A stretch of DNA of 64,000 nt from contig JBGQGY010000002.1 of assembly GCA_041497675.1 (NCBI GenBank), positions 1 to 64,000 on the forward strand, written 5' to 3'. Source of the DNA: a bacterium (GTDB lineage Bacteria; Sysuimicrobiota; Sysuimicrobiia; Sysuimicrobiales; Humicultoraceae). The position numbers and the translations under genes were made by a program. This document shows positions 1 through 64,000 of this stretch, in pieces. Within the stretch, counting starts at the first letter, position 1; the number at the start of each line of letters is the position of its first letter. The notes under the pieces are model-generated. The model was not told where the DNA came from. It saw nothing but the letters and a program-made list of their open reading frames with translations, and made no database searches.

Positions 1-41
1 AGGTCGAAAGATGGACGGGTGGTTACCGGATTCTTCGCCCC

Positions 42-82
42 AAAATGAAACAGGACCAACGCCGGAAACCCGCGTCAGTCCC
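42..82 (-). terminator. Probable intrinsic terminator after tRNA-Glu
   Basis: Minus strand GGGACTGACGC-GGGTTTCCG-GCGTTGGTCCT hairpin (with G-U pairs) followed by GTTTCATTTT, directly after the tRNA CCA end. Confidence 0.6.
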
Positions 83-87
83 ATATC

Positions 88-165
88 TGGTGCCCCCAGC
101 GGGATTCGAACCCGCGTCGCCGACTTGAAAGGCCGGTATCCTAGGCCAACCTAGACGATAGGGGC
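88..165 (-). tRNA. tRNA-Glu (anticodon TTC)
   Basis: Reverse complement GCCCCTA...TGGGGGC-A-CCA acceptor stem; anticodon arm CCGGC-CTTTCAA-GTCGG; T-loop GGTTCGAATCC; encoded CCA. Confidence 0.97.
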
Positions 166-178
166 AAAACCGCTCCTC

Positions 179-187
179 AGTATAACA
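179..187 (-). promoter_or_regulatory. Extended -10 promoter element for tRNA-Glu
   Basis: TGTTATACT on the minus strand about 13 nt upstream of the mature tRNA 5' end. Confidence 0.55.
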
Positions 188-217
188 TCGCGGGAGCGCC
201 CGCTGACCGGCCCATGG

Positions 218-1338
218 TCACGCACCGAACCGCTGGAGAAATGCTGCCACCGACCGTTCAAACAGGCGCATCCCTTCCACCGTGGCGTACTCGTTGGGGC
301 TGTGGGCGCGGCCGCCGTGTCCCAGCCCGCCCATCACAAACGGCATCTTCAGCACGGTCGAGAACAAGTACATCGGTGCGCTCCCGGCCAGACGGGGCCA
401 GGCGTAGGGCTCGATGCCCTGATCGCGGATCGCGCCGACCAGCGACTGCACCACCGAACTCTTCCACGGGGTCTGCGCCCAGGGATACGCCTGCCACTGG
501 TTGATCTCGATGTCGGTGAATCCCTGCGCGTCCAGGTGCGCGCGCAGCCTGGCCAGCGTCTGTTCGATCGACATCTTCGGCACCAGACGTACGTCGACGC
601 GCGCCCGCGCTTCGTGCGGCAGCACGGTCTTCGATCCCGCTCCTACCCATCCCGAGACGACACCGTCAATGTTGAGCGTCGGCAGGGTGAGGTACGCGCG
701 CAGGAGCGCTCCGCCGTGTCCTTCGATCTTGAACCGCCGGACGTCATGCTGGCCTAAAATTACCTTCTCGTCGAAGACCTCCTCGAGTCGCTCGACGAGG
801 CAAAGTACGCGGCGTCGGCCTTCAGCGCGTCGCGGTGGGCCGCGACGAACGCCGGCAGGTTGCGGCTGCCGAGCTCCTCCTCGCCTTCGATGAGGAAGAC
901 CACGTTCACCGGCGGCCGCTGCCCCGTGGCCCGGTACGCGTCGAGCGCATTGAAGAACCCGGCCATCGGGCCCTTGGAGTTGAAGACGCCACGCGCGACC
1001 ATCGATGGGCCGTACTTCGGCAGGTCGACGATCTCGCCCGAAAACGGCGGGACCATCCAGGTCTCGCCTTCGACCGGTTGGACATCGTACATCCCATAGA
1101 AGAGCAGCGTGCGCTTGGCGCCGGCGTCGAGGCGGCCGAGTACGATGGGATGGCCCGCCGTGGGCATCACCGACGCCTCTCCCCCGATCTCGCGGATGGT
1201 CGCCGCGACCAGATCGGCCATGGCCGGGATCCCGGTGCCGTCGGCGCTGATGCTGGGCTGGCGGATGAATGCCCGCACCCGGTCGAGATGCTGCGTCTGG
1301 TGCGCGTCGATCTGCGCCGCCACGTCAATGGCTGCCAT
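218..1338 (-). pseudogene. M20/M25/M40 family metallopeptidase, frameshifted with an apparent internal deletion near 800
   Basis: N-part (YDVQP, EGEEE) in one frame to about 802; C-part (PTLNIDG...SKTVLPHEARA...HSPNE) in another frame from about 799; total about 372 aa, shorter than typical for the family. Confidence 0.8.
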
Positions 1339-1353
1339 GCTGCGCTCCTCTCG

Positions 1354-2163
1354 CTACAACGGCCCCCGCACGGCGCCGCCGTCGACCTGGATCGTGCACC
1401 CCGTGATGAAACTCGAGCGGTCTGAGGCGAGGAACACCGCCAGATCGGCGAACTCGCGCGGCTGACCCAGGCGGCCAAGCGGAATCTGCGACAGCCAGAG
1501 CCGCTGGTTCGCCTCGTCGACCGATATGTTGTCCCGCGTCGCGTACTGCTGCGTGAGCTCGGCCAGACGGTCCGTAGCGATCGGGCCGGGGCAGATCGAG
1601 TTCACCAGGATGTTGTTCGGCGCCAGTTCGATCGCCTGGGTCTTGGCGAGGCCCACGACGGCCAGGCGCACGGCGTTGGACAGCGCCAGGTTCGGAAGCG
1701 GCTGCTTGACGGTGAACGAGGTGATGTGGATGATCCGTCCCCACTGCTGCCGCTGCATGACCGGGATGACGGCGCGACAGAGACGTACCACCGACAGCAG
1801 CAGTGTGTCGACCGCGGTCGTCCACTGCGTATCGGTCAACCCCGCCGCGGGGCCCGACGGCGGCCCTCCCGCGTTCGTCACCAGGATGTCGATGCGGCCC
1901 CATCGGTCGAGTGTCTGGGACACCAGCCGGTCGACGTCCTCGGCGCGGCCGACGTCTGCGGTCACCGGCAAGACGTCGCCGCCGGCCACGCGACACGCAT
2001 CGGTTCTCAAGATCTCCGCCGCCGCACCGGTGATCGCCTCACCGGACCGCGAGCACATCGCGACCCGCGCGCCTTCCACGGCAAGACCCTCGGCGATGGC
2101 GCGCCCGAGGCCCCGGCTGGCTCCGGCGACAACGGCCACTTTCCCCTTCAACCCCAGATCCAT
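1354..2163 (-). CDS. SDR family oxidoreductase (3-oxoacyl-ACP reductase-like)
   Basis: MDLGLKGK..AGASRGLG Rossmann motif, NAGGP, SFITGCTIQVDGG; GGAGG upstream of ATG 2163. Confidence 0.9.
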   Translation of the reverse strand: MDLGLKGKVAVVAGASRGLGRAIAEGLAVEGARVAMCSRSGEAITGAAAEILRTDACRVAGGDVLPVTADVGRAEDVDRLVSQTLDRWGRIDILVTNAGGPPSGPAAGLTDTQWTTAVDTLLLSVVRLCRAVIPVMQRQQWGRIIHITSFTVKQPLPNLALSNAVRLAVVGLAKTQAIELAPNNILVNSICPGPIATDRLAELTQQYATRDNISVDEANQRLWLSQIPLGRLGQPREFADLAVFLASDRSSFITGCTIQVDGGAVRGPL

Positions 2164-2250
2164 CGGGGATGCCTCCGGCAGTAACAATGCTGGCGCTGCG
2201 TCAATACGCGGCGAGGGGTGACTTGGCGAGACGCGAGGCGGTATCCTGTC

Positions 2251-3054
2251 TCAGGGCGGACTGAGTCGATCGGGGCGGCCTCCCGTAGCCGCGACCCAGA
2301 TGACGCTCCGCCGGAAGGCGGCGAGGCGCGACTTGGCCACGGGGACGTGCGTCTCCTCGCTGTCGTCGAGCAACACGCTGGCCACATGGCGCGACCAGGG
2401 CACCAGCGCGCGGACCCGGTACAGGTTCACCAGATACGCCCGGTGCGTGCGGAGGAATCCGAGGGGCACCAGCATGCGCTCCAGCCGGCTCAGCCGCGTG
2501 CGCAACCGGTGCGTCTCGTCGGCATGCACCAGGCAGAATCGCCGCTGGGCGACGACGTAGCGGATCGACTCCGGCGCCAGCGCCACGTGATGATCGCCCT
2601 GGGGGACAAACACGCGGGAGACCGTGTGGACCGGCGCATCGCCGGCGATGCCGATCTCCAACCGAGACAGCCGCGACCGCACCCGGCGGACGGCCTCTTC
2701 GACGCGAGCCGCCGCCAGCGGTTTGATCAGGTAGTCTGCAGCGTCCAGATCGAACGCCGGTGCCGCATAGTCCGTGTATCCCGTGGTGAACACGATCGCG
2801 GGTCGCACGTTCCCGCGCAACCGCCGCGCGACTTCGAGCCCGTCGAGATCGGGCATCCGCACATCCAGGCACACGACGTCGGGCCGCTCCTGCGCCGCCG
2901 CCGCGATGGCCTCATGGCCGGTCGAACACTCGGCGAGCGTCCTCACGTGGCACGCGTCGAGCAGCGCTCGGAGGTGGGATCTGGCCCACGGTTCATCGTC
3001 GGCGATCACGGCGCGGAGGACCGGCGTGGTCATGCCCGTGGCGCCCTCCCTCAT
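2251..3054 (-). CDS. LytTR family response regulator
   Basis: Receiver domain (ADDE, LDVRMP, YLIKP) plus LytTR domain (FLRTHRAYLVNL); start may be 3033. Confidence 0.9.
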   Translation of the reverse strand: MREGATGMTTPVLRAVIADDEPWARSHLRALLDACHVRTLAECSTGHEAIAAAAQERPDVVCLDVRMPDLDGLEVARRLRGNVRPAIVFTTGYTDYAAPAFDLDAADYLIKPLAAARVEEAVRRVRSRLSRLEIGIAGDAPVHTVSRVFVPQGDHHVALAPESIRYVVAQRRFCLVHADETHRLRTRLSRLERMLVPLGFLRTHRAYLVNLYRVRALVPWSRHVASVLLDDSEETHVPVAKSRLAAFRRSVIWVAATGGRPDRLSPP

Positions 3055-3683
3055 GGCGCCCTCTCAAAGAGCACCGGCGCGCTGATGGCGGCGATCGTCC
3101 CCACCCCAGGTCGTCCCAGCAACCGCAGCCGCGCACGCGTGTTCCACAACGCCGCCAGCCGGATCCGGATGCCGGCCAACCCCCACCCGTGCTGGCGCCC
3201 GGCGCGCAGCGGTCTTCGCGGACCCGGACCATTGTCTACGACCGCGAGGTGCAGCATCCCGCGCGTGATGCGCCCAACGACACGAACGTGTCCGCCGGCG
3301 GGCCGCTGCGCGATGCCGTGGATGACCGCATTCTCCACAAGGGGCTGCAAGATGCACGGGGGCACCAGGACGTCGAATGCCTCCCGGGGCAGCGACACTT
3401 CCAGCCTGATACGCCCGCCCATCCGCGCCCGCTGCAGACCGATGAACGAGAGTGCCAGCCGCAGTTCGTCAGCCAGCGGGATCAGGGGCGCCGCAGGCCC
3501 CACCACCCGGCGCAACAGGTCTGCGATTTCGGCGAGCAGATCCTCCGCGGCGTCGGGCCGGCGGCGGATCAGCGCACTCACCACACTCAGACTATTGGCG
3601 AGCATATGCAGCTGCGCGCGTCCCTGATAGATCGGGAGAAAGTGCGGGGCGGTGCTTTTCGAGAGTCCGTCTCGCTGAGGCAT
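3051..3683 (-). CDS. LytS/YehU-type histidine kinase, cytoplasmic, without an input domain
   Basis: LQPLVENAVIHG, DNGPG, GWGLAGIRIRL HATPase motifs; His_kinase-like QLHMLANSL; only 210 aa, no TM segments. Confidence 0.8.
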   Translation of the reverse strand: MPQRDGLSKSTAPHFLPIYQGRAQLHMLANSLSVVSALIRRRPDAAEDLLAEIADLLRRVVGPAAPLIPLADELRLALSFIGLQRARMGGRIRLEVSLPREAFDVLVPPCILQPLVENAVIHGIAQRPAGGHVRVVGRITRGMLHLAVVDNGPGPRRPLRAGRQHGWGLAGIRIRLAALWNTRARLRLLGRPGVGTIAAISAPVLFERAP

Positions 3684-3746
3684 GGAGACCCCCCGTCATG
3701 CGTTCGCCAGAGAGATCCGGACCAGGGGGACCCGCACGGTAGGCTC

Positions 3747-4472
3747 TCAACGCATACCAGTGGAGGTATGGGGTTCGTTCGGGGAGACGAAGGGCCGCTC
3801 CTGCCAGACGGCGCGAGTTCTTCGAGGACAGCGCATCGGTTCGCCGGCCAGGAAGCGGCGTAGACGGACCAGGCCGCGCGTCTGGATCTCGACGATTCGC
3901 GTGATCGAAAGGGACAAGCGCGCCGCCACCTCGCGGAGCGGCAACCCTTCAAAGAACCGCATCACCAGCACGTCGCGGTCGCGCTCCGGGAGCGCCCATA
4001 GGCCGCGGCAGAGCTGGCGGCGCAAATCGGCTTCAACGGCGCGTGCCTCGGGGCCGTCGCCTTCATCGGCCGGGACCGCCAGCGCGTGATCGAGGTCCAC
4101 CAACTGAACACCGAATTCTTTCCCCCAATCCCGCTCGCGCCGGTCGGGGTAGACCTCGGCCCGCGGCTCGGCTGCCTGAGCGCGCGGAGGCCAGCGCGCC
4201 TTCTGCGCGCGCCGCAGCGACCGCGGGAGCGGATCGCGCCGCCGCAGCCCATCGAGCATGGCGCCCCGGATGCGGTGCCCGGCATAGGTGGAGAACGCCA
4301 CGCCACGGCCTGGATCGTACTTCCGGACCGCCTCGATCAGCCCGATCACACCGTCATTGATCAACTCGCTCACCTCGACCACGCGTGGTAGGCCTCGGCT
4401 CATCGTCCTCGCGATGGTGGCTACCAGCGGAAGGTAGACGTGCACGTCTGGCGCTGCAGCGGTCTGTTCCAC
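3747..4472 (-). CDS. RNA polymerase sigma factor, FliA/WhiG (sigma28)-like
   Basis: GVIGLIEAVRKYDPGRGVAFSTYAGHRIRGAMLDGLR (region 2) and LPERDRDVLVMRFFEGLPLREVA (region 4). Confidence 0.85.
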   Translation of the reverse strand: MEQTAAAPDVHVYLPLVATIARTMSRGLPRVVEVSELINDGVIGLIEAVRKYDPGRGVAFSTYAGHRIRGAMLDGLRRRDPLPRSLRRAQKARWPPRAQAAEPRAEVYPDRRERDWGKEFGVQLVDLDHALAVPADEGDGPEARAVEADLRRQLCRGLWALPERDRDVLVMRFFEGLPLREVAARLSLSITRIVEIQTRGLVRLRRFLAGEPMRCPRRTRAVWQERPFVSPNEPHTSTGMR

Positions 4473-4667
4473 GATGCACCCCCGGCCGCCGGTCGATCAC
4501 GTGAGCGGCGGCAGTCCAGAGCATGCCGCAGCGCACTCCCTCACCGCCTCTCAACACGCGTGACTGGGGAAAATGGGGATTGGAAGCAGCGTGGGCGCGA
4601 CAATCAGGGGTTGCCAAGGTATCATGAGATTCTGCAGCGGTATCGCTTCCCCGAAGGGAGTGTTCTC

Positions 4668-5462
4668 TTGCGGCGAGTGGTTGACGGCGCGACGCTCGGG
4701 TACGCGATCGAAGGCCAGGGCCCCCCGATCGTCTTGCTCCATGGCTTCCCATTGAACCGCGCCATGTGGGGACCTCAGGTCAACGTGCTCCGCGAACGCT
4801 TCACGGTGATCACGCCCGACCTCGTGGGGTTCGGAGAGTCCGACCCTCCGGCCAACCCGGACGGCATGACCATGGACGCATTCGCCCAGGCCGTCGTGCG
4901 CCTGCTGGAGACCCTCGGTCACGATCGGGTGATCCTGGGAGGATTCTCGATGGGTGGGTACGTCCTCTTTCGTGTGCTCGCGCGCGCCGCCGCCCGGATC
5001 AGCGGGCTCGTGATCGCCGATTCACGCGCGGGGGCAGATTCAGATGAGGCCCGTCAGCGCCGGATGGCGACGATCGCGCGCATCCGCGAGCAGGGCCCCG
5101 AGGGGTTTCTCGGCGAGTTCGCCGCCGGTCTGGTCGGGACGACGACAAAGACGACGCGACCCGGCTTTGTCGACACCGTCCGGCGGTTCGTCGGCACACC
5201 ACCGGTGCCCACGCTGGTCGGGGCACTCACCGCGATAGCCACCCGGCCGGACAGCCGGCCGCTCCTGGCATCGGTCGCGGTTCCCACGCTCGTGCTCGTC
5301 GGCGAGGAGGATACGATCACACCGCCCGACGCAGCAAAAGAGATGGCCTCCGGAATTCGCGGCGCCCGCCTCGTGACGATCCCGGCCGCCGGCCATCTGG
5401 CAAACCTTGAGGTGCCCGAGATGTTCAACGCCTCGCTGTTGGACTTCGTGGGCCGACTGTAG
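4668..5462 (+). CDS. Alpha/beta fold hydrolase (3-oxoadipate enol-lactonase-like)
   Basis: LHGFP, GFSMGG nucleophile elbow, GEED, AGHLANLE; start placed at TTG after GGGAG. Confidence 0.88.
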   Translation: MRRVVDGATLGYAIEGQGPPIVLLHGFPLNRAMWGPQVNVLRERFTVITPDLVGFGESDPPANPDGMTMDAFAQAVVRLLETLGHDRVILGGFSMGGYVLFRVLARAAARISGLVIADSRAGADSDEARQRRMATIARIREQGPEGFLGEFAAGLVGTTTKTTRPGFVDTVRRFVGTPPVPTLVGALTAIATRPDSRPLLASVAVPTLVLVGEEDTITPPDAAKEMASGIRGARLVTIPAAGHLANLEVPEMFNASLLDFVGRL

Positions 5463-5472
5463 AGAAGGCGCG

Positions 5473-6615
5473 CTACTCCCGCTGATCGAGGGGGACGTAC
5501 GTCCGGTCGAGGGGTCCAGTGTACTCGGACATCGGTCGGATCAGCCGGTTGTCACCGTACTGCTCCAGCACGTGAGCGGTCCACCCGGTGATGCGGCTGA
5601 CGGCGAACGTCGTGGTGTACAAGTCCATCGAGATGCCCATAGAGCGGTAGACCGACGACGAATAGAGGTCGACGTTTGGAAAGATCCGCCGCTGGGCTAT
5701 CGTCATCTCTTCGACCTTGCGCGTGAGCTGATACCAGCGCGGATCGCCGGCCCGCTCGCCCAATCGTTGAGACATCGTGCGCAGGAAGCGCGCCCGCGGG
5801 TCTTCGGTGCGGTAGACGCGATGACCGAACCCTGGGATCTTCTTCTTCGCGGCCAGTATGTCCATGATCACCGGCTCGACACGGTCGACCGATCCGATAT
5901 GCTCGAGCAGCCGCATGACCTCTTCGTTCGCGCCGCCGTGCAGCGGGCCTTTGAGCGTCCCGATGGCCGACACGCTGGCTGAGTGCATGTCCGATAGTGT
6001 GGCGGCGGTCACGCGCGCCGAGAACGTGCTGGCGTTGAATTCGTGATCGGCGTGGAGGATGAAGACCACGTCGAGGGCCCGGGCCACCTCGGGATCCGGC
6101 GCGGTCCCGTGCAGCAGGTAGAGATAGTTGCCCGCGTGATCGAGGTCGTCGCGCGGGCGCAGCGGCGTCTGCCCTGTGCGCAGGCGGTGGAACGCGGCGA
6201 CGAGCGCGGGAATCTGCGCGGTCAGCCGGACGGCCTTGCGGAGGTTGGCCTGGCGTGAGTTATCCGCCGCATCGGGATCGAAGTGCGCAAGGACTGAGAC
6301 CATCGTGCGGAGCATGGCCATCGGCTGCGCCCCGGCGGGAATCTTCTTGAGGAGGTCGAGCACGCCCGCGGGGAGGGCGCCAGCCGCGTGCAGATCGGCG
6401 CGCAGCGCGCCGAGTTCGGCTCTGGTCGGCAGACCGGCGTGCCAGAGCAGGTACGCGACCTCTTCGAACGTAGCGTGTTGCGCCAGATCGGCGGCGTCGT
6501 ACCCGCGATAGACGAGGCGCCCCTTGACGCCGTCGATAAAGCAGATCGACGACGTTCCGGCGATGACGCCTTCGAGGCCGTCGGTCGGCTTAGGCGGGCC
6601 GGGCTGGGTGGCCAT
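5473..6615 (-). CDS. Citrate synthase / 2-methylcitrate synthase
   Basis: GLEGVIA, HADHEFNAST, GPLHGGAN, GFGHRVY, PNVD motifs. Confidence 0.95.
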   Translation of the reverse strand: MATQPGPPKPTDGLEGVIAGTSSICFIDGVKGRLVYRGYDAADLAQHATFEEVAYLLWHAGLPTRAELGALRADLHAAGALPAGVLDLLKKIPAGAQPMAMLRTMVSVLAHFDPDAADNSRQANLRKAVRLTAQIPALVAAFHRLRTGQTPLRPRDDLDHAGNYLYLLHGTAPDPEVARALDVVFILHADHEFNASTFSARVTAATLSDMHSASVSAIGTLKGPLHGGANEEVMRLLEHIGSVDRVEPVIMDILAAKKKIPGFGHRVYRTEDPRARFLRTMSQRLGERAGDPRWYQLTRKVEEMTIAQRRIFPNVDLYSSSVYRSMGISMDLYTTTFAVSRITGWTAHVLEQYGDNRLIRPMSEYTGPLDRTYVPLDQRE

Positions 6616-6623
6616 CGTCCTTC

Positions 6624-8978
6624 CTATGACCCGGCTGCACCAGCATGCTGCCGGTCGAGGTCGTGGAAGCGGCCGTGCTCCCTGTGGAAGAAGAGCTCGA
6701 GGTCGGCGACCGGGCCGTTGCGGTGCTTGGCGATGCGGATCTCGGCGACGTTCTCCTTGCCTTCGGAGCGGGCCTTGCTTTGATCGTAGTACTCCTCACG
6801 GTAGATGAACAGGACCAGGTCGGATACCTGCTCGAGCTCGCCACTCTCCCTCAAGTGCGACAACTGCGGCCGCCGAGTACCCGTCACCTCTACCACCCGT
6901 GAGAGCTGCGAGATCGCAATCACCGGGATGTCGAGTTCCTTCGCCAGCGACTTGATCGACCGTGCGATCTCCGACACTTCCTGCGTGCGGTTCTCGGCCC
7001 GTTTGTAGGACTGGATCAGCTGAATGTAGTCGATGATGATGAGCCCAAGCCCGTGTTCGGCACGCAGTTTGCGCGCCTTCGCGCGCATCTCGATCGACGA
7101 GAGATTGGCCGTGTCGTCGACGAAGATCGGCGCCTCCGACAGACGTCCCATGGCCTCGGCCAGCCGCGGCCAATCCGCATCCGTCAGGTAGCCGCTGCGC
7201 AGCTTGGAGGAGTCGACCTGCGCCTCGCTGCACAGCATCCGTTGGACCAGTTGCTCTTTGTTTGTTTCCAAGCTAAAGATCGCCACCGGGACCTTGTGGT
7301 TCAGCGCGGCGTGCTGCGCGATGTTCAGCGCAAACGTGGTGTTGTGAACGCAGACGTCGTTCGCTACGAAGTTGTGCGTCCCGGGCACCGTCAGATCGTA
7401 TACTTGATAGGCACCGATCTCTTCGATGGCCACGACCTCTTCCCACATCACATCGACGTCTTCGATCAGCGAACGCTGCGCGTTGCGGGCCCACCGACGC
7501 AGCTTTTCCCACCCGAAGACCCCCACCTCGCGGAACAACGCCAGCGCCGAGGTCACACCCAGGGTCAGCGTCGCCCCGTCGCGTGCGGACGGCACACCGA
7601 AACGCAGGAGCAGGTGTTGGAGGCCCCGCGCGCATCGCACCGACGGGAATCCCGCCTGCACGCGGTAGCCATCGGGATGCTCGATGATCTCCGCGATGCT
7701 GCCCAGCAGTCGGTTGAGGAACAACCCGAGTTTCTCGCGCCGTAGTGTAAAGACGCACCGAGGAATCGCGCGCCCCGCCGGTGGGTGTGCCAGTTCGGGA
7801 TAGCGCCAGAGGAGATCGGCCACCGCCGCACCGCCCTCGGCCCCGCCGCCGATACCCGAGGCCGCCTGGGGCGTACCGGGCTGTGGATGGCGTGAAGCGG
7901 CCAGGATCGCTTCGGCCGCTGAAGCGGCGTCGGCGAAGTCCTCCGCGATGCGCGGGTTGGCCGGCAACCGTCCACTGCAAAGGTAGGCCAGCAGTTTGAC
8001 CTCGTGATCGGGGAGCTCGACGCGGCCAAAGACCGGGAGACGCCTCGGGACCGCGATGAGCGCGCCGGGTGCAAGCGCCCCCAGCGGTTCCCATCCACTA
8101 GGCGTGAGGAACGGATGCGTCAGCGTGGTCTCGACCTCACGGCCACCATTGGTTCTCACGCGAAACACCGGCTTGATGCCGTCATCGACGAAGACGCTTG
8201 GCGCGGCCGGTCTGAATTGGTGATCGCGATCGAGGGTGAGGAGGTTTGCCTTGCCCTGCACCACCATTTCCTGGATGGTGCGCACGTCGCCCGTCGACGC
8301 ATCCACGACTTCGGCGTCGAACTTCAGACACTTGCCCATGGAGGGACGCGCGGCCACGATGATCAGATCGGACGGTTGGAGTCCTGCCGTCAACCGGTCG
8401 AGCGCGGCGAAGCCCGTCGGCACACCGGTGACCATGCCCTTGTCACGGTAGCGCTTGTCGATGCGTTCGAACGATTCACGCAGGATCTCGGGGATCGGGA
8501 CAAAGTACTGTCCCATGCGACGGCTGGCGATGCTGAAGACGAGTTTCTCGGCCGAGTCCACCAGCATCTCTACGTCCTGGTCCTCGCGAAAACCCATACC
8601 CACGATCTGCGTACCCGCGGCGATCATCTGGCGGAGCATCGATTTTTGGACGACCAGCCGAGCGTAATACTCGACGTTGGCCGCCGTGGGTACGGCGTTG
8701 AGGAGCGCGGTCACATAGGCCACGCCGCCCACGTCATCGAGCTGCCCCTTGCTGCGCAGCCGCTCGGTGACGCTGACCAGGTCGGCCGGTTCGCCGCGTT
8801 CGAAGAGCTCCATAACGATCTCGAAGATCTTCCGGTGCGCGTCGCGGTAGAAGTCCTCCGGACGTACCAGCTCGACGACGCGCGCGATGGCGTCCCGTTC
8901 GAGCAGCATCGAGCCTAGGACGCTCTGCTCTGCCTCCAGGCTTTGCGGCGGGACGCGCTCAACCGGAGTGGTGGACAT
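6624..8978 (-). CDS. dnaB: Replicative DNA helicase DnaB containing an intein
   Basis: PPQSLEAEQSVLG N-terminus, ARPSMGK|intein|TTFA Walker A, DYIQL, SQLSR, LRESG, KHRNGP. Confidence 0.97.
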   Translation of the reverse strand: MSTTPVERVPPQSLEAEQSVLGSMLLERDAIARVVELVRPEDFYRDAHRKIFEIVMELFERGEPADLVSVTERLRSKGQLDDVGGVAYVTALLNAVPTAANVEYYARLVVQKSMLRQMIAAGTQIVGMGFREDQDVEMLVDSAEKLVFSIASRRMGQYFVPIPEILRESFERIDKRYRDKGMVTGVPTGFAALDRLTAGLQPSDLIIVAARPSMGKCLKFDAEVVDASTGDVRTIQEMVVQGKANLLTLDRDHQFRPAAPSVFVDDGIKPVFRVRTNGGREVETTLTHPFLTPSGWEPLGALAPGALIAVPRRLPVFGRVELPDHEVKLLAYLCSGRLPANPRIAEDFADAASAAEAILAASRHPQPGTPQAASGIGGGAEGGAAVADLLWRYPELAHPPAGRAIPRCVFTLRREKLGLFLNRLLGSIAEIIEHPDGYRVQAGFPSVRCARGLQHLLLRFGVPSARDGATLTLGVTSALALFREVGVFGWEKLRRWARNAQRSLIEDVDVMWEEVVAIEEIGAYQVYDLTVPGTHNFVANDVCVHNTTFALNIAQHAALNHKVPVAIFSLETNKEQLVQRMLCSEAQVDSSKLRSGYLTDADWPRLAEAMGRLSEAPIFVDDTANLSSIEMRAKARKLRAEHGLGLIIIDYIQLIQSYKRAENRTQEVSEIARSIKSLAKELDIPVIAISQLSRVVEVTGTRRPQLSHLRESGELEQVSDLVLFIYREEYYDQSKARSEGKENVAEIRIAKHRNGPVADLELFFHREHGRFHDLDRQHAGAAGS
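7341..8330 (-). mobile_element. Intein (330 aa) in the DnaB P-loop with degenerate LAGLIDADG endonuclease
   Basis: Starts CLKFD after GK; block B TLTHPFLT; ends VYDLTVPGTHNFVANDVCVHN before Thr+1. Confidence 0.95.
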
Positions 8979-8980
8979 AG

Positions 8981-9039
8981 CGAACCCCAGTTCGGTATAC
9001 CTGCCGACCCATCGTAACGAACGTATGTACGGTAGTCAA
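8981..9039 (-). promoter_or_regulatory. dnaB sigma70 promoter with two LexA-type SOS boxes
   Basis: TTGACT(9039-9034)-17 bp-TACGAT(9016-9011); CGAAC-GTAT-GTACG at 9018-9031 in the spacer; CGAAC-CCCA-GTTCG at 8981-8994. Confidence 0.7.
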
Positions 9040-9099
9040 GCGCCCTCCGGGATCACACTGTCGATGCGACAGGTCTTGGGCGGTCATCGCTGCAAACCC

Positions 9100-9153
9100 T
9101 GCGGAATAGCCTGGGGGTAAGGCATGATCTTTGGATGATTTTCCTGTGGATAG
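9100..9153 (-). promoter_or_regulatory. Cluster of degenerate DnaA-box-like 9-mers
   Basis: Co-oriented CTATCCACA, TCATCCAAA, TTACCCCCA and TATTCCGCA versus consensus TTATCCACA. Confidence 0.45.
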
Positions 9154-9160
9154 ACTGGGG

Positions 9161-9607
9161 CTAACGGGCACCGACGACGTTCAGATCGACGCGGACGACG
9201 ACGCCCGGCCGCAGCCGAACGGGGATCTTGTAAAATCCCTCCGCCTTAATGGGATCTGTGAGTTCGACCTGCCGGCGGGTCATAGCAAACCCCTTTGCCG
9301 TCAGTGCGTCGGCGATCTGCTGCGCGGTGACGGAACCAAAGAGCTTGCCGCCCTCACCCGACTTGCTGCGAATCTCGAGCACCAGGTCTTCCAATTGCTT
9401 CACCTGTGCTTCGGTCTCCTCCCGCTCGCGGGCGACACGGTGTTGCGCGGCGCGATATTGTTCTTCAAGACGGCGCGTGGCACCGGCGCTCGCCTCCACC
9501 GCGAGGCCTCGGGGAATCAGGTAGTTGCGCGCATGGCCCTCCTTGACGTCTACGACGGTGTTCGCCTTCCCCGTGCCCGGCAGATCCTTGAGCAGAATAA
9601 CCTTCAT
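9161..9607 (-). CDS. rplI: 50S ribosomal protein L9
   Basis: MKVILLKD...VKEGHARNYLIPRG...KLFGSVT; ATG overlaps the upstream stop. Confidence 0.97.
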   Translation of the reverse strand: MKVILLKDLPGTGKANTVVDVKEGHARNYLIPRGLAVEASAGATRRLEEQYRAAQHRVAREREETEAQVKQLEDLVLEIRSKSGEGGKLFGSVTAQQIADALTAKGFAMTRRQVELTDPIKAEGFYKIPVRLRPGVVVRVDLNVVGAR

Positions 9608-10614
9608 GACCCGGCTCCTGATGCTGCCGCACGCCGACTTCCCCACCGGTCGCGAATCTTCCACGACGTGTCGAGGATGCCGAGGATGAGCAACACCACA
9701 TTGATGAACGGCAACGCGGTTGACATCAACACGGCGACGGCGACCCCGATGGATTGCTCCCGCGGCGTGAAATCGAAATTGCCCAAAATCACCCACAGGA
9801 CGACCACACCCTGAAAGATAAAGGCAAACATCCCCAGTTGCACGGCGCTGGCGCCGACCGTCATGAGCGGGGCGATCGCGTAACGCTCGCCGGCCGCCGC
9901 GGCCACCAGCCCGAATAGCGGCAGCCATACGAACATGTCGGGCAGCCGCCAGGTCCGCATCGGTGGCAACGCGATGAGCCGGTAGCCGAACCGCGCCAGC
10001 ACCCGGCGCGCAACCTCAAAGTTCATCCATGCCGCAAACAAGGCGCCGGAAAAAATCATCCCGGGCAGGAGAATCGACAGGTGCTCGAACAGGAGCCGCA
10101 GCGGGGCCTGCATCGCGTCGATCTGGGTCTTGGCAATGCCCATCCGCTCGTAGAGCCGGGCCGCCATCGAGAGGCCTTCTTCCATTTGTCTGGCGAGACC
10201 CGTAGCAATCGCCGGTACACTCAGCCGCCCGCCGCCAAACACGATGCTGAGATTGATCAGGATCGTGATGCCGGTGACCGCCGCTGCGAGACCGATGATC
10301 CGGGGCGCCGGCCATTCCCGGCGCGCTCCAATACCGAGCACGATGCCCATGGGAGCGATGGAGATCAACACGCTGGCGCCGACGAGCGGACCGGCAATCA
10401 TCATGGCGACGAGCGCGCTGGCGACCCCGGCGATCGCCGCGATCCTGAGCCCCCGCCGCAGGACCAGGATTGCCAGCGGAAGAGGTGCGACCATCACCGC
10501 GACGATCCCGACCAGGGGAACGTAGTTGCTGACGGCCGCAAAGAAGGCCACCAGCGCTGCCAGCACGGCGCCTTCAGTCAGCCCTTGTGTTCGGAACCGG
10601 TCGGTGGACATCAC
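9604..10614 (-). CDS. YybS/DUF2232 family membrane protein
   Basis: Multi-TM protein starting TQGLTEGA, located between rpsR and rplI as is typical of yybS. Confidence 0.8.
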   Translation of the reverse strand: MMSTDRFRTQGLTEGAVLAALVAFFAAVSNYVPLVGIVAVMVAPLPLAILVLRRGLRIAAIAGVASALVAMMIAGPLVGASVLISIAPMGIVLGIGARREWPAPRIIGLAAAVTGITILINLSIVFGGGRLSVPAIATGLARQMEEGLSMAARLYERMGIAKTQIDAMQAPLRLLFEHLSILLPGMIFSGALFAAWMNFEVARRVLARFGYRLIALPPMRTWRLPDMFVWLPLFGLVAAAAGERYAIAPLMTVGASAVQLGMFAFIFQGVVVLWVILGNFDFTPREQSIGVAVAVLMSTALPFINVVLLILGILDTSWKIRDRWGSRRAAASGAGS

Positions 10615-10690
10615 CGCGTACGCATCGGGCCGCCAGGATCAGCGCCCGGCGACCTCCTGGTCGATCGGACGAGCGAATGAGGCGCTGGCG

Positions 10691-10948
10691 CTACTCTCCG
10701 GTGTACGGGAGCAGCGCCATCTCGCGCGCGCGCTTGATCGCGACCGCCAGTACCCGCTGATGCCTAGCGCAGTTTCCTGAGATCCGCCGGGGTAAGATCT
10801 TCCCACGGTCTGTGACAAAACGCCGGAGACGCAGCGAATCCTTGTAGTCGATCTCTTTGCCCTTTTCGACGCAAAAGGTACAGTTTTTCCGCTTGGGCCT
10901 GCGGCCCCGCCACTGTTTTCTTGGTGCGTCCCTGTCCCTTTCAGCCAT
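10691..10948 (-). CDS. rpsR: 30S ribosomal protein S18 (Zn-binding form)
   Basis: [33 protein letters not shown]. Confidence 0.97.
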
Positions 10949-10962
10949 ACGCGCTCCCTCCG

Positions 10963-11355
10963 CTAGAACGGAACGTCTTGTTCGGGTTCCTCGGCGAACT
11001 CTTCGCCCTGCGCCACACCGGCCGGCACACCGGTGGCCTTGCGGTCGAGGAACCGCACGCCGTCGGCCACGACTTCCGCGACCTTTCGCTTCTGACCATC
11101 CTGGGTCTCGTACGAGCGGATCTGCAACCGCCCTTCAACGGCGACCAGCCGTCCTTTGCTCAGGTGCTGGCTAACCTGCTCAGCGAGCTTGCGCCAGGCG
11201 ACGATATCGATGAAGTCGGTGTCGTGTTCGCCGGCCTGGTTCGTGAACGGGCGATCGACGGCCAGCGTGAACTGCGCCACGGGGTGGCCGCTCGGCACGT
11301 ATCGCAACTCGGGGTCGCGGGTCAGACGCCCAATCAGGATAATGCGATTCAGCAT
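10963..11355 (-). CDS. ssb: Single-stranded DNA-binding protein
   Basis: [18 protein letters not shown]...; acidic tail ending DVPF. Confidence 0.97.
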
Positions 11356-11387
11356 GGTGCTCCCCCCTTGCGGGCTTTTCGGCCCGC

Positions 11388-11771
11388 CTACTTGGTCCCC
11401 CCGGTCGGCGGCGCAGGCTCAGGTTGCGCCGGGGCGGCGGGGGGGATAGGCGGAGTGGAGGGTTGTGCAGCCTTTGGCGCAATCGATCCGACAGCCTGAG
11501 TGACCGAGGCACGGAGAACATTTTCGGTGATTCCCAGCGTGCGCTTGATTTCCGGGATGCCTTCGCCGGGGGCGGAAAACCGCACGAACACATAGTGGCC
11601 CTCTCGGTAGCGCTGAAGCGAGTAGGCCATCCGGCGTTTGCCCCAGATGTCGGTGTGCTCGATGGTCGCGTGTTGTTCGGCGAGACGCTGAGCGACCCGC
11701 GCGATGACGGCGTTCATCGCCTCCGTATCGAGGTCGGGTTTGACAATATACACCAAATCGTAGCTTCTCAA
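11388..11771 (-). CDS. rpsF: 30S ribosomal protein S6
   Basis: RSYDLVYIVKPDL, WGKRRMAY, EGHYV; TTG start after GAGGAGG. Confidence 0.93.
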   Translation of the reverse strand: MRSYDLVYIVKPDLDTEAMNAVIARVAQRLAEQHATIEHTDIWGKRRMAYSLQRYREGHYVFVRFSAPGEGIPEIKRTLGITENVLRASVTQAVGSIAPKAAQPSTPPIPPAAPAQPEPAPPTGGTK

Positions 11772-11777
11772 GGCAGC

Positions 11778-11875
11778 CCCTCCTCCTCTGGACTTCCGTA
11801 TCCGGGGAACGGATCCGGAGGGCTTTCGCCCACGGCCCTCCCCTACGATGGGCACCGGGAGAGGGCAGGAGGAAC
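11778..11875 (-). ncRNA. S6:S18 ribosomal protein leader (cis-regulatory RNA)
   Basis: CCTCCTGCCC...GGGCCG...GTCCAGAGGAGG: anti-SD/SD stem plus the conserved CCG next to a hairpin, upstream of rpsF. Confidence 0.7.
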
Positions 11876-11927
11876 GCGCGCCCCGCCCCCGAGCGGGCAT
11901 GCGGCGCACGTTCTGTAAGCGAAGCCA

Positions 11928-11956
11928 ATTCTATCATCGGCGCCCGGGGGGGACAA
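11928..11956 (-). promoter_or_regulatory. sigma70 promoter of the rpsF operon
   Basis: TTGTCC-17 bp-TAGAAT with extended TG. Confidence 0.75.
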
Positions 11957-12048
11957 GTACGGGGTAGGGGATCCGCAGGCGGGGCGGCTTGAGGGCGGTA
12001 CTGATCCGCGGGGCGGCAGGGGGTTGGCGATCGCGGAGTGACGCCCCC

Positions 12049-13116
12049 TTACGTCGCGAATCGAAACGTGATCACGTCACCGTCGCGCACCACGTAGTCA
12101 CGACCCTCGAGACGGGTCAGACCCCGTTCGCGCGCCGCCTGCAGGCTCCCCGCGGCGGCCAGGGCATCCCAGGCGATCACCTCCGCGCGGATGAAGCCCT
12201 GCGCCATGTCGGTATGAATCCGGCCGGCGGCGTCGACCGCGTGGGTGCCCCGGGGGATGGGCCAGGCGCGGACTTCGTGTGACAGCACCGTGAAGAAGCT
12301 GAGCAGCCCGAGCAGGTCGAAGCTCGCGCGAATCAGACGCGGCAGACCGGGTTCGGCGAGTCCCAACGCGGCCAGATACGCCCTCGCCTCTTCATCCGAC
12401 AGGTCGCGCAACTCGGCCTCCAGACGCGCCGCCAGCACGAGACATCCCGCTCCCTGCCGTTCTGCGAGCGTCCGGAGCGCCGCGGCCCGCGGGCCGCCAT
12501 CCGGCAATTCGGCCTCGTCGACGTTTGCCACATAGAGCACCGGCTTCGCCGTCAGCAGACGTAGCTCGCGTACGGCATCGGCGCTCTGCCCGTCGACGAC
12601 CTGCCGTCGCATGGGAACCCCTTGGGCGAGGCGTTCGGCCAGTGCCTGCAGCGATGCGGCCTGGGCCCGGGCGGCGGTGTCCCCGGACTTCGCCCTGCCA
12701 CGCGCGCGATCGACCGCGTGTTCGACCGTCTCCAAATCGGCCAGGGCCAGCTCGGTCTCGACGAGTTCGGCGTCGCGCACGGGATCGAGGTCACCCTCCG
12801 CCCGCACGACGTGCACGAGGGCATCCGCCTCGCGGATGTGCGACAGAAATCGGTTGCCCAGACCCTCACCTGTTGCCGCGCCCTGCACCAACCCGGCGAT
12901 GTCGATGAACTGAACCGTCGCCGGCACGAGGCGCTCCGGGTGTATGACGCCGGCGATCGCCTTCAGCCGGTCATCGGGGACGATGGCCTGTCCGAGGTTG
13001 GGCTCGATCGTGGTGAACGGGTACGACGCGACCGCCGCGCCGCCGTGGGTCAGCGCGTTGAAAAGCGTGGACTTACCGGCGTTGGGAAGCCCAACCAGAC
13101 CGAGCGCCAGACCCAT
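12049..13116 (-). CDS. ychF: Redox-regulated ATPase YchF
   Basis: GLPNAGKSTLFNALT, YPFTTIEPN, DIAGLV, GLGNRFL, IHTDMAQGFIRAE, TGS end EGRDYVVRDGD. Confidence 0.95.
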   Translation of the reverse strand: MGLALGLVGLPNAGKSTLFNALTHGGAAVASYPFTTIEPNLGQAIVPDDRLKAIAGVIHPERLVPATVQFIDIAGLVQGAATGEGLGNRFLSHIREADALVHVVRAEGDLDPVRDAELVETELALADLETVEHAVDRARGRAKSGDTAARAQAASLQALAERLAQGVPMRRQVVDGQSADAVRELRLLTAKPVLYVANVDEAELPDGGPRAAALRTLAERQGAGCLVLAARLEAELRDLSDEEARAYLAALGLAEPGLPRLIRASFDLLGLLSFFTVLSHEVRAWPIPRGTHAVDAAGRIHTDMAQGFIRAEVIAWDALAAAGSLQAARERGLTRLEGRDYVVRDGDVITFRFAT

Positions 13117-13166
13117 GCACAGACACTACCACAGGGCGCCCGGTCGTCTCCTGCGGTCCCCAGGGT

Positions 13167-16100
13167 TCAGACCGTCTGGGAGACGTGCACCTTGTTGCCG
13201 CCGGACCGCTTGGCGATATACTGCGCCTGGTCGACCGCCTCGACGAGCGCATCCACGGTCAGGCCGTCGGCCGGGAATGTGGCGACACCCACGCTGAGCG
13301 TCACAGTGGCGATAACGTCGGTGCCCAGGATGAGCGGGTACGCCTCGACGGCCCGCCGCAGACGCTCGGCGGTCTCCTGGGCCGGCCCTTTCCCCGCCCC
13401 CGGCAGCACCACCATGAACTCGTCGCCGCCGTAGCGGGCGACGATGTCGGAGGGACGGCTGCCGCGCCGCAGCAGCATCGAGACGGTCCGCAGCACTTCG
13501 TCGCCGCTCTGATGGCCATAGGTATCGTTGCACCGCTTGAAGTTATCGATCTCCAACATGATCAGCGAGAGCGGCAGCCCGTCGCGACGACCGCGCTCGA
13601 TCACGCGGTCCATCGCTTCATAGAGGTACCGCCGGTTGAACAGTTCGGTGAGACCGTCGGTGATCGCCAGACGCTGGGCGTGTTCGTAGAGGTGCGCGTT
13701 CTGAATGGCGATCACGGCATACGACGCCAGCGTCGTCAGCATGTGCAGGTCGCGCTGGCCGAACGCCGCCAGCCGCGACGACTCCACGTTAAACACGCCG
13801 AGGACCTTGCCGTCGGCGATCAGCGGGACCGCCAGTTCGGATCGCGTGCGCTCGTCGGTACGATAATACCTCGAGTCCTGCCGCACGTCGTCGACCATCA
13901 ACGGCGAGCCGGTACGCGCCACCCACCCGGTGATACCGACCCCGTTCGGGATCCGCATGCCGGTGATCGACTCCGAATAGCCGTATGAGGCCGCCACGGA
14001 AAGATCGCTGGTCTCCTGACCGACCAGCATCAGCGTCCCATTGTCGTAGCCGAATGAGCGGCACGTGACGGACACCAGGCTGTCGAGCAGGGTGTGGAGA
14101 TCGAGGGTGCCGCTGACAGACTTCGCGGCTTCGTACAGCACCTGGAGTTCGTCATGGGCCTTCCGGAGTTCTTCGTAGAGCGACGCGTTTCGAACGGCGA
14201 CGCTCAGCTGCTGCCCCAGCGCGATCAGGAGTTCGAACATCTGAGGGGTGACCGGATGCGCCGCGGTCCCGTCGACCAGGATCACGCCGGCGGCCGCCCC
14301 GTCGAGCAGGATCGGGACGGCGGCCCGCGTGGTCGCGTCCAGCGATCGCGTAATATCGTCGGGGTCGTCGCGCGGGCCCGTGAGGTGCTCGGCACGGCCC
14401 GAGCGCACGACGCGCCCCACCAAACCGGTCGTCGCCGGGAGGTCGGCCGGGAGTGCCGGCGTGCCGGTCTGGGCGCCCAGACGCAGCCATGATCCCCCGA
14501 GGCGGTAGATCGCGACACGCGGCGCTCCGGTCGCCGAGGCCAGTTCGGTCACGGCCGTCCGCATGATCTCCGTCAGATCCAGTGACGCGCTGACCGACCC
14601 GACGATCCGGTTCACCAGGACGACCTCGTCCCGCCGCCGCTCGCTCTGCGCCAGCAGGATCGTATGCTCCGCAGCCACGCTCGCCTGCTCGGCGAAGGCC
14701 TCGGCGACACGCAACTGGTCGGCCGGAAAATCGTGTGGTCGGTCGTGCAGGAGCGCAAGCACGCCCAGCACTTCGCCCTTCGACCGCAGCGGGATGAAGG
14801 CGCCCGCCTTCAACCCTTCGATGGCCGCCGCCGCCCGCAGTCGCCCCATCCGGAGGTCGCTGCCCAAATCGGGCACAACCAGGTGGTTCAGGCCGGGCCC
14901 CATGAAGCCGCCGATCCCCGCGCGGAACTGCTGGCGAATCGCCTGCGCAAACTCCTCCGACAGACCGGTGGAGAATGCTTCGGCCAGGTTCCCTTGCGCA
15001 TCCCAGGTCAGCAGGGCGCAGCGCGTGATCCCCAAGACGTCATGCGTCGTCTCGGCGATGACGCGAAAGATTTCGCGAAGGTCCTGCGTGCCGACGAGGC
15101 GACGGGAGATGCGCATCATCGCTTCCATCTGGCTCAGCTGCGCCGCCATCGACGTGTGCAGTCGCGCGTTCTCGATCGCGACTGCGCCCTGGGTGGCAAT
15201 CGCTTCAACCGTGGCGATCTCGCTCTCGCCAAACGGTTTGGCCTCGGTCCGCACGACGGTGAGCGCGCCGATCGGCCGCCCCTGCTTGATCAACGGGACG
15301 GTCAGCGCGCAGCACGCCTCGGGCAACGCCTGCAGCGATGGACATGGGCTGGGTGCCGCCTCCAGGTCCTCGCACGTCACCGCGCGCCGATCGCGGAACG
15401 CCTTCACCGCCTCATAGAGGGCGCCCGCGTCCGCGTCGATCCTGGCGCGCAGCCGCTTGAACTCCCCTTCGTCGGTGCCGTACACCGCCTGCCCATACAG
15501 CTCACGGTTGCGTTCATCGTACAGTGACAGGAACGCAAACCGGGCCCCGAGTGTCTCCGCCGCCTGCACGACCAGATGCCGGTAGGCCTCGTCGAGATCG
15601 AGCGTGCCACCGGCCTGGAGCCCCAAGTGCTGCAGCGCCGCCAGCCGCTCCACCTGACGCTGCGAGTCCTCAAAGAGATGGGCATTGCGGATCGCAAGCG
15701 CAGCCTGACCGGCCAGCGTGGTCAGAAGACGCTCGTGCCGATCGGTGAAGAAGTTGCGCGTCCCTTTCGCCAGGACGATCGCGCCCCAGACGTCCCACCC
15801 GCTGGTGATCGGGACCATGATCGCCGATCGCACCGCACCACGCCCGAACACCGTGTCGGCATGCGGGCTGCGTCGGGGATCACGCTCGTAGTCATTCACA
15901 CGAACCGCGCGGCCGGTGCGCAGGACGTGCGCGGTGATACCGTGGGGTGGAAATTCCTTCGCGCGGGCGATGCTCCCCGGCCCGTGGTAGTGCGCCAGGT
16001 GCGGCTCGGTTCTGGCGGAGTCCCGCAAGTAGATGAGAAGGATATCGAGGGATACGAGCCGCTCGACGCCGTTGGCGACCGTCTGCACGATCTCGCCCAC

Positions 16101-16883
16101 CGACAGGCTACGGTTCATCTCCGTGGCCGTCGCGTAGAGCACTTCCAGTTCGTCGACGACCTGCCGGCGGCTAGCGTACATCAACAGCGTGACGGTCACC
16201 ATCGCCGCGGGGATCGAGAGGAACAGGGCCGAGGGGTGCAACACACCCGTCACGACCAACGCGACGATCGTGCCAAACGCGAATAGCACGGTGGTGTTCA
16301 CGAGCTCCAAAACCAGGTTGGCGCTGAGCACGTCGAGAAACGCGGTCCGCCGGTCGATGGCCACGCGCACCGAGACCAAGGCGGTCGAGACCAACACAAA
16401 CGCGAACGCCGCCGAAATCACCGCCAGCGTGAATGGGACCTCGGGGCGGGCGAGGAGAATGGGCAGCGTCCATGTCGCGGGGCTGGGAATCACGATGTAG
16501 GCGAGGAACCTGGCCGCGATGGTGGCCAGCATGACCTGCGCGGCGTTGAACACGGTGATCAAGACCGGCCGGCGGTGCAGCAGCCCGTTGCCCAAAACGA
16601 TGCCGATGCCCATCGCAACGGCAGTTGCCGGCGCGCCGAACAGCACCAGGGCCGCCGCGGTCACAATGGGGGTCATCGTCTGGTACCCGCCGCCGGGCAT
16701 GGGGACGACGATGGCGCTGGTGGCGATGGAGGCGACGATCAGGACAACAAAGACGAGCGCCGGCGGCCAGGCAGCGCCGGGCAAGGTGGTAGCCAGCCCA
16801 CCGAGCGCGGCGACAACGACGAGCCAGGTGAACGCGGCGCCGTCCGCGCGCATGCCATGCCAGATCCGGCGGAGCACCTTCAC
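13167..16883 (-). CDS. Membrane-anchored multi-GAF diguanylate cyclase
   Basis: Hydrophobic N-terminal ~235 aa, five GAF-like repeats (each ending in an A.Q.A.AI.NA.L-type helix), TDGLT, RPSD I-site, YGGDEF. Confidence 0.92.
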   Translation of the reverse strand: MKVLRRIWHGMRADGAAFTWLVVVAALGGLATTLPGAAWPPALVFVVLIVASIATSAIVVPMPGGGYQTMTPIVTAAALVLFGAPATAVAMGIGIVLGNGLLHRRPVLITVFNAAQVMLATIAARFLAYIVIPSPATWTLPILLARPEVPFTLAVISAAFAFVLVSTALVSVRVAIDRRTAFLDVLSANLVLELVNTTVLFAFGTIVALVVTGVLHPSALFLSIPAAMVTVTLLMYASRRQVVDELEVLYATATEMNRSLSVGEIVQTVANGVERLVSLDILLIYLRDSARTEPHLAHYHGPGSIARAKEFPPHGITAHVLRTGRAVRVNDYERDPRRSPHADTVFGRGAVRSAIMVPITSGWDVWGAIVLAKGTRNFFTDRHERLLTTLAGQAALAIRNAHLFEDSQRQVERLAALQHLGLQAGGTLDLDEAYRHLVVQAAETLGARFAFLSLYDERNRELYGQAVYGTDEGEFKRLRARIDADAGALYEAVKAFRDRRAVTCEDLEAAPSPCPSLQALPEACCALTVPLIKQGRPIGALTVVRTEAKPFGESEIATVEAIATQGAVAIENARLHTSMAAQLSQMEAMMRISRRLVGTQDLREIFRVIAETTHDVLGITRCALLTWDAQGNLAEAFSTGLSEEFAQAIRQQFRAGIGGFMGPGLNHLVVPDLGSDLRMGRLRAAAAIEGLKAGAFIPLRSKGEVLGVLALLHDRPHDFPADQLRVAEAFAEQASVAAEHTILLAQSERRRDEVVLVNRIVGSVSASLDLTEIMRTAVTELASATGAPRVAIYRLGGSWLRLGAQTGTPALPADLPATTGLVGRVVRSGRAEHLTGPRDDPDDITRSLDATTRAAVPILLDGAAAGVILVDGTAAHPVTPQMFELLIALGQQLSVAVRNASLYEELRKAHDELQVLYEAAKSVSGTLDLHTLLDSLVSVTCRSFGYDNGTLMLVGQETSDLSVAASYGYSESITGMRIPNGVGITGWVARTGSPLMVDDVRQDSRYYRTDERTRSELAVPLIADGKVLGVFNVESSRLAAFGQRDLHMLTTLASYAVIAIQNAHLYEHAQRLAITDGLTELFNRRYLYEAMDRVIERGRRDGLPLSLIMLEIDNFKRCNDTYGHQSGDEVLRTVSMLLRRGSRPSDIVARYGGDEFMVVLPGAGKGPAQETAERLRRAVEAYPLILGTDVIATVTLSVGVATFPADGLTVDALVEAVDQAQYIAKRSGGNKVHVSQTV

Positions 16884-17113
16884 TCCCCTTGCGGCGGTGG
16901 TTGGTCTGGCCCCTCCGCGCCCTCACCCCGCCGGATAAATGCGCGTACCCGGCGCTCGAACTTCACTCGAGGCATGAGCACGCGCCGCCCGCATTTCAGG
17001 CAGCGGATGCCGATGTCTGCCCCGAGCCGCACGACTTCCCACTGGTCGTTGCCACAGGGATGGGTTTTGCGCATGCGGACGACATCCCCCAGGACGACCT
17101 TCAGCACCGGCAC
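16880..17113 (-). CDS. DUF951 family protein
   Basis: GDVVRMRKTHPCG..WEVVRLGADIGIRCLKCGRRVLMPR. Confidence 0.85.
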   Translation of the reverse strand: MPVLKVVLGDVVRMRKTHPCGNDQWEVVRLGADIGIRCLKCGRRVLMPRVKFERRVRAFIRRGEGAEGPDQPPPQGE

Positions 17114-17177
17114 GGTGCGAACGCCTCCTGCCCGGCCAGGGTCTGTCGTGGCATAGGGGTTGTGCCCAATTTGGGGA

Positions 17178-18680
17178 CTAGCGAGTCGGGATCAGGGCGT
17201 CCACAGGCGCGAAATCGTCTGAGAGCACAGGCACGTCATCCATCCGGATCGGCGCCTGATACAACGTGCCGGCCGCATCGACGAAGCGATCAACGGTCAC
17301 GACGCGCCCGGCGGCAAGTCCGCGGGCGCGTCGCAGGATCTCGTCGGCGGGCAGCGCCGGCGCGTCGGTCCCAATGATGATGATGTTGCGCAACGAGTTG
17401 GGGGAGCCGTACTGGTTGAAGTCGACCGGGAACACATATACTGTTGTAAACACTTGCCTTACCGTCTTGTAGATCGCCCGGAACAACCGCGAATCCGGCC
17501 CGTCCAGCGCCCCAATAATGTTCGACGCCACCACACCCCCCGGCGCGAGCCGCGCCCTCGCCAGCATGAAGAACTCCCGGGTCGCCAGGTGGAAGGGGAT
17601 CGTGTCTTTCAAGTAGGCGTCGGTCATGATGATATCCTGGGGCTCGGCGGTCAGACGCAGGTGCAGCCGGCCGTCACGGGCGTCAACGCGAAGCCTGTCG
17701 CCCAGCCGCACGCCAAAATACTGCTGCGCCGCGGTCGCCACCTGCGGATCGATCTCGGCCACGGCCACCACGACGCTTGGGTAGTCGGCCACGTATCGAT
17801 CGGGCACCGTCCCGCCGCCAAGACCGATCATGGTCATCCGCGACGGCTTTGCGACAAAGATCAACGGTAGATGCATGTAATCGGCGTATGCGAAGACCGT
17901 CCGCCGCGGATTGTCGCGATCCTTTGCGCTCTGCCAGTAGTTGTCGAGTCTGAGGTAACGGATCGAGCCTTCGTCTGAGATCGTGATGCGATGATAGACC
18001 GTGTCCTTTGCGTACACGGTGCTGGACGACCGGACCGGCGACGGCTGGGCGAATCCGCCGGCGATCATGACGACCACCACCAGCGCGCCTACTCCGGCGG
18101 GCAGGAGGCGGCGGGAGGTGAGCCAGCCGAGCACGGCCATCCCCATCAGCAGGAACCCCATCAGGGTGATGATCGCCCGCACGCCCAGATAGTTGATCAG
18201 CACAAACGACGTGGCCAGCGTCCCCGCGATGGACCCTACGGTGCTCAGGGCGTACAGCGACCCGGCAGTCTGCCCCATGGTGGCCACGGCCCGGGCCCGC
18301 AGCCGGACCGCAAACGGCGAGACCATACCCATGACGATGCTGGGCACGACGAACAACGCGATCGCCCCGAGCAGCGGACTCAACTGTGGCCCCGCGTTCG
18401 CCCGGGCGATACTGTCCAGCACCGGCGCCGCGATCATGGGGATTGGCACCGTCAGCAGTCCCGCCACGAACACGATTCCCGAGAAGAGGGCAGGCGACGG
18501 GTACCGATCGGCGAACCGCCCGCCGACCGCGTACCCAACGCTGAGCGCGGCCAGGAAGACCCCAATCAGGCTGCCCCAGACGTAGATCGAGTTGCCAAAG
18601 TACGGCGCGAGCACGCGGCTGGCAATGATTTCCAGCGACAACAGCACTCCGCCGCTGGTAAAGACAATGATCTCGAGAAT
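17178..18680 (-). CDS. Fused membrane (MFS-like)/spermidine synthase-like methyltransferase
   Basis: EIIASRVLAPYFGNS..WGSLIG TM domain, IGLGGG, EIDP, DGR, DAY, PFHLATREF, VLSDDFAPV; start either ATT 18680 or GTG 18647. Confidence 0.88.
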   Translation of the reverse strand: MLEIIVFTSGGVLLSLEIIASRVLAPYFGNSIYVWGSLIGVFLAALSVGYAVGGRFADRYPSPALFSGIVFVAGLLTVPIPMIAAPVLDSIARANAGPQLSPLLGAIALFVVPSIVMGMVSPFAVRLRARAVATMGQTAGSLYALSTVGSIAGTLATSFVLINYLGVRAIITLMGFLLMGMAVLGWLTSRRLLPAGVGALVVVVMIAGGFAQPSPVRSSSTVYAKDTVYHRITISDEGSIRYLRLDNYWQSAKDRDNPRRTVFAYADYMHLPLIFVAKPSRMTMIGLGGGTVPDRYVADYPSVVVAVAEIDPQVATAAQQYFGVRLGDRLRVDARDGRLHLRLTAEPQDIIMTDAYLKDTIPFHLATREFFMLARARLAPGGVVASNIIGALDGPDSRLFRAIYKTVRQVFTTVYVFPVDFNQYGSPNSLRNIIIIGTDAPALPADEILRRARGLAAGRVVTVDRFVDAAGTLYQAPIRMDDVPVLSDDFAPVDALIPTR

Positions 18681-18774
18681 GACCCCTCACCTCCGCAACA
18701 TCAGAGCCGTCTGCCGATCCAGTGGTTGGTGACTAAGAGCATACATCTCCGCGGAACAGATTCCCTTCGCTGAT

Positions 18775-18957
18775 TTCAGCGAAGCCATGTACCTCCTCGG
18801 CGACGCCGCCGGGTGGATGGGCCAGGAACCGCTGTGGCGTCTGGTACGTCGCGGAGACCTTCATCTTGCGGAGAGTCACTCGAGAGCGATCGTGAGAATG
18901 GCCGCCCTGATGGCAAAATACCGCGACCTGCCCAAACCCTTCGAACTCATCCCCTGA
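18775..18957 (+). pseudogene. PIN/VapC toxin remnant
   Basis: FSEAMYLLGDAAGW.GQEPLWRLVRRGDL...MAALMAKYRDLP-KPFELIP*; lacks the N-terminus and the MDxAD..FTLD segment; not in the ORF track. Confidence 0.65.
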
Positions 18958-19009
18958 TGATCTCGTCGATCATGCCCACCTGTCCTGGCTTACGACCTCT
19001 TCACGCGGC

Positions 19010-21631
19010 TCAAGCGGTCACGGACACAGCGGTCTCGAAGACCAACCCGCCGCGTTGATGATCGATCCTGATGTGATCGCCGTGCTTCACCTCGCTACCC
19101 AACACCTTCCGGGCAATGACGTTTTCGATTTCCTTCTGGATGAGCCGCCGTAGCGGGCGCGCGCCGAAGTCCGGGTTGTACCCTTCGTGCGCCAGGTATT
19201 GCTTGGCCGCGTCGGTGATCTCGAGCCCGATGCCCTGACTCACGAGCCGGGCCGCCAGATGCGCCGCCTGCAGGCCCACGATCTCGACCAGCTGTTCCTG
19301 CGAGAGGGGCTGGAACACGATGATCTCGTCGATGCGGTTGAGGAACTCGGGCCGCATCGCCTTGCGCAGCTCTCCCAGCACCAGCACGCGGGCCATCTCG
19401 AAAGCCGCGGGATCCTTGCTTTCGAGCCCCTGGAGGTGCCGGCTGCCGAGGTTGCTGGTCATGATAATGACGGTATTCTTGAAATCGACCGTGCGGCCGT
19501 GGCCGTCGGTCAGACGGCCATCGTCCAGGATCTGCAAGAGCAGATTGAATACATCTGGGTGCGCCTTTTCGATCTCGTCGAAGAGGATGACGCGATATGG
19601 GCGGCGCCGCACAGCCTCGGTCAACTGGCCGCCCTCGTCGAACCCTACGTACCCGGGGGGCGCACCGACCAGACGGCTGACCGTGTGCCGTTCCTGGTAC
19701 TCGGACATGTCGAGACGCACCATCGCGTCCTCGTCATCGAACAACTGGTGAGCGAGCGCGCGCGCCAGCTCGGTCTTCCCGACGCCGGTGGGTCCCAGAA
19801 ACAGGAACGACCCGATCGGGCGTCGTGGATCCTTCAATCCGGCGCGGGCGCGACGGATGGCATCGGCGACGGCGGTGACGGCTTCGTCCTGCCCCACCAC
19901 GCGCTCGTGCAACCGCTCTTCAAGATGCAGCAGCTTCGCCATCTCGCCTTCGAGCAACCGCTGCACGGGCACACCGGTCCAGCGCGCGACGACCTCCGCG
20001 ACATCGTCGGCGGTGACCTCCTCGTTGAGCAGGCCACCGTTCTCCTGGATGGTGCGCAGTCGCTCCGTATGCGCCTTCAACTGCCGCTCCAGATCCGGCA
20101 CGACCCCGTAGCGCAGCCGGGCCGCGGCTTCCAGATCAGCGCGGCGCTCAGCCTCCTCGATCTGGTGGCGGGCTTCTTCGATCTTTTGCTTGGTATCGCG
20201 GATCGCCGTGATCGCTTGCTTCTCTTGCTCCCACTTCGCGCGGATCGCCTGCGAGGACTCGCGCAGCGACGCCAGCTCTTCTTCGAGCTTCTGTAGCCGG
20301 TCCCGGCTCGCCGCATCGGTCTCACGCCGCAGGGCCTCGCGCTCGATCTCCAGTTGCATGATCCGGCGGTCGACCTCGTCGAGCTCGGCCGGTTTGCTGT
20401 CGATCTCCATGCGCAGCCGGCTCGCGGCCTCATCCATCAGATCGATCGCCTTGTCGGGCAGAAACCGTGCGCTGATGTAGCGATCCGACAGCATGGCGGC
20501 GGCCACGACGGCTGAGTCGGTGATCCGCACGCCGTGGTGGACCTCGTAGCGCTCTTTCAGACCACGCAGGATGCTGATGGTGTCTTCGACGGACGGCTCC
20601 CCGACCAAGACCGGCTGGAACCGGCGCTCCAGGGCGGGATCCTTCTCGATGTGCTTGCCGTATTCGTCGAGTGTCGTGGCGCCGATGGCGTGCAGCTCGC
20701 CGCGCGCCAGCATCGGCTTCAAGAGATTGGCCGCGTCGATGGCGCCTTCTGCCGCGCCCGCTCCAACCACGGTGTGCAATTCGTCGATGAAAAGGATGAT
20801 CTGCCCCTGGCTCGCGGCGATCTCCTTCAACACGGCCTTGAGGCGCTCTTCGAATTCCCCGCGGAACTTCGTCCCGGCCACCAGCGCGCCCATATCCAGG
20901 GCGACCACACGCCGGTTCTTGAGCCCTTCGGGGACGTCGCCGCGCACAATCCGTTGCGCGAGACCTTCGACGATGGCCGTCTTGCCCACGCCGGGATCGC
21001 CGATCAGCACCGGGTTGTTCTTGGTGCGGCGGGAAAGCACCTGAATCACCCTGCGGATCTCTTCGTCTCGACCGATGACCGGATCGAGCTTTCCGGCCGC
21101 TGCGAGCTGTGTGAGATCGCGGCCGTAGCGCTCGAGCGCCTGGTATTTACTCTCGGGGTTCGGATCGGTGACCCGCTGCTGGCCGCGCACGTCCTCCAGC
21201 ACCTCATACAACCGGTCACGGGTCACGCCGAGGTCGGCGAGATGCCGGCCGGCCTGACCGTCTTGCTCGTCCATGATGCCGAGCAGCAGATGCTCGGCGC
21301 TGAGGTACTCATCCTTGAGCCGGTCGGCCTCCCGCTGCGCGGTTTCCAGCACGCGCGCCAGGCGGGGCGACAGCATGATGCCCCCGGCCGGGGCACCGCC
21401 CGAGACCTTTGGGCGGCGTTCCAGATCGGCCACAAGCCGCGTGCGCAGCACGCGGGGGTCGACGTTCAACTTCAGCAGTAACTGCGGAACGAGCCCCTCG
21501 CTCTGCTCGACGAGCGCCACCAACAGGTGCTCGGGGTCCACGGCCTGATGACCGCGGGTCGTCGCCTCTTGTTGGGCGCCCAGCAGTGCTTCCTGCGCTT
21601 TCTCAGTGAATCGGTCAAATCGCATCGCCAT
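19010..21631 (-). CDS. clpB: ATP-dependent chaperone ClpB
   Basis: Two AAA+ domains ([16 protein letters not shown]), long coiled-coil M domain, GAPPGYVG. Confidence 0.97.
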
Positions 21632-21643
21632 GATCGTCTGCTC

Positions 21644-22612
21644 CTACGCCTTCAACCCCGCCCTGGGATTCTCAGTTTGTGTCGTCTGGAGTTCCTCAAT
21701 CAACTCGCGCTGGCGTTTCGTAAGCCCCGTCGGCGTGACGACCTTCGTTCGAACGTAGAGATCGCCTCGCCCGCCGCCGCGCGCATGCGGCATGCCCAAC
21801 CCTTTGAGCCGCAGCCGGCGTCCGGTCTGCGTCTCCGGTGGCACGGTCATGGTCACATTGCCGTCGAGCGTCGGCACGTCGATCTGCGCGCCCAGCGCGG
21901 CCTCCGCGACCGTGACCGGCACTTCAATCGTCACATCGTCGTCGGTGCGCTCGAACAGCCTATGCGGCATGACCTGCATCATCAGATAGACGTCGCGATG
22001 GCCCGCGGCCCCGGCCAGCCGGATCGTCTGGCCCGAGCGCACTCCCCGCGGGATCTGCACGTCGACGCGCTTGCTCCCGGGCAGTTCGATCTGCCGCCGC
22101 GCCCCATGGAACGCCTCGTCGAGCGTGATCTCGACGACGGAGTCCGGCGGTGGCGTCTCGGCTCCGGCAGTGGCCGCGGCATCAGCCGCCCATTCGCCGG
22201 CCTGCGGAGCGGCGGCGCCACCGGGCCGCCGCCCAAATCCAAACAACTGCTGGAAGAAATCACTAAACCCGCCGCCCTGACCAAACAAGTCCTGAAGGTC
22301 TCGGGCGTCGCCGACTCTGAACGTGACACCGCCGGGTGCGCTCCACCCTCGTTGCCCGCCGCCGCCGAAGAGATCGTTGAGCGGAACACCGCTCTTGTAC
22401 GCATCGTAGATCTGATCGTACTGTGCGCGCTTCTGCTGATCATTGAGGGCCTGATAGGCCTCGTTGATCTCTTTGAAGCGGTCTTCGGCGCCCTTGCCTT
22501 TGTTGACGTCCGGATGGTGCTTGCGCGCGAGACGGCGGAACGCCTGGTTGATCGCCTTCTGGTCCGCGGCGCGGTCAACACCCAGGAGCTTGTAGTAGTC
22601 CTTGAACTCCAT
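21644..22612 (-). CDS. DnaJ-class co-chaperone without Zn finger (CbpA-like)
   Basis: J domain with HPD, G/F region GFSDFF, C-terminal domain; no CxxCxGxG repeats. Confidence 0.93.
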   Translation of the reverse strand: MEFKDYYKLLGVDRAADQKAINQAFRRLARKHHPDVNKGKGAEDRFKEINEAYQALNDQQKRAQYDQIYDAYKSGVPLNDLFGGGGQRGWSAPGGVTFRVGDARDLQDLFGQGGGFSDFFQQLFGFGRRPGGAAAPQAGEWAADAAATAGAETPPPDSVVEITLDEAFHGARRQIELPGSKRVDVQIPRGVRSGQTIRLAGAAGHRDVYLMMQVMPHRLFERTDDDVTIEVPVTVAEAALGAQIDVPTLDGNVTMTVPPETQTGRRLRLKGLGMPHARGGGRGDLYVRTKVVTPTGLTKRQRELIEELQTTQTENPRAGLKA

Positions 22613-22629
22613 GCGCGGACCCAGGTGCG

Positions 22630-23187
22630 CTACTGCGCCACGCGTACTCGCGCGGGACGCAGCACCTCGTCGCCGACGAAGTACCCGCGCTGCACCTCGT
22701 CGACGACGGTCCCAACCTGCGCCGTCTCCGTGGCCGGGACCGCATCGACCGCTTCGTGCACGCGCGGATCAAAGGTCTGGCCAACGCTTTCCATGGCCCG
22801 CACTCCAACATTCGCCAGCCGTTCGAGCACCTGACGGTGCGCGAGGCGGAGGCCATCGCCGATCGCCGAGGCCGCGTGGCCCTCGCCCGCGGTAGCACCG
22901 GCGTGGGCAATGGCACGCTCCAGTGTGTCCAGGACCCCCAAGATCACCATCAACATCGACCGGCGGGTGACGGCTACCGCGTCTTCACGCTGCCGCGCCG
23001 CCTGCTTCCGGTAGTTTTCCAGATCGGCCGCAGCCCGCAGGAACTGCTGCCAGTTGCGGTCCGCCTCGCCTCTCAGGCGGGCGACGTCGGCCTGCAGGCT
23101 CTCAAGCGTCGACGGAGCTTCCGCCGCGGGCTCGCCGGCATCGTCGGCCCCTATTTCACCGTTGGTAGGCCGCCGCTGATCCATCAC
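22630..23187 (-). CDS. grpE: Nucleotide exchange factor GrpE
   Basis: RAAADLENYRK, FDPRVHEAV, QRGY..LRPARV. Confidence 0.95.
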   Translation of the reverse strand: MMDQRRPTNGEIGADDAGEPAAEAPSTLESLQADVARLRGEADRNWQQFLRAAADLENYRKQAARQREDAVAVTRRSMLMVILGVLDTLERAIAHAGATAGEGHAASAIGDGLRLAHRQVLERLANVGVRAMESVGQTFDPRVHEAVDAVPATETAQVGTVVDEVQRGYFVGDEVLRPARVRVAQ

Positions 23188-23193
23188 GCCACC

Positions 23194-25101
23194 CTAGGTG
23201 CTCGGCTTGTACTCGGCATCGATCACCTCGTCGCCGGGTTTCGTCGACTGTCCGGGCGCCCCGCTGCCGGCCGCACCCGCGCCCGCCGGCGCACCGGCCG
23301 CGGCCTTGTACATCGCCTCGCTCAACTTGTATGACGCCTGCTGGACGGCGTCGGCAGCGCGCTTGATGCGTTCGAGATCCTGACCGCCGAGTGCCTCGCG
23401 CAGCTCTTTCAGCGCACTGTCCACCTGGGCGCGCTCGTCCCCTGAGATCTTGTCGCCGTGATCCTTGAGCAGTTTCTCGACCTGGTAGGCGACCGAATCG
23501 CCGCGGTTGCGTACCTCAGCGGCGTCGCGGGTTGCCTGGTCCTCGGCCGCGAAACTCTCGGCCTCTTTGACCATCTTGTCGACTTCCCTCTTGTCGAGTG
23601 TCGACGTCCCAGTGATCTTGATGGACTGCTCGCGATTGGTGGCCTTATCCTTGGCCGTCACGTTCAGGATGCCGTTGGCGTCGATGTCAAAGGTCACCTC
23701 GACCTGCGGCATACCACGCGGGGCAAGCGGAATCCCGTCGAGGGTGAACCGGCCCAGCGTGCGATTGTCGCGCGCCATCGGCCGCTCGCCCTGTTGCACA
23801 TGGATCTCCACCTGCGTCTGGCCGTCGGCCGCCGTCGTGTACGTCTCGGTCTTGCGCGTCGGGATCGTGGTATTGCGCGGCACCATCGGTGTCAGCACGC
23901 CGCCCAGCGTCTCGACGCCCAGCGTCAGCGGTGTCACGTCCAGCAGGACGACCTCGCGGACCTCTCCTGCCAGCACACCGGCCTGGATCGCCGCGCCGAG
24001 CGCGACCACTTCGTCGGGATGGACCTCGCGGTTGGGTTCTCGACCCGTCATACGCCGCACGAGTTCCTGGATCATCGGCATGCGCGTCGCGCCGCCCACG
24101 AGGATAACCTCGTTGAGGTCTTTCTCGGACAGCTTGGCGTCGGCGAGCGCCTGCTTGAACGGGCCCATGCAGCGCTCGACCAGGTCGGCGGTCAACTCTT
24201 CGAACTTCGCGCGGGTCAGCACCATGTCGAGGTGCTTCGGCCCCGTCGCGTCGGCCGTAATGAAGGGCAGGTTGATCGTCGTCTGCACGACCGTGGACAG
24301 CTCGACCTTCGCGCGCTCAGATGCCTCGCGCAGCCGCTGCAGCGCCTGCCGGTCTTGGCGCAGATCGATGCCCTGCTGCTTCCTGAACTCGTCCGCCAGC
24401 CAGTTGACGATGCGCTCATCCCAGTCGTCGCCGCCCAGGTGTGTATCGCCGTTGGTGGCCTTGACGTGGAACACGCCCTCGCCAATTTCGAGAATGGAGA
24501 CATCGAAGGTGCCGCCGCCCAGGTCGAAGACGAGCACCGTCTCGGCGCCCTTCTTTTCGAGGCCATAGGCGAGACAGGACGCCGTGGGCTCGTTAATGAT
24601 ACGCAGCACCTTCAGCCCGGCAATCTCGCCGGCGTTCTTGGTCGCCGTACGCTGGGCATCATTGAAGTAGGCGGGCACGGTGATGACCGCTTCGGTGACC
24701 TTCTCGCCCAGGTACGCTTCGGCATCGGTCTTGAGCTTCTGCAAGACCATCGCCGAGATCTCTTCGGGCGTAAACGTCTTCCCCGCGGCCGGGATGCGCA
24801 CCACGGCCATGCCGTTCTGACCTTCCTCGACCTTGTAGGGCACGATCCGGCGCTCCGAGTCGACCTCGGCGTACCGGCGGCCCATGAAGCGCTTGATCGA
24901 GGACACCGTGTTCTCGGGATTGAGGATGCCCTGGCGCTTGGCCATTTGCCCGACCAACCGCTCGCCGGTCTTGGTGAACCCCACCACCGACGGCGTCAGC
25001 CGGCCCCCCTCGCTGTTGGGGATCACCTGCGTCTCGCCGCCGATGACGACAGCGATGACCGAGTTCGTCGTGCCAAGATCGATACCGACAACCTTGCCCA
25101 T
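23194..25101 (-). CDS. dnaK: Chaperone DnaK
   Basis: [29 protein letters not shown]-terminal VIDAEY. Confidence 0.98.
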
Positions 25102-25138
25102 GGTTCTGCTCCCTTCCCCTGAATGCCCGGGGAACGCT

Positions 25139-25582
25139 CTAGTCTTCGACTGCTACCGAAACGGTCTTTGGACGGACGCGCTCGGCCTTCGGGATCTTCA
25201 CCTCCAGAATACCCTGCTTGAAGGTGGCCTTCGTCTCGTCGCTCTTGACCTCATTGGGGAGCGCAATCGTTCGTTGGAACGCGCCATACCGCAGTTCACG
25301 CCGGTAGTAATTGCGGCCCTTGTCCTCGTGCTCAGCTTTCGCCTCGCCCTTGATCGTGAGGCCCTCAGCTGTGACCGTGACGCCTACGCTCTTGGGGTCG
25401 ATGCCCGGCAGCTCAGCCTTCACCACGACCTCATGATCGGTCTCGTAGACTTCCAGGGCGGGCTGCCAGACCAGGGGGCCTGATGTCCGCGGCCTGCGGC
25501 TGAAGAAGTCCTCAAACAACCGGTCCATTGACTCCCGCATGGACATCATCTCATCGAACGGCTCCCAGCGGATCATGCTCAT
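25139..25582 (-). CDS. Hsp20/alpha-crystallin small heat shock protein
   Basis: WEPF N-terminus, [27 protein letters not shown]. Confidence 0.93.
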
Positions 25583-25935
25583 GACTTTTCCCCCCCCTGT
25601 CCTTCGAGGATGCGTTCCACCAGCCAGTCCACTGCATTTGCGTCGTCGTTGCGGTAGTGCAACCGTTCGTGCACTTCGAGGATCAGACGCACGCCGGCCA
25701 AGTTCAGCCGATGCAGCTCAATCAACTGCCGGATGACCCTGACCCGCTCGATGTCGTGGTCCGAGTACAGGCGGATTCGGTTACGCCGGACCGGGCTCAG
25801 CAGCCCCCTCGCCTCGTAGATCCTGAGGGTGCGAGGGTGCAAGCCAGTGATCTCCGCAGCGACGCTGATGACATAGACGGGTCTCGCTCCTCTCGCCCCG
25901 CCCCTGTCTGCGATTCTGGCCCGGCTCCTCGTCAT
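25579..25935 (-). CDS. hspR: HspR-like MerR family heat-shock regulator
   Basis: PVYVISVAAEITGLHPRTLRIYE..GLL.P.R..RLYS..DI, NLAGV; first gene of the chaperone operon. Confidence 0.85.
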   Translation of the reverse strand: MTRSRARIADRGGARGARPVYVISVAAEITGLHPRTLRIYEARGLLSPVRRNRIRLYSDHDIERVRVIRQLIELHRLNLAGVRLILEVHERLHYRNDDANAVDWLVERILEGQGGEKS

Positions 25936-25959
25936 TGGCAGAACCCCTGATAACTATCC

Positions 25960-25995
25960 TGACAATATCATTGTCAATCTTTCTGCGTTTGTCAA
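25960..25995 (-). promoter_or_regulatory. Heat-shock operon promoter with palindromic operator
   Basis: TTGACA(25995-25990)-17 bp-AATGAT(25972-25967), overlapped by the perfect inverted repeat TGACAAT-N3-ATTGTCA (25960-25976). Confidence 0.6.
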
Positions 25996-26029
25996 CACCC
26001 ATCATTGGGCGAGTGTGGAAGCGGGCTGT

Positions 26030-26683
26030 CTAGCGGACGAGACCCTTGCGGATAGCGTGCGCGACCGCCTGTGACCGATCGCGCACTCCGATCTTGCGGT
26101 AGATCGTGCGAAGGTGGCTCTTGATGGTGCTCTCAGAGACGAAGAGTTTCGACGCCAGCTCGCGGGGGCTCGCACCGTTCGCGATCCCCACGAGGATCTC
26201 GACTTCCCGATTGGTCAGTCCGTGGCTATGAAGACGCGCCCCGCCGTTGGAGCGCCCGCGCGACATCGAGGAGATCCGATCGAGCAGCTTGCGGGTCACG
26301 CCGGGGTGCACCGCCGACATCCCCGCCCGCACGGCCCGGATGGCGCGGACGAGATTCTCGGGGGTAATATCCTTGAGGATGTAGCCGCTGGCGCCGGCCT
26401 GGATGGCCTCGAACACGACTTCGTCGTCATCAAACGCCGTGAGCACCAACACTTCCAGGCTGCCGTTGTTCTTCTTAATACGTCTAATGGCTTCGACCCC
26501 ATCCAGCTTGGGAAGCCGAATGTCCATGAGCACAATGTCGGGCTTGAGCTCCGCCGAGAGCCGCACGGCTTCCTCGCCATCACCGGCTTCGGCCACGATG
26601 CGCAAATCGGGCTCCCGATCGAGCAGGAGCTTGAGCCCTGACCGCACGAGCAGCTGGTCTTCGACCAGCAGGATGCTGATCAC
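26030..26683 (-). CDS. NarL/LuxR family response regulator (copy 2)
   Basis: VEDQ, MDIRLP, GYILKD, LTNRE HTH; GTG start after GGAGG. Confidence 0.93.
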   Translation of the reverse strand: MISILLVEDQLLVRSGLKLLLDREPDLRIVAEAGDGEEAVRLSAELKPDIVLMDIRLPKLDGVEAIRRIKKNNGSLEVLVLTAFDDDEVVFEAIQAGASGYILKDITPENLVRAIRAVRAGMSAVHPGVTRKLLDRISSMSRGRSNGGARLHSHGLTNREVEILVGIANGASPRELASKLFVSESTIKSHLRTIYRKIGVRDRSQAVAHAIRKGLVR

Positions 26684-26823
26684 GTCGTTCCTCCACACAC
26701 GGCTCGACGATGATCGGCAGTCCTCCGGCGATTGCCGACTCGTTCGGAAGAGCGTTTGTTTGTGACAGAACGCGTACTGTCTGGTAGATATGTTAGCTTC
26801 AGTGCCTGCGGTGAGGATTCCTC

Positions 26824-27477
26824 CTAGCGGATGAACCCCTTGCGGATCGCATAGGCGACAGCCTGTGACCGGTCGCGAACACCGATCTTGCGGTAGATCG
26901 TGCGAAGGTGGCTCTTGACGGTGCTCTCCGACACGAACAGTTTGGCCGCCAACTCGCGGCTGGACAGTCCTTTTGACACACCTACCAGGATCTCCACTTC
27001 CCGCGCCGTCAGACCGTCGCTGTGGATCGGGGCAGCGCCGGGCGTCCGAGCCCGCGACATCAGAGAGATACGCTCCAGCAGCTTCCGCGTGATTCCGGGG
27101 TGGACCGTCGACATCCCGGCCCGTACGGCGCGGATCGCCCGCACGAGATTGCTTGGCGTAATATCCTTCAACACGTAGCCGCTGGCACCGGCCTGAATCG
27201 CCTGGAACACGCTCTCGTCGTCTTCGTACGCGGAGAGCACCAGTACCTCAACGTCGCCGTTGCCTTCCTTGATCTGGCGCGTCGCCTCGATGCCGTCCAT
27301 CTTGGGGAGCTTGATGTCCATCAGCACAAGGTCGGGCCGCAATTCAGTGGCCATCTTGACGGCCTGTTCCCCGTCCTCGGCCTCGCCGACGACGCGGATG
27401 TCGGCCTCTTGGTCGAGCAGAGCCCGGAGTCCGGATCGAACCAGACACTGGTCTTCAACGAGCAGGACGCTGATCAC
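26824..27477 (-). CDS. NarL/LuxR family response regulator (copy 1)
   Basis: VEDQ, MDIKLP, LTARE HTH; close paralog of the adjacent gene. Confidence 0.93.
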
Positions 27478-27498
27478 ACAGATTCTCCAACTCTCATT

Positions 27499-28596
27499 TT
27501 ACGCGCCCTTGCGCGCTTCGACTCGCCGGATCGGGAGGGCGATCAGCACCCGCGTACCCCGGCCGGACTGCGAGCGGAGGACGAGCGTACCTCCAAGCCT
27601 CGCGAGCCGTTCTTGCATCGTCATCAATCCGAACGAGAGCCTGCGGGCGTCGATACGCAGCGCCCGCGCCACGTCGAACCCCACCCCGTCGTCGCGCACC
27701 GTGACTTCAAACGCATCTCCTCTGACTCGCCCGTGCACTTCGACGTGCTTTGCCGACGAATGCCGGTAGACGTTGGCCAGGGCTTCGTTGATGACCTGGA
27801 ACACCTCGTCGGCGGTGGTCTCATCGAGGACCGTATCCGGAGCGCGCCACCGCAGCGAGCACGTCAGCCCGCGCGTCCGCTCCAACCGTGACAGCGCTTC
27901 TTTCACGCGCTCTTCCAACGTTGCCTCTGGATGCGCGACCCGCAGGTTGCGGATCAGCGCCCGCATTTGCCGGATGGCCTGCTCCAGCTCAGCTTCAAGA
28001 CCGGTCAGGGTCTTGGTCGAACCCCGCCGCCCGCCCGCGCGCACAAGCCGCAGGTGCAGCATGATGCCGGAGAGCAACTGCAGCGGACCGTCATGGATCT
28101 CACGGGCTACGCGGTCGCGCACCTCGCTGGTTGTGCTGGCCTCCGTGTGGCGGCGGATCCGCGCTTGCTCGACGCGTCCCACGCTTGCCTGGACCGCCAG
28201 GAGGGCTGCCAAATACCGGTCCGGGGGCGCGACGGGCGAAGACGAAAACAGACCGAGCGCGCCAAACGCACCGCTACCGGCCAATACGGGGAGTATCACA
28301 CCGCGCCGGACGGGCTGGCGCAGCGGTCGGTCGCGGCTGGCGAGTTCGATCGGGCGCTTGCGTTGAATGATCTCGGCGTGCCAGCGCTGGAGCAGCCGTG
28401 CCGAGGGCCAGACTGCCTGTGCCGGATGTCGGATTTCGAGGAAGTCGGTTGGGCCGTCGGGAAGCCGCAGCACAGCGACCTCGGCGCCTGACAGCGCGGC
28501 GGCCTCGCGTACGGCCGACGCGAGGAACGCTGTCTCATCACTACCCGGGGTCGCGCGGGCGATCCGGCTGAAAGCCGCGAAGACCTCCTCAGGCAC
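27499..28596 (-). CDS. Soluble sensor histidine kinase (GAF-like + HisKA_3)
   Basis: [37 protein letters not shown]; start chosen at GTG after GGAGG. Confidence 0.88.
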
Positions 28597-28883
28597 GTGA
28601 CGCTGTCCTCCGGTTGGACCTGGGCCTGCGAACAAGGTTCCAGGATGATGAATATCTAGTCGGAATGCCAGCGACATGACCCTCCGGCAATATCTATTAT
28701 GCCCATCGTGAGGACTTCTAGACCCGACCGGACTACGCCGCTCGGAGGAGTGACTAGGCGGCTCGAAACGTGCCTGCATCCCCCCGTGGCGGTGCACCAC
28801 CGGCCGGGGTGCCGTTGGACCAGCATAGGGCCTCGGCGCGTCGGGGGAAAGGCCCGGGGTGGTCTCCCGGCCGGGCGGCGCCC

Positions 28884-29579
28884 CTACTTACGAGCATAGA
28901 CGTTCACGTGCAGCGGAAACCGCGGATCGGCCCAATCCAGGTCGGCGCGCGAGGCGTCCTCGATCGCGTTGCGATTCGCAGCGCAAAACGCGGCGATCGG
29001 GTTCCCGTGAATCGAGATGCTCACTTCAGAGAACGGTGCCAGCAGCAGCCGGAGCGAGTCTTCGGTGAACCGCCAGTAGTCGCCGGGGAACCCGTTGCGT
29101 GGAGCCGTGAGGCTGACACGGGGTACGGTCATCAACAGCAGACCGCCCGGCGTGAGTACGCGGTGGATCTCGGCAGCCGCAGCAAAGGGATCGGGCACGA
29201 GGAGCAGCACCTGGGTACAGACGATGCAGTCGAAGCTCGCGTCGGTTACCTGCGGCATCTTCTGGACGTCGGCGACGATCGTGACGTGCTCACCCGACGT
29301 CAGGCTCATGATATCGTACCGCTCGACGCGCGCCGGATCGAAGTACGCTTTGTAGTCGGGCCACCCGAACTCAAGGATGCGGCCCCGCACTTCGTGTGCA
29401 TGGGAACGGATGAAGGTCCCGCTGTAGTACCGGTTGACCGGCGTCCCGTAGTCGAACCCCCGGCCCTGAGAAAGCGGGAGCACGCGGCAGCGGTAGAGCA
29501 TCCTGAGCCACCGCACGGTGCATCGCGCGAGCAGGCGCCGGCCCCAATGCCACGCGGAAAGCCGCAGTTCCCGGGTCAC
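28884..29579 (-). CDS. Class I SAM-dependent methyltransferase (glycan-locus type)
   Basis: GFDYGTPVNRYY, FDCIVCTQVL, LTPGGLLL, DYWRFT. Confidence 0.8.
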   Translation of the reverse strand: MTRELRLSAWHWGRRLLARCTVRWLRMLYRCRVLPLSQGRGFDYGTPVNRYYSGTFIRSHAHEVRGRILEFGWPDYKAYFDPARVERYDIMSLTSGEHVTIVADVQKMPQVTDASFDCIVCTQVLLLVPDPFAAAAEIHRVLTPGGLLLMTVPRVSLTAPRNGFPGDYWRFTEDSLRLLLAPFSEVSISIHGNPIAAFCAANRNAIEDASRADLDWADPRFPLHVNVYARK

Positions 29580-29696
29580 GTAAGAACTGTTCCCAAGCCC
29601 GTTCGGCTCCAGGCCGCCGCGGCCGACCCCGCCGGGCAGGGTGTGACAGGGAGGGATGGATCTTTCGCGCAGAGAAGTCCGTTCTTATAGAGGGCA

Positions 29697-30887
29697 ATGC
29701 GAGGGGTGAACCTGCTCAGGCTGTGCCTGGCCGTCGCCCTGTGCGGCGGCCTTGTCGTCCCGCGCGCGGGCGCCGGACCGGGCGGTTTGCTCACCCCTGT
29801 CATTGTCTACGTGCCCGAGGAGTTCCATACCGGTGGCGCGTATACCGCGATCCAAGCCAGCGCGGATGGCCGGGTCTATATCGGGACGACAATCTATGAC
29901 GGGTACGCGCACTTGCTCGCGTTTTCTGCGGCCTCGGGGCGGTTCGAGAACCTGGTGAACGTCGGGGTGGTCACCGGCGAGCGCACCCCCGGACCGTACG
30001 CCCAGGCCAAGATCCATACGAAGCCGGCCATCGCGCCCGACGGCCGTGTCTACGTCGGCACCAAGTCCGGCAAGCCGGCCCGTGAAGCGCGCTGGCAAGA
30101 GAACTATCCCGGCGGCCATCTGCTCGTCTACGATCCGCGGGCCGGGACTACCACCGATCTCGGCATCATCAAACCAAAGGTCAGCATCATCGCCGTGGGG
30201 GTCGACCCCTCGCGCGGCATCGTGTATGCCCTCACCGATCCGGACAGCCATCTTGTGACCTATGATCCGCGAACCCGACAGTTTGTCGACCGCGGGCAGT
30301 TTGGACCGCCCGGGCAGGATCCGACGCGCTATCTGGTCGTGCTCGCCAACGGCGACGCCTTCCACCGGTGGGACACCAGCACCATGTCGAGATTTGTGGC
30401 CTCGTCGGGATCGATCGAACGCGTGCCGCTGGTCGTCACGGGTGCGGGGACCTACGAAGCACCGTACGCGGTGGCCACGGCGCCCGACGGGCGCCGATTC
30501 CTCGGCGTCGGCAAGACATCGGGCCAGGCGTACGTGTTCGAGCCGAGGGAACGGGACATTGCCGTGCGAATCCTCGGGGCCGTCGCGCCGGACGGGTACA
30601 CGACGTCGGGCAGCCACTACACGATGACGGCGGCGCCAGACGGCGCGGTGTACTACACGGGGCAGTTTGGGCAGGACCTGTTCGTCGAACGCGTGCCGGC
30701 CGACCTTGGGAGACCCGTGCTCGTCGGCCGCGTTGCGCCCCTTGGGCCGCCGCCGGCGGGGTACTCGCGGCAGGTCGCCCGCGACTTGGTCGTGCAGGGA
30801 TCGACGGCCACGCCGGACGGCACCCTGATCGTGATGACGGCGTATCCGCTGCGGCTGCTGCTCTTTAGGGGCCTGGCGCCACGGTGA
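29697..30887 (+). CDS. Secreted beta-propeller-like protein of unknown function
   Basis: Signal peptide; repeated DGRVYxGT / YDP.TG motifs; KIHT. Confidence 0.7.
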   Translation: MRGVNLLRLCLAVALCGGLVVPRAGAGPGGLLTPVIVYVPEEFHTGGAYTAIQASADGRVYIGTTIYDGYAHLLAFSAASGRFENLVNVGVVTGERTPGPYAQAKIHTKPAIAPDGRVYVGTKSGKPAREARWQENYPGGHLLVYDPRAGTTTDLGIIKPKVSIIAVGVDPSRGIVYALTDPDSHLVTYDPRTRQFVDRGQFGPPGQDPTRYLVVLANGDAFHRWDTSTMSRFVASSGSIERVPLVVTGAGTYEAPYAVATAPDGRRFLGVGKTSGQAYVFEPRERDIAVRILGAVAPDGYTTSGSHYTMTAAPDGAVYYTGQFGQDLFVERVPADLGRPVLVGRVAPLGPPPAGYSRQVARDLVVQGSTATPDGTLIVMTAYPLRLLLFRGLAPR

Positions 30888-32113
30888 GCGGGGTTCGCGC
30901 GCTCATCGCGGCGTTCCTACTGGCGGGGGCGCTCTTCAGCGCTCCCGCGATCGTTCCGGACGCGCGCGCCGCGGCGCCATCGAAGCGGATCGCGTTCCTG
31001 ATCGATTCGTGGTATCCAATCTCGCACGCCGACGTAATCGGCACGCGGTTCCTCGAGGGCTACCGGATGGGCGATCGGACGTATCCTTCCCCGGTCGGCG
31101 TCGCCTCGGTCCTCACGATTGCCCCGCGACCAACCGACCGCGGCAACGAACTCACCTCGCGCTATGGCATCCGTCTTGCGGGGTCGGTGGCCGAGGCGCT
31201 GCTCGACGATCCGCGGGCTGCGCAACCGAAGCTGGCCGTGGATGGCGTACTGCTCGCGGTACGCACCCCGCTGCCCGCGACAACTCCGGCGGAGCCCTCC
31301 GGACAGTTCCGGCTCTTCAGGGACACGATGACGGTCTTCGATCGCGCAGGCAGCCGCGTGCCGGTCTTCGTCGACAAGAACCTGGCCGCGACGTGGCAGG
31401 AGAGTCAGACGATCATGACCGAGGGCGCAAAGCGGGGCGTGCCGTTGATGGCCGGGTCCGTCGTCCCATGGGTGCCCCTTGAGCCGTCGCTGCCGGTGGG
31501 ACGCAAGCCGCTCGTGGCGGTCGCCGTGGCCGCGGCGCCGTACGACCTGTACGCCATCCACGTCGCCGATCTCTTGCAGGCAGTCGTCGAGACGCGCGGC
31601 GCGAGGGAGACAGGGGTCGCGTGGGTGCGGGAGGTGGGTCGGGGCTTCTGGTCGATGCCGGACGGGAACCAGTGGGGGCGCGACGTCCTGGACACGCTGT
31701 TGACCACCGCGCGGACGCGGCGGTCCTACGCGCCGAGGATTCCCGACGGACTGACAGACGACGTCTATGTGGTCTTAGTGCAGTATGTCGATGGGATGAG
31801 GGGCGTTGTCGCGTTGATGACGCGCCAGTTCGATGACGCGGAGTTTCGCGTGGGGATCCGCTACGAGGGGCAGGTGGCGCCGTACATCGGTGGGCTGGTG
31901 CTCGGCGGGGCCCCGTACGATCACTTCGGCTATCTCGCTCACGCGCTCGTGCAATTCTACACGACCGGTAAGCCTGTCGCGCCGGCCGACCGGACGCTGC
32001 TGAGTACGGGGATCAGCCTGATGGGCATGCAGTCACGCCAAACGGGAGGGCAAACGATCTCGTCCCCAACGCTTGGCGTGAGCTACGCGGTGTTCAATAC
32101 GTTTAGCCGCTAG
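30884..32113 (+). CDS. Secreted protein, remote Gfo/Idh/MocA-like oxidoreductase fold
   Basis: Signal peptide (ARA-A); SHADVIG, LAVDGVLL, PVFVDKNL, PLMAGS; start overlaps the upstream stop. Confidence 0.6.
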   Translation: MSGVRALIAAFLLAGALFSAPAIVPDARAAAPSKRIAFLIDSWYPISHADVIGTRFLEGYRMGDRTYPSPVGVASVLTIAPRPTDRGNELTSRYGIRLAGSVAEALLDDPRAAQPKLAVDGVLLAVRTPLPATTPAEPSGQFRLFRDTMTVFDRAGSRVPVFVDKNLAATWQESQTIMTEGAKRGVPLMAGSVVPWVPLEPSLPVGRKPLVAVAVAAAPYDLYAIHVADLLQAVVETRGARETGVAWVREVGRGFWSMPDGNQWGRDVLDTLLTTARTRRSYAPRIPDGLTDDVYVVLVQYVDGMRGVVALMTRQFDDAEFRVGIRYEGQVAPYIGGLVLGGAPYDHFGYLAHALVQFYTTGKPVAPADRTLLSTGISLMGMQSRQTGGQTISSPTLGVSYAVFNTFSR

Positions 32114-32127
32114 CCGGCCACCTTCGC

Positions 32128-33783
32128 TTACTTCGCCAGCGCGTACAAGTGGTAGTGCTCGTCCGCGTATTCGGTCTTCCAACCGGCGCAGCCCTCGAGC
32201 CCGCCGCCTCTCAGGATGACGTGGGTGACCCCGTACCCGGAGGATAGCTCCTTGAGGAGGCGGCAACGCTCTTCCGGGGAGGGCTGGACGGGTGTCGGAG
32301 CCGGGGCCTGCCGTGGCGCGCGGCCGGTCCGACGGCCTTCGCGCTGGTAGCGGAAGTCATCCTCCGCGTTCGCCTCGACCTCACCGTAGAACGCCTGCGC
32401 CAGGTGCAACCGCTTGTACCATTCCATCACCCCGACGTCATCGTAAGGGATGACCGAATGTTCCATAAAAGCCGGGGCACCAGTATAGAGCCGAAACGTG
32501 CGCCAGTTCGGCGGAATGAGATAAGTTTGACCAGGCACTCCCGTGCGTTTGACGTGCCGCATGACGGTGGGTATCCGCCTCGCGTCCAGGGCAAACCGCG
32601 CTCTGGTCTCAAGCACTCCGGCGATGCAGAACAATACCAGGACGCCCACGCTCGCCACAACGAGGGCCTGCCCCGCAGCCGCGCCGGTTTCGAGCCGGCT
32701 GACCACGAGGGACACGGCGTATCCGAGGATGATCAGGGTCGCGAGCGGCACGGTGAAGGCCGACATCCGCCAGGGAAGGAGTGCGGCGAGCGTGTTGTTG
32801 TATCGGACGGCCTGCGCCGCCGTCAGCACCGCCGTGGTGAGAAACGACCCCAGGAGAATCCAGAAAAAATCGGTCTTCCGAACAAGATAGAGGGCAGCCA
32901 CGATCAGCGCGACCTTGATGTAGACCGCCCCACCCAGCCATAGCGACGGCACCGAGGGCGGATAGTACGCGACCCGCCAGAGGATATTCTGCGCTTCCTT
33001 CCAGAGCGCGGGATTCGTCGGGCCGAACGCCAGATAGGAATACGCCAGCACCGGCAGGATGAGCACGAACGCCAGGAGACCCAACCCGATTGCCGGCCGT
33101 ACTCCCTTCCCGCGCCGGATCATGATGGCCATGTAGGTGAGTGTGAGCACTGCCGAGCAGAGGACGTAACTGGGTTGGAATATCGATGCGATCGTAGACG
33201 TCGTGATGGCCCATACCGGCCGGCCGCGCATGAACAGGTAGATCGAGAGCAACAGAAACGCCCCAAAGGTGCCCGGGTTCAGCATGTCCCCCAGGATGCG
33301 TTTCTCGCCGATGCCCTCCAGCAACAGGATCCGGCCGATGTTGAAGTGGTGCGGTGACGAGGTGAGCGGCAGGCGAAGGCCCATGCGGACGAGGTAGCCA
33401 AATACCGGCGAGTGGAGCGCGACCATCAGGGTCACAAAGATGAGAAACGTCGCGCGCGTGCGGTGGATGGGAACGAGCTGCGAGATGATACCAATCATAG
33501 AGAACGCGTAGACGCCAGCCAGCACGAGGAAGTACAGATACACGAGGCGCAGACTCAGATATCGCTGCGTAAATTCGACCAGCCCGGAGAACACGGGCCA
33601 CGGATCCGGCGTCTGAGCGAACCAGTCGGCGCGCAGCAGGCCATAACCCGCCTTGGCCAACCCCTGGAAGAAGTATTGATTCTGCGTGTGATAAAAGAGC
33701 GCGTACTGCGCATAGGCGACGGCGAACGCCGCCGCCGCAAAGAGCACATACGACCGGGGCACCGGCCGTGACACGTCGACCAT
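32128..33783 (-). CDS. Polytopic membrane protein, DUF6798-like (possible GT-C fold)
   Basis: TQNQYF.QGLA..G.GLLRADW, PWR, YLIPP..FRLYTGAP, PY.D..EW; about 11 TM segments. Confidence 0.65.
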   Translation of the reverse strand: MVDVSRPVPRSYVLFAAAAFAVAYAQYALFYHTQNQYFFQGLAKAGYGLLRADWFAQTPDPWPVFSGLVEFTQRYLSLRLVYLYFLVLAGVYAFSMIGIISQLVPIHRTRATFLIFVTLMVALHSPVFGYLVRMGLRLPLTSSPHHFNIGRILLLEGIGEKRILGDMLNPGTFGAFLLLSIYLFMRGRPVWAITTSTIASIFQPSYVLCSAVLTLTYMAIMIRRGKGVRPAIGLGLLAFVLILPVLAYSYLAFGPTNPALWKEAQNILWRVAYYPPSVPSLWLGGAVYIKVALIVAALYLVRKTDFFWILLGSFLTTAVLTAAQAVRYNNTLAALLPWRMSAFTVPLATLIILGYAVSLVVSRLETGAAAGQALVVASVGVLVLFCIAGVLETRARFALDARRIPTVMRHVKRTGVPGQTYLIPPNWRTFRLYTGAPAFMEHSVIPYDDVGVMEWYKRLHLAQAFYGEVEANAEDDFRYQREGRRTGRAPRQAPAPTPVQPSPEERCRLLKELSSGYGVTHVILRGGGLEGCAGWKTEYADEHYHLYALAK

Positions 33784-33803
33784 GAGATCCTCCTGGCGCG
33801 CTG

Positions 33804-35117
33804 TTAGAACGTGATCTCTTGCAGTTCGCGGAAGCGGCCCGAACGTAATGGTTGCCCGTCACTTGCCTGCGCGAGCTCGCTGAAGTTGTCGCTCCTGGTG
33901 GTCACGACGGACACCACGTACATCAGTTCCTGCTCTATCTGACTCTGGAACTGCACCGCCAGCCTGGCCAAGTCGCTGGCATCGCCGACACCCTGATAGC
34001 GTGGCAGCGCGAGCGAACGGGACACCTCCAGGCGACCCAAGAAGTGACTGGCATATATCGCCTGGTTTCGCGCCGTCTGGCGGGGATTCTTGAACGACCG
34101 GTCGATGGCCCACGTGGCCATGAATGCCGAGTACATGCCCAGTACGACTCCAATCGAGAATATCGGGTCGACAAATGCGGCCGCGTCGCCCGTCAGAAAG
34201 AACCCAGGGCCCGAGAGCTGCGCGGGACGATAGGAGTAATCGCGGATCATACGCGTGCTGCCCTCACAGAAGGTCGCGTGCTCGAGCAGCCGGTCAAGAT
34301 ACTGTGTCTCATAGCACTTACGCAAGAAGTATTCCTCGAGCCCCTTGTCTGTGGCCTTGATACGCTTCAGGTGGTCGATCGGCACCACCAGACCGACACT
34401 CGTGCTCTCGCGCAGAGGGATATGCCACGACCACCCCCACTCACCCAATTCCCCGACGGATGAGATAAATGTTGTGGGTGGGATCTGGCGGACGTGTTCG
34501 AACCCGTGCGCGCGACCGCCCGCGGCGACGTACTTCGATCCGGTGAAATACCCCCACACGCTCATGAAGCGAAACCCCTCGTCGATCACACGCATGCCGA
34601 GCTGTTTGGCGATGACGGCCCCCTGTCCGCTGGCATCGATCACGAATCGGCAGGCGATCCTGTCCGTTGCCTCGTCATCGGCCGCGCGGTACGCGACCGT
34701 GACGCGCTCGCCCCCGTTGAGGTCGACTTTGGTCGCCGACACGTCCTCAAACACCTGCGCGCCCTGTTCGCGGCTGTGCTCCAGCAGGATCTGGTCGAAC
34801 CGATCACGCTCGACGTGCAGGGCCGGTCGCGTGTAGCCGAAGTCGGCGAAAGCGAGCTGTCGAATCACCCCGTGCCAAGCGTGCGTCCCACCGGCTTTCT
34901 TGATGAAGTCTTCTTCCTCAATTTTCTTCGTCGCGCCGAGCATGTCCGTATACTTCCAAAAGTGCGGGATGAGGCTCTCGCCGACGACATAGCGAGGGTG
35001 CCGGCGCTTCTCCAGCAGCACAACATCGTACCCCTTTTGCCGCAGCAGCGTTGCCGCTGTGCTGCCGGCCGGCCCGCCGCCAATAACAACAACGTCGCAC
35101 TCTCGCGGTATGCGCAT
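33804..35117 (-). CDS. Flavin-dependent halogenase (PltA-like, carrier-protein-dependent class)
   Basis: GGGPAG, VGESLIP, FIKKAG (catalytic Lys position), WSWHIP (WxWxIP), GDAAAFVDPIFSIGV. Confidence 0.8.
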   Translation of the reverse strand: MRIPRECDVVVIGGGPAGSTAATLLRQKGYDVVLLEKRRHPRYVVGESLIPHFWKYTDMLGATKKIEEEDFIKKAGGTHAWHGVIRQLAFADFGYTRPALHVERDRFDQILLEHSREQGAQVFEDVSATKVDLNGGERVTVAYRAADDEATDRIACRFVIDASGQGAVIAKQLGMRVIDEGFRFMSVWGYFTGSKYVAAGGRAHGFEHVRQIPPTTFISSVGELGEWGWSWHIPLRESTSVGLVVPIDHLKRIKATDKGLEEYFLRKCYETQYLDRLLEHATFCEGSTRMIRDYSYRPAQLSGPGFFLTGDAAAFVDPIFSIGVVLGMYSAFMATWAIDRSFKNPRQTARNQAIYASHFLGRLEVSRSLALPRYQGVGDASDLARLAVQFQSQIEQELMYVVSVVTTRSDNFSELAQASDGQPLRSGRFRELQEITF

Positions 35118-35162
35118 TGGGAACCCTCTCGGATTCGTGACGACTGACGTTGACCTTTGCTC

Positions 35163-36116
35163 TTAGTCTTTGATTGAGGACTGAACCCACTTGATGGTGA
35201 GGTCGAGGACGTTGTCTTGCACGTCGAGGCTGGTGAGATTGTTCGGCATGCCCTCGATGGGCGCCAGGGTAATCCGGTCACCGGCCTGATCGAACAGCTC
35301 GCGATATGTTCCGGTCTGGAGCTGCACGAAATCCCGATACATCGATGACCCGCGGCCGTAGACGAACATCACCGGCACGCCGCGGGACACCAAAGCACGG
35401 AGCGAGTCAACCACCGACTTCGAGAGCCACTCGGTTTCCGCGCCACCGTTTCTCCGACGCCTGAACAGTTGGCCCGCCGCGAGGTGGAGTTTTCGCATCC
35501 ACCGTTGGCGGCGGCGCGGGTCGCGCATCCCCCGCAGGATCCGCGTCCAGGCGCCGTGCCGCGCGGCATTCCGCACGTCGTCCAACGCCCACCGGTTCAC
35601 GGCCTGCTCGGTCTGGCCGCGCTCGTGGAGAGGCGGTGAGATCAACGCCACGCCGAGAAGGTTGCGGGCGTGCTGAACGCCCAGCAGCGCGGTCCGAGCC
35701 CCGAAGCACCGGCCGATCAGGACGACCTTGTCGAGCCCGCGCCGGTGAAGTTCCTCGATTGCCCCATGCAGGTCCTGACCGAATGGCTCTTCGTTTGTCG
35801 CGAGCGTGATCACGGCGTGCTTGAGCGCGCTCCCACTCGAGGGCCCGCTGCTTTCACCGAACCCGCGATAGTCAAAACGTAGCACGTGGAATCCCAGCGC
35901 GGCGAGGCGCCGGGCCAGACGTGGTTGAACGCGGTTTCGGTCCGACGTCGCGTTGAGCAGCACAACACCGATCCCACGAGGGGGCCCCAGGGGCTCCGTC
36001 AAGATCCCAAAGGCCCGGTCATCTGCCACCGGAAACCGCACGGGGATCTCCGTGCGGCTGATCGCTTCGGCCTCAATCAACTGATCGTGCGGTGTTGCCG
36101 TGCTCGCGTTCGCCAT
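35163..36116 (-). CDS. Alpha/beta hydrolase, exosortase-associated hydrolase 1-like (Cys at the elbow)
   Basis: RLARRLAALGFHVLRFDYRGFGES.G; GRCFG elbow. Confidence 0.7.
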   Translation of the reverse strand: MANASTATPHDQLIEAEAISRTEIPVRFPVADDRAFGILTEPLGPPRGIGVVLLNATSDRNRVQPRLARRLAALGFHVLRFDYRGFGESSGPSSGSALKHAVITLATNEEPFGQDLHGAIEELHRRGLDKVVLIGRCFGARTALLGVQHARNLLGVALISPPLHERGQTEQAVNRWALDDVRNAARHGAWTRILRGMRDPRRRQRWMRKLHLAAGQLFRRRRNGGAETEWLSKSVVDSLRALVSRGVPVMFVYGRGSSMYRDFVQLQTGTYRELFDQAGDRITLAPIEGMPNNLTSLDVQDNVLDLTIKWVQSSIKD

Positions 36117-36143
36117 GATGCAGACCCCTCAAGAGTAGAATGC

Positions 36144-37667
36144 TTACGCCTGCTCCGCCGCACGCCGCCTCGGACTTCGCCGGCCGGGGACCACTTCGCG
36201 GATTGCGCGGACCAACCCGCGAATAACCTGCGGGTCGATCAGCCACAGCGCGGCGGCGTAGGTCACGGCTCCGGCCGCAATCAGGATGATCAACACGACG
36301 ACTTCGGGCAAGTGGGCATGGCCCTCAAGCACCCACATCAGCGTGGCCACAACGGCGGCCATGATCGTGCATCCGATGACCGTCGCGTTCAGGGCGGCCC
36401 ACACATCCCTAACGGTCATGCCGATCGCCTGGGACACGTAGCGATAGACGATCGGCATCAACGCGATGGTGGCGACCAGATAGCCTGCGGCGACGCCGAT
36501 GATTCCCCAATGGAGCCCGACGACGAACGCCGGCAGGTAGAGGCCGACGGAAAACATGGACAGACGCAGGCGCAGACCCGGCTTGCCGGTGGCCTCCAGC
36601 CCTGTCGGCCAGAACGTCGTCAGCAGGCGCAGGAACCCGGCGATGGTCAGCACCCGGATGACCGGCACAGCCGGCAGCCACTTCGCGCTAAACACCACAC
36701 TCACGGCCAGCGGGGCGACGAGGGCCAGACCGACCAGCATCGGCAACGTCACCATCGTCACATACTGGGTGGCGCGCATGAAAGCGTTTTTGAAACGCAC
36801 CGCGTCGTCCTGTAGCCTGGACAGGGCTGGGAAGAACACCCGGTTGAGCAACCCGATGTCGTTGAGCGGCGCCAGAAAGACGGAATAGCCAAACGTGTAG
36901 TAGCCCAACGCCGTCGCCCCCAGATACCGGCCGACGAGCAAGTTGTCCATTTGCCGCACGAAGTAGTCGAACAGGGACGCCCCCTGCAGCCGGCCGCCAA
37001 AGGACCAGAGTTCAAGAAACTTCGAACGGACAAACACGAACCGCGGCCTCCAGCCGGTAGCGCGCCAGAGCAGAAGGGTCCCGGAGGCGTACATCGTGAG
37101 CTCCTGACCGACGAAGCTCCACACGCCCATACCGCGGTACGCCATCGAGATCCCGACCACACCGCCGACCAGCGTCGCCGCCATCGAGCGAAAGGCCAGC
37201 AACCGGTAGTCCATGCGCCGGGACACGATGGCCATCTGCATGGATGCGCCCGAGATGATCAAGAAACTCAGGGACAGCACCGACAGCACGCGACCGACCA
37301 GCGGATCGCCAAGCCAGCGCCCGACGAGGATGCCTGCGAGGGCGCCGAACGCCGCAAGGATGACGCCGAGCGTCACGCTTGCCCAGAAGCCTGTGGACAG
37401 ATACTCGTCGTCGATCTCCCGGCGCTGAATGATTGCTGAACCCATCCCCATGCTCCCGATGATGCGGAGGAACGTGAGGAAGACCGCGGCCAGCGCAAAG
37501 ACGCCGTAGTCCTTTGGGAGCAACAGGCGCGCCAGGACGACCGCAAAGATCTGGTCAACGACCCGGCGCCCGAATTGATCACCGCCGAACCACAGGATCC
37601 CACGCATTGTCGCCGCGCGAAGCCGATGCAACGGCACGCCGGCGGCGGTGGTTATCTGTTCAGACAT
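36144..37667 (-). CDS. Wzx-type flippase (WzxC/PST family)
   Basis: LARLLLPKDYG, AIIQR, DNLLVGRYLGATALGYY, FFPALSRLQDD; about 12 TM segments. Confidence 0.92.
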   Translation of the reverse strand: MSEQITTAAGVPLHRLRAATMRGILWFGGDQFGRRVVDQIFAVVLARLLLPKDYGVFALAAVFLTFLRIIGSMGMGSAIIQRREIDDEYLSTGFWASVTLGVILAAFGALAGILVGRWLGDPLVGRVLSVLSLSFLIISGASMQMAIVSRRMDYRLLAFRSMAATLVGGVVGISMAYRGMGVWSFVGQELTMYASGTLLLWRATGWRPRFVFVRSKFLELWSFGGRLQGASLFDYFVRQMDNLLVGRYLGATALGYYTFGYSVFLAPLNDIGLLNRVFFPALSRLQDDAVRFKNAFMRATQYVTMVTLPMLVGLALVAPLAVSVVFSAKWLPAVPVIRVLTIAGFLRLLTTFWPTGLEATGKPGLRLRLSMFSVGLYLPAFVVGLHWGIIGVAAGYLVATIALMPIVYRYVSQAIGMTVRDVWAALNATVIGCTIMAAVVATLMWVLEGHAHLPEVVVLIILIAAGAVTYAAALWLIDPQVIRGLVRAIREVVPGRRSPRRRAAEQA

Positions 37668-37698
37668 TGGTGTAGGTTCTGTCCGGCTGGGAGCTCAA

Positions 37699-37965
37699 TC
37701 AGGCGCCCGCGCGGCCGCGGTCGAGCATCTTCTTGTCGACCAGGCTCGCAATCGACGCAATCGTGCCAAAATTCGCCGGAACGAGTTCCTCGTCGGCTAG
37801 CTCGATCCCAAATTGCTGTTCCACGAAGGACACGAGCATCAGCAGACCCATGGAGTCGACCACGTGATTCTCGATCAACCCAAATTCGGGCGTCAACGCG
37901 CCCTTTGTCTCATCCCAGTGCAGTTCACTCAAGAGAAAGTTTCTCACCGTCACGGCTGTTGTCAC
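37699..37965 (-). CDS. Standalone acyl/peptidyl carrier protein
   Basis: VVDSMGL phosphopantetheine Ser motif, FVEQQFGI, PANFGTI; strong AAGGAGG RBS. Confidence 0.9.
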   Translation of the reverse strand: MTTAVTVRNFLLSELHWDETKGALTPEFGLIENHVVDSMGLLMLVSFVEQQFGIELADEELVPANFGTIASIASLVDKKMLDRGRAGA

Positions 37966-38018
37966 CTAGCTGTCCTCCTTCTGGAAACCCGGCTTTTTGT
38001 GGTTCACCAGCCCGCACA

Positions 38019-39614
38019 TTATGTGCGGTTGGGGACCGTTGACGCCGGCGCCGCCAGAGCGGTCCGGTCGGTCTTGCCCGTCGACGTCTTGGGTAGGGCC
38101 GGCACAAACTCAAAGATCTCCGGCAGCATGTATCGGGGCAGCAGCCCGGCGCAGAACTTCGTCAGGTCGCCGTCGTCCACGGCCGGGTTGTTCGTCACGA
38201 CGAAGGCCTTGATCCGACTACCCACCACATCGTCCGGGATGGCGATGACGGCGCATTCGGCCACGGCCGGGTGCGCGGAGAGCGCCGACTCGATGTCGCC
38301 CAACTCGATGCGGTACCCCCGACTCTTGATCTGGTGATCCCGGCGCCCCAGAAAGATGGTGTGGCCGTCCGCACGTCGCCGGACCAGGTCGCCCGTCCGA
38401 TAGACTCGGCCTTTCATCGGTCCTGACGGATTCTGCAGGAACGCCCGGGTCGTGCGCTCCGTATCCCCCCAATAGCCCTGCGCCACCGTGTCGCCCCGCA
38501 CCTGGAGTTCACCGACCTCCCCGTCGGCCATCGGCTGTCCCGACTCGCCGACCACAAACACGTCGACGCCGCCGATGGGCACACCGATAGGAATAGACTC
38601 GGTCTGGTCTGCCGGCAAGAGCGGTACCGGGTAATACGTGCAGACGTTGGTCTCCGTCGGCCCATAGAGGTTGGTGAACACCGCGTGCGGTACCAACCCC
38701 ATCAGCGCCCGCAGGTGTTTGGTCGGGAACACCTCACCCGCAAAGATCAGGTGCCGGAGCGTGCGCAACCGCCCAACGGTCAGGTTGCCGCGCAGCACCA
38801 GAAGCGTCAGCACGGAGGGTACCGAGTACCACATCGTGATGCCGCGGTCCTCGATGAACCTGGCCAGCTGCACCGGAAAGACCGAGATCTCGGGAGGGAC
38901 GATGGCCAGGGCCGCTCCGGCCATCGCCGCCGCGAAGATATCGAGGATCGTCAGATCGAAGTGCAGCGGCGCATGATTCGAGAACACGTCCTCGGGCGTC
39001 CCGCCAAAGTAATCATGACACCACCCAACAAACGCCAGCGCGTTTCGGTGCGACAGCATCACGCCCTTCGGTTGTCCCGTCGATCCCGACGTGTACAGGA
39101 TATAGGCCAGGTCGCCGCTGCTGCCCTCGACGGTGTGCGCGGCGGTCGGCGCGGCTTCCAGCGCATCGGTCCCCAGGCACCGTACGCCTTCCGGTGTAGC
39201 GCCTTCGTCACCTCGGGCGTCCAGGACGACCAGGTGCTGGAGCGGGGCACCCGCGCCTACGAGCCCGCTCCACTCTCGAGATTTCTCCCGATGCGTCACC
39301 AGGCAGCGGACTCCACAGTCGCGGGTAATATACCCCAGACGCTGGGCCGGGGCGGCCGGGTCCAGCGGTACATAGGCGGCACCGGCCTTGAGGATGCCGT
39401 AGATGCCCACGATGGCCTCGTTACATTTGTTCAAGAAGAGGCCGACGCGATCGCCCGGGCGGATTCCGGCTTCGCGCAGCGCAAACGCCAGTTGATCGGC
39501 GCGACGGTCGAGCTGCGCGTACGTCATGACCCCGCGTGTATCCCGCAGCGCAATGCGACCCGGGAATCGGTTCGCGGCCTCCGCAACGAGGTGGGGCAAC
39601 AGCACCGCGTTCAC
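38019..39614 (-). CDS. Standalone amino-acid adenylation enzyme, probable L-prolyl-AMP ligase (PltF/RedM-like)
   Basis: YTSGSTGQPKG, FDL, NLYGPTETNVC, YRTGD, RGYRIELGDIE, TGK; specificity code read by eye as DLLYIALVCK. Confidence 0.85.
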   Translation of the reverse strand: MNAVLLPHLVAEAANRFPGRIALRDTRGVMTYAQLDRRADQLAFALREAGIRPGDRVGLFLNKCNEAIVGIYGILKAGAAYVPLDPAAPAQRLGYITRDCGVRCLVTHREKSREWSGLVGAGAPLQHLVVLDARGDEGATPEGVRCLGTDALEAAPTAAHTVEGSSGDLAYILYTSGSTGQPKGVMLSHRNALAFVGWCHDYFGGTPEDVFSNHAPLHFDLTILDIFAAAMAGAALAIVPPEISVFPVQLARFIEDRGITMWYSVPSVLTLLVLRGNLTVGRLRTLRHLIFAGEVFPTKHLRALMGLVPHAVFTNLYGPTETNVCTYYPVPLLPADQTESIPIGVPIGGVDVFVVGESGQPMADGEVGELQVRGDTVAQGYWGDTERTTRAFLQNPSGPMKGRVYRTGDLVRRRADGHTIFLGRRDHQIKSRGYRIELGDIESALSAHPAVAECAVIAIPDDVVGSRIKAFVVTNNPAVDDGDLTKFCAGLLPRYMLPEIFEFVPALPKTSTGKTDRTALAAPASTVPNRT

Positions 39615-40756
39615 AGCCCGAGGCCTCCGGCGATGATGTTCCGCTGGATCTCCGACGTCCCCGAGTACAGCCGGCTTCCAACGGCGTCGCGAAGTTCGCG
39701 TTCCAATTCGTACTCGGCCGTGTATCCGTATCCGCCGTGAATCTGCACCGCGTCGAGGCTGGATTCCACAAAACATTCGCTCAAATAGAGCTTAACCATC
39801 GCCGATTCCATCGCCGTGCGTTTGCCCTGAGTCTTCAACCAGCCTACCTTGTACAGCAAGAGCCGCGCGGTCTCGAGCCGGACCTTCATGTCGGCGATCC
39901 GGTGCGCCACGGCCTGAAACTTGCCGATAGGCTGACCAAACTGTGTCCGCTCCTTCGCGTGCGCGACGCACCGTTCGAGCTGCCGCTGCATCGTCCCTAC
40001 CGCCGTCGCGAGTATGCAGGTACGCTCCCAGTCCATCGACGTGTTGAAGATCGTCGAGCCGGCGCCTGGAGCACCCAGCAGGTTCTCATCGGGAACCTCG
40101 CAACCGTCCAGGGCCAGCTCGCCCATCGGGGATGTTCGGAGTCCCATCTTGTGTATCTGACCGGCTACCGACAGACCCGGTGTCTGCCGCTCCACAATGA
40201 AGGCCGAGAGCCCGGCAAATCCCATCGCTGGATCAGTCCGGGCAAATACGAGAAAGACATCGGCGACGGGAGCATTCGTGATGAACGTCTTGCTGCCGGC
40301 GATCACATACCCACCGCTCGTCTTACGGGCCGTGGCACGAAGGCTGAATGCGTCCGAGCCGGACATCGGTTCGGTCATGGCCTGGACGCCGATCATGGTC
40401 CCGTCGCACAGCCGGGGTAAGTAACGCTCCTTTTGGTCTTCTCGCCCGAACTTCCACAAAGGGAGCTGAAAACTCCACATCTGCGCGTTGAGGGAGAATA
40501 ACAGCCCGTTGTCTCTGCACGCGTATCCAAGCGCTTCCAGCGCGATCAGCGTCGTCAACGGGTCCAGACCGCCACCGCCATAGGCCTCAGGAAACGGCAA
40601 CCCTTGAATCCCAAATGTGCCGCATTTCTCCCACAGCGCGCGCGAAAAATCGCCGTGCAGATCACGTGTCAACAGGTCGTCACGCAGTTCGCGCTCGGCG
40701 AACCGTGTCACGGCCTGCTGAAGCTGCTCTTGGTCTTTGGTCAGCGAGAAGTCCAT
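39611..40756 (-). CDS. Acyl-CoA dehydrogenase family, probable prolyl-carrier dehydrogenase (PltE/RedW-like)
   Basis: TEPMSGSD, GSKTFITNAP.AD, KMGLRTSP, QFGQPIGKFQAV, IHGGYGY, YSGTSEIQR; stop overlaps the A-domain start. Confidence 0.85.
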   Translation of the reverse strand: MDFSLTKDQEQLQQAVTRFAERELRDDLLTRDLHGDFSRALWEKCGTFGIQGLPFPEAYGGGGLDPLTTLIALEALGYACRDNGLLFSLNAQMWSFQLPLWKFGREDQKERYLPRLCDGTMIGVQAMTEPMSGSDAFSLRATARKTSGGYVIAGSKTFITNAPVADVFLVFARTDPAMGFAGLSAFIVERQTPGLSVAGQIHKMGLRTSPMGELALDGCEVPDENLLGAPGAGSTIFNTSMDWERTCILATAVGTMQRQLERCVAHAKERTQFGQPIGKFQAVAHRIADMKVRLETARLLLYKVGWLKTQGKRTAMESAMVKLYLSECFVESSLDAVQIHGGYGYTAEYELERELRDAVGSRLYSGTSEIQRNIIAGGLGL

Positions 40757-40781
40757 CGACGCAAACGCTCCATGTCCTGCA

Positions 40782-41678
40782 TCAAACGGCGGGAATCGTG
40801 CGCGTGAGCCACGCAGCCGACGCCTCCACGATCACTCTCGGGGAGGGCATGGGACTATCGACAAAGGCCCACGCCCCTTCGCCGAGGATCACCGTGGCTT
40901 CGACGGAACAGCCGGCCGCAACCAACGCATCTTGCAGCCTCGCGAACTCGGGCTTGACGGCCTGTTGGGGGCTGATCTGCACCAACAGGACCGGCCGGGC
41001 GCCGGCGGCAGCCAATTGCGTCAGGCTCCGGCCTTCCGCGCTGTTGTACAACGCGCGGTGAATTGGATATCCCAACGTATCCAGCACGCCCACGGCAGCC
41101 ACGCGCTCCACGGCCTGCGTCACGGTCAAAGCGCTCGCACCCCCGGCGAGGGCGCTGATCTGGCTCGCGCGGAAGATCTCTCGAAAATATCCCCGACCGT
41201 CCATGACGGGTTCCCACAGAATTAGCGGAGCGCCGGGATGTTGCAGCGCCGTGAGCGCGGCAACCAGACCGCCCCACCGTCCGCCGCAAAACGCCAACGC
41301 GGAAACTCCAGTGCGGGTCTTGAGATACTCGACCGCCGCGGCGGTGTCCTCAAGCATCGTATCGAGGGTCGTGTCGTCAAACGCGCCACTGCTGTGCCCG
41401 GTCCCGCGGTAGTGGAAGCGAATCGTCGCGAGTCCGGCCTTCGCGAAGGCCCGCGCGGTCAGGACATGGGTACCGTACATCTTGTGCTCTTCGGCGAGCA
41501 TTCCCTGGCACATCACCACACCGGCGCGCGGCGCCGCTTCACCCCGGTGAACCACGCAAAAGAGCTCCCCGTGCTGCGTGGGGAGAAACATCGCATCCTC
41601 GTACACCTGCTCCGCCGGATCGACATACCGGGCGACGCGCGGCGGAACGGTCATGCCCACACTTTCAACCCTTGCCAT
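40782..41678 (-). CDS. Alpha/beta hydrolase, exosortase-associated hydrolase 2-like (Arg at the elbow)
   Basis: AEEH, RFHYRGTGHSSG, GGRWGG, LILWEPVMDG. Confidence 0.7.
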   Translation of the reverse strand: MARVESVGMTVPPRVARYVDPAEQVYEDAMFLPTQHGELFCVVHRGEAAPRAGVVMCQGMLAEEHKMYGTHVLTARAFAKAGLATIRFHYRGTGHSSGAFDDTTLDTMLEDTAAAVEYLKTRTGVSALAFCGGRWGGLVAALTALQHPGAPLILWEPVMDGRGYFREIFRASQISALAGGASALTVTQAVERVAAVGVLDTLGYPIHRALYNSAEGRSLTQLAAAGARPVLLVQISPQQAVKPEFARLQDALVAAGCSVEATVILGEGAWAFVDSPMPSPRVIVEASAAWLTRTIPAV

Positions 41679-41709
41679 GGCACCCTCCTGATCGACACAC
41701 GGGTATCAT

Positions 41710-43347
41710 TCAGCGTGCCGTGACGCGATAGACGCCGTATTCGGCATCCTCATATGCGGGGTGCAGGCGACCGCAAGTCCCATCGGTTTGCGCCCGTCGA
41801 AGCACCACGTGAGTCACGGCATAGCGGCGCACCACATCCGAAAGCGTCTGGCAAACCAGCGCCGGATCGTTGAGCCGAGACAGCCCCCAGGCCGTTTCAG
41901 ACCGAGAAACCCACTCGACCAGTTCCACGTCCTTGTACGGAATAGATTTGCGATCGACGAAGACCGGGGCGCCCGTGTAGAGCCGGAACCGCTCCAGCAC
42001 AGGGGGGATCAGGTACAGATCGCCAAGAGACTTGGTCCTTCGCACGAAGTCCATCACGGGCACGCTGGCATCCTGTCTGTCCTCGTCCGCGAGTCGTTGC
42101 GTGTACTGCCAGCCGCCGACCATGAGCAACACGAGGGCCACGGCGCATCCCCATGTCAGGAGACGTTCTCGTTGGGCAGTGTCTTTCACAAACCGACTGT
42201 CGAACCAGGACACAAGAGCGGCCGCCAGCACACTTGTCGCTACCGGAACCACATACACGGACAACCGCCACGGAAACAGCAATGCCAGGCCGGGGCTTCC
42301 CGATACCACCTGGACCACGGTGAGCACGACACCGACCACCGTGGAGATCAGCAGCACGGCGAAGAGCCGTGGCGATCGCCGGGCGACGACAAGTCCGGCA
42401 CACACCAAGACTATTTGCACGTACGCAGGCGTGCCGAGCCACCGGTGGACAAGTGCATGGTGTTGCAACCGCACATTCATCAGAACGTCCTGCGCGGCCG
42501 CCCATGCCGATGGGGAGGTCGGACGGAACGCGACCACCACGTACGCGGCCATTGGCAGCAGCAGCAGCGCTCCGAGAATCCCGATACCGACGGCCTGCCG
42601 AGTATCTCGAGTCTCCTTGATGATGACGAGTACGTACGACAGGATCAGCACGCCGGCTGCCAGCAGGTACGCGGGATGCAAGATGGCGGCCGCGGCTCCG
42701 TGGACGACGGCGACCTTCCGACGGTCTTGTGCGAACGCGTGGATGGACGCGATGAGGAACACTCCGGCCATACTCGGCTGCAGAATATCTCCCATCAGGA
42801 ACTGCCCGGCAACACCATTCGTGAATACCGCCCGCAGGTCGATGCCGAGGGTCGGCAGCGACAGCGCGGCCAGCAGCGCCGAGTGTATCCCCAACAACAG
42901 CATCACGTACGCCGCCAGCCTGGTCCGTGAGGCGTCCACCGGCACAGTGCGCAAAGTCAGACCGATGAGCCCGCTAAAGTAGACGCCGGCCAGAACCATG
43001 AAGTAGACGAAAAACAACCCCTCGTGAAGATAGCGCGTAGTCAACTCGACCAGGAAGCTGAATATGGGCGTCGGGTCAACCGTCGTCGCCAGCCAGTCGT
43101 GGCGCAGGAGACCCACGCCGGCCCGGGCAAATCCATGAAGGAAGTATTGATTTTGATTCGATGTGTACAGCGGCGCCTGTCCGTAGATCACACCCCCGAC
43201 AATCGCCAGGATGGCGAACGTGCCCAGGCGCAGGAGCATGACGCGAACGGCGGCCACGCTCCCGGATGGCCATGCCGGAGCGGGTTCGACCTTCGGCCCC
43301 GCCTCGGTGGCGGTTGCCCGCCCGGCGTCCAGGCTGAAGCCCTTCAT
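41710..43347 (-). CDS. Polytopic membrane protein, DUF6798-like (paralog of 32128..33783)
   Basis: SNQNQYFLHG, LFPWR, YLIPP..FRLYTGAPVFVDRKSIPYKD; ATG overlaps the upstream stop. Confidence 0.65.
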   Translation of the reverse strand: MKGFSLDAGRATATEAGPKVEPAPAWPSGSVAAVRVMLLRLGTFAILAIVGGVIYGQAPLYTSNQNQYFLHGFARAGVGLLRHDWLATTVDPTPIFSFLVELTTRYLHEGLFFVYFMVLAGVYFSGLIGLTLRTVPVDASRTRLAAYVMLLLGIHSALLAALSLPTLGIDLRAVFTNGVAGQFLMGDILQPSMAGVFLIASIHAFAQDRRKVAVVHGAAAAILHPAYLLAAGVLILSYVLVIIKETRDTRQAVGIGILGALLLLPMAAYVVVAFRPTSPSAWAAAQDVLMNVRLQHHALVHRWLGTPAYVQIVLVCAGLVVARRSPRLFAVLLISTVVGVVLTVVQVVSGSPGLALLFPWRLSVYVVPVATSVLAAALVSWFDSRFVKDTAQRERLLTWGCAVALVLLMVGGWQYTQRLADEDRQDASVPVMDFVRRTKSLGDLYLIPPVLERFRLYTGAPVFVDRKSIPYKDVELVEWVSRSETAWGLSRLNDPALVCQTLSDVVRRYAVTHVVLRRAQTDGTCGRLHPAYEDAEYGVYRVTAR

Positions 43348-44120
43348 GTGCCCGCCTTGTGGGCCACGCACAGCAGCGACAGCCCCAGCGGAAGATCCAT
43401 CACCCGGATCAAACTTCGCTCCAGTAGCAGCACGCGATACGCCAACCAGTTCCACGGGTTGGCGAGGTCGAGTGGATCAGCCTGCGGTCTTGCGTCACGA
43501 CGCACCGCCGATATCAAGCGGACGGCCACCGCGACGGGAAGCAGCAGGGCGTTGAAGTAGGTGACCCGCACGACCTGAAACCCGCACGCCTCAAGGAGCC
43601 GCCGGATCTCGCCACGCGAGTAGCGCCGGACATGTCCCAGGGCCCTGTCGTGTTCGCTGTACAACCACGACAGCGCGGGGACGGTGATGAGCAACGTGCC
43701 GCCAGGTTTCAGCACGCGAAAGCACTCGCGAAGCACGCGTCCGTCGTCCTCCACGTGCTCGAGGACATCGGTGATCCCCGCCAGATCCAGCGCGTCCCCT
43801 CGTAGCGGCATGCCCTCAAGCGTCCCGATAGCCAGGTTTCGATATCCCCGCGTGCGGCACACGGCGACTGCCAATGGCGAGATGTCAATGCCCACGACCT
43901 CACCATGCGCACGCAGGACGTCGGCCATCCCGCCGGCGCCGCATCCAAGATCACCGACGGTGCCGTTCGCGGCGCCGTTCAATTGACTCTCTAAGACCGC
44001 CCGGACGAGATCCCGGCGGCCGCGGACCCACCAAGAGGTCTGGTCGGACTGGGCCAGGCGGGCGATCTCCTGTTCGTTGGGCCCAAACGCCTCGGGGTGA
44101 TGGTCGACGCCGGTCGACAC
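43344..44120 (-). CDS. Class I SAM-dependent methyltransferase
   Basis: WWVRGRR, DLGCGAG, DVLEHVEDD, TVPA..WLYSEHD...HVRRY. Confidence 0.85.
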   Translation of the reverse strand: MSTGVDHHPEAFGPNEQEIARLAQSDQTSWWVRGRRDLVRAVLESQLNGAANGTVGDLGCGAGGMADVLRAHGEVVGIDISPLAVAVCRTRGYRNLAIGTLEGMPLRGDALDLAGITDVLEHVEDDGRVLRECFRVLKPGGTLLITVPALSWLYSEHDRALGHVRRYSRGEIRRLLEACGFQVVRVTYFNALLLPVAVAVRLISAVRRDARPQADPLDLANPWNWLAYRVLLLERSLIRVMDLPLGLSLLCVAHKAGT

Positions 44121-44121
44121 C

Positions 44122-44919
44122 TTAGGGCTTCTCCGAGAGCGCCGGCGGCTGCCGATCGTTGACGACCGCAGCCATAGCCGTCACATCATACTGGTTGGTC
44201 CGCAGCCAGTAGGCGATCCTCACCATGTCACGGAACATGCTCAGGCTGTCGCGCCCGAGGCTCACCTTGCTGTGGTTCACATGCGACCAGCGCACCGGCA
44301 CCTCGACCAGACGGTAGGCTGCCTGTGCGGCCAATCCCAAGACTTCCACGTCAAAGGCGAATCCGTCGATCTTTGCGTGGGCGAACAGCCGCCGGGCGAC
44401 CGAGCCGCGGAAGAGCTTGAACCCGCACTGCGTGTCGAACACCCCGGGCAGGATGGCGAGCTGCACAAACACGTTGAACAGCCGCCCCATCATTTCGCGG
44501 TAGATGGGCTGGCGCAGGACGAGTCGCGAGCCACGCATTCCTCGAGAACCGATCGCAATGTCGGCTCCCGCGTTAATCGGCGCCAGGAGAGATTCGAATT
44601 CCTCAATCGGGGTTGCGAGATCCGCGTCGGTCACCAGGATGAGATCACCGGTCGAGGTCGCGACCCCGCGTCTTACCGCGCTGCCTTTGCCTTCATTGCG
44701 TGGACCCCGCACCAGTTGGATCGACGGGTGGGTGCGCTGAAGAGTGTTGACGATCTCACCCGTTGCGTCGACACTCCCGTCATCCGACACAATAATGTCG
44801 TGCGGCTCGTGCCGACCATTCATGTACTCTGCAATCATGGTAATGGTTCTTTCGATCCGCCGCTCTTCGTTAAAAGCCGGCACCACGATTGATACGTGCT
44901 GATGCCCCGGTCTCTCCAT
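44122..44919 (-). CDS. GT2 polyprenol-phosphate glycosyltransferase (Dol-P-Glc synthase-like)
   Basis: PAFNE, DDGSVD, GKGSAV, DADL, DTQCGFKLF, FAFDVE. Confidence 0.92.
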   Translation of the reverse strand: MERPGHQHVSIVVPAFNEERRIERTITMIAEYMNGRHEPHDIIVSDDGSVDATGEIVNTLQRTHPSIQLVRGPRNEGKGSAVRRGVATSTGDLILVTDADLATPIEEFESLLAPINAGADIAIGSRGMRGSRLVLRQPIYREMMGRLFNVFVQLAILPGVFDTQCGFKLFRGSVARRLFAHAKIDGFAFDVEVLGLAAQAAYRLVEVPVRWSHVNHSKVSLGRDSLSMFRDMVRIAYWLRTNQYDVTAMAAVVNDRQPPALSEKP

Positions 44920-44996
44920 GCTGAATCCTCCTGCGCACTCTCAGCGTTGTCGCGGCGGTTCCACAGCAGGACTCGCCGAAACCAGCGCCGCGTGCG

Positions 44997-46664
44997 TCAT
45001 TCCTGCCCGCAGCTCCACGAGACGCTGAGGACCTCGTAGGCGATGAACTCCGGGAATCTCGCCAGCTCCCGCACTGGGAGCGATGGCTCGCCCCGGAGCA
45101 GCTTCTCGATCGTGCGACCGTACCGCCGGCCCATGGCTTGAGGATCCAGCCCGCCGTCTTCGGCGCGCAGGATCAGGTACGGGTGCTCCCACCCCAGCGT
45201 GGTCAGGGTACTCGCGATGCGCCGGCAATCGCGGTCAAACCGATCGCCACCACGGTACTCGAGGAAAGACGCAAACGACACCACGGGCCGGTCGAGATAA
45301 AACGTATAGTCGAAGCCCCCGTTGCCGACAATCGGCGCACCTGGAGGTGTATTGGCCGCCACCCACTTGACCCACACAGGCGGATCATCAGGGTGCAACC
45401 GCGGGCCACCCGCGGCCATCGCCCGGGGGAGCACCACGCCCGCCACCACGGCCACACAGACAACGGCGACGACCCATGGCAGCGCGCGCCGCGCCGGGGC
45501 CGCGACGATGCTCACAAACACGGCGACCGCGCCGCTGACGCTGACGAGCGCCAACGGATACCCCGGCATCAGCATCCGCGTGCTCAATGACATGAAGCCC
45601 ATCACCAGATGCGCGACGAGCATCCCGGCCCAAAACCCGGCCCAAAGCATGATCAGGAAGCGACGCTCCGCCGTCCCGATCGAGCTCGCAAGCGCGGCCC
45701 TGACCCCTGCGCGGACTCGGTCGCTGCGAAGCAGACCGTACAGCAGCACGCCCCCCCCCGCGAGCACCAGAAGGATCACCGCCCGCCGATCGACGTTGGC
45801 CATCTCAGGCAGGACCAAGACCCGCGACAACAGCTCGAGGGCGTCGGCGGCGATAGTCTTCACGGCGTACGCCGCATGGTACACCAATCCGCGTTCGTCG
45901 GGCGGACGTCCGGCTCCAATCAACGAACCGGTAACGACGACGTTGCGTATTAAGAACGCCACTGGGGGGATAGCGGCGCAGACAGACCACACTGCTGTGA
46001 CCGCCAGCCGCTCTCTGAGTGCGCGTCCCTGAAGATTCACGATCAGGCCCACGGCGCCAATCGGAATCAGCGCCAGCGCCGCGTATCGGGTGAGCGAGGC
46101 CGCTCCCATCGCCAGTCCTCCGAGAGCGGCGATAAGCAATACCCGCGCCGTCGTGGGTTGCGGACGAAGCAGCCTCACGGTAATGACCGCGCACAGCACC
46201 ACGAACAACACGAACAGGTTCTCGGACAGCGCCATGCCGGCGGTACGGGCCACCGGCGGCCACACCGCGAGGAGTAGCGCAGTGATGGTTCCGACACTGC
46301 GATCGAATACGGCCGAGCCCAGCACCCAGACCAGCGCCACGGTGAGGCCAAATGCCGCTATGGACACCAGTTTTGTCGCCTCGGGAGCAGGCACGCCAAG
46401 TTTTGTCACCGCAGCCGCGGCCCCCGGGTAGAGAGGAGGCCAAAACGATATGGGTGACGGCATCTTCGCCGGGTAGTAGGGAGCGAGCAGGCGCGTGGAC
46501 ATGCCTTCGCCGGCCGCGATGCGCCGCGTGAAGTCCACGTACCCCATCTCCATAGGATCCCGGAACGGTGGCGTGTGGGCCGTCTCGAGTAGCGCGACGA
46601 CCATCGCCAGTAGTGCCAAGATCACGGCGGGTAGGGCGCCGACACGCGGCGCAACACGGTTCAT
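44997..46664 (-). CDS. ArnT/PMT-like (GT-C) membrane glycosyltransferase
   Basis: D..GY loop, WPPLYP, LSENLF, LTRY; many TM segments; true start ATG 46664. Confidence 0.8.
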   Translation of the reverse strand: MNRVAPRVGALPAVILALLAMVVALLETAHTPPFRDPMEMGYVDFTRRIAAGEGMSTRLLAPYYPAKMPSPISFWPPLYPGAAAAVTKLGVPAPEATKLVSIAAFGLTVALVWVLGSAVFDRSVGTITALLLAVWPPVARTAGMALSENLFVLFVVLCAVITVRLLRPQPTTARVLLIAALGGLAMGAASLTRYAALALIPIGAVGLIVNLQGRALRERLAVTAVWSVCAAIPPVAFLIRNVVVTGSLIGAGRPPDERGLVYHAAYAVKTIAADALELLSRVLVLPEMANVDRRAVILLVLAGGGVLLYGLLRSDRVRAGVRAALASSIGTAERRFLIMLWAGFWAGMLVAHLVMGFMSLSTRMLMPGYPLALVSVSGAVAVFVSIVAAPARRALPWVVAVVCVAVVAGVVLPRAMAAGGPRLHPDDPPVWVKWVAANTPPGAPIVGNGGFDYTFYLDRPVVSFASFLEYRGGDRFDRDCRRIASTLTTLGWEHPYLILRAEDGGLDPQAMGRRYGRTIEKLLRGEPSLPVRELARFPEFIAYEVLSVSWSCGQE

Positions 46665-46690
46665 GGCATGCTCTCGCGACACTCGGTGGC

Positions 46691-46870
46691 TTAGAACAGT
46701 GTGTAGATGAACGGCGCCAATCCCGTGGCCGCCGCGAGCACGAACAACAGCGCGAACACGACCAGAACCAGGATGAGAGGCGTCGCCCACCAGCGCTTCA
46801 TGTGCCACAGAGACCTGAAAAGTTCACCCACGATCTGCAGTGACGCTCCAATCGCTCTCAACACGTTCAC
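46691..46870 (-). CDS. Small membrane protein, DUF5989/SxtK-like (59 aa)
   Basis: MNVLRAIGASLQIVGELFRSLWHMKRWWATPLILVLVVFALLFVLAAATGLAPFIYTLF; GAGGAGG RBS; not in the ORF track. Confidence 0.85.
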   Translation of the reverse strand: MNVLRAIGASLQIVGELFRSLWHMKRWWATPLILVLVVFALLFVLAAATGLAPFIYTLF

Positions 46871-46897
46871 AGCGCATTCCTCCTCTGTTCCTTCAGC

Positions 46898-48583
46898 TCA
46901 GCGAGCCTCACAGGTCCACTGCGGTTGCTGGATCAGGAATGCTGCAAACTCCGCATGGCGGGCCAGTGGCACGACCGGCAGGGTGGTCGGACGGCCGCGC
47001 AGCAGCCGATCAATCGTCGGCCCATACCGCCGACCCATCAGGTCGATATCGAACTCGCCATCTTCCGCGTGAAGCACGAGATAGGCCTTGTTCCAGCCAA
47101 GCATGACCAGGTGACGGGAGATCAACGCGCAGTCGCGGTCGAATCGGTCACCGGCGCGGTAGACCGCGAACACCTGGAAGGAATAGGCGGGCCGATCAAG
47201 ATAGAAACTGAAATCGGTCGAACGATTCCCAATGATCGGACTTCCCGCCGGCGTATTGGCGGCCACCCACTGTACCCACACGGGCGCCGGATCCGGCGCC
47301 AGCCGCGGCCCCCCGGCCGCAACGGCCCTCGGCAGCACAACGCCTATCGCCGAAATCGCGAACACGATTGACACCGCCCAGACCACAACCCGCCGGGCCA
47401 ACCCCAGGCGCTCAAGGAATGCCATGACGATCGCGATGACGCAGATCAACACCAGCGGATAGCCGGGCATCAACATCCGAGTATTCAACGGTTCGAACGC
47501 CGTCATGCTACGAATCGCCACCATCGCGACCCAGTAGCCGGCTCCAATCACCACGACCAGGCGGCCACTCGGCGAGCTCTTCAGGACGGTACCCGCCTCG
47601 ACCAGCCCGCGACGTACGCGAGGACTGCGCACGAGCCCATAGAGCAACAACCCGACCGCGGCCAGCACAAACAGGATCATCACACGGCTGTCCAGTCCCA
47701 ACGCTTCAGGGATGACCGTGAGACGCCACAACAGCTTCAACCCATCCGTCACCAGGGTCTTCGCTGCGAAGACAACGTGATAGACGACGCCCTGGTCGTC
47801 CGGGGGCCGACCGCGCCCCATGAATGCACCTGTCACGAGCCGATTGCGAACGAGCAACAACACCGGCGGCACGCCGGCGCACACCGACCAGATCGTCACG
47901 AGTTTGAGGCGTTGCCGCCAGGGCTGCACTTCAAGGTTCAAGAGCAAGAACACGCCAGCGATCGCCATCACGGCCAGACCCGGATAGCGGGTCAGGGCCG
48001 CGCCCGCCATCGCCAGGCCCCCAGTCGCGGCAAGGCGGGACGCCCCTGGTGTCGCCGCGTCGCGGAGGAGCCGAGCACTGAACAACACCGACAAGGTCAA
48101 GAACATGATAAAGAGATTCTCCGACAACGCCATGGCGGCGATGCCGGTGACAACGGGCCATGCCATCAGCAGTAGCGCCGCAGTCGTGCCCACCCCTTCA
48201 CCGAAGACCTCCCTACCGATGACCCACACCACTCCCACTGAGACCCCAAACGCCGCCACAGACACGATCCGCGAGGCGATCGCCGCGTCGACTCCCACTG
48301 CGAGGAACGCGGCAATCACGGCCGGATACAGCGGTGGCCAGAGGGCTATTGGCGACGGGAACTTCGCCACATGCGAGGGGAAGTAGATGGTCGATACAAT
48401 GCCTTCGCCCCGCGCCAGGTGGCGCGCCATATCCACGTAGATCATCCCGGTGGCATCGAATCCCGGGGATGTTGCCGTCTGGGCCAAAGCCGCCGCGATG
48501 CCCAAGGCGATGAAACACACAACCCAAACGGTGCGCCGTGATTCCGCGATCACCGGCCTGCGCCACGCACCATTCGCCACCAT
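46898..48583 (-). CDS. ArnT/PMT-like (GT-C) membrane glycosyltransferase (paralog)
   Basis: WPPLYP, LSENLF, LTRY, RMLMPGYP; colinear with 44997..46664. Confidence 0.8.
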   Translation of the reverse strand: MVANGAWRRPVIAESRRTVWVVCFIALGIAAALAQTATSPGFDATGMIYVDMARHLARGEGIVSTIYFPSHVAKFPSPIALWPPLYPAVIAAFLAVGVDAAIASRIVSVAAFGVSVGVVWVIGREVFGEGVGTTAALLLMAWPVVTGIAAMALSENLFIMFLTLSVLFSARLLRDAATPGASRLAATGGLAMAGAALTRYPGLAVMAIAGVFLLLNLEVQPWRQRLKLVTIWSVCAGVPPVLLLVRNRLVTGAFMGRGRPPDDQGVVYHVVFAAKTLVTDGLKLLWRLTVIPEALGLDSRVMILFVLAAVGLLLYGLVRSPRVRRGLVEAGTVLKSSPSGRLVVVIGAGYWVAMVAIRSMTAFEPLNTRMLMPGYPLVLICVIAIVMAFLERLGLARRVVVWAVSIVFAISAIGVVLPRAVAAGGPRLAPDPAPVWVQWVAANTPAGSPIIGNRSTDFSFYLDRPAYSFQVFAVYRAGDRFDRDCALISRHLVMLGWNKAYLVLHAEDGEFDIDLMGRRYGPTIDRLLRGRPTTLPVVPLARHAEFAAFLIQQPQWTCEAR

Positions 48584-48586
48584 CCG

Positions 48587-49762
48587 CTACTTCGCCCCAA
48601 CAAGCCGGTGCACGACCTCGGCAATGGCGCCTGCCACCGTTTCGTTCCCTGCCTCCGTCGCATGGAACCGGTCGATAAAGATGGTCCGTGGGTCGCGTTC
48701 AAAGATCCCAGACAGGTCATGGACGTTGTCCATGGGTGTCGTGTCCAGCCGGCGTTTGAATGCCGCGTCAAACGCGCGATACTGCTCCGCAAACACCCGT
48801 GTGACGTCACCGGTCTGTTGCTCGCCTTGGCGTCGCCACCGGTCTTCGTCCGGCGACAAGACCTTCTTCGAGTACATCGTCGGCTGCCAAAAGAAGACCG
48901 CGCGGAAGCCGAACTCGTGGGCCAGTGCGTTGACCAGCTTCACGTTTGCAAAATAGGTCCCCACCGTCGTGTCCACGAGCGTCGGGTCAATCGACCGTCT
49001 GCGCGCCGCTCTACTGCCGCCCGATCGCCCCAGCGCGCCCGCCACGCTTCGCGTGACCCGGTACATTCCCAGCTTCTCGAGCAATCCTCCCCGCACGTTC
49101 AGGCGATCACGCGAGTTGAATTCAGCGACCCGGTTGAACTCGTTCTGAGGGATCCCGGCAACGCCATTTTGGAACGATGACCATGCATCGTTCACGCCGT
49201 CGTAGAACACCACTACGTCAGGAATGTTACCCCGGCGCAGCTCCAGCATGAGTGTCAGGACGTCCTGCGTTGTGACATACCCGGCCTCTCCGTAGTTCAC
49301 AACCCATGGGGCCGCATTCGGGTTTTTCGCGAGTTTCTTCGAGACGTACGAAGGGATCGTAAACTCGTCACGGCTGCCCCACCCCCACATGGTGGACCCG
49401 CCAAACATGAAGATCTTCGGCTGACCGGCGGTAGGCGATGGTGAAGCGTTCCAGGTATGCCGAAGTCCTTGCGTATCGATATTGATGTAGGTTCCATGGT
49501 ACGGGTGCGATCGCCAGTACACGTAGGAACGCCACCGCGTTTCCTCGGCCGCATGAAATTCAACCATATACCGATGGACCCACGACTGCCCGGGATACGC
49601 CAGCTGCGTCCTGTCCTCGGTAAGAGATCCCGCGACGGGACGGCCCCGATCCCGAGCCCAAAACACCAGTTGGAACGCTCCCTCAAGCATCGCGAGGATC
49701 ACCAGGGTCACGCCAACGCTCACCCAGGCGCGGCGAAGCCACCCCATCACGCGATCACGCAT
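48587..49762 (-). CDS. Membrane-anchored SGNH/GDSL family protein
   Basis: N-terminal TM, FGGSTMWG, YDGVND, DRFH. Confidence 0.82.
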   Translation of the reverse strand: MRDRVMGWLRRAWVSVGVTLVILAMLEGAFQLVFWARDRGRPVAGSLTEDRTQLAYPGQSWVHRYMVEFHAAEETRWRSYVYWRSHPYHGTYINIDTQGLRHTWNASPSPTAGQPKIFMFGGSTMWGWGSRDEFTIPSYVSKKLAKNPNAAPWVVNYGEAGYVTTQDVLTLMLELRRGNIPDVVVFYDGVNDAWSSFQNGVAGIPQNEFNRVAEFNSRDRLNVRGGLLEKLGMYRVTRSVAGALGRSGGSRAARRRSIDPTLVDTTVGTYFANVKLVNALAHEFGFRAVFFWQPTMYSKKVLSPDEDRWRRQGEQQTGDVTRVFAEQYRAFDAAFKRRLDTTPMDNVHDLSGIFERDPRTIFIDRFHATEAGNETVAGAIAEVVHRLVGAK

Positions 49763-49774
49763 ACCGAAACTCGG

Positions 49775-50959
49775 CTACCGCCCGCGGGTCGCGACGATCT
49801 GTCTGAGGGATTGAGCGATGGCGTCGGCCACCTTCGCGTTCCCGGCTTCAGAAACGTGAAAGCGGTCGATGAAGATCGTCCGTGATTCGTCCGCAAAGAG
49901 TCCCGAGAGGTCGACGACGTTATCCAGCTTGCTGGCGCGAACTCGTTCTTGAAAGGTCTGATTGAAGGCCTGATACTCCTCCGCAAAGGCCGGCGCGGTA
50001 CGGCCCGGGCGCCGTGGAGCCGTCAACCGCCACCGTTCCTCGTCTGCCGAGAGCGTCTTTTTCGAGAAGATGGTCGGTTGCCAGAAAAACACGGCGCGGA
50101 ACCCGTACTGGCGCGCCAGCGCGTTCACGATCCGCACGTTCCCCACATAGGCATCCACGACCGCGCTTGCCGCGGCTGGCTCCAAAAAGCGCCTCGGCAA
50201 CGTACCCGGCGACGCCGAGTCTGTCGACCCCATGACGCCCCGGGCAAACCGAAACAGCGCAAGCTTGCCCAACAGCCCCTCTCTCCAGTTCAGTCGAGTG
50301 CGTGAATTGAACTCGCTGACTCGGTTGCCCTCATTCTGCGGCTGTCCCGCCACCCCGCTCTGAAAGGCTGCCCAGGCGTCGTTCACGCCATCGTAAAACA
50401 CGACGATCGCGGGAACGTTCCCCTTGCGCAACTCCAACATGAGGGTGATCACTTCTTGCGTGCTGACGTACCCGGTTTCACCATAGTTCACAATCCACGG
50501 CGACGGCCGCGTCGTTTCCGCCAGCCTCTTTGCCACGAGTGAGGGAATGGTAAATTCATCGCGAGCCCCCCACCCCCACATCGTCGATCCGCCAAACATG
50601 AAAATCCTCGGTTGCTCCGGCGACGGTACCGGCGAGGCGTTCCAGGTCTGCCGGACACCCAGCGCATCAACGTTGATATGGGCGCCCTTGTAAGGGTGCA
50701 GACGCCAATAGACATACGATCGCCACTGTTCCCGAAGCGCCCCGCGCGCTTCGCCGGGGTACCCGCGCACCCAGGGTTGCCCGGGGTTGGCCGCCGCTAG
50801 TCGGTCCTCGCTGATGAAACTGCTCTCTGTGGGGCCTCGGTGTCGGATCAAAAATACCAGTTGGAGTGCGCCCTCCAGCACAATCAGGACCAGCAGCGCG
50901 ACACCAATGTTGATCCACAGATTGCGGAATCCACGAATGACACGATCACGCATCAGCAC
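49775..50959 (-). CDS. Membrane-anchored SGNH/GDSL family protein (paralog)
   Basis: N-terminal TM, FGGSTMWG, YDGVND, DRFH. Confidence 0.82.
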   Translation of the reverse strand: MLMRDRVIRGFRNLWINIGVALLVLIVLEGALQLVFLIRHRGPTESSFISEDRLAAANPGQPWVRGYPGEARGALREQWRSYVYWRLHPYKGAHINVDALGVRQTWNASPVPSPEQPRIFMFGGSTMWGWGARDEFTIPSLVAKRLAETTRPSPWIVNYGETGYVSTQEVITLMLELRKGNVPAIVVFYDGVNDAWAAFQSGVAGQPQNEGNRVSEFNSRTRLNWREGLLGKLALFRFARGVMGSTDSASPGTLPRRFLEPAAASAVVDAYVGNVRIVNALARQYGFRAVFFWQPTIFSKKTLSADEERWRLTAPRRPGRTAPAFAEEYQAFNQTFQERVRASKLDNVVDLSGLFADESRTIFIDRFHVSEAGNAKVADAIAQSLRQIVATRGR

Positions 50960-50980
50960 ATGCCCTTGTTGAAGTTACGG

Positions 50981-52753
50981 TCACTTCTGAACCCGGAAAT
51001 TCCCCATAAAGAGGGCGTCGAGCCCGCTGCGAAGGAAGGTATCAATCGCATGACCAGGCTCGGTCACAATCGGCTCGCCCCGCAGGTTGAAAGACGTGTT
51101 CAGAACGACCGGCACGCCCGTCGCCTGGCCGAACTTCCTGAGGATCTCATAATATCGGAGATTCCACTCCGGGCGCACGGTCTGCAGCCGGCCTGTCCCC
51201 ATGTGGCTGACCGCCGGGATCCGGTCAGCGTGGTCTTGACGTATCGGGAGTACCAGGAGCATGAACCGCGAAGGATACTGCCGCGTCGCGTCATAGGTGA
51301 AATACTCTGCGGCACGTTCCTCGAGGATCGCCGGGGCGAATGGTCGAAATGGCTCCCGGAACTTGATCTTGCTGTTCACGATGTTCTTCATCTCGGCGCG
51401 GCGCGGATCGGCCAGGATGCTGCGGTTTCCGAGGGCCCGGGGTCCCCACTCAAACCGCCCCTGGAACCAGCCAATCACCCGGCCGGCGACGAGATCGTCG
51501 ACCGCGGAGTCTATGAGGCGGTCGTCGTCCTCCAGCAGCTGATAGCGGAGCCCGGTTCGCTCGAGCGCCTCGCGGATGTGGTCCGGTCCGTACGACGACC
51601 CCCAGTAAGCGTGCTCCATGGTGAACTCGCGGGGTTTCCCGAGGAGCACGTGATACGCGTACAGAGCGGCTCCGAGCGCCCCGCCGGAGTCACCTGCCGC
51701 CGGTTGGATAAACACCTCGTCAAACGGCCCCTCCTGTACGATGCGCCCGTTCGCCACGCTGTTGAGTGCGACGCCGCCGGCCAGACAGAGCTTCTTCAAC
51801 CCCGTCTTTTCATGCGCCTGCCGGACCATTCGCAGGGTAATGTCTTCGCTCATTTTCTGGACGCTGGCCGCGACGTCTGCGTAGTACTGGTTCTGACGCG
51901 ACACCTCGCTGTCGGCCGACACGTCGGGGTCGGTTACCGACGTTGCAAACTCCGCCTTGGGGTCGCGCGGCGGACCGAACAGTTCTTCAAACTTCTCGTT
52001 AAATGTCCGGTCGACCGAGTGATGGAAACAGAAGTATCGCATGTCGAGCCAGAACGAACCGTCATCCTCAACACGAATGACCTTCGAGACCTTGTCCAGG
52101 TAGCGGGGCTGACCGTACGGCGCCATGCCCATGACCTTGTACTCGCCGTCATTGACCTCGAAGCCCAAGAACGCGGTAAACGCAGAATACAACAGGCCCA
52201 ACGAATGCGGGAAACGCAGCTCGCTGATCGTCCGCAGTTCGTTCCGAGCCCCGTTTGCCCATGCCGCCCGCCCGTGACCGATCGTGGCGGTGGCCCATTC
52301 ACCCACGCCGTCAAACGTCACCGTCGCGGCTTCATCGAACGGCGAGCAAAAGAACGCACTCGCAGCGTGCGATTGGTGGTGATCGACAAACAGGATCTTG
52401 TCGGACGGAGTCTTCAAGTGGTCCTGAATCCTCCGCTTGATCCACAGCTTATCCTTGAACCAACTGATCATCGACTCGCGAAACACGGCCGCGGAGCGTG
52501 GAAATGTGGCCATGGCCGTCATCAGAATCCGGTCGAACTTCACAAAGGGTTTCTCGTAGAAGACCACGTAGTCCAGCTCCCCGCTCTCGATACCAGCCTG
52601 CTCGAGACAAAAGTGAATCGCGTGGAGGGGAAAGCCGTAGTCGTGCTTCTTTCGCGAGAAACGCTCCTCTTCAGCCGCCGCCACCAGCTGGCCAGCTCGA
52701 AGCAAGACTGCCGCGGCGTCGTGATAAAAGCACGAAATCCCCAGAATGTGCAT
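50981..52753 (-). CDS. O-carbamoyltransferase (NodU/CmcH/SxtI family)
   Basis: YHDAAA, EEERFSRKKHD, HHQSHAASAF, DGVGE, EYKVMGMAPYG, GGVALN, GPRALGNRS, KFREPFRPFAP, NTSFN. Confidence 0.96.
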   Translation of the reverse strand: MHILGISCFYHDAAAVLLRAGQLVAAAEEERFSRKKHDYGFPLHAIHFCLEQAGIESGELDYVVFYEKPFVKFDRILMTAMATFPRSAAVFRESMISWFKDKLWIKRRIQDHLKTPSDKILFVDHHQSHAASAFFCSPFDEAATVTFDGVGEWATATIGHGRAAWANGARNELRTISELRFPHSLGLLYSAFTAFLGFEVNDGEYKVMGMAPYGQPRYLDKVSKVIRVEDDGSFWLDMRYFCFHHSVDRTFNEKFEELFGPPRDPKAEFATSVTDPDVSADSEVSRQNQYYADVAASVQKMSEDITLRMVRQAHEKTGLKKLCLAGGVALNSVANGRIVQEGPFDEVFIQPAAGDSGGALGAALYAYHVLLGKPREFTMEHAYWGSSYGPDHIREALERTGLRYQLLEDDDRLIDSAVDDLVAGRVIGWFQGRFEWGPRALGNRSILADPRRAEMKNIVNSKIKFREPFRPFAPAILEERAAEYFTYDATRQYPSRFMLLVLPIRQDHADRIPAVSHMGTGRLQTVRPEWNLRYYEILRKFGQATGVPVVLNTSFNLRGEPIVTEPGHAIDTFLRSGLDALFMGNFRVQK

Positions 52754-52980
52754 TAGAACTGCCTCCTGGAGGCTTCCAGACTATCCTCATGCGCCGGTTT
52801 GGCGACCCAGGTCGACGGTCGAGTCGGAGGCTTCAGGCCCAACGGGTCGCGCAGCAACCTGACAACAATGGCCATCGGGCCCAAGACGACGAAGTACACG
52901 ACCGTCAAGATCACGCGGGCTTGAAAGTCACCGATCCGTTGCGCCAGGACCTTCCATTTCGCCCAGAGAGTGCCAAGCAT
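52753..52980 (-). CDS. SxtJ-like small membrane protein
   Basis: W..LAQRIG...VILTVVYFVVLGP....RDPL...RRQF; TAATG overlap with the carbamoyltransferase; start could extend to 53064. Confidence 0.75.
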   Translation of the reverse strand: MLGTLWAKWKVLAQRIGDFQARVILTVVYFVVLGPMAIVVRLLRDPLGLKPPTRPSTWVAKPAHEDSLEASRRQF

Positions 52981-53067
52981 CTCGATCCCTCTCGTCCGGG
53001 CCGGCCGCGGACTGTCGGCCGGATCCACGGAAACCGCTGGTTTTCCCACGCGTGCGTCATCCACCAG

Positions 53068-54678
53068 TCACACCCCAGAGGCCTTGTCGTTCTTCCGCTG
53101 TGAAAACGCCAGTGTATGAAACGGGAGCAACTTGCCTGATGCCGTGGGCACCGGCTCGTGTCGAACGACCTTAATGGTCTCGGCCTGCCGCCACATCGGC
53201 GGAGCCGGGCGGCCTCGGGCGGAGGGGCTGCGCAGTTCCTGGACAAACCGCGCCAACAGTTGACGTTCGTCCACTGTGCCGACCGCAGGGCTCACCACGA
53301 GATGCAATCGGGTCAAATGCCCCTCGTCTTCGACCTCCAGCAGCTGGTAGTCTATGCTCCGCCCGCCGAATTCTCGCGGTAGCACTTCCTCAAGGATCCG
53401 CACACATTCTGTGCCCAAAACCGTCACGCCTTCGCCTGTCAATTTTGAGAAGCTCCTGATCCCGGACAGGTGGGTGTGGAAACCGAGCTCATCCCACAGA
53501 CACCCGCACCGCCGGACGCTGATCCGACCGAAATCATCCGAATCCAGGTTGAGCAGAATCATCGGGCTTGTTGCAAGCAACGTGGTGATCATGAATCCTT
53601 CTACCGATTCGCCGTCAGATTGAATCCGCAGGTCGGGAATGAGCGCGAAGCTGTCCGCGATGAAGTGCACGTCGTCTACGTCGTTCGGTTGGCCACAAGC
53701 GCCTCCGATCGCCCCAATCTCGGTGATGTTATACCGGACGCCTACGCGCGCCCCGGTGCGATTGATCTCGGCATGCTTCCCCGGCGTGAGCGGCTCACCG
53801 CCGACGACGAAGGCAATACGCTCGAGGTCCTCACGCTTCTGCGCTGCGAGCCCTGCGAGCCTGGTGGCCCCACTCGGGCTCGTCACGACCGTGCACCCGC
53901 CGTGGCGCGCGCGCGCCTGTACCACCGCCTCATAGACGCCGGCGGCTCCTGTGAGTGGCACGTGCTCGATGAACGGCAGACGGAGGCCATGGGTGACGCC
54001 GACGGCCTGACCAAATCGGTACATCAATTGGTGCAGCCGCGGCGCCCTCACGATGGTCAGGTCGGTCATGCTGAACCACCGCAACGTCGCGCGGTGCATA
54101 TGCGCAAGGGTCAGCCACCACAAGAAGCCCGCTTCCCTCGGCATCCAGATAATGGCCGGCCACCGGCCGCCCCCAATCGCTTCGACAGTCAAACACCAGG
54201 TGGGGGCGCGTTGATCGGCAAGATAGGTGAACGTGGCCGGGACCCGGTCCCCCTGGCTCCGCGTCCCACCCGTGCGTGTTTCAAACGTCGGGAGAATCCC
54301 TGGGTTGTCCGTGCTCACGTCATTCCAGTCCAGTTGCCGCGCTCCCCGCTGGATCGGTTTCCGCTCTTTGAACTCGCTGTGGCTCAGGTAGACTCCCGAA
54401 TCGCGCAGCGACACCAGGGTGGCGTCAAGACCATTCTTCCGTACCGCATCCTCAAGACTGTCGGGCGTCCAGCCCGCCCAGGTCAGTAGATGATAGTACG
54501 GGCTCCGAGAATTCTGCCAAATCGTCTCGCGCACCACCTGGAGGAACAGCTGATCCCGCATGGTGATGCGGCGGCGAAGGAGCGCTCGGGCGGTTTCGGG
54601 CGTGCACGGTCGGCGCATCAGCCCCGCGAGGCCCTGGGCCATCTGTACCGCCTGTCTGAAATCAGACGTCAGCGACAC
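53068..54678 (-). CDS. PaaK/CapK-like adenylate-forming enzyme
   Basis: TRTGGTRS P-loop-like motif, GGEP, YNITEIG, CGC, C-terminal TASGK. Confidence 0.6.
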   Translation of the reverse strand: MSLTSDFRQAVQMAQGLAGLMRRPCTPETARALLRRRITMRDQLFLQVVRETIWQNSRSPYYHLLTWAGWTPDSLEDAVRKNGLDATLVSLRDSGVYLSHSEFKERKPIQRGARQLDWNDVSTDNPGILPTFETRTGGTRSQGDRVPATFTYLADQRAPTWCLTVEAIGGGRWPAIIWMPREAGFLWWLTLAHMHRATLRWFSMTDLTIVRAPRLHQLMYRFGQAVGVTHGLRLPFIEHVPLTGAAGVYEAVVQARARHGGCTVVTSPSGATRLAGLAAQKREDLERIAFVVGGEPLTPGKHAEINRTGARVGVRYNITEIGAIGGACGQPNDVDDVHFIADSFALIPDLRIQSDGESVEGFMITTLLATSPMILLNLDSDDFGRISVRRCGCLWDELGFHTHLSGIRSFSKLTGEGVTVLGTECVRILEEVLPREFGGRSIDYQLLEVEDEGHLTRLHLVVSPAVGTVDERQLLARFVQELRSPSARGRPAPPMWRQAETIKVVRHEPVPTASGKLLPFHTLAFSQRKNDKASGV

Positions 54679-54682
54679 AACG

Positions 54683-55897
54683 CTATCCTTCAGCAGCCTG
54701 GTCTGGGCTACTGGGAGCCTCGTGCGGAGTCCGGCCAAGCCACTTGCGGCGAAGTCCTGATATCGCGACCCCGGCCCAGCGCCGGGCGGCCACGACCGCC
54801 ACGACGCGCGGCCGGCGCCTCCAGACGACCAACGCCTTGTCACGACGCAGGGCGGCGGCCCACCGCTGTTGCTTGTACGCCTCCCCACCGCGCAGGAAGT
54901 CGAACTCCGTAGCACCTTCGGCGATCGCTTCCTGGATCGCATGCCCCAACAAAAGCGTGCTGACGCCAAAGCGGGACCAGCTCGGATCGAATCCGGTCTG
55001 CAAATCTACCACTCGACCCCCCAGGCTCAGACAGTACTCGGCCGCCACGTATCGGTCCCCCACACGCATGAGGTACAAGCGCAGCCAGCCGCGCTCCGCG
55101 GCCCGCTCCAGGAATACCCGGTGAAAAGCGAGTGATCGCCGGGTCGTAAATGCGCTGCGGTCTCCCGCGACCTGCCGGCGTTCATCATGGAGCCGAAGCA
55201 ACACATCCCACGCATGTGCCAGTTCTTCTGTCCGTTGCACCCGCTCGACGACCACCTCACCGTGCTCCCGCAGGCGCCGCCACCGGCGCCCCAAGTCCTT
55301 CCGAGCATCCGAGCGCAGCGTGCGTAGGAAATCCTCCCACGATCCCGGAAGCGAAATGTACGGGCAAATGTCGGCCGTCCTCGATACGCTCGCAAGCCCT
55401 CGGCCGACGGCGACAACAGTGGTTTCCAACCACTGCGCGGTCTCGTCTTCAAGTCTTGGGAACTCCAGAACGTCCCACCGGGGATCTGACAGCAACCACT
55501 CCGCGACCGCACTACGCACCTCTGCCTCGGCACCGCGGCGTACCAGCACGGCCAAATGATCAGCGCCGACACCGACCCCCATGAAACGCATCGTGCGCAC
55601 CGCGAGCGGTCCGCGGGCCGACGTGTCACAGAGCGGCGCAAGACCTACCAACTTGCCATCGGTCTCCCGCCGCAACAGCAACACCCTAGGCCTCGTCCCC
55701 CTGGGGCTGAACTCTTTGAGCCATATCGTCATCCATTCCCATGACAGGAACACGCTGGGGCGCGCCGTGTCCAGCAACAAATCTGTCCACTCCTCGCGGA
55801 GCCCGACCACCTTTTCGAGCTCGGTGACGACAGCGACAGTGAGCCCATCCACTCGCGCCACCTCGCGTCTGTCAAGCACCGCCGCCACGGCCGTCAT
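54683..55897 (-). CDS. GNAT family acyltransferase (CelD/BcsL-like)
   Basis: VFLSWEW, LVGLAPL, PYISLPGSWEDF, FDFLRGGEAYK. Confidence 0.85.
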   Translation of the reverse strand: MTAVAAVLDRREVARVDGLTVAVVTELEKVVGLREEWTDLLLDTARPSVFLSWEWMTIWLKEFSPRGTRPRVLLLRRETDGKLVGLAPLCDTSARGPLAVRTMRFMGVGVGADHLAVLVRRGAEAEVRSAVAEWLLSDPRWDVLEFPRLEDETAQWLETTVVAVGRGLASVSRTADICPYISLPGSWEDFLRTLRSDARKDLGRRWRRLREHGEVVVERVQRTEELAHAWDVLLRLHDERRQVAGDRSAFTTRRSLAFHRVFLERAAERGWLRLYLMRVGDRYVAAEYCLSLGGRVVDLQTGFDPSWSRFGVSTLLLGHAIQEAIAEGATEFDFLRGGEAYKQQRWAAALRRDKALVVWRRRPRVVAVVAARRWAGVAISGLRRKWLGRTPHEAPSSPDQAAEG

Positions 55898-57234
55898 GCG
55901 CGGGAAATTTTGGGCCAAGTAGTGCGCGAGCCAAGATAGGCGATCCACATGAAGACATATGGAAAGATCTGCACGCGCTGACGGGCGATGATCCCGAAGT
56001 TGGTGACTGCCGAAAAGATGTAGATGAACATGAGAGCGTAGAGCACCGATAGCAGCAGGAAACTGTTGCGCGGCGATCCCGAGATTGCGGCGATCACACT
56101 CCGGCGACGATACACGATGAGGCTCAAAAGGGCCAAGCTTTCGAGCGCCGTCACCATCGCGTTCATGTTGTGCGCCTCCCACGGGAACGGCCGAAACAGG
56201 ACAGTCGGGATCAAGATAGCCAGCCCGAGGGGACTCGTGGTGTCGATCGGCGTGAACGCTGATCCGCCGTGCTCTCCTTCGCCGAGGATGTGTCGCTGCT
56301 GTCCGGTGTATCCCTGCCGCTCGCTGATGAAACCCTGCACTTCCTGCGCGTCCAACCCCTCCAGGCCCACGACCCGGCTCGCGACTACGGCGATCCCAAC
56401 CGCGAATACCGTAACCAAGATGAGCCCAACGACCTTGACGAACGGCGCCAAGCTCCCCTGCCTCACCGGACGAACAACGAGCGACATCATCAGGGCCACG
56501 CCAAAGATGGCGGCGAGATGGGCCCTAATAGCCAGCATGGCTCCGATCCCCAGCAACAGACCCACGACGCTCCCGATGTCAAACCGTCTCAGTGACCGCG
56601 CCACCCCATAGGCCGCGGTCCCTCCTGCCAGCATCATCACGGCATCCTTGCCCAGGCTGCTGGTCCAGAGCAGCAGAGACGGGAACAGCAACACGAGGAT
56701 CATGTAGAGCCGGTGGTTACCCTGCGGGAACGCCGTCACGAACGCCTTGTAGAAGAGCAGCATCCCGATCAGGCCAAGCCAGGCCCAGATATACGACACT
56801 CCCACAAGCGTCGGGCCGGTGAGCAGATACGCGAAAGCGGTGAGAAGGCGCACGGCGAAACTCCCGGTGAACCGCCCGGTTAACGGCCATTCGCCCGCCG
56901 CCAGCGAGTACGACATCTCCTCCCCCGCCGCGCTATACACGTAGGCATCCGCCAGCAGGCCAGTAGCGAAACGGAAGTGGACGGCAAATATCTTAAGAGC
57001 AAAACTTGCCATGAGCAGCCAAAACAGCAGATCCGCATCTGCATCATTTCGTGCGGCGATGCGGAAGATCACAATAGAAAGCAAGACGAGGACCACCAGG
57101 ACGACGCTCATCCGCATAGTCGCGATGTCGTTACCACCGACAAAGATGCCGGCAACCCACGCCACACTCGCGAGCAGCGGGATCGCGACGATCAAACGCC
57201 GCAGCTGACTTCGATCTATCGCCAGGGTGCTCAT
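55894..57234 (-). CDS. Polytopic membrane protein, probable Wzy-like polymerase
   Basis: DA..Y loop, PSLLLWTSSLGKDA, LFRPFPWE, NFGIIARQR. Confidence 0.65.
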   Translation of the reverse strand: MSTLAIDRSQLRRLIVAIPLLASVAWVAGIFVGGNDIATMRMSVVLVVLVLLSIVIFRIAARNDADADLLFWLLMASFALKIFAVHFRFATGLLADAYVYSAAGEEMSYSLAAGEWPLTGRFTGSFAVRLLTAFAYLLTGPTLVGVSYIWAWLGLIGMLLFYKAFVTAFPQGNHRLYMILVLLFPSLLLWTSSLGKDAVMMLAGGTAAYGVARSLRRFDIGSVVGLLLGIGAMLAIRAHLAAIFGVALMMSLVVRPVRQGSLAPFVKVVGLILVTVFAVGIAVVASRVVGLEGLDAQEVQGFISERQGYTGQQRHILGEGEHGGSAFTPIDTTSPLGLAILIPTVLFRPFPWEAHNMNAMVTALESLALLSLIVYRRRSVIAAISGSPRNSFLLLSVLYALMFIYIFSAVTNFGIIARQRVQIFPYVFMWIAYLGSRTTWPKISRA

Positions 57235-57274
57235 CTGTGCGTCCTCACAGCCTCTTCAGCATTGAGCGCAACAC

Positions 57275-57880
57275 CTAACCCGGGAGCCCAGTCACGCCCT
57301 GGGGGCCGGGACCATAGTCGTGCGTGTCGCCAGAGATCTCCCCAGCACGCGCGAGCTCGACGAGCTCCTGGAGCAGGACGCCGTCGTTCAACCGGTTCAT
57401 GAATTCCTTGTCCGGCAGCGTCTCGATTTCATTGACGGTATCTTCGATTTCCTCGAAACGTAGGAAGATCTGGTAGGCCGCCGGGCTCATCGCCCGCCTC
57501 ATCTCTTGTTCCAGAAGAACCTGCAACACCAGCAAGAACTCGGAGCTCACCCGGCGGCTCAACCAGTGACAGTAGTCCTCAAGGAGGTTCAAGCGCCGGT
57601 CCGTCAGATACGAGATATCGCGCCGCCCCACCGCTTCGCCCAGTTGTCTGTGCGTGGTGGCCAGCTCCGAGAGCAGCCGCACATAGTCGGCGAGCACTTT
57701 GGTCGAAGGACTTGGGACGCGACTACTTTGCACGGCGATGAATCGGTGCTCGACCTCCTGGAGCGCATGCCGTAGCGGCCCGGTGGCCACTCGCACGGCA
57801 TCGCTCCGGCGAACCACGCGGGTACGAACCTGCACTCGGGACTCGGCCTCCGGCGTACGCTCGCCCGAACTGCTGGTCAT
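57275..57880 (-). CDS. Hypothetical helical protein
   Basis: ATG overlaps the upstream TGA; fills the operon gap; no recognised motif. Confidence 0.6.
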   Translation of the reverse strand: MTSSSGERTPEAESRVQVRTRVVRRSDAVRVATGPLRHALQEVEHRFIAVQSSRVPSPSTKVLADYVRLLSELATTHRQLGEAVGRRDISYLTDRRLNLLEDYCHWLSRRVSSEFLLVLQVLLEQEMRRAMSPAAYQIFLRFEEIEDTVNEIETLPDKEFMNRLNDGVLLQELVELARAGEISGDTHDYGPGPQGVTGLPG

Positions 57881-58464
57881 CGGATACCCCCCAGGAATAG
57901 CACCAGCTTGCCGTACTCCCGCACAACAAGACGCCGCTCGAATTCCCTGGTCCACCATCGATCCACTCGGAAGTGTCCGTCATCAACGGCCAGGACGCGA
58001 ACACTCAGCCGCCTCGGGCGAAATTCCCTGGCAAAGATCATTCCCGCTCGGCGCGTGTGGTAGGGCGACGTCAGCAGAATGCCGCTTGCCAACCGGCGTC
58101 CTTCCATGAGACCGGCTGATCCGCGCGCGTTGTCCACGGTGCTCTCAGCCCGGTCATCGACCAGGAGTCGTTCAGGCAGCATACCCGCAGCGAGGGCCTG
58201 ATCCCTCATGATCAAGCCAGAATTCAATCCGAACGCGTAGGGACCGCCGCTGACAATCAGCCACTGACCGTACCCATCTCGAAGGATGCGCATGGCTGTC
58301 GCCACGCGCTCCGGACCGTCACCGCCGATCGCGATTACGGCATCCGCTCTCTCCAGCGGATCGCTGACGACAAGAAACGCTCCGGTGGCCTGAAGGAGCG
58401 GCTCTCGACCGAACCACGCCGCCGCCCCAACGACGACACACGTTAGGATGACACTTGCCCGCAT
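57877..58464 (-). CDS. YdcF/DUF218 family protein
   Basis: ADAVIAIGG, SGG, STVDNA, LTSPYHTRRA, REYGK. Confidence 0.88.
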   Translation of the reverse strand: MRASVILTCVVVGAAAWFGREPLLQATGAFLVVSDPLERADAVIAIGGDGPERVATAMRILRDGYGQWLIVSGGPYAFGLNSGLIMRDQALAAGMLPERLLVDDRAESTVDNARGSAGLMEGRRLASGILLTSPYHTRRAGMIFAREFRPRRLSVRVLAVDDGHFRVDRWWTREFERRLVVREYGKLVLFLGGIR

Positions 58465-58470
58465 GACCGG

Positions 58471-60393
58471 CTATGTCTGGTTGCCGGGCTTGACCTGCGT
58501 CCGACTGTCCTGTTCTGGCGGCAGCGAAAAACTGGTCCCGTCGGAGGACAACCGCCGGAGAATGGCCCGGATCCCTATATCGTCCCGGTGCGCAACGAGG
58601 TGCTCGAGCTGCTGAAGCGCCAGCCGAACGATGACTTCATCAGGTTCGCGCTCATCGACCACCTCAAAGACTCCGGGGAATGGCGACGGCCGCATGGCTT
58701 CGCTCGGGGCGGCGAGCTCTTCTTCCAGTTTTTCACCCGGTCTGATCCCCGTGTAGACTATTGGGATATCCTTGTCCGGCTCGAGCCCCGACAGCCGGAT
58801 GACTTCGGTTGCCAGGTCCGCAATCCGAACGGGCACCCCCATGTCGAGGACGTACAAGGCCTGTTGACGCTCGGACATCGACACTTGAAGGATGAGCAGG
58901 ACCGCCTCCGTGGGGCTCATGAAGTAGCGCGTCATATCCGGATGGGTCAGTGTCACCGGCCCGCCATTGCGAATCTGCTCTTGAATCAGCGGCACCAGGC
59001 TTCCTCGGCTACCGAGGACGTTCCCAAACCTCACCGTGAGGAAGCGCGTGCGCCCGCGGCGACTCAGCATATGCACGATCGTCTCGGCGACGCGCTTCGT
59101 CGCGCCCATGACGCTCGTCGGCTGTACCGCCTTGTCCGTCGACACGAGGACAAAGGTCTCGGCCCCATGCCTGACTGCGCCCTCCGCCAACAGCAACGTC
59201 CCCAAGACGTTCGTCTTTACGGCCTCGTCGACGTCCCGCTCCATCAACGGCACGTGTTTGTACGCCGCCGCATGATAGATGACCCGCGGTTTCACCGAAC
59301 CGAGGACCCAATCCATCTTGCCTGCATCTCGGACGTCCGCGATGAGCGTCTGCAACTGCACGTCTGGAACCAGTCGCCTGACGCTCTCTTCCAGTTCAAA
59401 GAGCCCGGTCTCGTTCATGTCGAGCGCGACAATCTCGCAGCGGGACAAGCGCGCCACTTGGCGGACCAGCTCGCTGCCAATCGACCCTGCTGCGCCCGTA
59501 ATAAGCACCCGGGTCCCCTGGAGTCGCTCGGCGATGGTGTCCGTCGCGATGGTGACCTGCGACCTGCCGAGGAGGTCTGTCACCTCGACCTGCCGGATGT
59601 CTCTGAGCGTTGCCGTCCCCGTCAGCAGGGCATTCACGCCTGGGAGAATGCGCATCCGCCTGATACCGGCTCGACGTACACACTCGACGATCCCCCGAAC
59701 ATCCTCGGCCGGGGCGGACGGGATCGCAATGAGCACTTCGTCCACCCTATGTTGCGTCACGATATCCCCCATCGCGGTGCGCCCGCCCAGCACGGGGAGA
59801 CCCCGGACATACGTTCCCCATCTGCCCGGATCATCATCGACGAACCCGACGGGTCGGTAGAATCGGTGTGGTGACTCTTCCATCGCCTGGACGATGCGCA
59901 TACCTGCGGCGCCGGCGCCGACGACGAGGATGCGCGTCCCCTGGGTCGCCCCACGCTCCCTGAACCCATCCAGCTGTCTCTGCAAAAGCCGCCTGCTGAT
60001 TCGGAGCAGACCCACACCAAAGAGCGTCAACAGGAAGTCCATCGCCAAAACCGACCGCGGAAATCCCCAAAACGGCCGAAGCGACCTGAGAAACACGAGG
60101 CTCGCCGCAATCGACAGGCTCGACGTACCGGCGGCTTTGATCGTATTCACCAGCTCGGGGAGACCGACTGATCGCCATGACACCTTATAGAGTCGGAAGG
60201 CCCAATGCCAAACCGCCTTAATAGGGAGAAAGAGGAGCAACAGCACCGGGAAGTAGTTCCAATAGAGCGCAGGAATGGCCCCATCGAATCGGATTAGGAA
60301 TGCCAGGACGAGCGCAGCGACCCACACGATAAGATCGCCGGCCACGAAGATCGCGACCCGACGTACACCTGGGCGTAAGCGCATGCGCCTCAA
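58471..60393 (-). CDS. Membrane-bound UDP-GlcNAc 4,6-dehydratase (CapD/WbpM/PglF family)
   Basis: 4 TM segments, TGAAGSIG, HAAAYKHVP, STDKAV, MGATK, RFGNVLGSRGS, RPGEKL. Confidence 0.93.
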   Translation of the reverse strand: MRRMRLRPGVRRVAIFVAGDLIVWVAALVLAFLIRFDGAIPALYWNYFPVLLLLFLPIKAVWHWAFRLYKVSWRSVGLPELVNTIKAAGTSSLSIAASLVFLRSLRPFWGFPRSVLAMDFLLTLFGVGLLRISRRLLQRQLDGFRERGATQGTRILVVGAGAAGMRIVQAMEESPHRFYRPVGFVDDDPGRWGTYVRGLPVLGGRTAMGDIVTQHRVDEVLIAIPSAPAEDVRGIVECVRRAGIRRMRILPGVNALLTGTATLRDIRQVEVTDLLGRSQVTIATDTIAERLQGTRVLITGAAGSIGSELVRQVARLSRCEIVALDMNETGLFELEESVRRLVPDVQLQTLIADVRDAGKMDWVLGSVKPRVIYHAAAYKHVPLMERDVDEAVKTNVLGTLLLAEGAVRHGAETFVLVSTDKAVQPTSVMGATKRVAETIVHMLSRRGRTRFLTVRFGNVLGSRGSLVPLIQEQIRNGGPVTLTHPDMTRYFMSPTEAVLLILQVSMSERQQALYVLDMGVPVRIADLATEVIRLSGLEPDKDIPIVYTGIRPGEKLEEELAAPSEAMRPSPFPGVFEVVDEREPDEVIVRLALQQLEHLVAHRDDIGIRAILRRLSSDGTSFSLPPEQDSRTQVKPGNQT

Positions 60394-60447
60394 CGGCCCT
60401 CACCTCTCTGAGTATGTGCCCGGATCCACATGTCCATGGCTGTCTTG

Positions 60448-61461
60448 CTACCTCGAGTGCGTCGAACGATAGAATCCCGAGAGCCCAAACTGCAGCCGGC
60501 TCATCGTGTGCCGAACGTTCACCGTGTGACGCAGGAGTGAGTATCGGTTGCCCACCGGCAGAGTGTTTCGACCCGGCATCGTGCTGAACGCCGTAAGAAA
60601 TCTGTGCTCTCTCAGCATCCCTGCGGCGCGCTCATCGTAGTGGCCAAACGGATAGGCGAAGACTCCCGGCGCCGATCCCAGCTCACGCTGCAGATCCACC
60701 TGTGCCTCCTCGACCTCTGCGCGAATCTCGTCTGTCGTCAACGCCGGCAGCGACGCGTGCGAGCAACCATGGGAGGCCACTGTCACACCCTCGTGCGTCA
60801 GTTGGCGCAGCTCGCTCCACGACAAGACCGGCGGCGGGCCACTAGACGTCGTGCCCAACGCCGCGCTCAGCTCGGCGATCTGACCTTCAATCACTTCAGG
60901 TCGCAGGGGGCGCAAGTGACGCACCAACCGCCGGACGAGCTGCCGGCGAGTGCCCGGGTGTCGAAGATCGACGGCTCCGATGCCCGGGATCTCCATCTTC
61001 GCGAAGGCCGCCTGTGCAATATGTTGCCAGACCTGGTCCCACCAGAAACGGCGACCGCTGCCGGGAAACCGCGTGGGCAGGAACAGGACGACCGGAACTC
61101 TCTGCGCGCTCAGGATCGGCCATGCGTCGGTCAAGAAATCCCGGTATCCATCGTCGAAGGTGACGAGCACCGCCTTCTGGGGTAGCGATCGCCCGGTCTC
61201 AAGGCTCGCCTGGAGTTCGGGCCATCCGATGGGTGCGTAGTGGCGCGCCAGGACGTTCATGTGTTCGGCGAACCCCCTCGGTGTGGCGCTGATCACGTTG
61301 GGATCGCCATGAAGAGGGTCGTCTTTGGGATCGCAAATTCGGTGATACCCTAAGATACGGAGCACGCTCGCTTGATTGTCCAAGGCCCGGACCAGCCTAA
61401 GCAATCCAAGCCGCCGCAGCACGATGTCGGCGGCTCCTTCGACGACAGCCTGCACGGGCAT
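60448..61461 (-). CDS. Polysaccharide deacetylase (CE4)
   Basis: YHRI, TFDDGY, SHGCSH, AYPFG. Confidence 0.9.
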   Translation of the reverse strand: MPVQAVVEGAADIVLRRLGLLRLVRALDNQASVLRILGYHRICDPKDDPLHGDPNVISATPRGFAEHMNVLARHYAPIGWPELQASLETGRSLPQKAVLVTFDDGYRDFLTDAWPILSAQRVPVVLFLPTRFPGSGRRFWWDQVWQHIAQAAFAKMEIPGIGAVDLRHPGTRRQLVRRLVRHLRPLRPEVIEGQIAELSAALGTTSSGPPPVLSWSELRQLTHEGVTVASHGCSHASLPALTTDEIRAEVEEAQVDLQRELGSAPGVFAYPFGHYDERAAGMLREHRFLTAFSTMPGRNTLPVGNRYSLLRHTVNVRHTMSRLQFGLSGFYRSTHSR

Positions 61462-61463
61462 GC

Positions 61464-62672
61464 TCAGTGAGCTCGCGCGTGTTGAGGAATGAGTGTTCCG
61501 TACAAACCTTCCAACGCCTTGACGCACCGACGCACATCATACTGTCGCCGGGTCCACTCCATCGCCTCCGCGCCAAGGCGGCCAGCAAGCGCTCTGTCCT
61601 TCGCGAGCCGGAGGATGGCCTCGGTCAACGCTTCTGGCGATTGACTCGGCACGAGAAGCGCTTTCGTCCCGTTGTCGGTGACCTCGCGAAGAACATCGAT
61701 ATCGCTGGCGATGCACGGCTTGCCCGAGCCCATCGCCTCCATGAGCGACACACCAAATCCTTCAAACAGCGATGGAAAAACAAAGATATCTGCAAACGCC
61801 AGCAGCGCAGGAACATCGGCTCGATCGCCGAGCAACCACACGCAGGACTGGAGGCCATGAGCGCGGATGAGGGCCTCGAGGTCCCCACGGAGCCACCCCT
61901 CCCCCGCAATGAGCAGCCTGGCCTGCGGGAACACCTGATGGACCCGCGCCATCGCCTTGATCAGGTGATGTTGCCCCTTCTGGGGGACCAGGCGAGCAAC
62001 GTTCAGCAGCACGGGATAGGTATTGGTGCAGTCGAGTGCCGCCCTCAGCGCTGCAACCGACGCTGCGGGTGGCACCGTTCCATTCTCAAACGCAAACCCC
62101 CGAGGAATCACTTGGATCTTCTTCTCTGGAATGGCCAGACGGCGCACGGCCGATCGTTTCACCGTCTCCGTGAGGGCAACGAACATCGCACCCCACCGCG
62201 ACGTCATCGTGTCCACGCCCTGCACGAGTGCGACTTTCCACCAACTCAGATGCGGATTGTCCAACTTCCACTCGGGCTCGTACGCGGTATTGACGAGCGA
62301 CGTCACGACAGGCACGCGGCACAGACGCCCCACGGTCCTGCCGACCACGCCCGGGCGATAGAGGACCGCATGAATCAGATCAGGTGCCACGTGACGGACA
62401 AGACTCCGCAGGCGCGCGACCGCCCGAATCAAATCCCAGTTACGCTCCACCCGGAGCACATGGATCGTGATACCCAGTGTTTGTAGTGACGTCGCGAGTC
62501 GGCCGGCTTCTGTCAGGACGCAGATCTCGTGGTGAAAGTACTCGCGATCAGACCGCGAGAGAAACGCCGCCAACTGCTGCTCCGCCCCGCCCGTATCGAG
62601 GTCCTCAAGGACGTGCAAGATCCGCGCCTGCCTGGCTTGTGACATCGTGATGTGTCTACTCTTTGGGGTCAC
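61464..62672 (-). CDS. GT4 family glycosyltransferase
   Basis: GGAEQQL, ARLVPQKG, EGFGVSLMEA; start may be 62646. Confidence 0.92.
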   Translation of the reverse strand: MTPKSRHITMSQARQARILHVLEDLDTGGAEQQLAAFLSRSDREYFHHEICVLTEAGRLATSLQTLGITIHVLRVERNWDLIRAVARLRSLVRHVAPDLIHAVLYRPGVVGRTVGRLCRVPVVTSLVNTAYEPEWKLDNPHLSWWKVALVQGVDTMTSRWGAMFVALTETVKRSAVRRLAIPEKKIQVIPRGFAFENGTVPPAASVAALRAALDCTNTYPVLLNVARLVPQKGQHHLIKAMARVHQVFPQARLLIAGEGWLRGDLEALIRAHGLQSCVWLLGDRADVPALLAFADIFVFPSLFEGFGVSLMEAMGSGKPCIASDIDVLREVTDNGTKALLVPSQSPEALTEAILRLAKDRALAGRLGAEAMEWTRRQYDVRRCVKALEGLYGTLIPQHARAH

Positions 62673-63396
62673 TGAGATCTAAAGGTGGTTGAGCGACAAG
62701 TCTGCGAGTGGTCCCCGACGTGCAGATGTAGACCCGTGCGGCGGCGCCGGTCTTCCTGACCTGGATGCTTGGGCCCAGCCACTCGGTTGCTTCCAGGACG
62801 TGTCTGCCAAAGCCATCGCGATTGTCCACGTGCACGACATACACTCCGAAACGGCCGACAAAACGAACACATGAGAGATCGAGTCCGGCAACGAAGCCCA
62901 GGCGAGAAAACAACGTCTTCGACGCCTTGTTGTGCCTGCTCACGCGGCAGTACACGCCCTGAAACCCTCGCCGCTTCGCTTCCTCCAGCAACGCCACGAC
63001 GACGGCCGACCCGACCAGGGACCCACGCGCCTCTGCAACGGTGTACAAATCGTACAGCACGCACTCAGCATCGCCGATGCGTACAGCGATCCCAACGTCA
63101 TCAAGCCGCCATTTGCCAAAGCCCAGCCAGCCAAACCCGACGATTCGCTCACCGGCGTTCGCCAGGATGCAGACTTCGCCGTCGGCCAAACGCTCTGCGA
63201 ATCGCTGGCCGCCCTGGACGGTCAGCAGTCGACGAGCCTCGGCGCCGGTCGGGACGTGACTCAGGCGTGTCAACGACACCGCACTTCTCGGCACGATGGT
63301 CTGAATCTGCTGGCTCAGATCTCGTCTGAACAGGGTCCCCGCCCATCGCCTGACAACCCAGCGTCGGATCAGCGCCGCCGGCGCGTGCAAGATCAT
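62656..63396 (-). CDS. GNAT family acyltransferase
   Basis: YTVAEARG, NKASKTLFSRLGF motifs. Confidence 0.7.
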   Translation of the reverse strand: MILHAPAALIRRWVVRRWAGTLFRRDLSQQIQTIVPRSAVSLTRLSHVPTGAEARRLLTVQGGQRFAERLADGEVCILANAGERIVGFGWLGFGKWRLDDVGIAVRIGDAECVLYDLYTVAEARGSLVGSAVVVALLEEAKRRGFQGVYCRVSRHNKASKTLFSRLGFVAGLDLSCVRFVGRFGVYVVHVDNRDGFGRHVLEATEWLGPSIQVRKTGAAARVYICTSGTTRRLVAQPPLDLSDPKE

Positions 63397-64000
63397 CCGT
63401 CACCATGCTCGATCGCCGGGGAATTGACAGGCTGCGTCTTCGCCGTGATGGGGTCCGCGGTCATCTGTCCGCCATCACGCTGGGCCTCGCGCAGCAGAGA
63501 TAGCAACTCGAGTACCACGTCGCGTCTGACGAACCATATCGTCGCCGCGTAGACGATGACGCCAATGGCGACCAGCGCCACAAGCGTCGGGATCCTTGGG
63601 CCAACCGTCTTGACCAGAATCTGCTCTGCGACGGCGACAACGACCACCATCACGGCGCAGCCGGTGAGGGCCGGCCACAAGGCGTCGACCAACTCCCGTA
63701 TCGATATTCCCGTCACCCGGGCGACATACCGGTAGAGAATCGGCGTCAGCAACACCGTCGCGACGAGGTACCCTGCCGCGACACCGATGATCTGCCATCG
63801 CAACCCAATCACAAACGCCGGAACATAGACAAAGAGGGAAATCGTCGTCCAGCGAAGTTGCAACCGCGAATGACCGGCTGCCTGGAGCGCGCTCGGCCCC
63901 AGGGCCAGCATCAAAGAGATGAACCCCGCAACCGCCAGGATGCTCAGGACGGGCGAGGCGGGCAGCCACCCGGCACCAAATAGGGCTTTCACCTGCAGGC
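63393..64000 (-). CDS. Second Wzx-type flippase, 3' part (truncated by the window edge)
   Basis: C-terminal TM segments colinear with 36144..37667 (YVPAFVIGLRWQIIGVAAGYLVAT). Confidence 0.85.
   Translation of the reverse strand, partial: LQVKALFGAGWLPASPVLSILAVAGFISLMLALGPSALQAAGHSRLQLRWTTISLFVYVPAFVIGLRWQIIGVAAGYLVATVLLTPILYRYVARVTGISIRELVDALWPALTGCAVMVVVVAVAEQILVKTVGPRIPTLVALVAIGVIVYAATIWFVRRDVVLELLSLLREAQRDGGQMTADPITAKTQPVNSPAIEHGDG

Follow-up and report, generated by a model that had tools for sequence, protein, structure and literature searches.

We propose a tentative model, which we regard as very nearly an even bet, in which a seven-gene run in the 64,000-nucleotide stretch of DNA analysed here (the window) is a carrier-dependent acylation cassette of a Wzx-type surface-glycan operon, passing a halopyrrolyl group to a sugar before flipping. 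A stand-alone adenylation (A) domain would load L-proline onto an 88-residue carrier, and a flavoenzyme of the acyl-CoA-dehydrogenase (ACAD) fold would oxidise the prolyl-S-carrier to the pyrrolyl-2-carboxyl-S-carrier, or possibly only to the two-electron product, pyrroline-carboxyl. The flavin halogenase would act on the tethered ring. Transfer may begin with the invariant Cys of one alpha/beta-fold protein, hydrolase-1, accepting the acyl group as a thioester; hydrolase-1, with hydrolase-2, in which an Arg replaces the nucleophile, would then deliver it to a sugar hydroxyl or amino group. Delivery would occur on the cytoplasmic side of the membrane, the most likely acceptor being a polyprenyl-linked repeat unit that Wzx has yet to flip. 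Full-text literature searches found no description of halogenated or pyrrole-acylated bacterial surface glycans. If real, the modification would bring to cell-surface chemistry an aromatic group that carries halogen, as halogenated aromatic esters or amides on bacterial surface polymers, and would bear on biofilm properties as well as on recognition by phages and antibodies.

The cassette and its operon

The host is an uncultured bacterium, and the cassette lies within an operon for a cell-surface sugar polymer. The first-pass annotation had described a tightly packed, co-directional run of seven genes, and this run is present at 33804-41678, entirely on the minus strand, with intergenic gaps of 25-53 nt and a single 4-nt overlap between the GTG start of the A domain and the stop codon of the dehydrogenase. 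The features are as follows.

41710-64000, minus strand: remaining glycan operon, upstream in the operon (Pfam and NCBIfam)
40782-41678, minus strand: hydrolase-2 (Pfam Hydrolase_4)
39611-40756, minus strand: FAD enzyme of the acyl-CoA-dehydrogenase fold, predicted prolyl-S-carrier dehydrogenase (NCBIfam PigA and RedW models, PDB 4irn)
38019-39614, minus strand: stand-alone A domain with a predicted proline-type pocket (TIGR01733, 6o6e); the open frame extends to 39776
37699-37965, minus strand: stand-alone carrier of 88 aa with a VDSMG serine motif (translation, PDB matches to carriers)
36144-37667, minus strand: Wzx/MOP flippase inside the cassette (Polysacc_synt_3, 261 bits)
35163-36116, minus strand: hydrolase-1 (Pfam Abhydrolase_6)
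33804-35117, minus strand: flavin-dependent halogenase (Trp_halogenase, 101.5 bits)
32128-33783, minus strand: DUF6798 membrane protein, last gene of the run (Pfam DUF6798)

Glycan genes had been placed on both flanks of the cassette. This holds upstream, where 41710-64000 encodes another DUF6798 membrane protein, a methyltransferase, a GT2, two PMT_2 and two GDSL proteins, a carbamoyltransferase, PaaK-like ORFs, an Acetyltransf_6 protein, a PglF-like dehydratase, a deacetylase, a GT4, a GNAT and a second MOP flippase, but fails downstream, where only the one DUF6798 membrane protein follows. Beyond it lie three plus-strand ORFs, for which no family match was found, and then a two-component system. 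DUF6798 homologues are co-conserved in relatives and adjoin the cassette in loci L015, L016 and L106. The Wzx within the cassette scores 229.9 bits with the MOP flippase model, under the 273-bit cut-off.

A search of the window ORFs of 200 aa or more agreed with the earlier statement that they hold no PKS, condensation or thioesterase module. The possibility that a cognate PKS or NRPS beyond the window consumes the pyrrolyl unit was checked in the organism's own assembly, which is 98.6% complete. No Condensation domain was found in the whole assembly, and five ketoacyl-synthase matches were recovered. Three are stand-alone proteins, with open frames of 455-491 aa, which are FabF equivalogs and score about 100 bits with the PigJ model against a cut-off of 900; the other two are short fragments of about 37 residues, so that the full-length ketosynthases of this genome are FabF only.

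Predicted proline activation, oxidation and halogenation

The A domain scores 409 bits with TIGR01733, over the cut-off, and its best single-domain PDB match is 6o6e (PltF), an L-proline-[L-prolyl-carrier protein] ligase, at 332.8 bits. Its pocket reads D-L-L / WYSVPSV / I-A / L-V-C as compared to D-L-L / WYSVPSV / L-A / L-V-C in 6o6e, the single difference among the positions compared being Ile here and Leu there. The pocket segment matches 6o6e at 124.7 bits and the next protein family, beta-aminoacyl-ACP synthetases, at 80.1 bits; the predicted pocket is proline-specific and of the PltF type. For the dehydrogenase, the top NCBIfam score belongs to the PigA model (466.2 bits, cut-off 500), with the RedW model at 420.4 bits (cut-off 650). 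The best PDB match is the prolyl-ACP dehydrogenase 4irn at 430.9 bits, followed at 329.7 bits by the dehydrogenase chain of 6cxt, and generic ACADs reach 330 bits or less. By these scores the enzyme is nearest to prolyl-carrier dehydrogenases, namely AnaB and the PigA model. The PDB matches of the carrier are themselves carriers, including PigG and chain A of 6cxt, and place it by similarity nearest to pyrrole-pathway carriers; all NCBIfam ACP models score under their cut-offs.

In the halogenase, the flavin halogenase motifs GxGxxG, catalytic Lys and WxWxIP are all present. The catalytic Lys (K74) and the W229, W231 and I233 of WxWxIP do not vary among 121 family members, 118 of which keep P234; in the alignment, K74 falls on the corresponding Lys of CmlS and CndH. 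The top PDB scores are to CmlS (169 bits), 8zop (156 bits) and CndH (151 bits), with the pyrrolyl-carrier halogenases PltA, 5buk and 5bva at 128, 121 and 99 bits; by PDB scores, closest similarity to the pyrrolyl-carrier clade was not found. We assign the enzyme to the pyrrolyl-carrier because of synteny. In 30 of 44 loci of halogenase relatives a PltF-like A domain (at least 44% identity) or dehydrogenase (at least 50%) adjoins, in the order dehydrogenase-A-carrier-halogenase, and this order is kept in Binatia, Betaproteobacteria, Chloroflexota, Gemmatimonadota and Alphaproteobacteria. The halogenase has thousands of close homologues. With a PltF-like pocket, an AnaB/PigA-like dehydrogenase, a pyrrole-pathway-like carrier and a syntenic halogenase bearing its motifs, the proline-to-(halo)pyrrolyl-carrier set read from the window in the first-pass annotation is supported.

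The stronger scores to CmlS and CndH than to PltA also fit a tethered product other than a halopyrrole, with the dehydrogenase stopping at pyrroline-carboxyl like the anatoxin enzyme or the halogenase having another substrate in the locus. Among solved structures the dehydrogenase matches best to 4irn, an enzyme which we take to be a two-electron oxidase yielding the two-electron product only. The halogenase is, moreover, an optional part of the set, being missing from otherwise complete cassettes such as L021, L033, L041-L043 and L056, and in L111 and L112 close homologues of it occur without an A domain or dehydrogenase nearby. We nevertheless judge this explanation very unlikely: the top NCBIfam score of the dehydrogenase is to PigA, a four-electron enzyme family going by its NCBIfam name, the gene order is kept across five bacterial groups, and flavin halogenases need an electron-rich ring.

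Recurrence and the hydrolase pair

The gene-neighbourhood survey that the first-pass annotation had called for shows that the set reappears alongside wzx and glycan genes in relatives as well as in other phyla. Our own crude GC3-based gene caller mis-set some starts and strands, and only its Pfam-positive ORFs were used. In the window, L005 and L106 a wzx gene is either within the cassette or next to it, and it is embedded there in three different gene orders. Within the phylum, L015, L016, L019 and L021 carry pyrrole-type cassettes among genes for Wza/Wzc, UDP-sugar dehydrogenase, glycosyltransferases and priming transferases. Such cassettes also occupy glycan-type loci of Acidimicrobiia, Actinomycetes and a proteobacterium (L033, L039, L056 and L088); among the 10 loci annotated outside the phylum, four are clearly glycan loci, one is ambiguous and five are not. 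The set is found again in glycan loci across several phyla, but elsewhere next to housekeeping genes. In the Eisenbacteria loci L041 and L043, hydrolase-2, hydrolase-1, dehydrogenase, A domain and carrier lie between KsgA and TatD/MetRS genes, and the same five genes adjoin unrelated metabolic genes in L052 and L063. An amino-acid kinase beside the cassette (L063, L080) was considered as a proline supply and rejected, as it is an aspartate kinase.

That the five-gene set stands without any nearby glycan gene in L041, L043 and L052 fits an explanation in which the hydrolases release (halo)pyrrole-2-carboxylate, or a simple derivative, as a free small molecule, the position in a glycan operon being incidental or co-regulatory. 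The halogenase set beside TCA-cycle genes in L109 and the MFS transporter near the halogenase loci L110 and L126 fit it as well, and alpha/beta-hydrolase thioesterases are a usual release route. We consider it decidedly unlikely. A Ser-His-Asp triad with GxSxG is absent from both, and by sequence neither is a serine hydrolase or a thioesterase. Hydrolase-1 carries Cys137 at the nucleophile elbow (GRCFG), a residue invariant in 20 of 20 sequences in one alignment and 58 of 58 in a wider set; the usual His position, occupied by His in 44 of these 58 relatives, is Asn in the window protein. Hydrolase-2 has Arg134 at the nucleophile position (GGRWGG), invariant in alignment A2 and kept in 77 of 83 relatives. 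Of 79 loci, 65 place the two genes side by side and 32 showed a carrier gene; simple hydrolysis does not need two proteins. The tight operon with wzx inside it argues in the same direction, as does the occurrence of other family members in exopolysaccharide loci: Bcam1334 sits in a B. cenocepacia EPS cluster, going by the relevant passages of PMC3584217.

In the model we favour, transfer of the acyl group onto the glycan by this pair is plausible. Both proteins lack a hydrophobic N-terminus or apparent signal peptide. The predicted structure of hydrolase-1 (pLDDT 84.1) matches generic alpha/beta hydrolases at a TM of about 0.55, and that of hydrolase-2 (pLDDT 87.6) is nearest to a lipase and feruloyl esterases at a TM of 0.65-0.80; we set the feruloyl-esterase likeness aside as evidence, as it is too generic. 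NCBIfam names this hydrolase family 'exosortase A system-associated'. If the model is true, carrier-to-acceptor acyl transfer would be the first function for the hydrolase pair of many exopolysaccharide loci.

Acceptors and relation to known systems

The halogenase loci offer a second candidate transfer enzyme. In 25 of 44, an LpxL-family (LpxL/PatA-type, PF03279) acyltransferase follows the halogenase and replaces the hydrolase pair, which was detected in 3 of the 44 and never together with the acyltransferase. LpxL-family members acylate lipid A or phosphatidylinositol mannosides, and the presence of this enzyme points to acyl transfer, possibly to a lipid or glycolipid. The same carrier chemistry could serve an acceptor other than a Wzx-flipped unit: a lipid or glycolipid of the membrane, a polyprenyl-phosphate sugar donor or a protein-linked glycan. 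DUF6798 membrane proteins on both sides of the cassette agree with such an acceptor, as does the match of Wzx to the O-glycosylation flippase model, at 186 bits, though under that model's cut-off. In L015 the halogenase is followed by a UbiA protein that scores as a decaprenyl-phosphate phosphoribosyltransferase equivalog, a glycan enzyme, and a homologous UbiA, by Pfam only, follows the halogenase in L016 and L002. In Eisenbacteria the cassette is a stand-alone island, so in that lineage it must act on an acceptor that cells commonly contain. Weighing on the other side are the wzx gene within the cassette in three gene orders, the failure to find a PF03279 homologue in either the window or the loci with the hydrolase pair, and the fact that no feature of the locus points to a candidate lipid. 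On balance we find a different acceptor unlikely, though the most deserving of weight among the rival explanations.

A polyprenyl-phosphate sugar donor would be used by GT-C-like proteins, here PMT_2 and DUF6798. Prenylation of the pyrrole by UbiA was also considered, and was rejected on the equivalog score of the L015 copy.

A broader reading, which we hold as possible while leaning somewhat against it, is that widespread halopyrrolyl-carrier modules, free of PKS and NRPS, decorate envelope glycans or glycolipids via two interchangeable transfer devices. These devices would be the LpxL-family acyltransferase or the Cys/Arg alpha/beta-fold pair, which exosortase-type EPS loci also contain. The well-known proline-to-pyrrole module would then have an extensive and unstudied role outside the making of antibiotics.

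The cassette resembles the pyoluteorin PltF/PltL/PltE/PltA, prodigiosin PigI/PigG/PigA and tetrabromopyrrole Bmp sets in its stand-alone proline A domain with the same predicted pocket, small carrier, ACAD-fold prolyl-carrier dehydrogenase and flavin halogenase. It differs from them in having no PKS, NRPS or PigJ-type ketosynthase to extend the unit, in the clade of its halogenase and in its place within a glycan operon. As far as PMC11218499 and PMC8748450 describe the aminocoumarin system, CloN3/N4/N5 and CloN1/N2/N7 take a proline-derived pyrrolyl-carrier to an ester on a noviose sugar hydroxyl, and the likeness lies in an acyltransferase that moves a pyrrolyl-carrier unit to a sugar with no condensation domain. 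There the acceptor is a small-molecule glycoside, whereas the window has a proposed glycan acceptor and a single carrier was seen; compared with CloN7 by its described role in these sources only, the transfer candidates in the window are a Cys-type and Arg-type alpha/beta-fold pair.

In polysaccharide loci, the exosortase A-associated set (TIGR03098, TIGR03100, TIGR03101 and a carrier) likewise has its hydrolase pair next to genes for a carrier and an adenylating enzyme, and the hydrolase-1 Cys is common to members so named. The window proteins score under all three cut-offs (TIGR03098, 319.4 bits against 592; TIGR03100, hydrolase-1, 56.3 against 168.45; TIGR03101, hydrolase-2, 111.8 against 202.75), and the exosortase-type A-domain pocket, D[AY][SN]..MRS, is unlike that of the window, where dehydrogenase and halogenase are additions. 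An exosortase (PF09721) was not found in the organism's own genome. Finally, in the Dlt system (DltA/DltC) a stand-alone A domain also charges a small carrier with an amino acid, which ends up on a cell-envelope polymer, as proposed for the window. Unlike in Dlt, MBOAT and DltD are absent from the scanned ORFs and the amino acid is predicted to be oxidised and halogenated first; the DltA models match the window A domain at 277-280 bits, against cut-offs of 476-560.

The cassette and its setting

Pfam and NCBIfam back each assignment in the seven-gene run described by the first-pass annotation, which is thereby borne out. The genes are transcribed in the order given below and are tightly packed, with gaps of 25-53 nt.

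Genes of the cassette in order of transcription
40782-41678, minus strand, hydrolase-2 (Pfam, NCBIfam)
39611-40756, minus strand, acyl-CoA-dehydrogenase-fold protein (Pfam, NCBIfam)
38019-39614, minus strand, adenylation (A) domain (Pfam, NCBIfam)
37699-37965, minus strand, 88-residue carrier (ACP models, VDSMG serine motif)
36144-37667, minus strand, Wzx/MOP flippase (Pfam, NCBIfam)
35163-36116, minus strand, hydrolase-1 (Pfam, NCBIfam)
33804-35117, minus strand, flavin halogenase (Pfam, NCBIfam)

For the A domain the most probable start is a GTG codon, with a 4-nt overlap with the dehydrogenase stop codon; this start fits the 532-residue homologues better than the 585-residue ORF reading does. 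The carrier has no Pfam match at E 1e-5 and is matched by several ACP models. Upstream, on the same minus strand, Pfam and NCBIfam recognise a long glycan operon that encodes DUF6798, a methyltransferase, GT2, two PMT_2, two GDSL, a carbamoyltransferase, Acetyltransf_6, a PglF-like dehydratase, a deacetylase, GT4, GNAT and a second MOP flippase. Downstream of the halogenase a single DUF6798 membrane protein is followed by plus-strand ORFs that lack annotation and by a two-component system; the cassette had been described as flanked on both sides by glycan genes, which holds upstream but downstream comes down to this one protein.

The contig measures 82 kb, of which the window covers the first 64 kb, and the assembly totals 3.97 Mb. 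The closest named relative is an Armatimonadota MAG. The second MOP/Wzx flippase gene (63393-63998) crosses the window end and runs on in the fetched continuation (L102:2-1444), so that this locus has two flippases. Two long ORFs (53068-54969 and 55894-57234) adjoin a FemAB-like Acetyltransf_6 gene (54683-56182) and have no match in Pfam or NCBIfam. Elsewhere in the window are a DnaB helicase gene with an intein (6624-8978; Intein_splicing domain between DnaB_C halves) and a gene for a 1238-residue protein with five GAF domains and one GGDEF domain (13167-16883), which may provide c-di-GMP input close to the glycan locus.

A proposed route from proline to a carrier-bound halopyrrole

We propose that proline would be loaded onto the carrier, oxidised while bound to it and then halogenated on the tethered ring, steps to which both sequence and synteny point. 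The best single-domain solved relative of the A domain is 6o6e (332.8 bits), deposited as an L-proline-[L-prolyl-carrier protein] ligase. With the pocket-bearing segment alone as query, 6o6e (124.7 bits) and a second proline ligase, 7thn (90.3 bits), precede the next protein family, the beta-aminoacyl-ACP synthetases (80.1 bits). At what we take to be the specificity-code positions, in GrsA numbering and placed via the core motifs, the window protein has D-L-L, WYSVPSV, I-A and L-V-C, and 6o6e has D-L-L, WYSVPSV, L-A and L-V-C. Of 15 cassette-type A domains aligned from other genomes, 14 keep the pattern D-L-[LFW] .. [LI]-A .. L-V-C, the exception being that of locus L030 (DMP/TA/QVC); the pocket of exosortase-type ligases also departs from this pattern. 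The dehydrogenase scores 430.9 bits against the prolyl-ACP dehydrogenase 4irn and at most 330 bits against ordinary acyl-CoA dehydrogenases. Its best NCBIfam models, PigA (466.2 bits, cut-off 500) and RedW (420.4 bits, cut-off 650), place it by score near these families, yet under their curated thresholds. Best solved relatives of the carrier include PigG and the 77-residue chain A of 6cxt, the Bmp1-Bmp3 pair, whose chain B is the second-best match of the dehydrogenase.

The halogenase carries the motifs GxGxxG and WxWxIP, and one of its Lys residues lines up with the catalytic one in CmlS and CndH; K74, W229, W231 and I233 are invariant across 121 family members. Since it scores higher against CmlS (169 bits), 8zop (156 bits) and CndH (151 bits) than against PltA (128 bits), 5buk (121 bits) and 5bva (99 bits), its sequence places it outside the known pyrrolyl-carrier halogenase clade that the latter three represent. 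A non-pyrrole product is a rival reading for these steps. The halogenase family comprises at least 7142 proteins at E 1e-20 (8000 candidates scored), and the best 120 relatives, with 57-93% identity, come from many phyla. Among 44 fetched loci with a relative, a PltF-like A domain (at least 44% identity) is found in 28, the dehydrogenase (at least 50% identity) in 17, a carrier in 29 and either A domain or dehydrogenase in 30; several of the 14 loci with neither are short contigs or hold distant homologues. The common order dehydrogenase-A-carrier-halogenase occurs in Binatia, Betaproteobacteria, Chloroflexota, Gemmatimonadota and Alphaproteobacteria, and this cross-phylum synteny is the main evidence that the halogenase would act on a carrier-bound ring. 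One betaproteobacterial locus (L110:8001-10600) has the halogenase in two tandem copies, 60% and 58% identical to that of the window.

The finding that would have overturned the earlier reading, a PKS or NRPS elsewhere in the genome that consumes the pyrrolyl unit, did not emerge from the draft assembly. No Condensation domain was matched in the genome (draft, 98.6% complete). Its five ketoacyl-synthase matches comprise two short pieces of ~37 residues and three stand-alone proteins, the latter all scoring over the FabF equivalog threshold; on these three the PigJ model gives only ~100 bits, its cut-off being 900. These FabF-equivalog ketosynthases lie on contigs C96, C218 and C41, and the 491-residue one adjoins a geranylgeranyl-reductase-family gene.

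The hydrolase pair and a proposed transfer of the acyl group

Hydrolase-1 and hydrolase-2 have an alpha/beta fold (Pfam; models with pLDDT 84.1 and 87.6, respectively), for which fold searches returned generic matches only. Their best NCBIfam models are 'exosortase A system-associated' hydrolases 1 and 2, with both scores far under the cut-offs, and no exosortase is present in the genome. Judged by their residues, neither is a serine hydrolase. The nucleophile elbow of hydrolase-1 is GRCFG, with Cys in 20 of 20 aligned homologues (one bearing the JGI name exosortase A-associated hydrolase 1) and in all 58 sequences taken from the fetched loci; the usual His position holds His in 44 of these 58 and Asn in the window and close relatives. 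In hydrolase-2 the nucleophile position is taken by Arg (GGRWGG), as it is in 10 of 10 aligned sequences and 77 of 83 from loci, and conservation of its Cys57 is limited to the nearer subfamily (39 of 83). A hydrophobic N-terminus is absent from both, which are thus probably cytoplasmic. The pair occurs as a tandem duplicate in an Armatimonadota-type locus (L019:7777-11305) and in Actinomycetes loci (L024, L026, L028). In a Piscinibacter MAG (L003:164-9381) a distant pair adjoins a hybrid AMP-ligase-KS-AT-carrier megasynthase, so the pair is not confined to PKS-free contexts.

In our model Cys137 of hydrolase-1 would receive the acyl group and, with hydrolase-2, hand it to a sugar of a lipid-linked unit on the cytoplasmic side, ahead of the flipping of that unit by Wzx. 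The first-pass annotation had read the cassette as a candidate glycan halopyrrolylation system, a reading that is partly supported; sequence and synteny support the proline-to-halopyrrole steps, while transfer to the lipid-linked unit is a step that we infer.

Release of a free halopyrrole acid is the rival to transfer, and the best indirect argument for transfer rather than hydrolysis is that an acyltransferase fills the same slot elsewhere. A gene of PF03279, the lipid A biosynthesis acyltransferase family, whose members depend on acyl carriers, comes directly after the halogenase at 25 of the 44 loci, chiefly those of Casimicrobiaceae and other Betaproteobacteria; it scores ~40 bits, where the cut-off is 22.3, and the PIM acyltransferase model matches it weakly. 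By profile searches the hydrolase pair occurs in only 3 of the 44, of Armatimonadota type, and never in one locus with PF03279; near the PF03279-type loci there is neither a hydrolase pair nor a PKS or NRPS, and no PF03279 homologue is present in the window or the hydrolase-pair loci. Two unrelated proteins thus fill the slot after the same four genes, and a lipid or glycolipid may also be the acceptor. The PF03279-type loci fall within L116-L143 and L147 (e.g. L126:4436-10373), and in them one or two PF03279 (LpxL/PatA-family) genes come after dehydrogenase-A-carrier-halogenase.

Up to the tethered pyrrole the chemistry would be that of pyoluteorin, prodigiosin and clorobiocin. According to excerpts of PMC11218499 and PMC8748450, CloN7/CouN7 provide a precedent for a pyrrolyl-carrier passed directly to a sugar. 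Dlt-type carrier-dependent decoration and the exosortase A accessory set are similar in architecture, but the cassette scores under the model cut-offs of both. Full-text literature searches, subscription papers aside, turned up no paper that describes a halopyrrole-carrier cassette acting on a surface glycan or lipid; the only full-text match to the TIGR accessions is a table entry for Bcam1334, in an excerpt of PMC3584217.

Recurrence of the cassette

Within the phylum hydrolase-2 occurs in 10 of 94 genomes and 9 of 31 genera, own genome counted, a patchy spread that suits accessory decoration. Two fetched loci (L015, L016) hold the complete set including the halogenase. A third, L019, has the dehydrogenase, A domain, two hydrolase pairs, carrier and a divergent 514-residue halogenase beside a priming glycosyltransferase and Wza/Wzc. 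L021 encodes Wza, Wzc, a NusG-like protein, a UDP-sugar dehydrogenase, hydrolase-2, hydrolase-1, the dehydrogenase, A domain and carrier, and no halogenase. In L017 and L020 the pair and carrier stand amid glycan genes, with no A domain or dehydrogenase within reach. A PF00884 sulfatase-family gene adjoins the carrier gene in L017, L020 and L021 (e.g. L021:14379-15761) and is absent from the window.

Outside the phylum, 79 loci with hydrolase-1 relatives were surveyed (Acidimicrobiia and other Actinomycetota, Eisenbacteria, a proteobacterium and MAGs). Hydrolase-2 adjoins hydrolase-1 in 65, and a carrier is present in 32, a prolyl-type dehydrogenase (at least 50% identity) in 12, a PltF-like A domain (at least 47% identity) in 10 and a halogenase in 4; dehydrogenase and A domain co-occur in 7, or 8 with L052, whose A domain is just under threshold. 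Gene context bears on the rival reading that the acceptor is another envelope component. Among the 10 of these loci annotated with Pfam, L033, L039, L056 and L088 are of glycan type (sulfotransferases, GT4, an ABC transporter, a priming transferase, Wzx, WecG or a PglF-like enzyme) and L080 is ambiguous; L041, L043, L052, L063 and L023 showed no glycan genes, the cassettes of L041 and L043 lying between KsgA and TatD/MetRS. A gene-neighbourhood survey for recurrence of the set with wzx had been suggested, and wzx was indeed found inside or beside the cassette in three gene orders, those of the window, L005 and L106.
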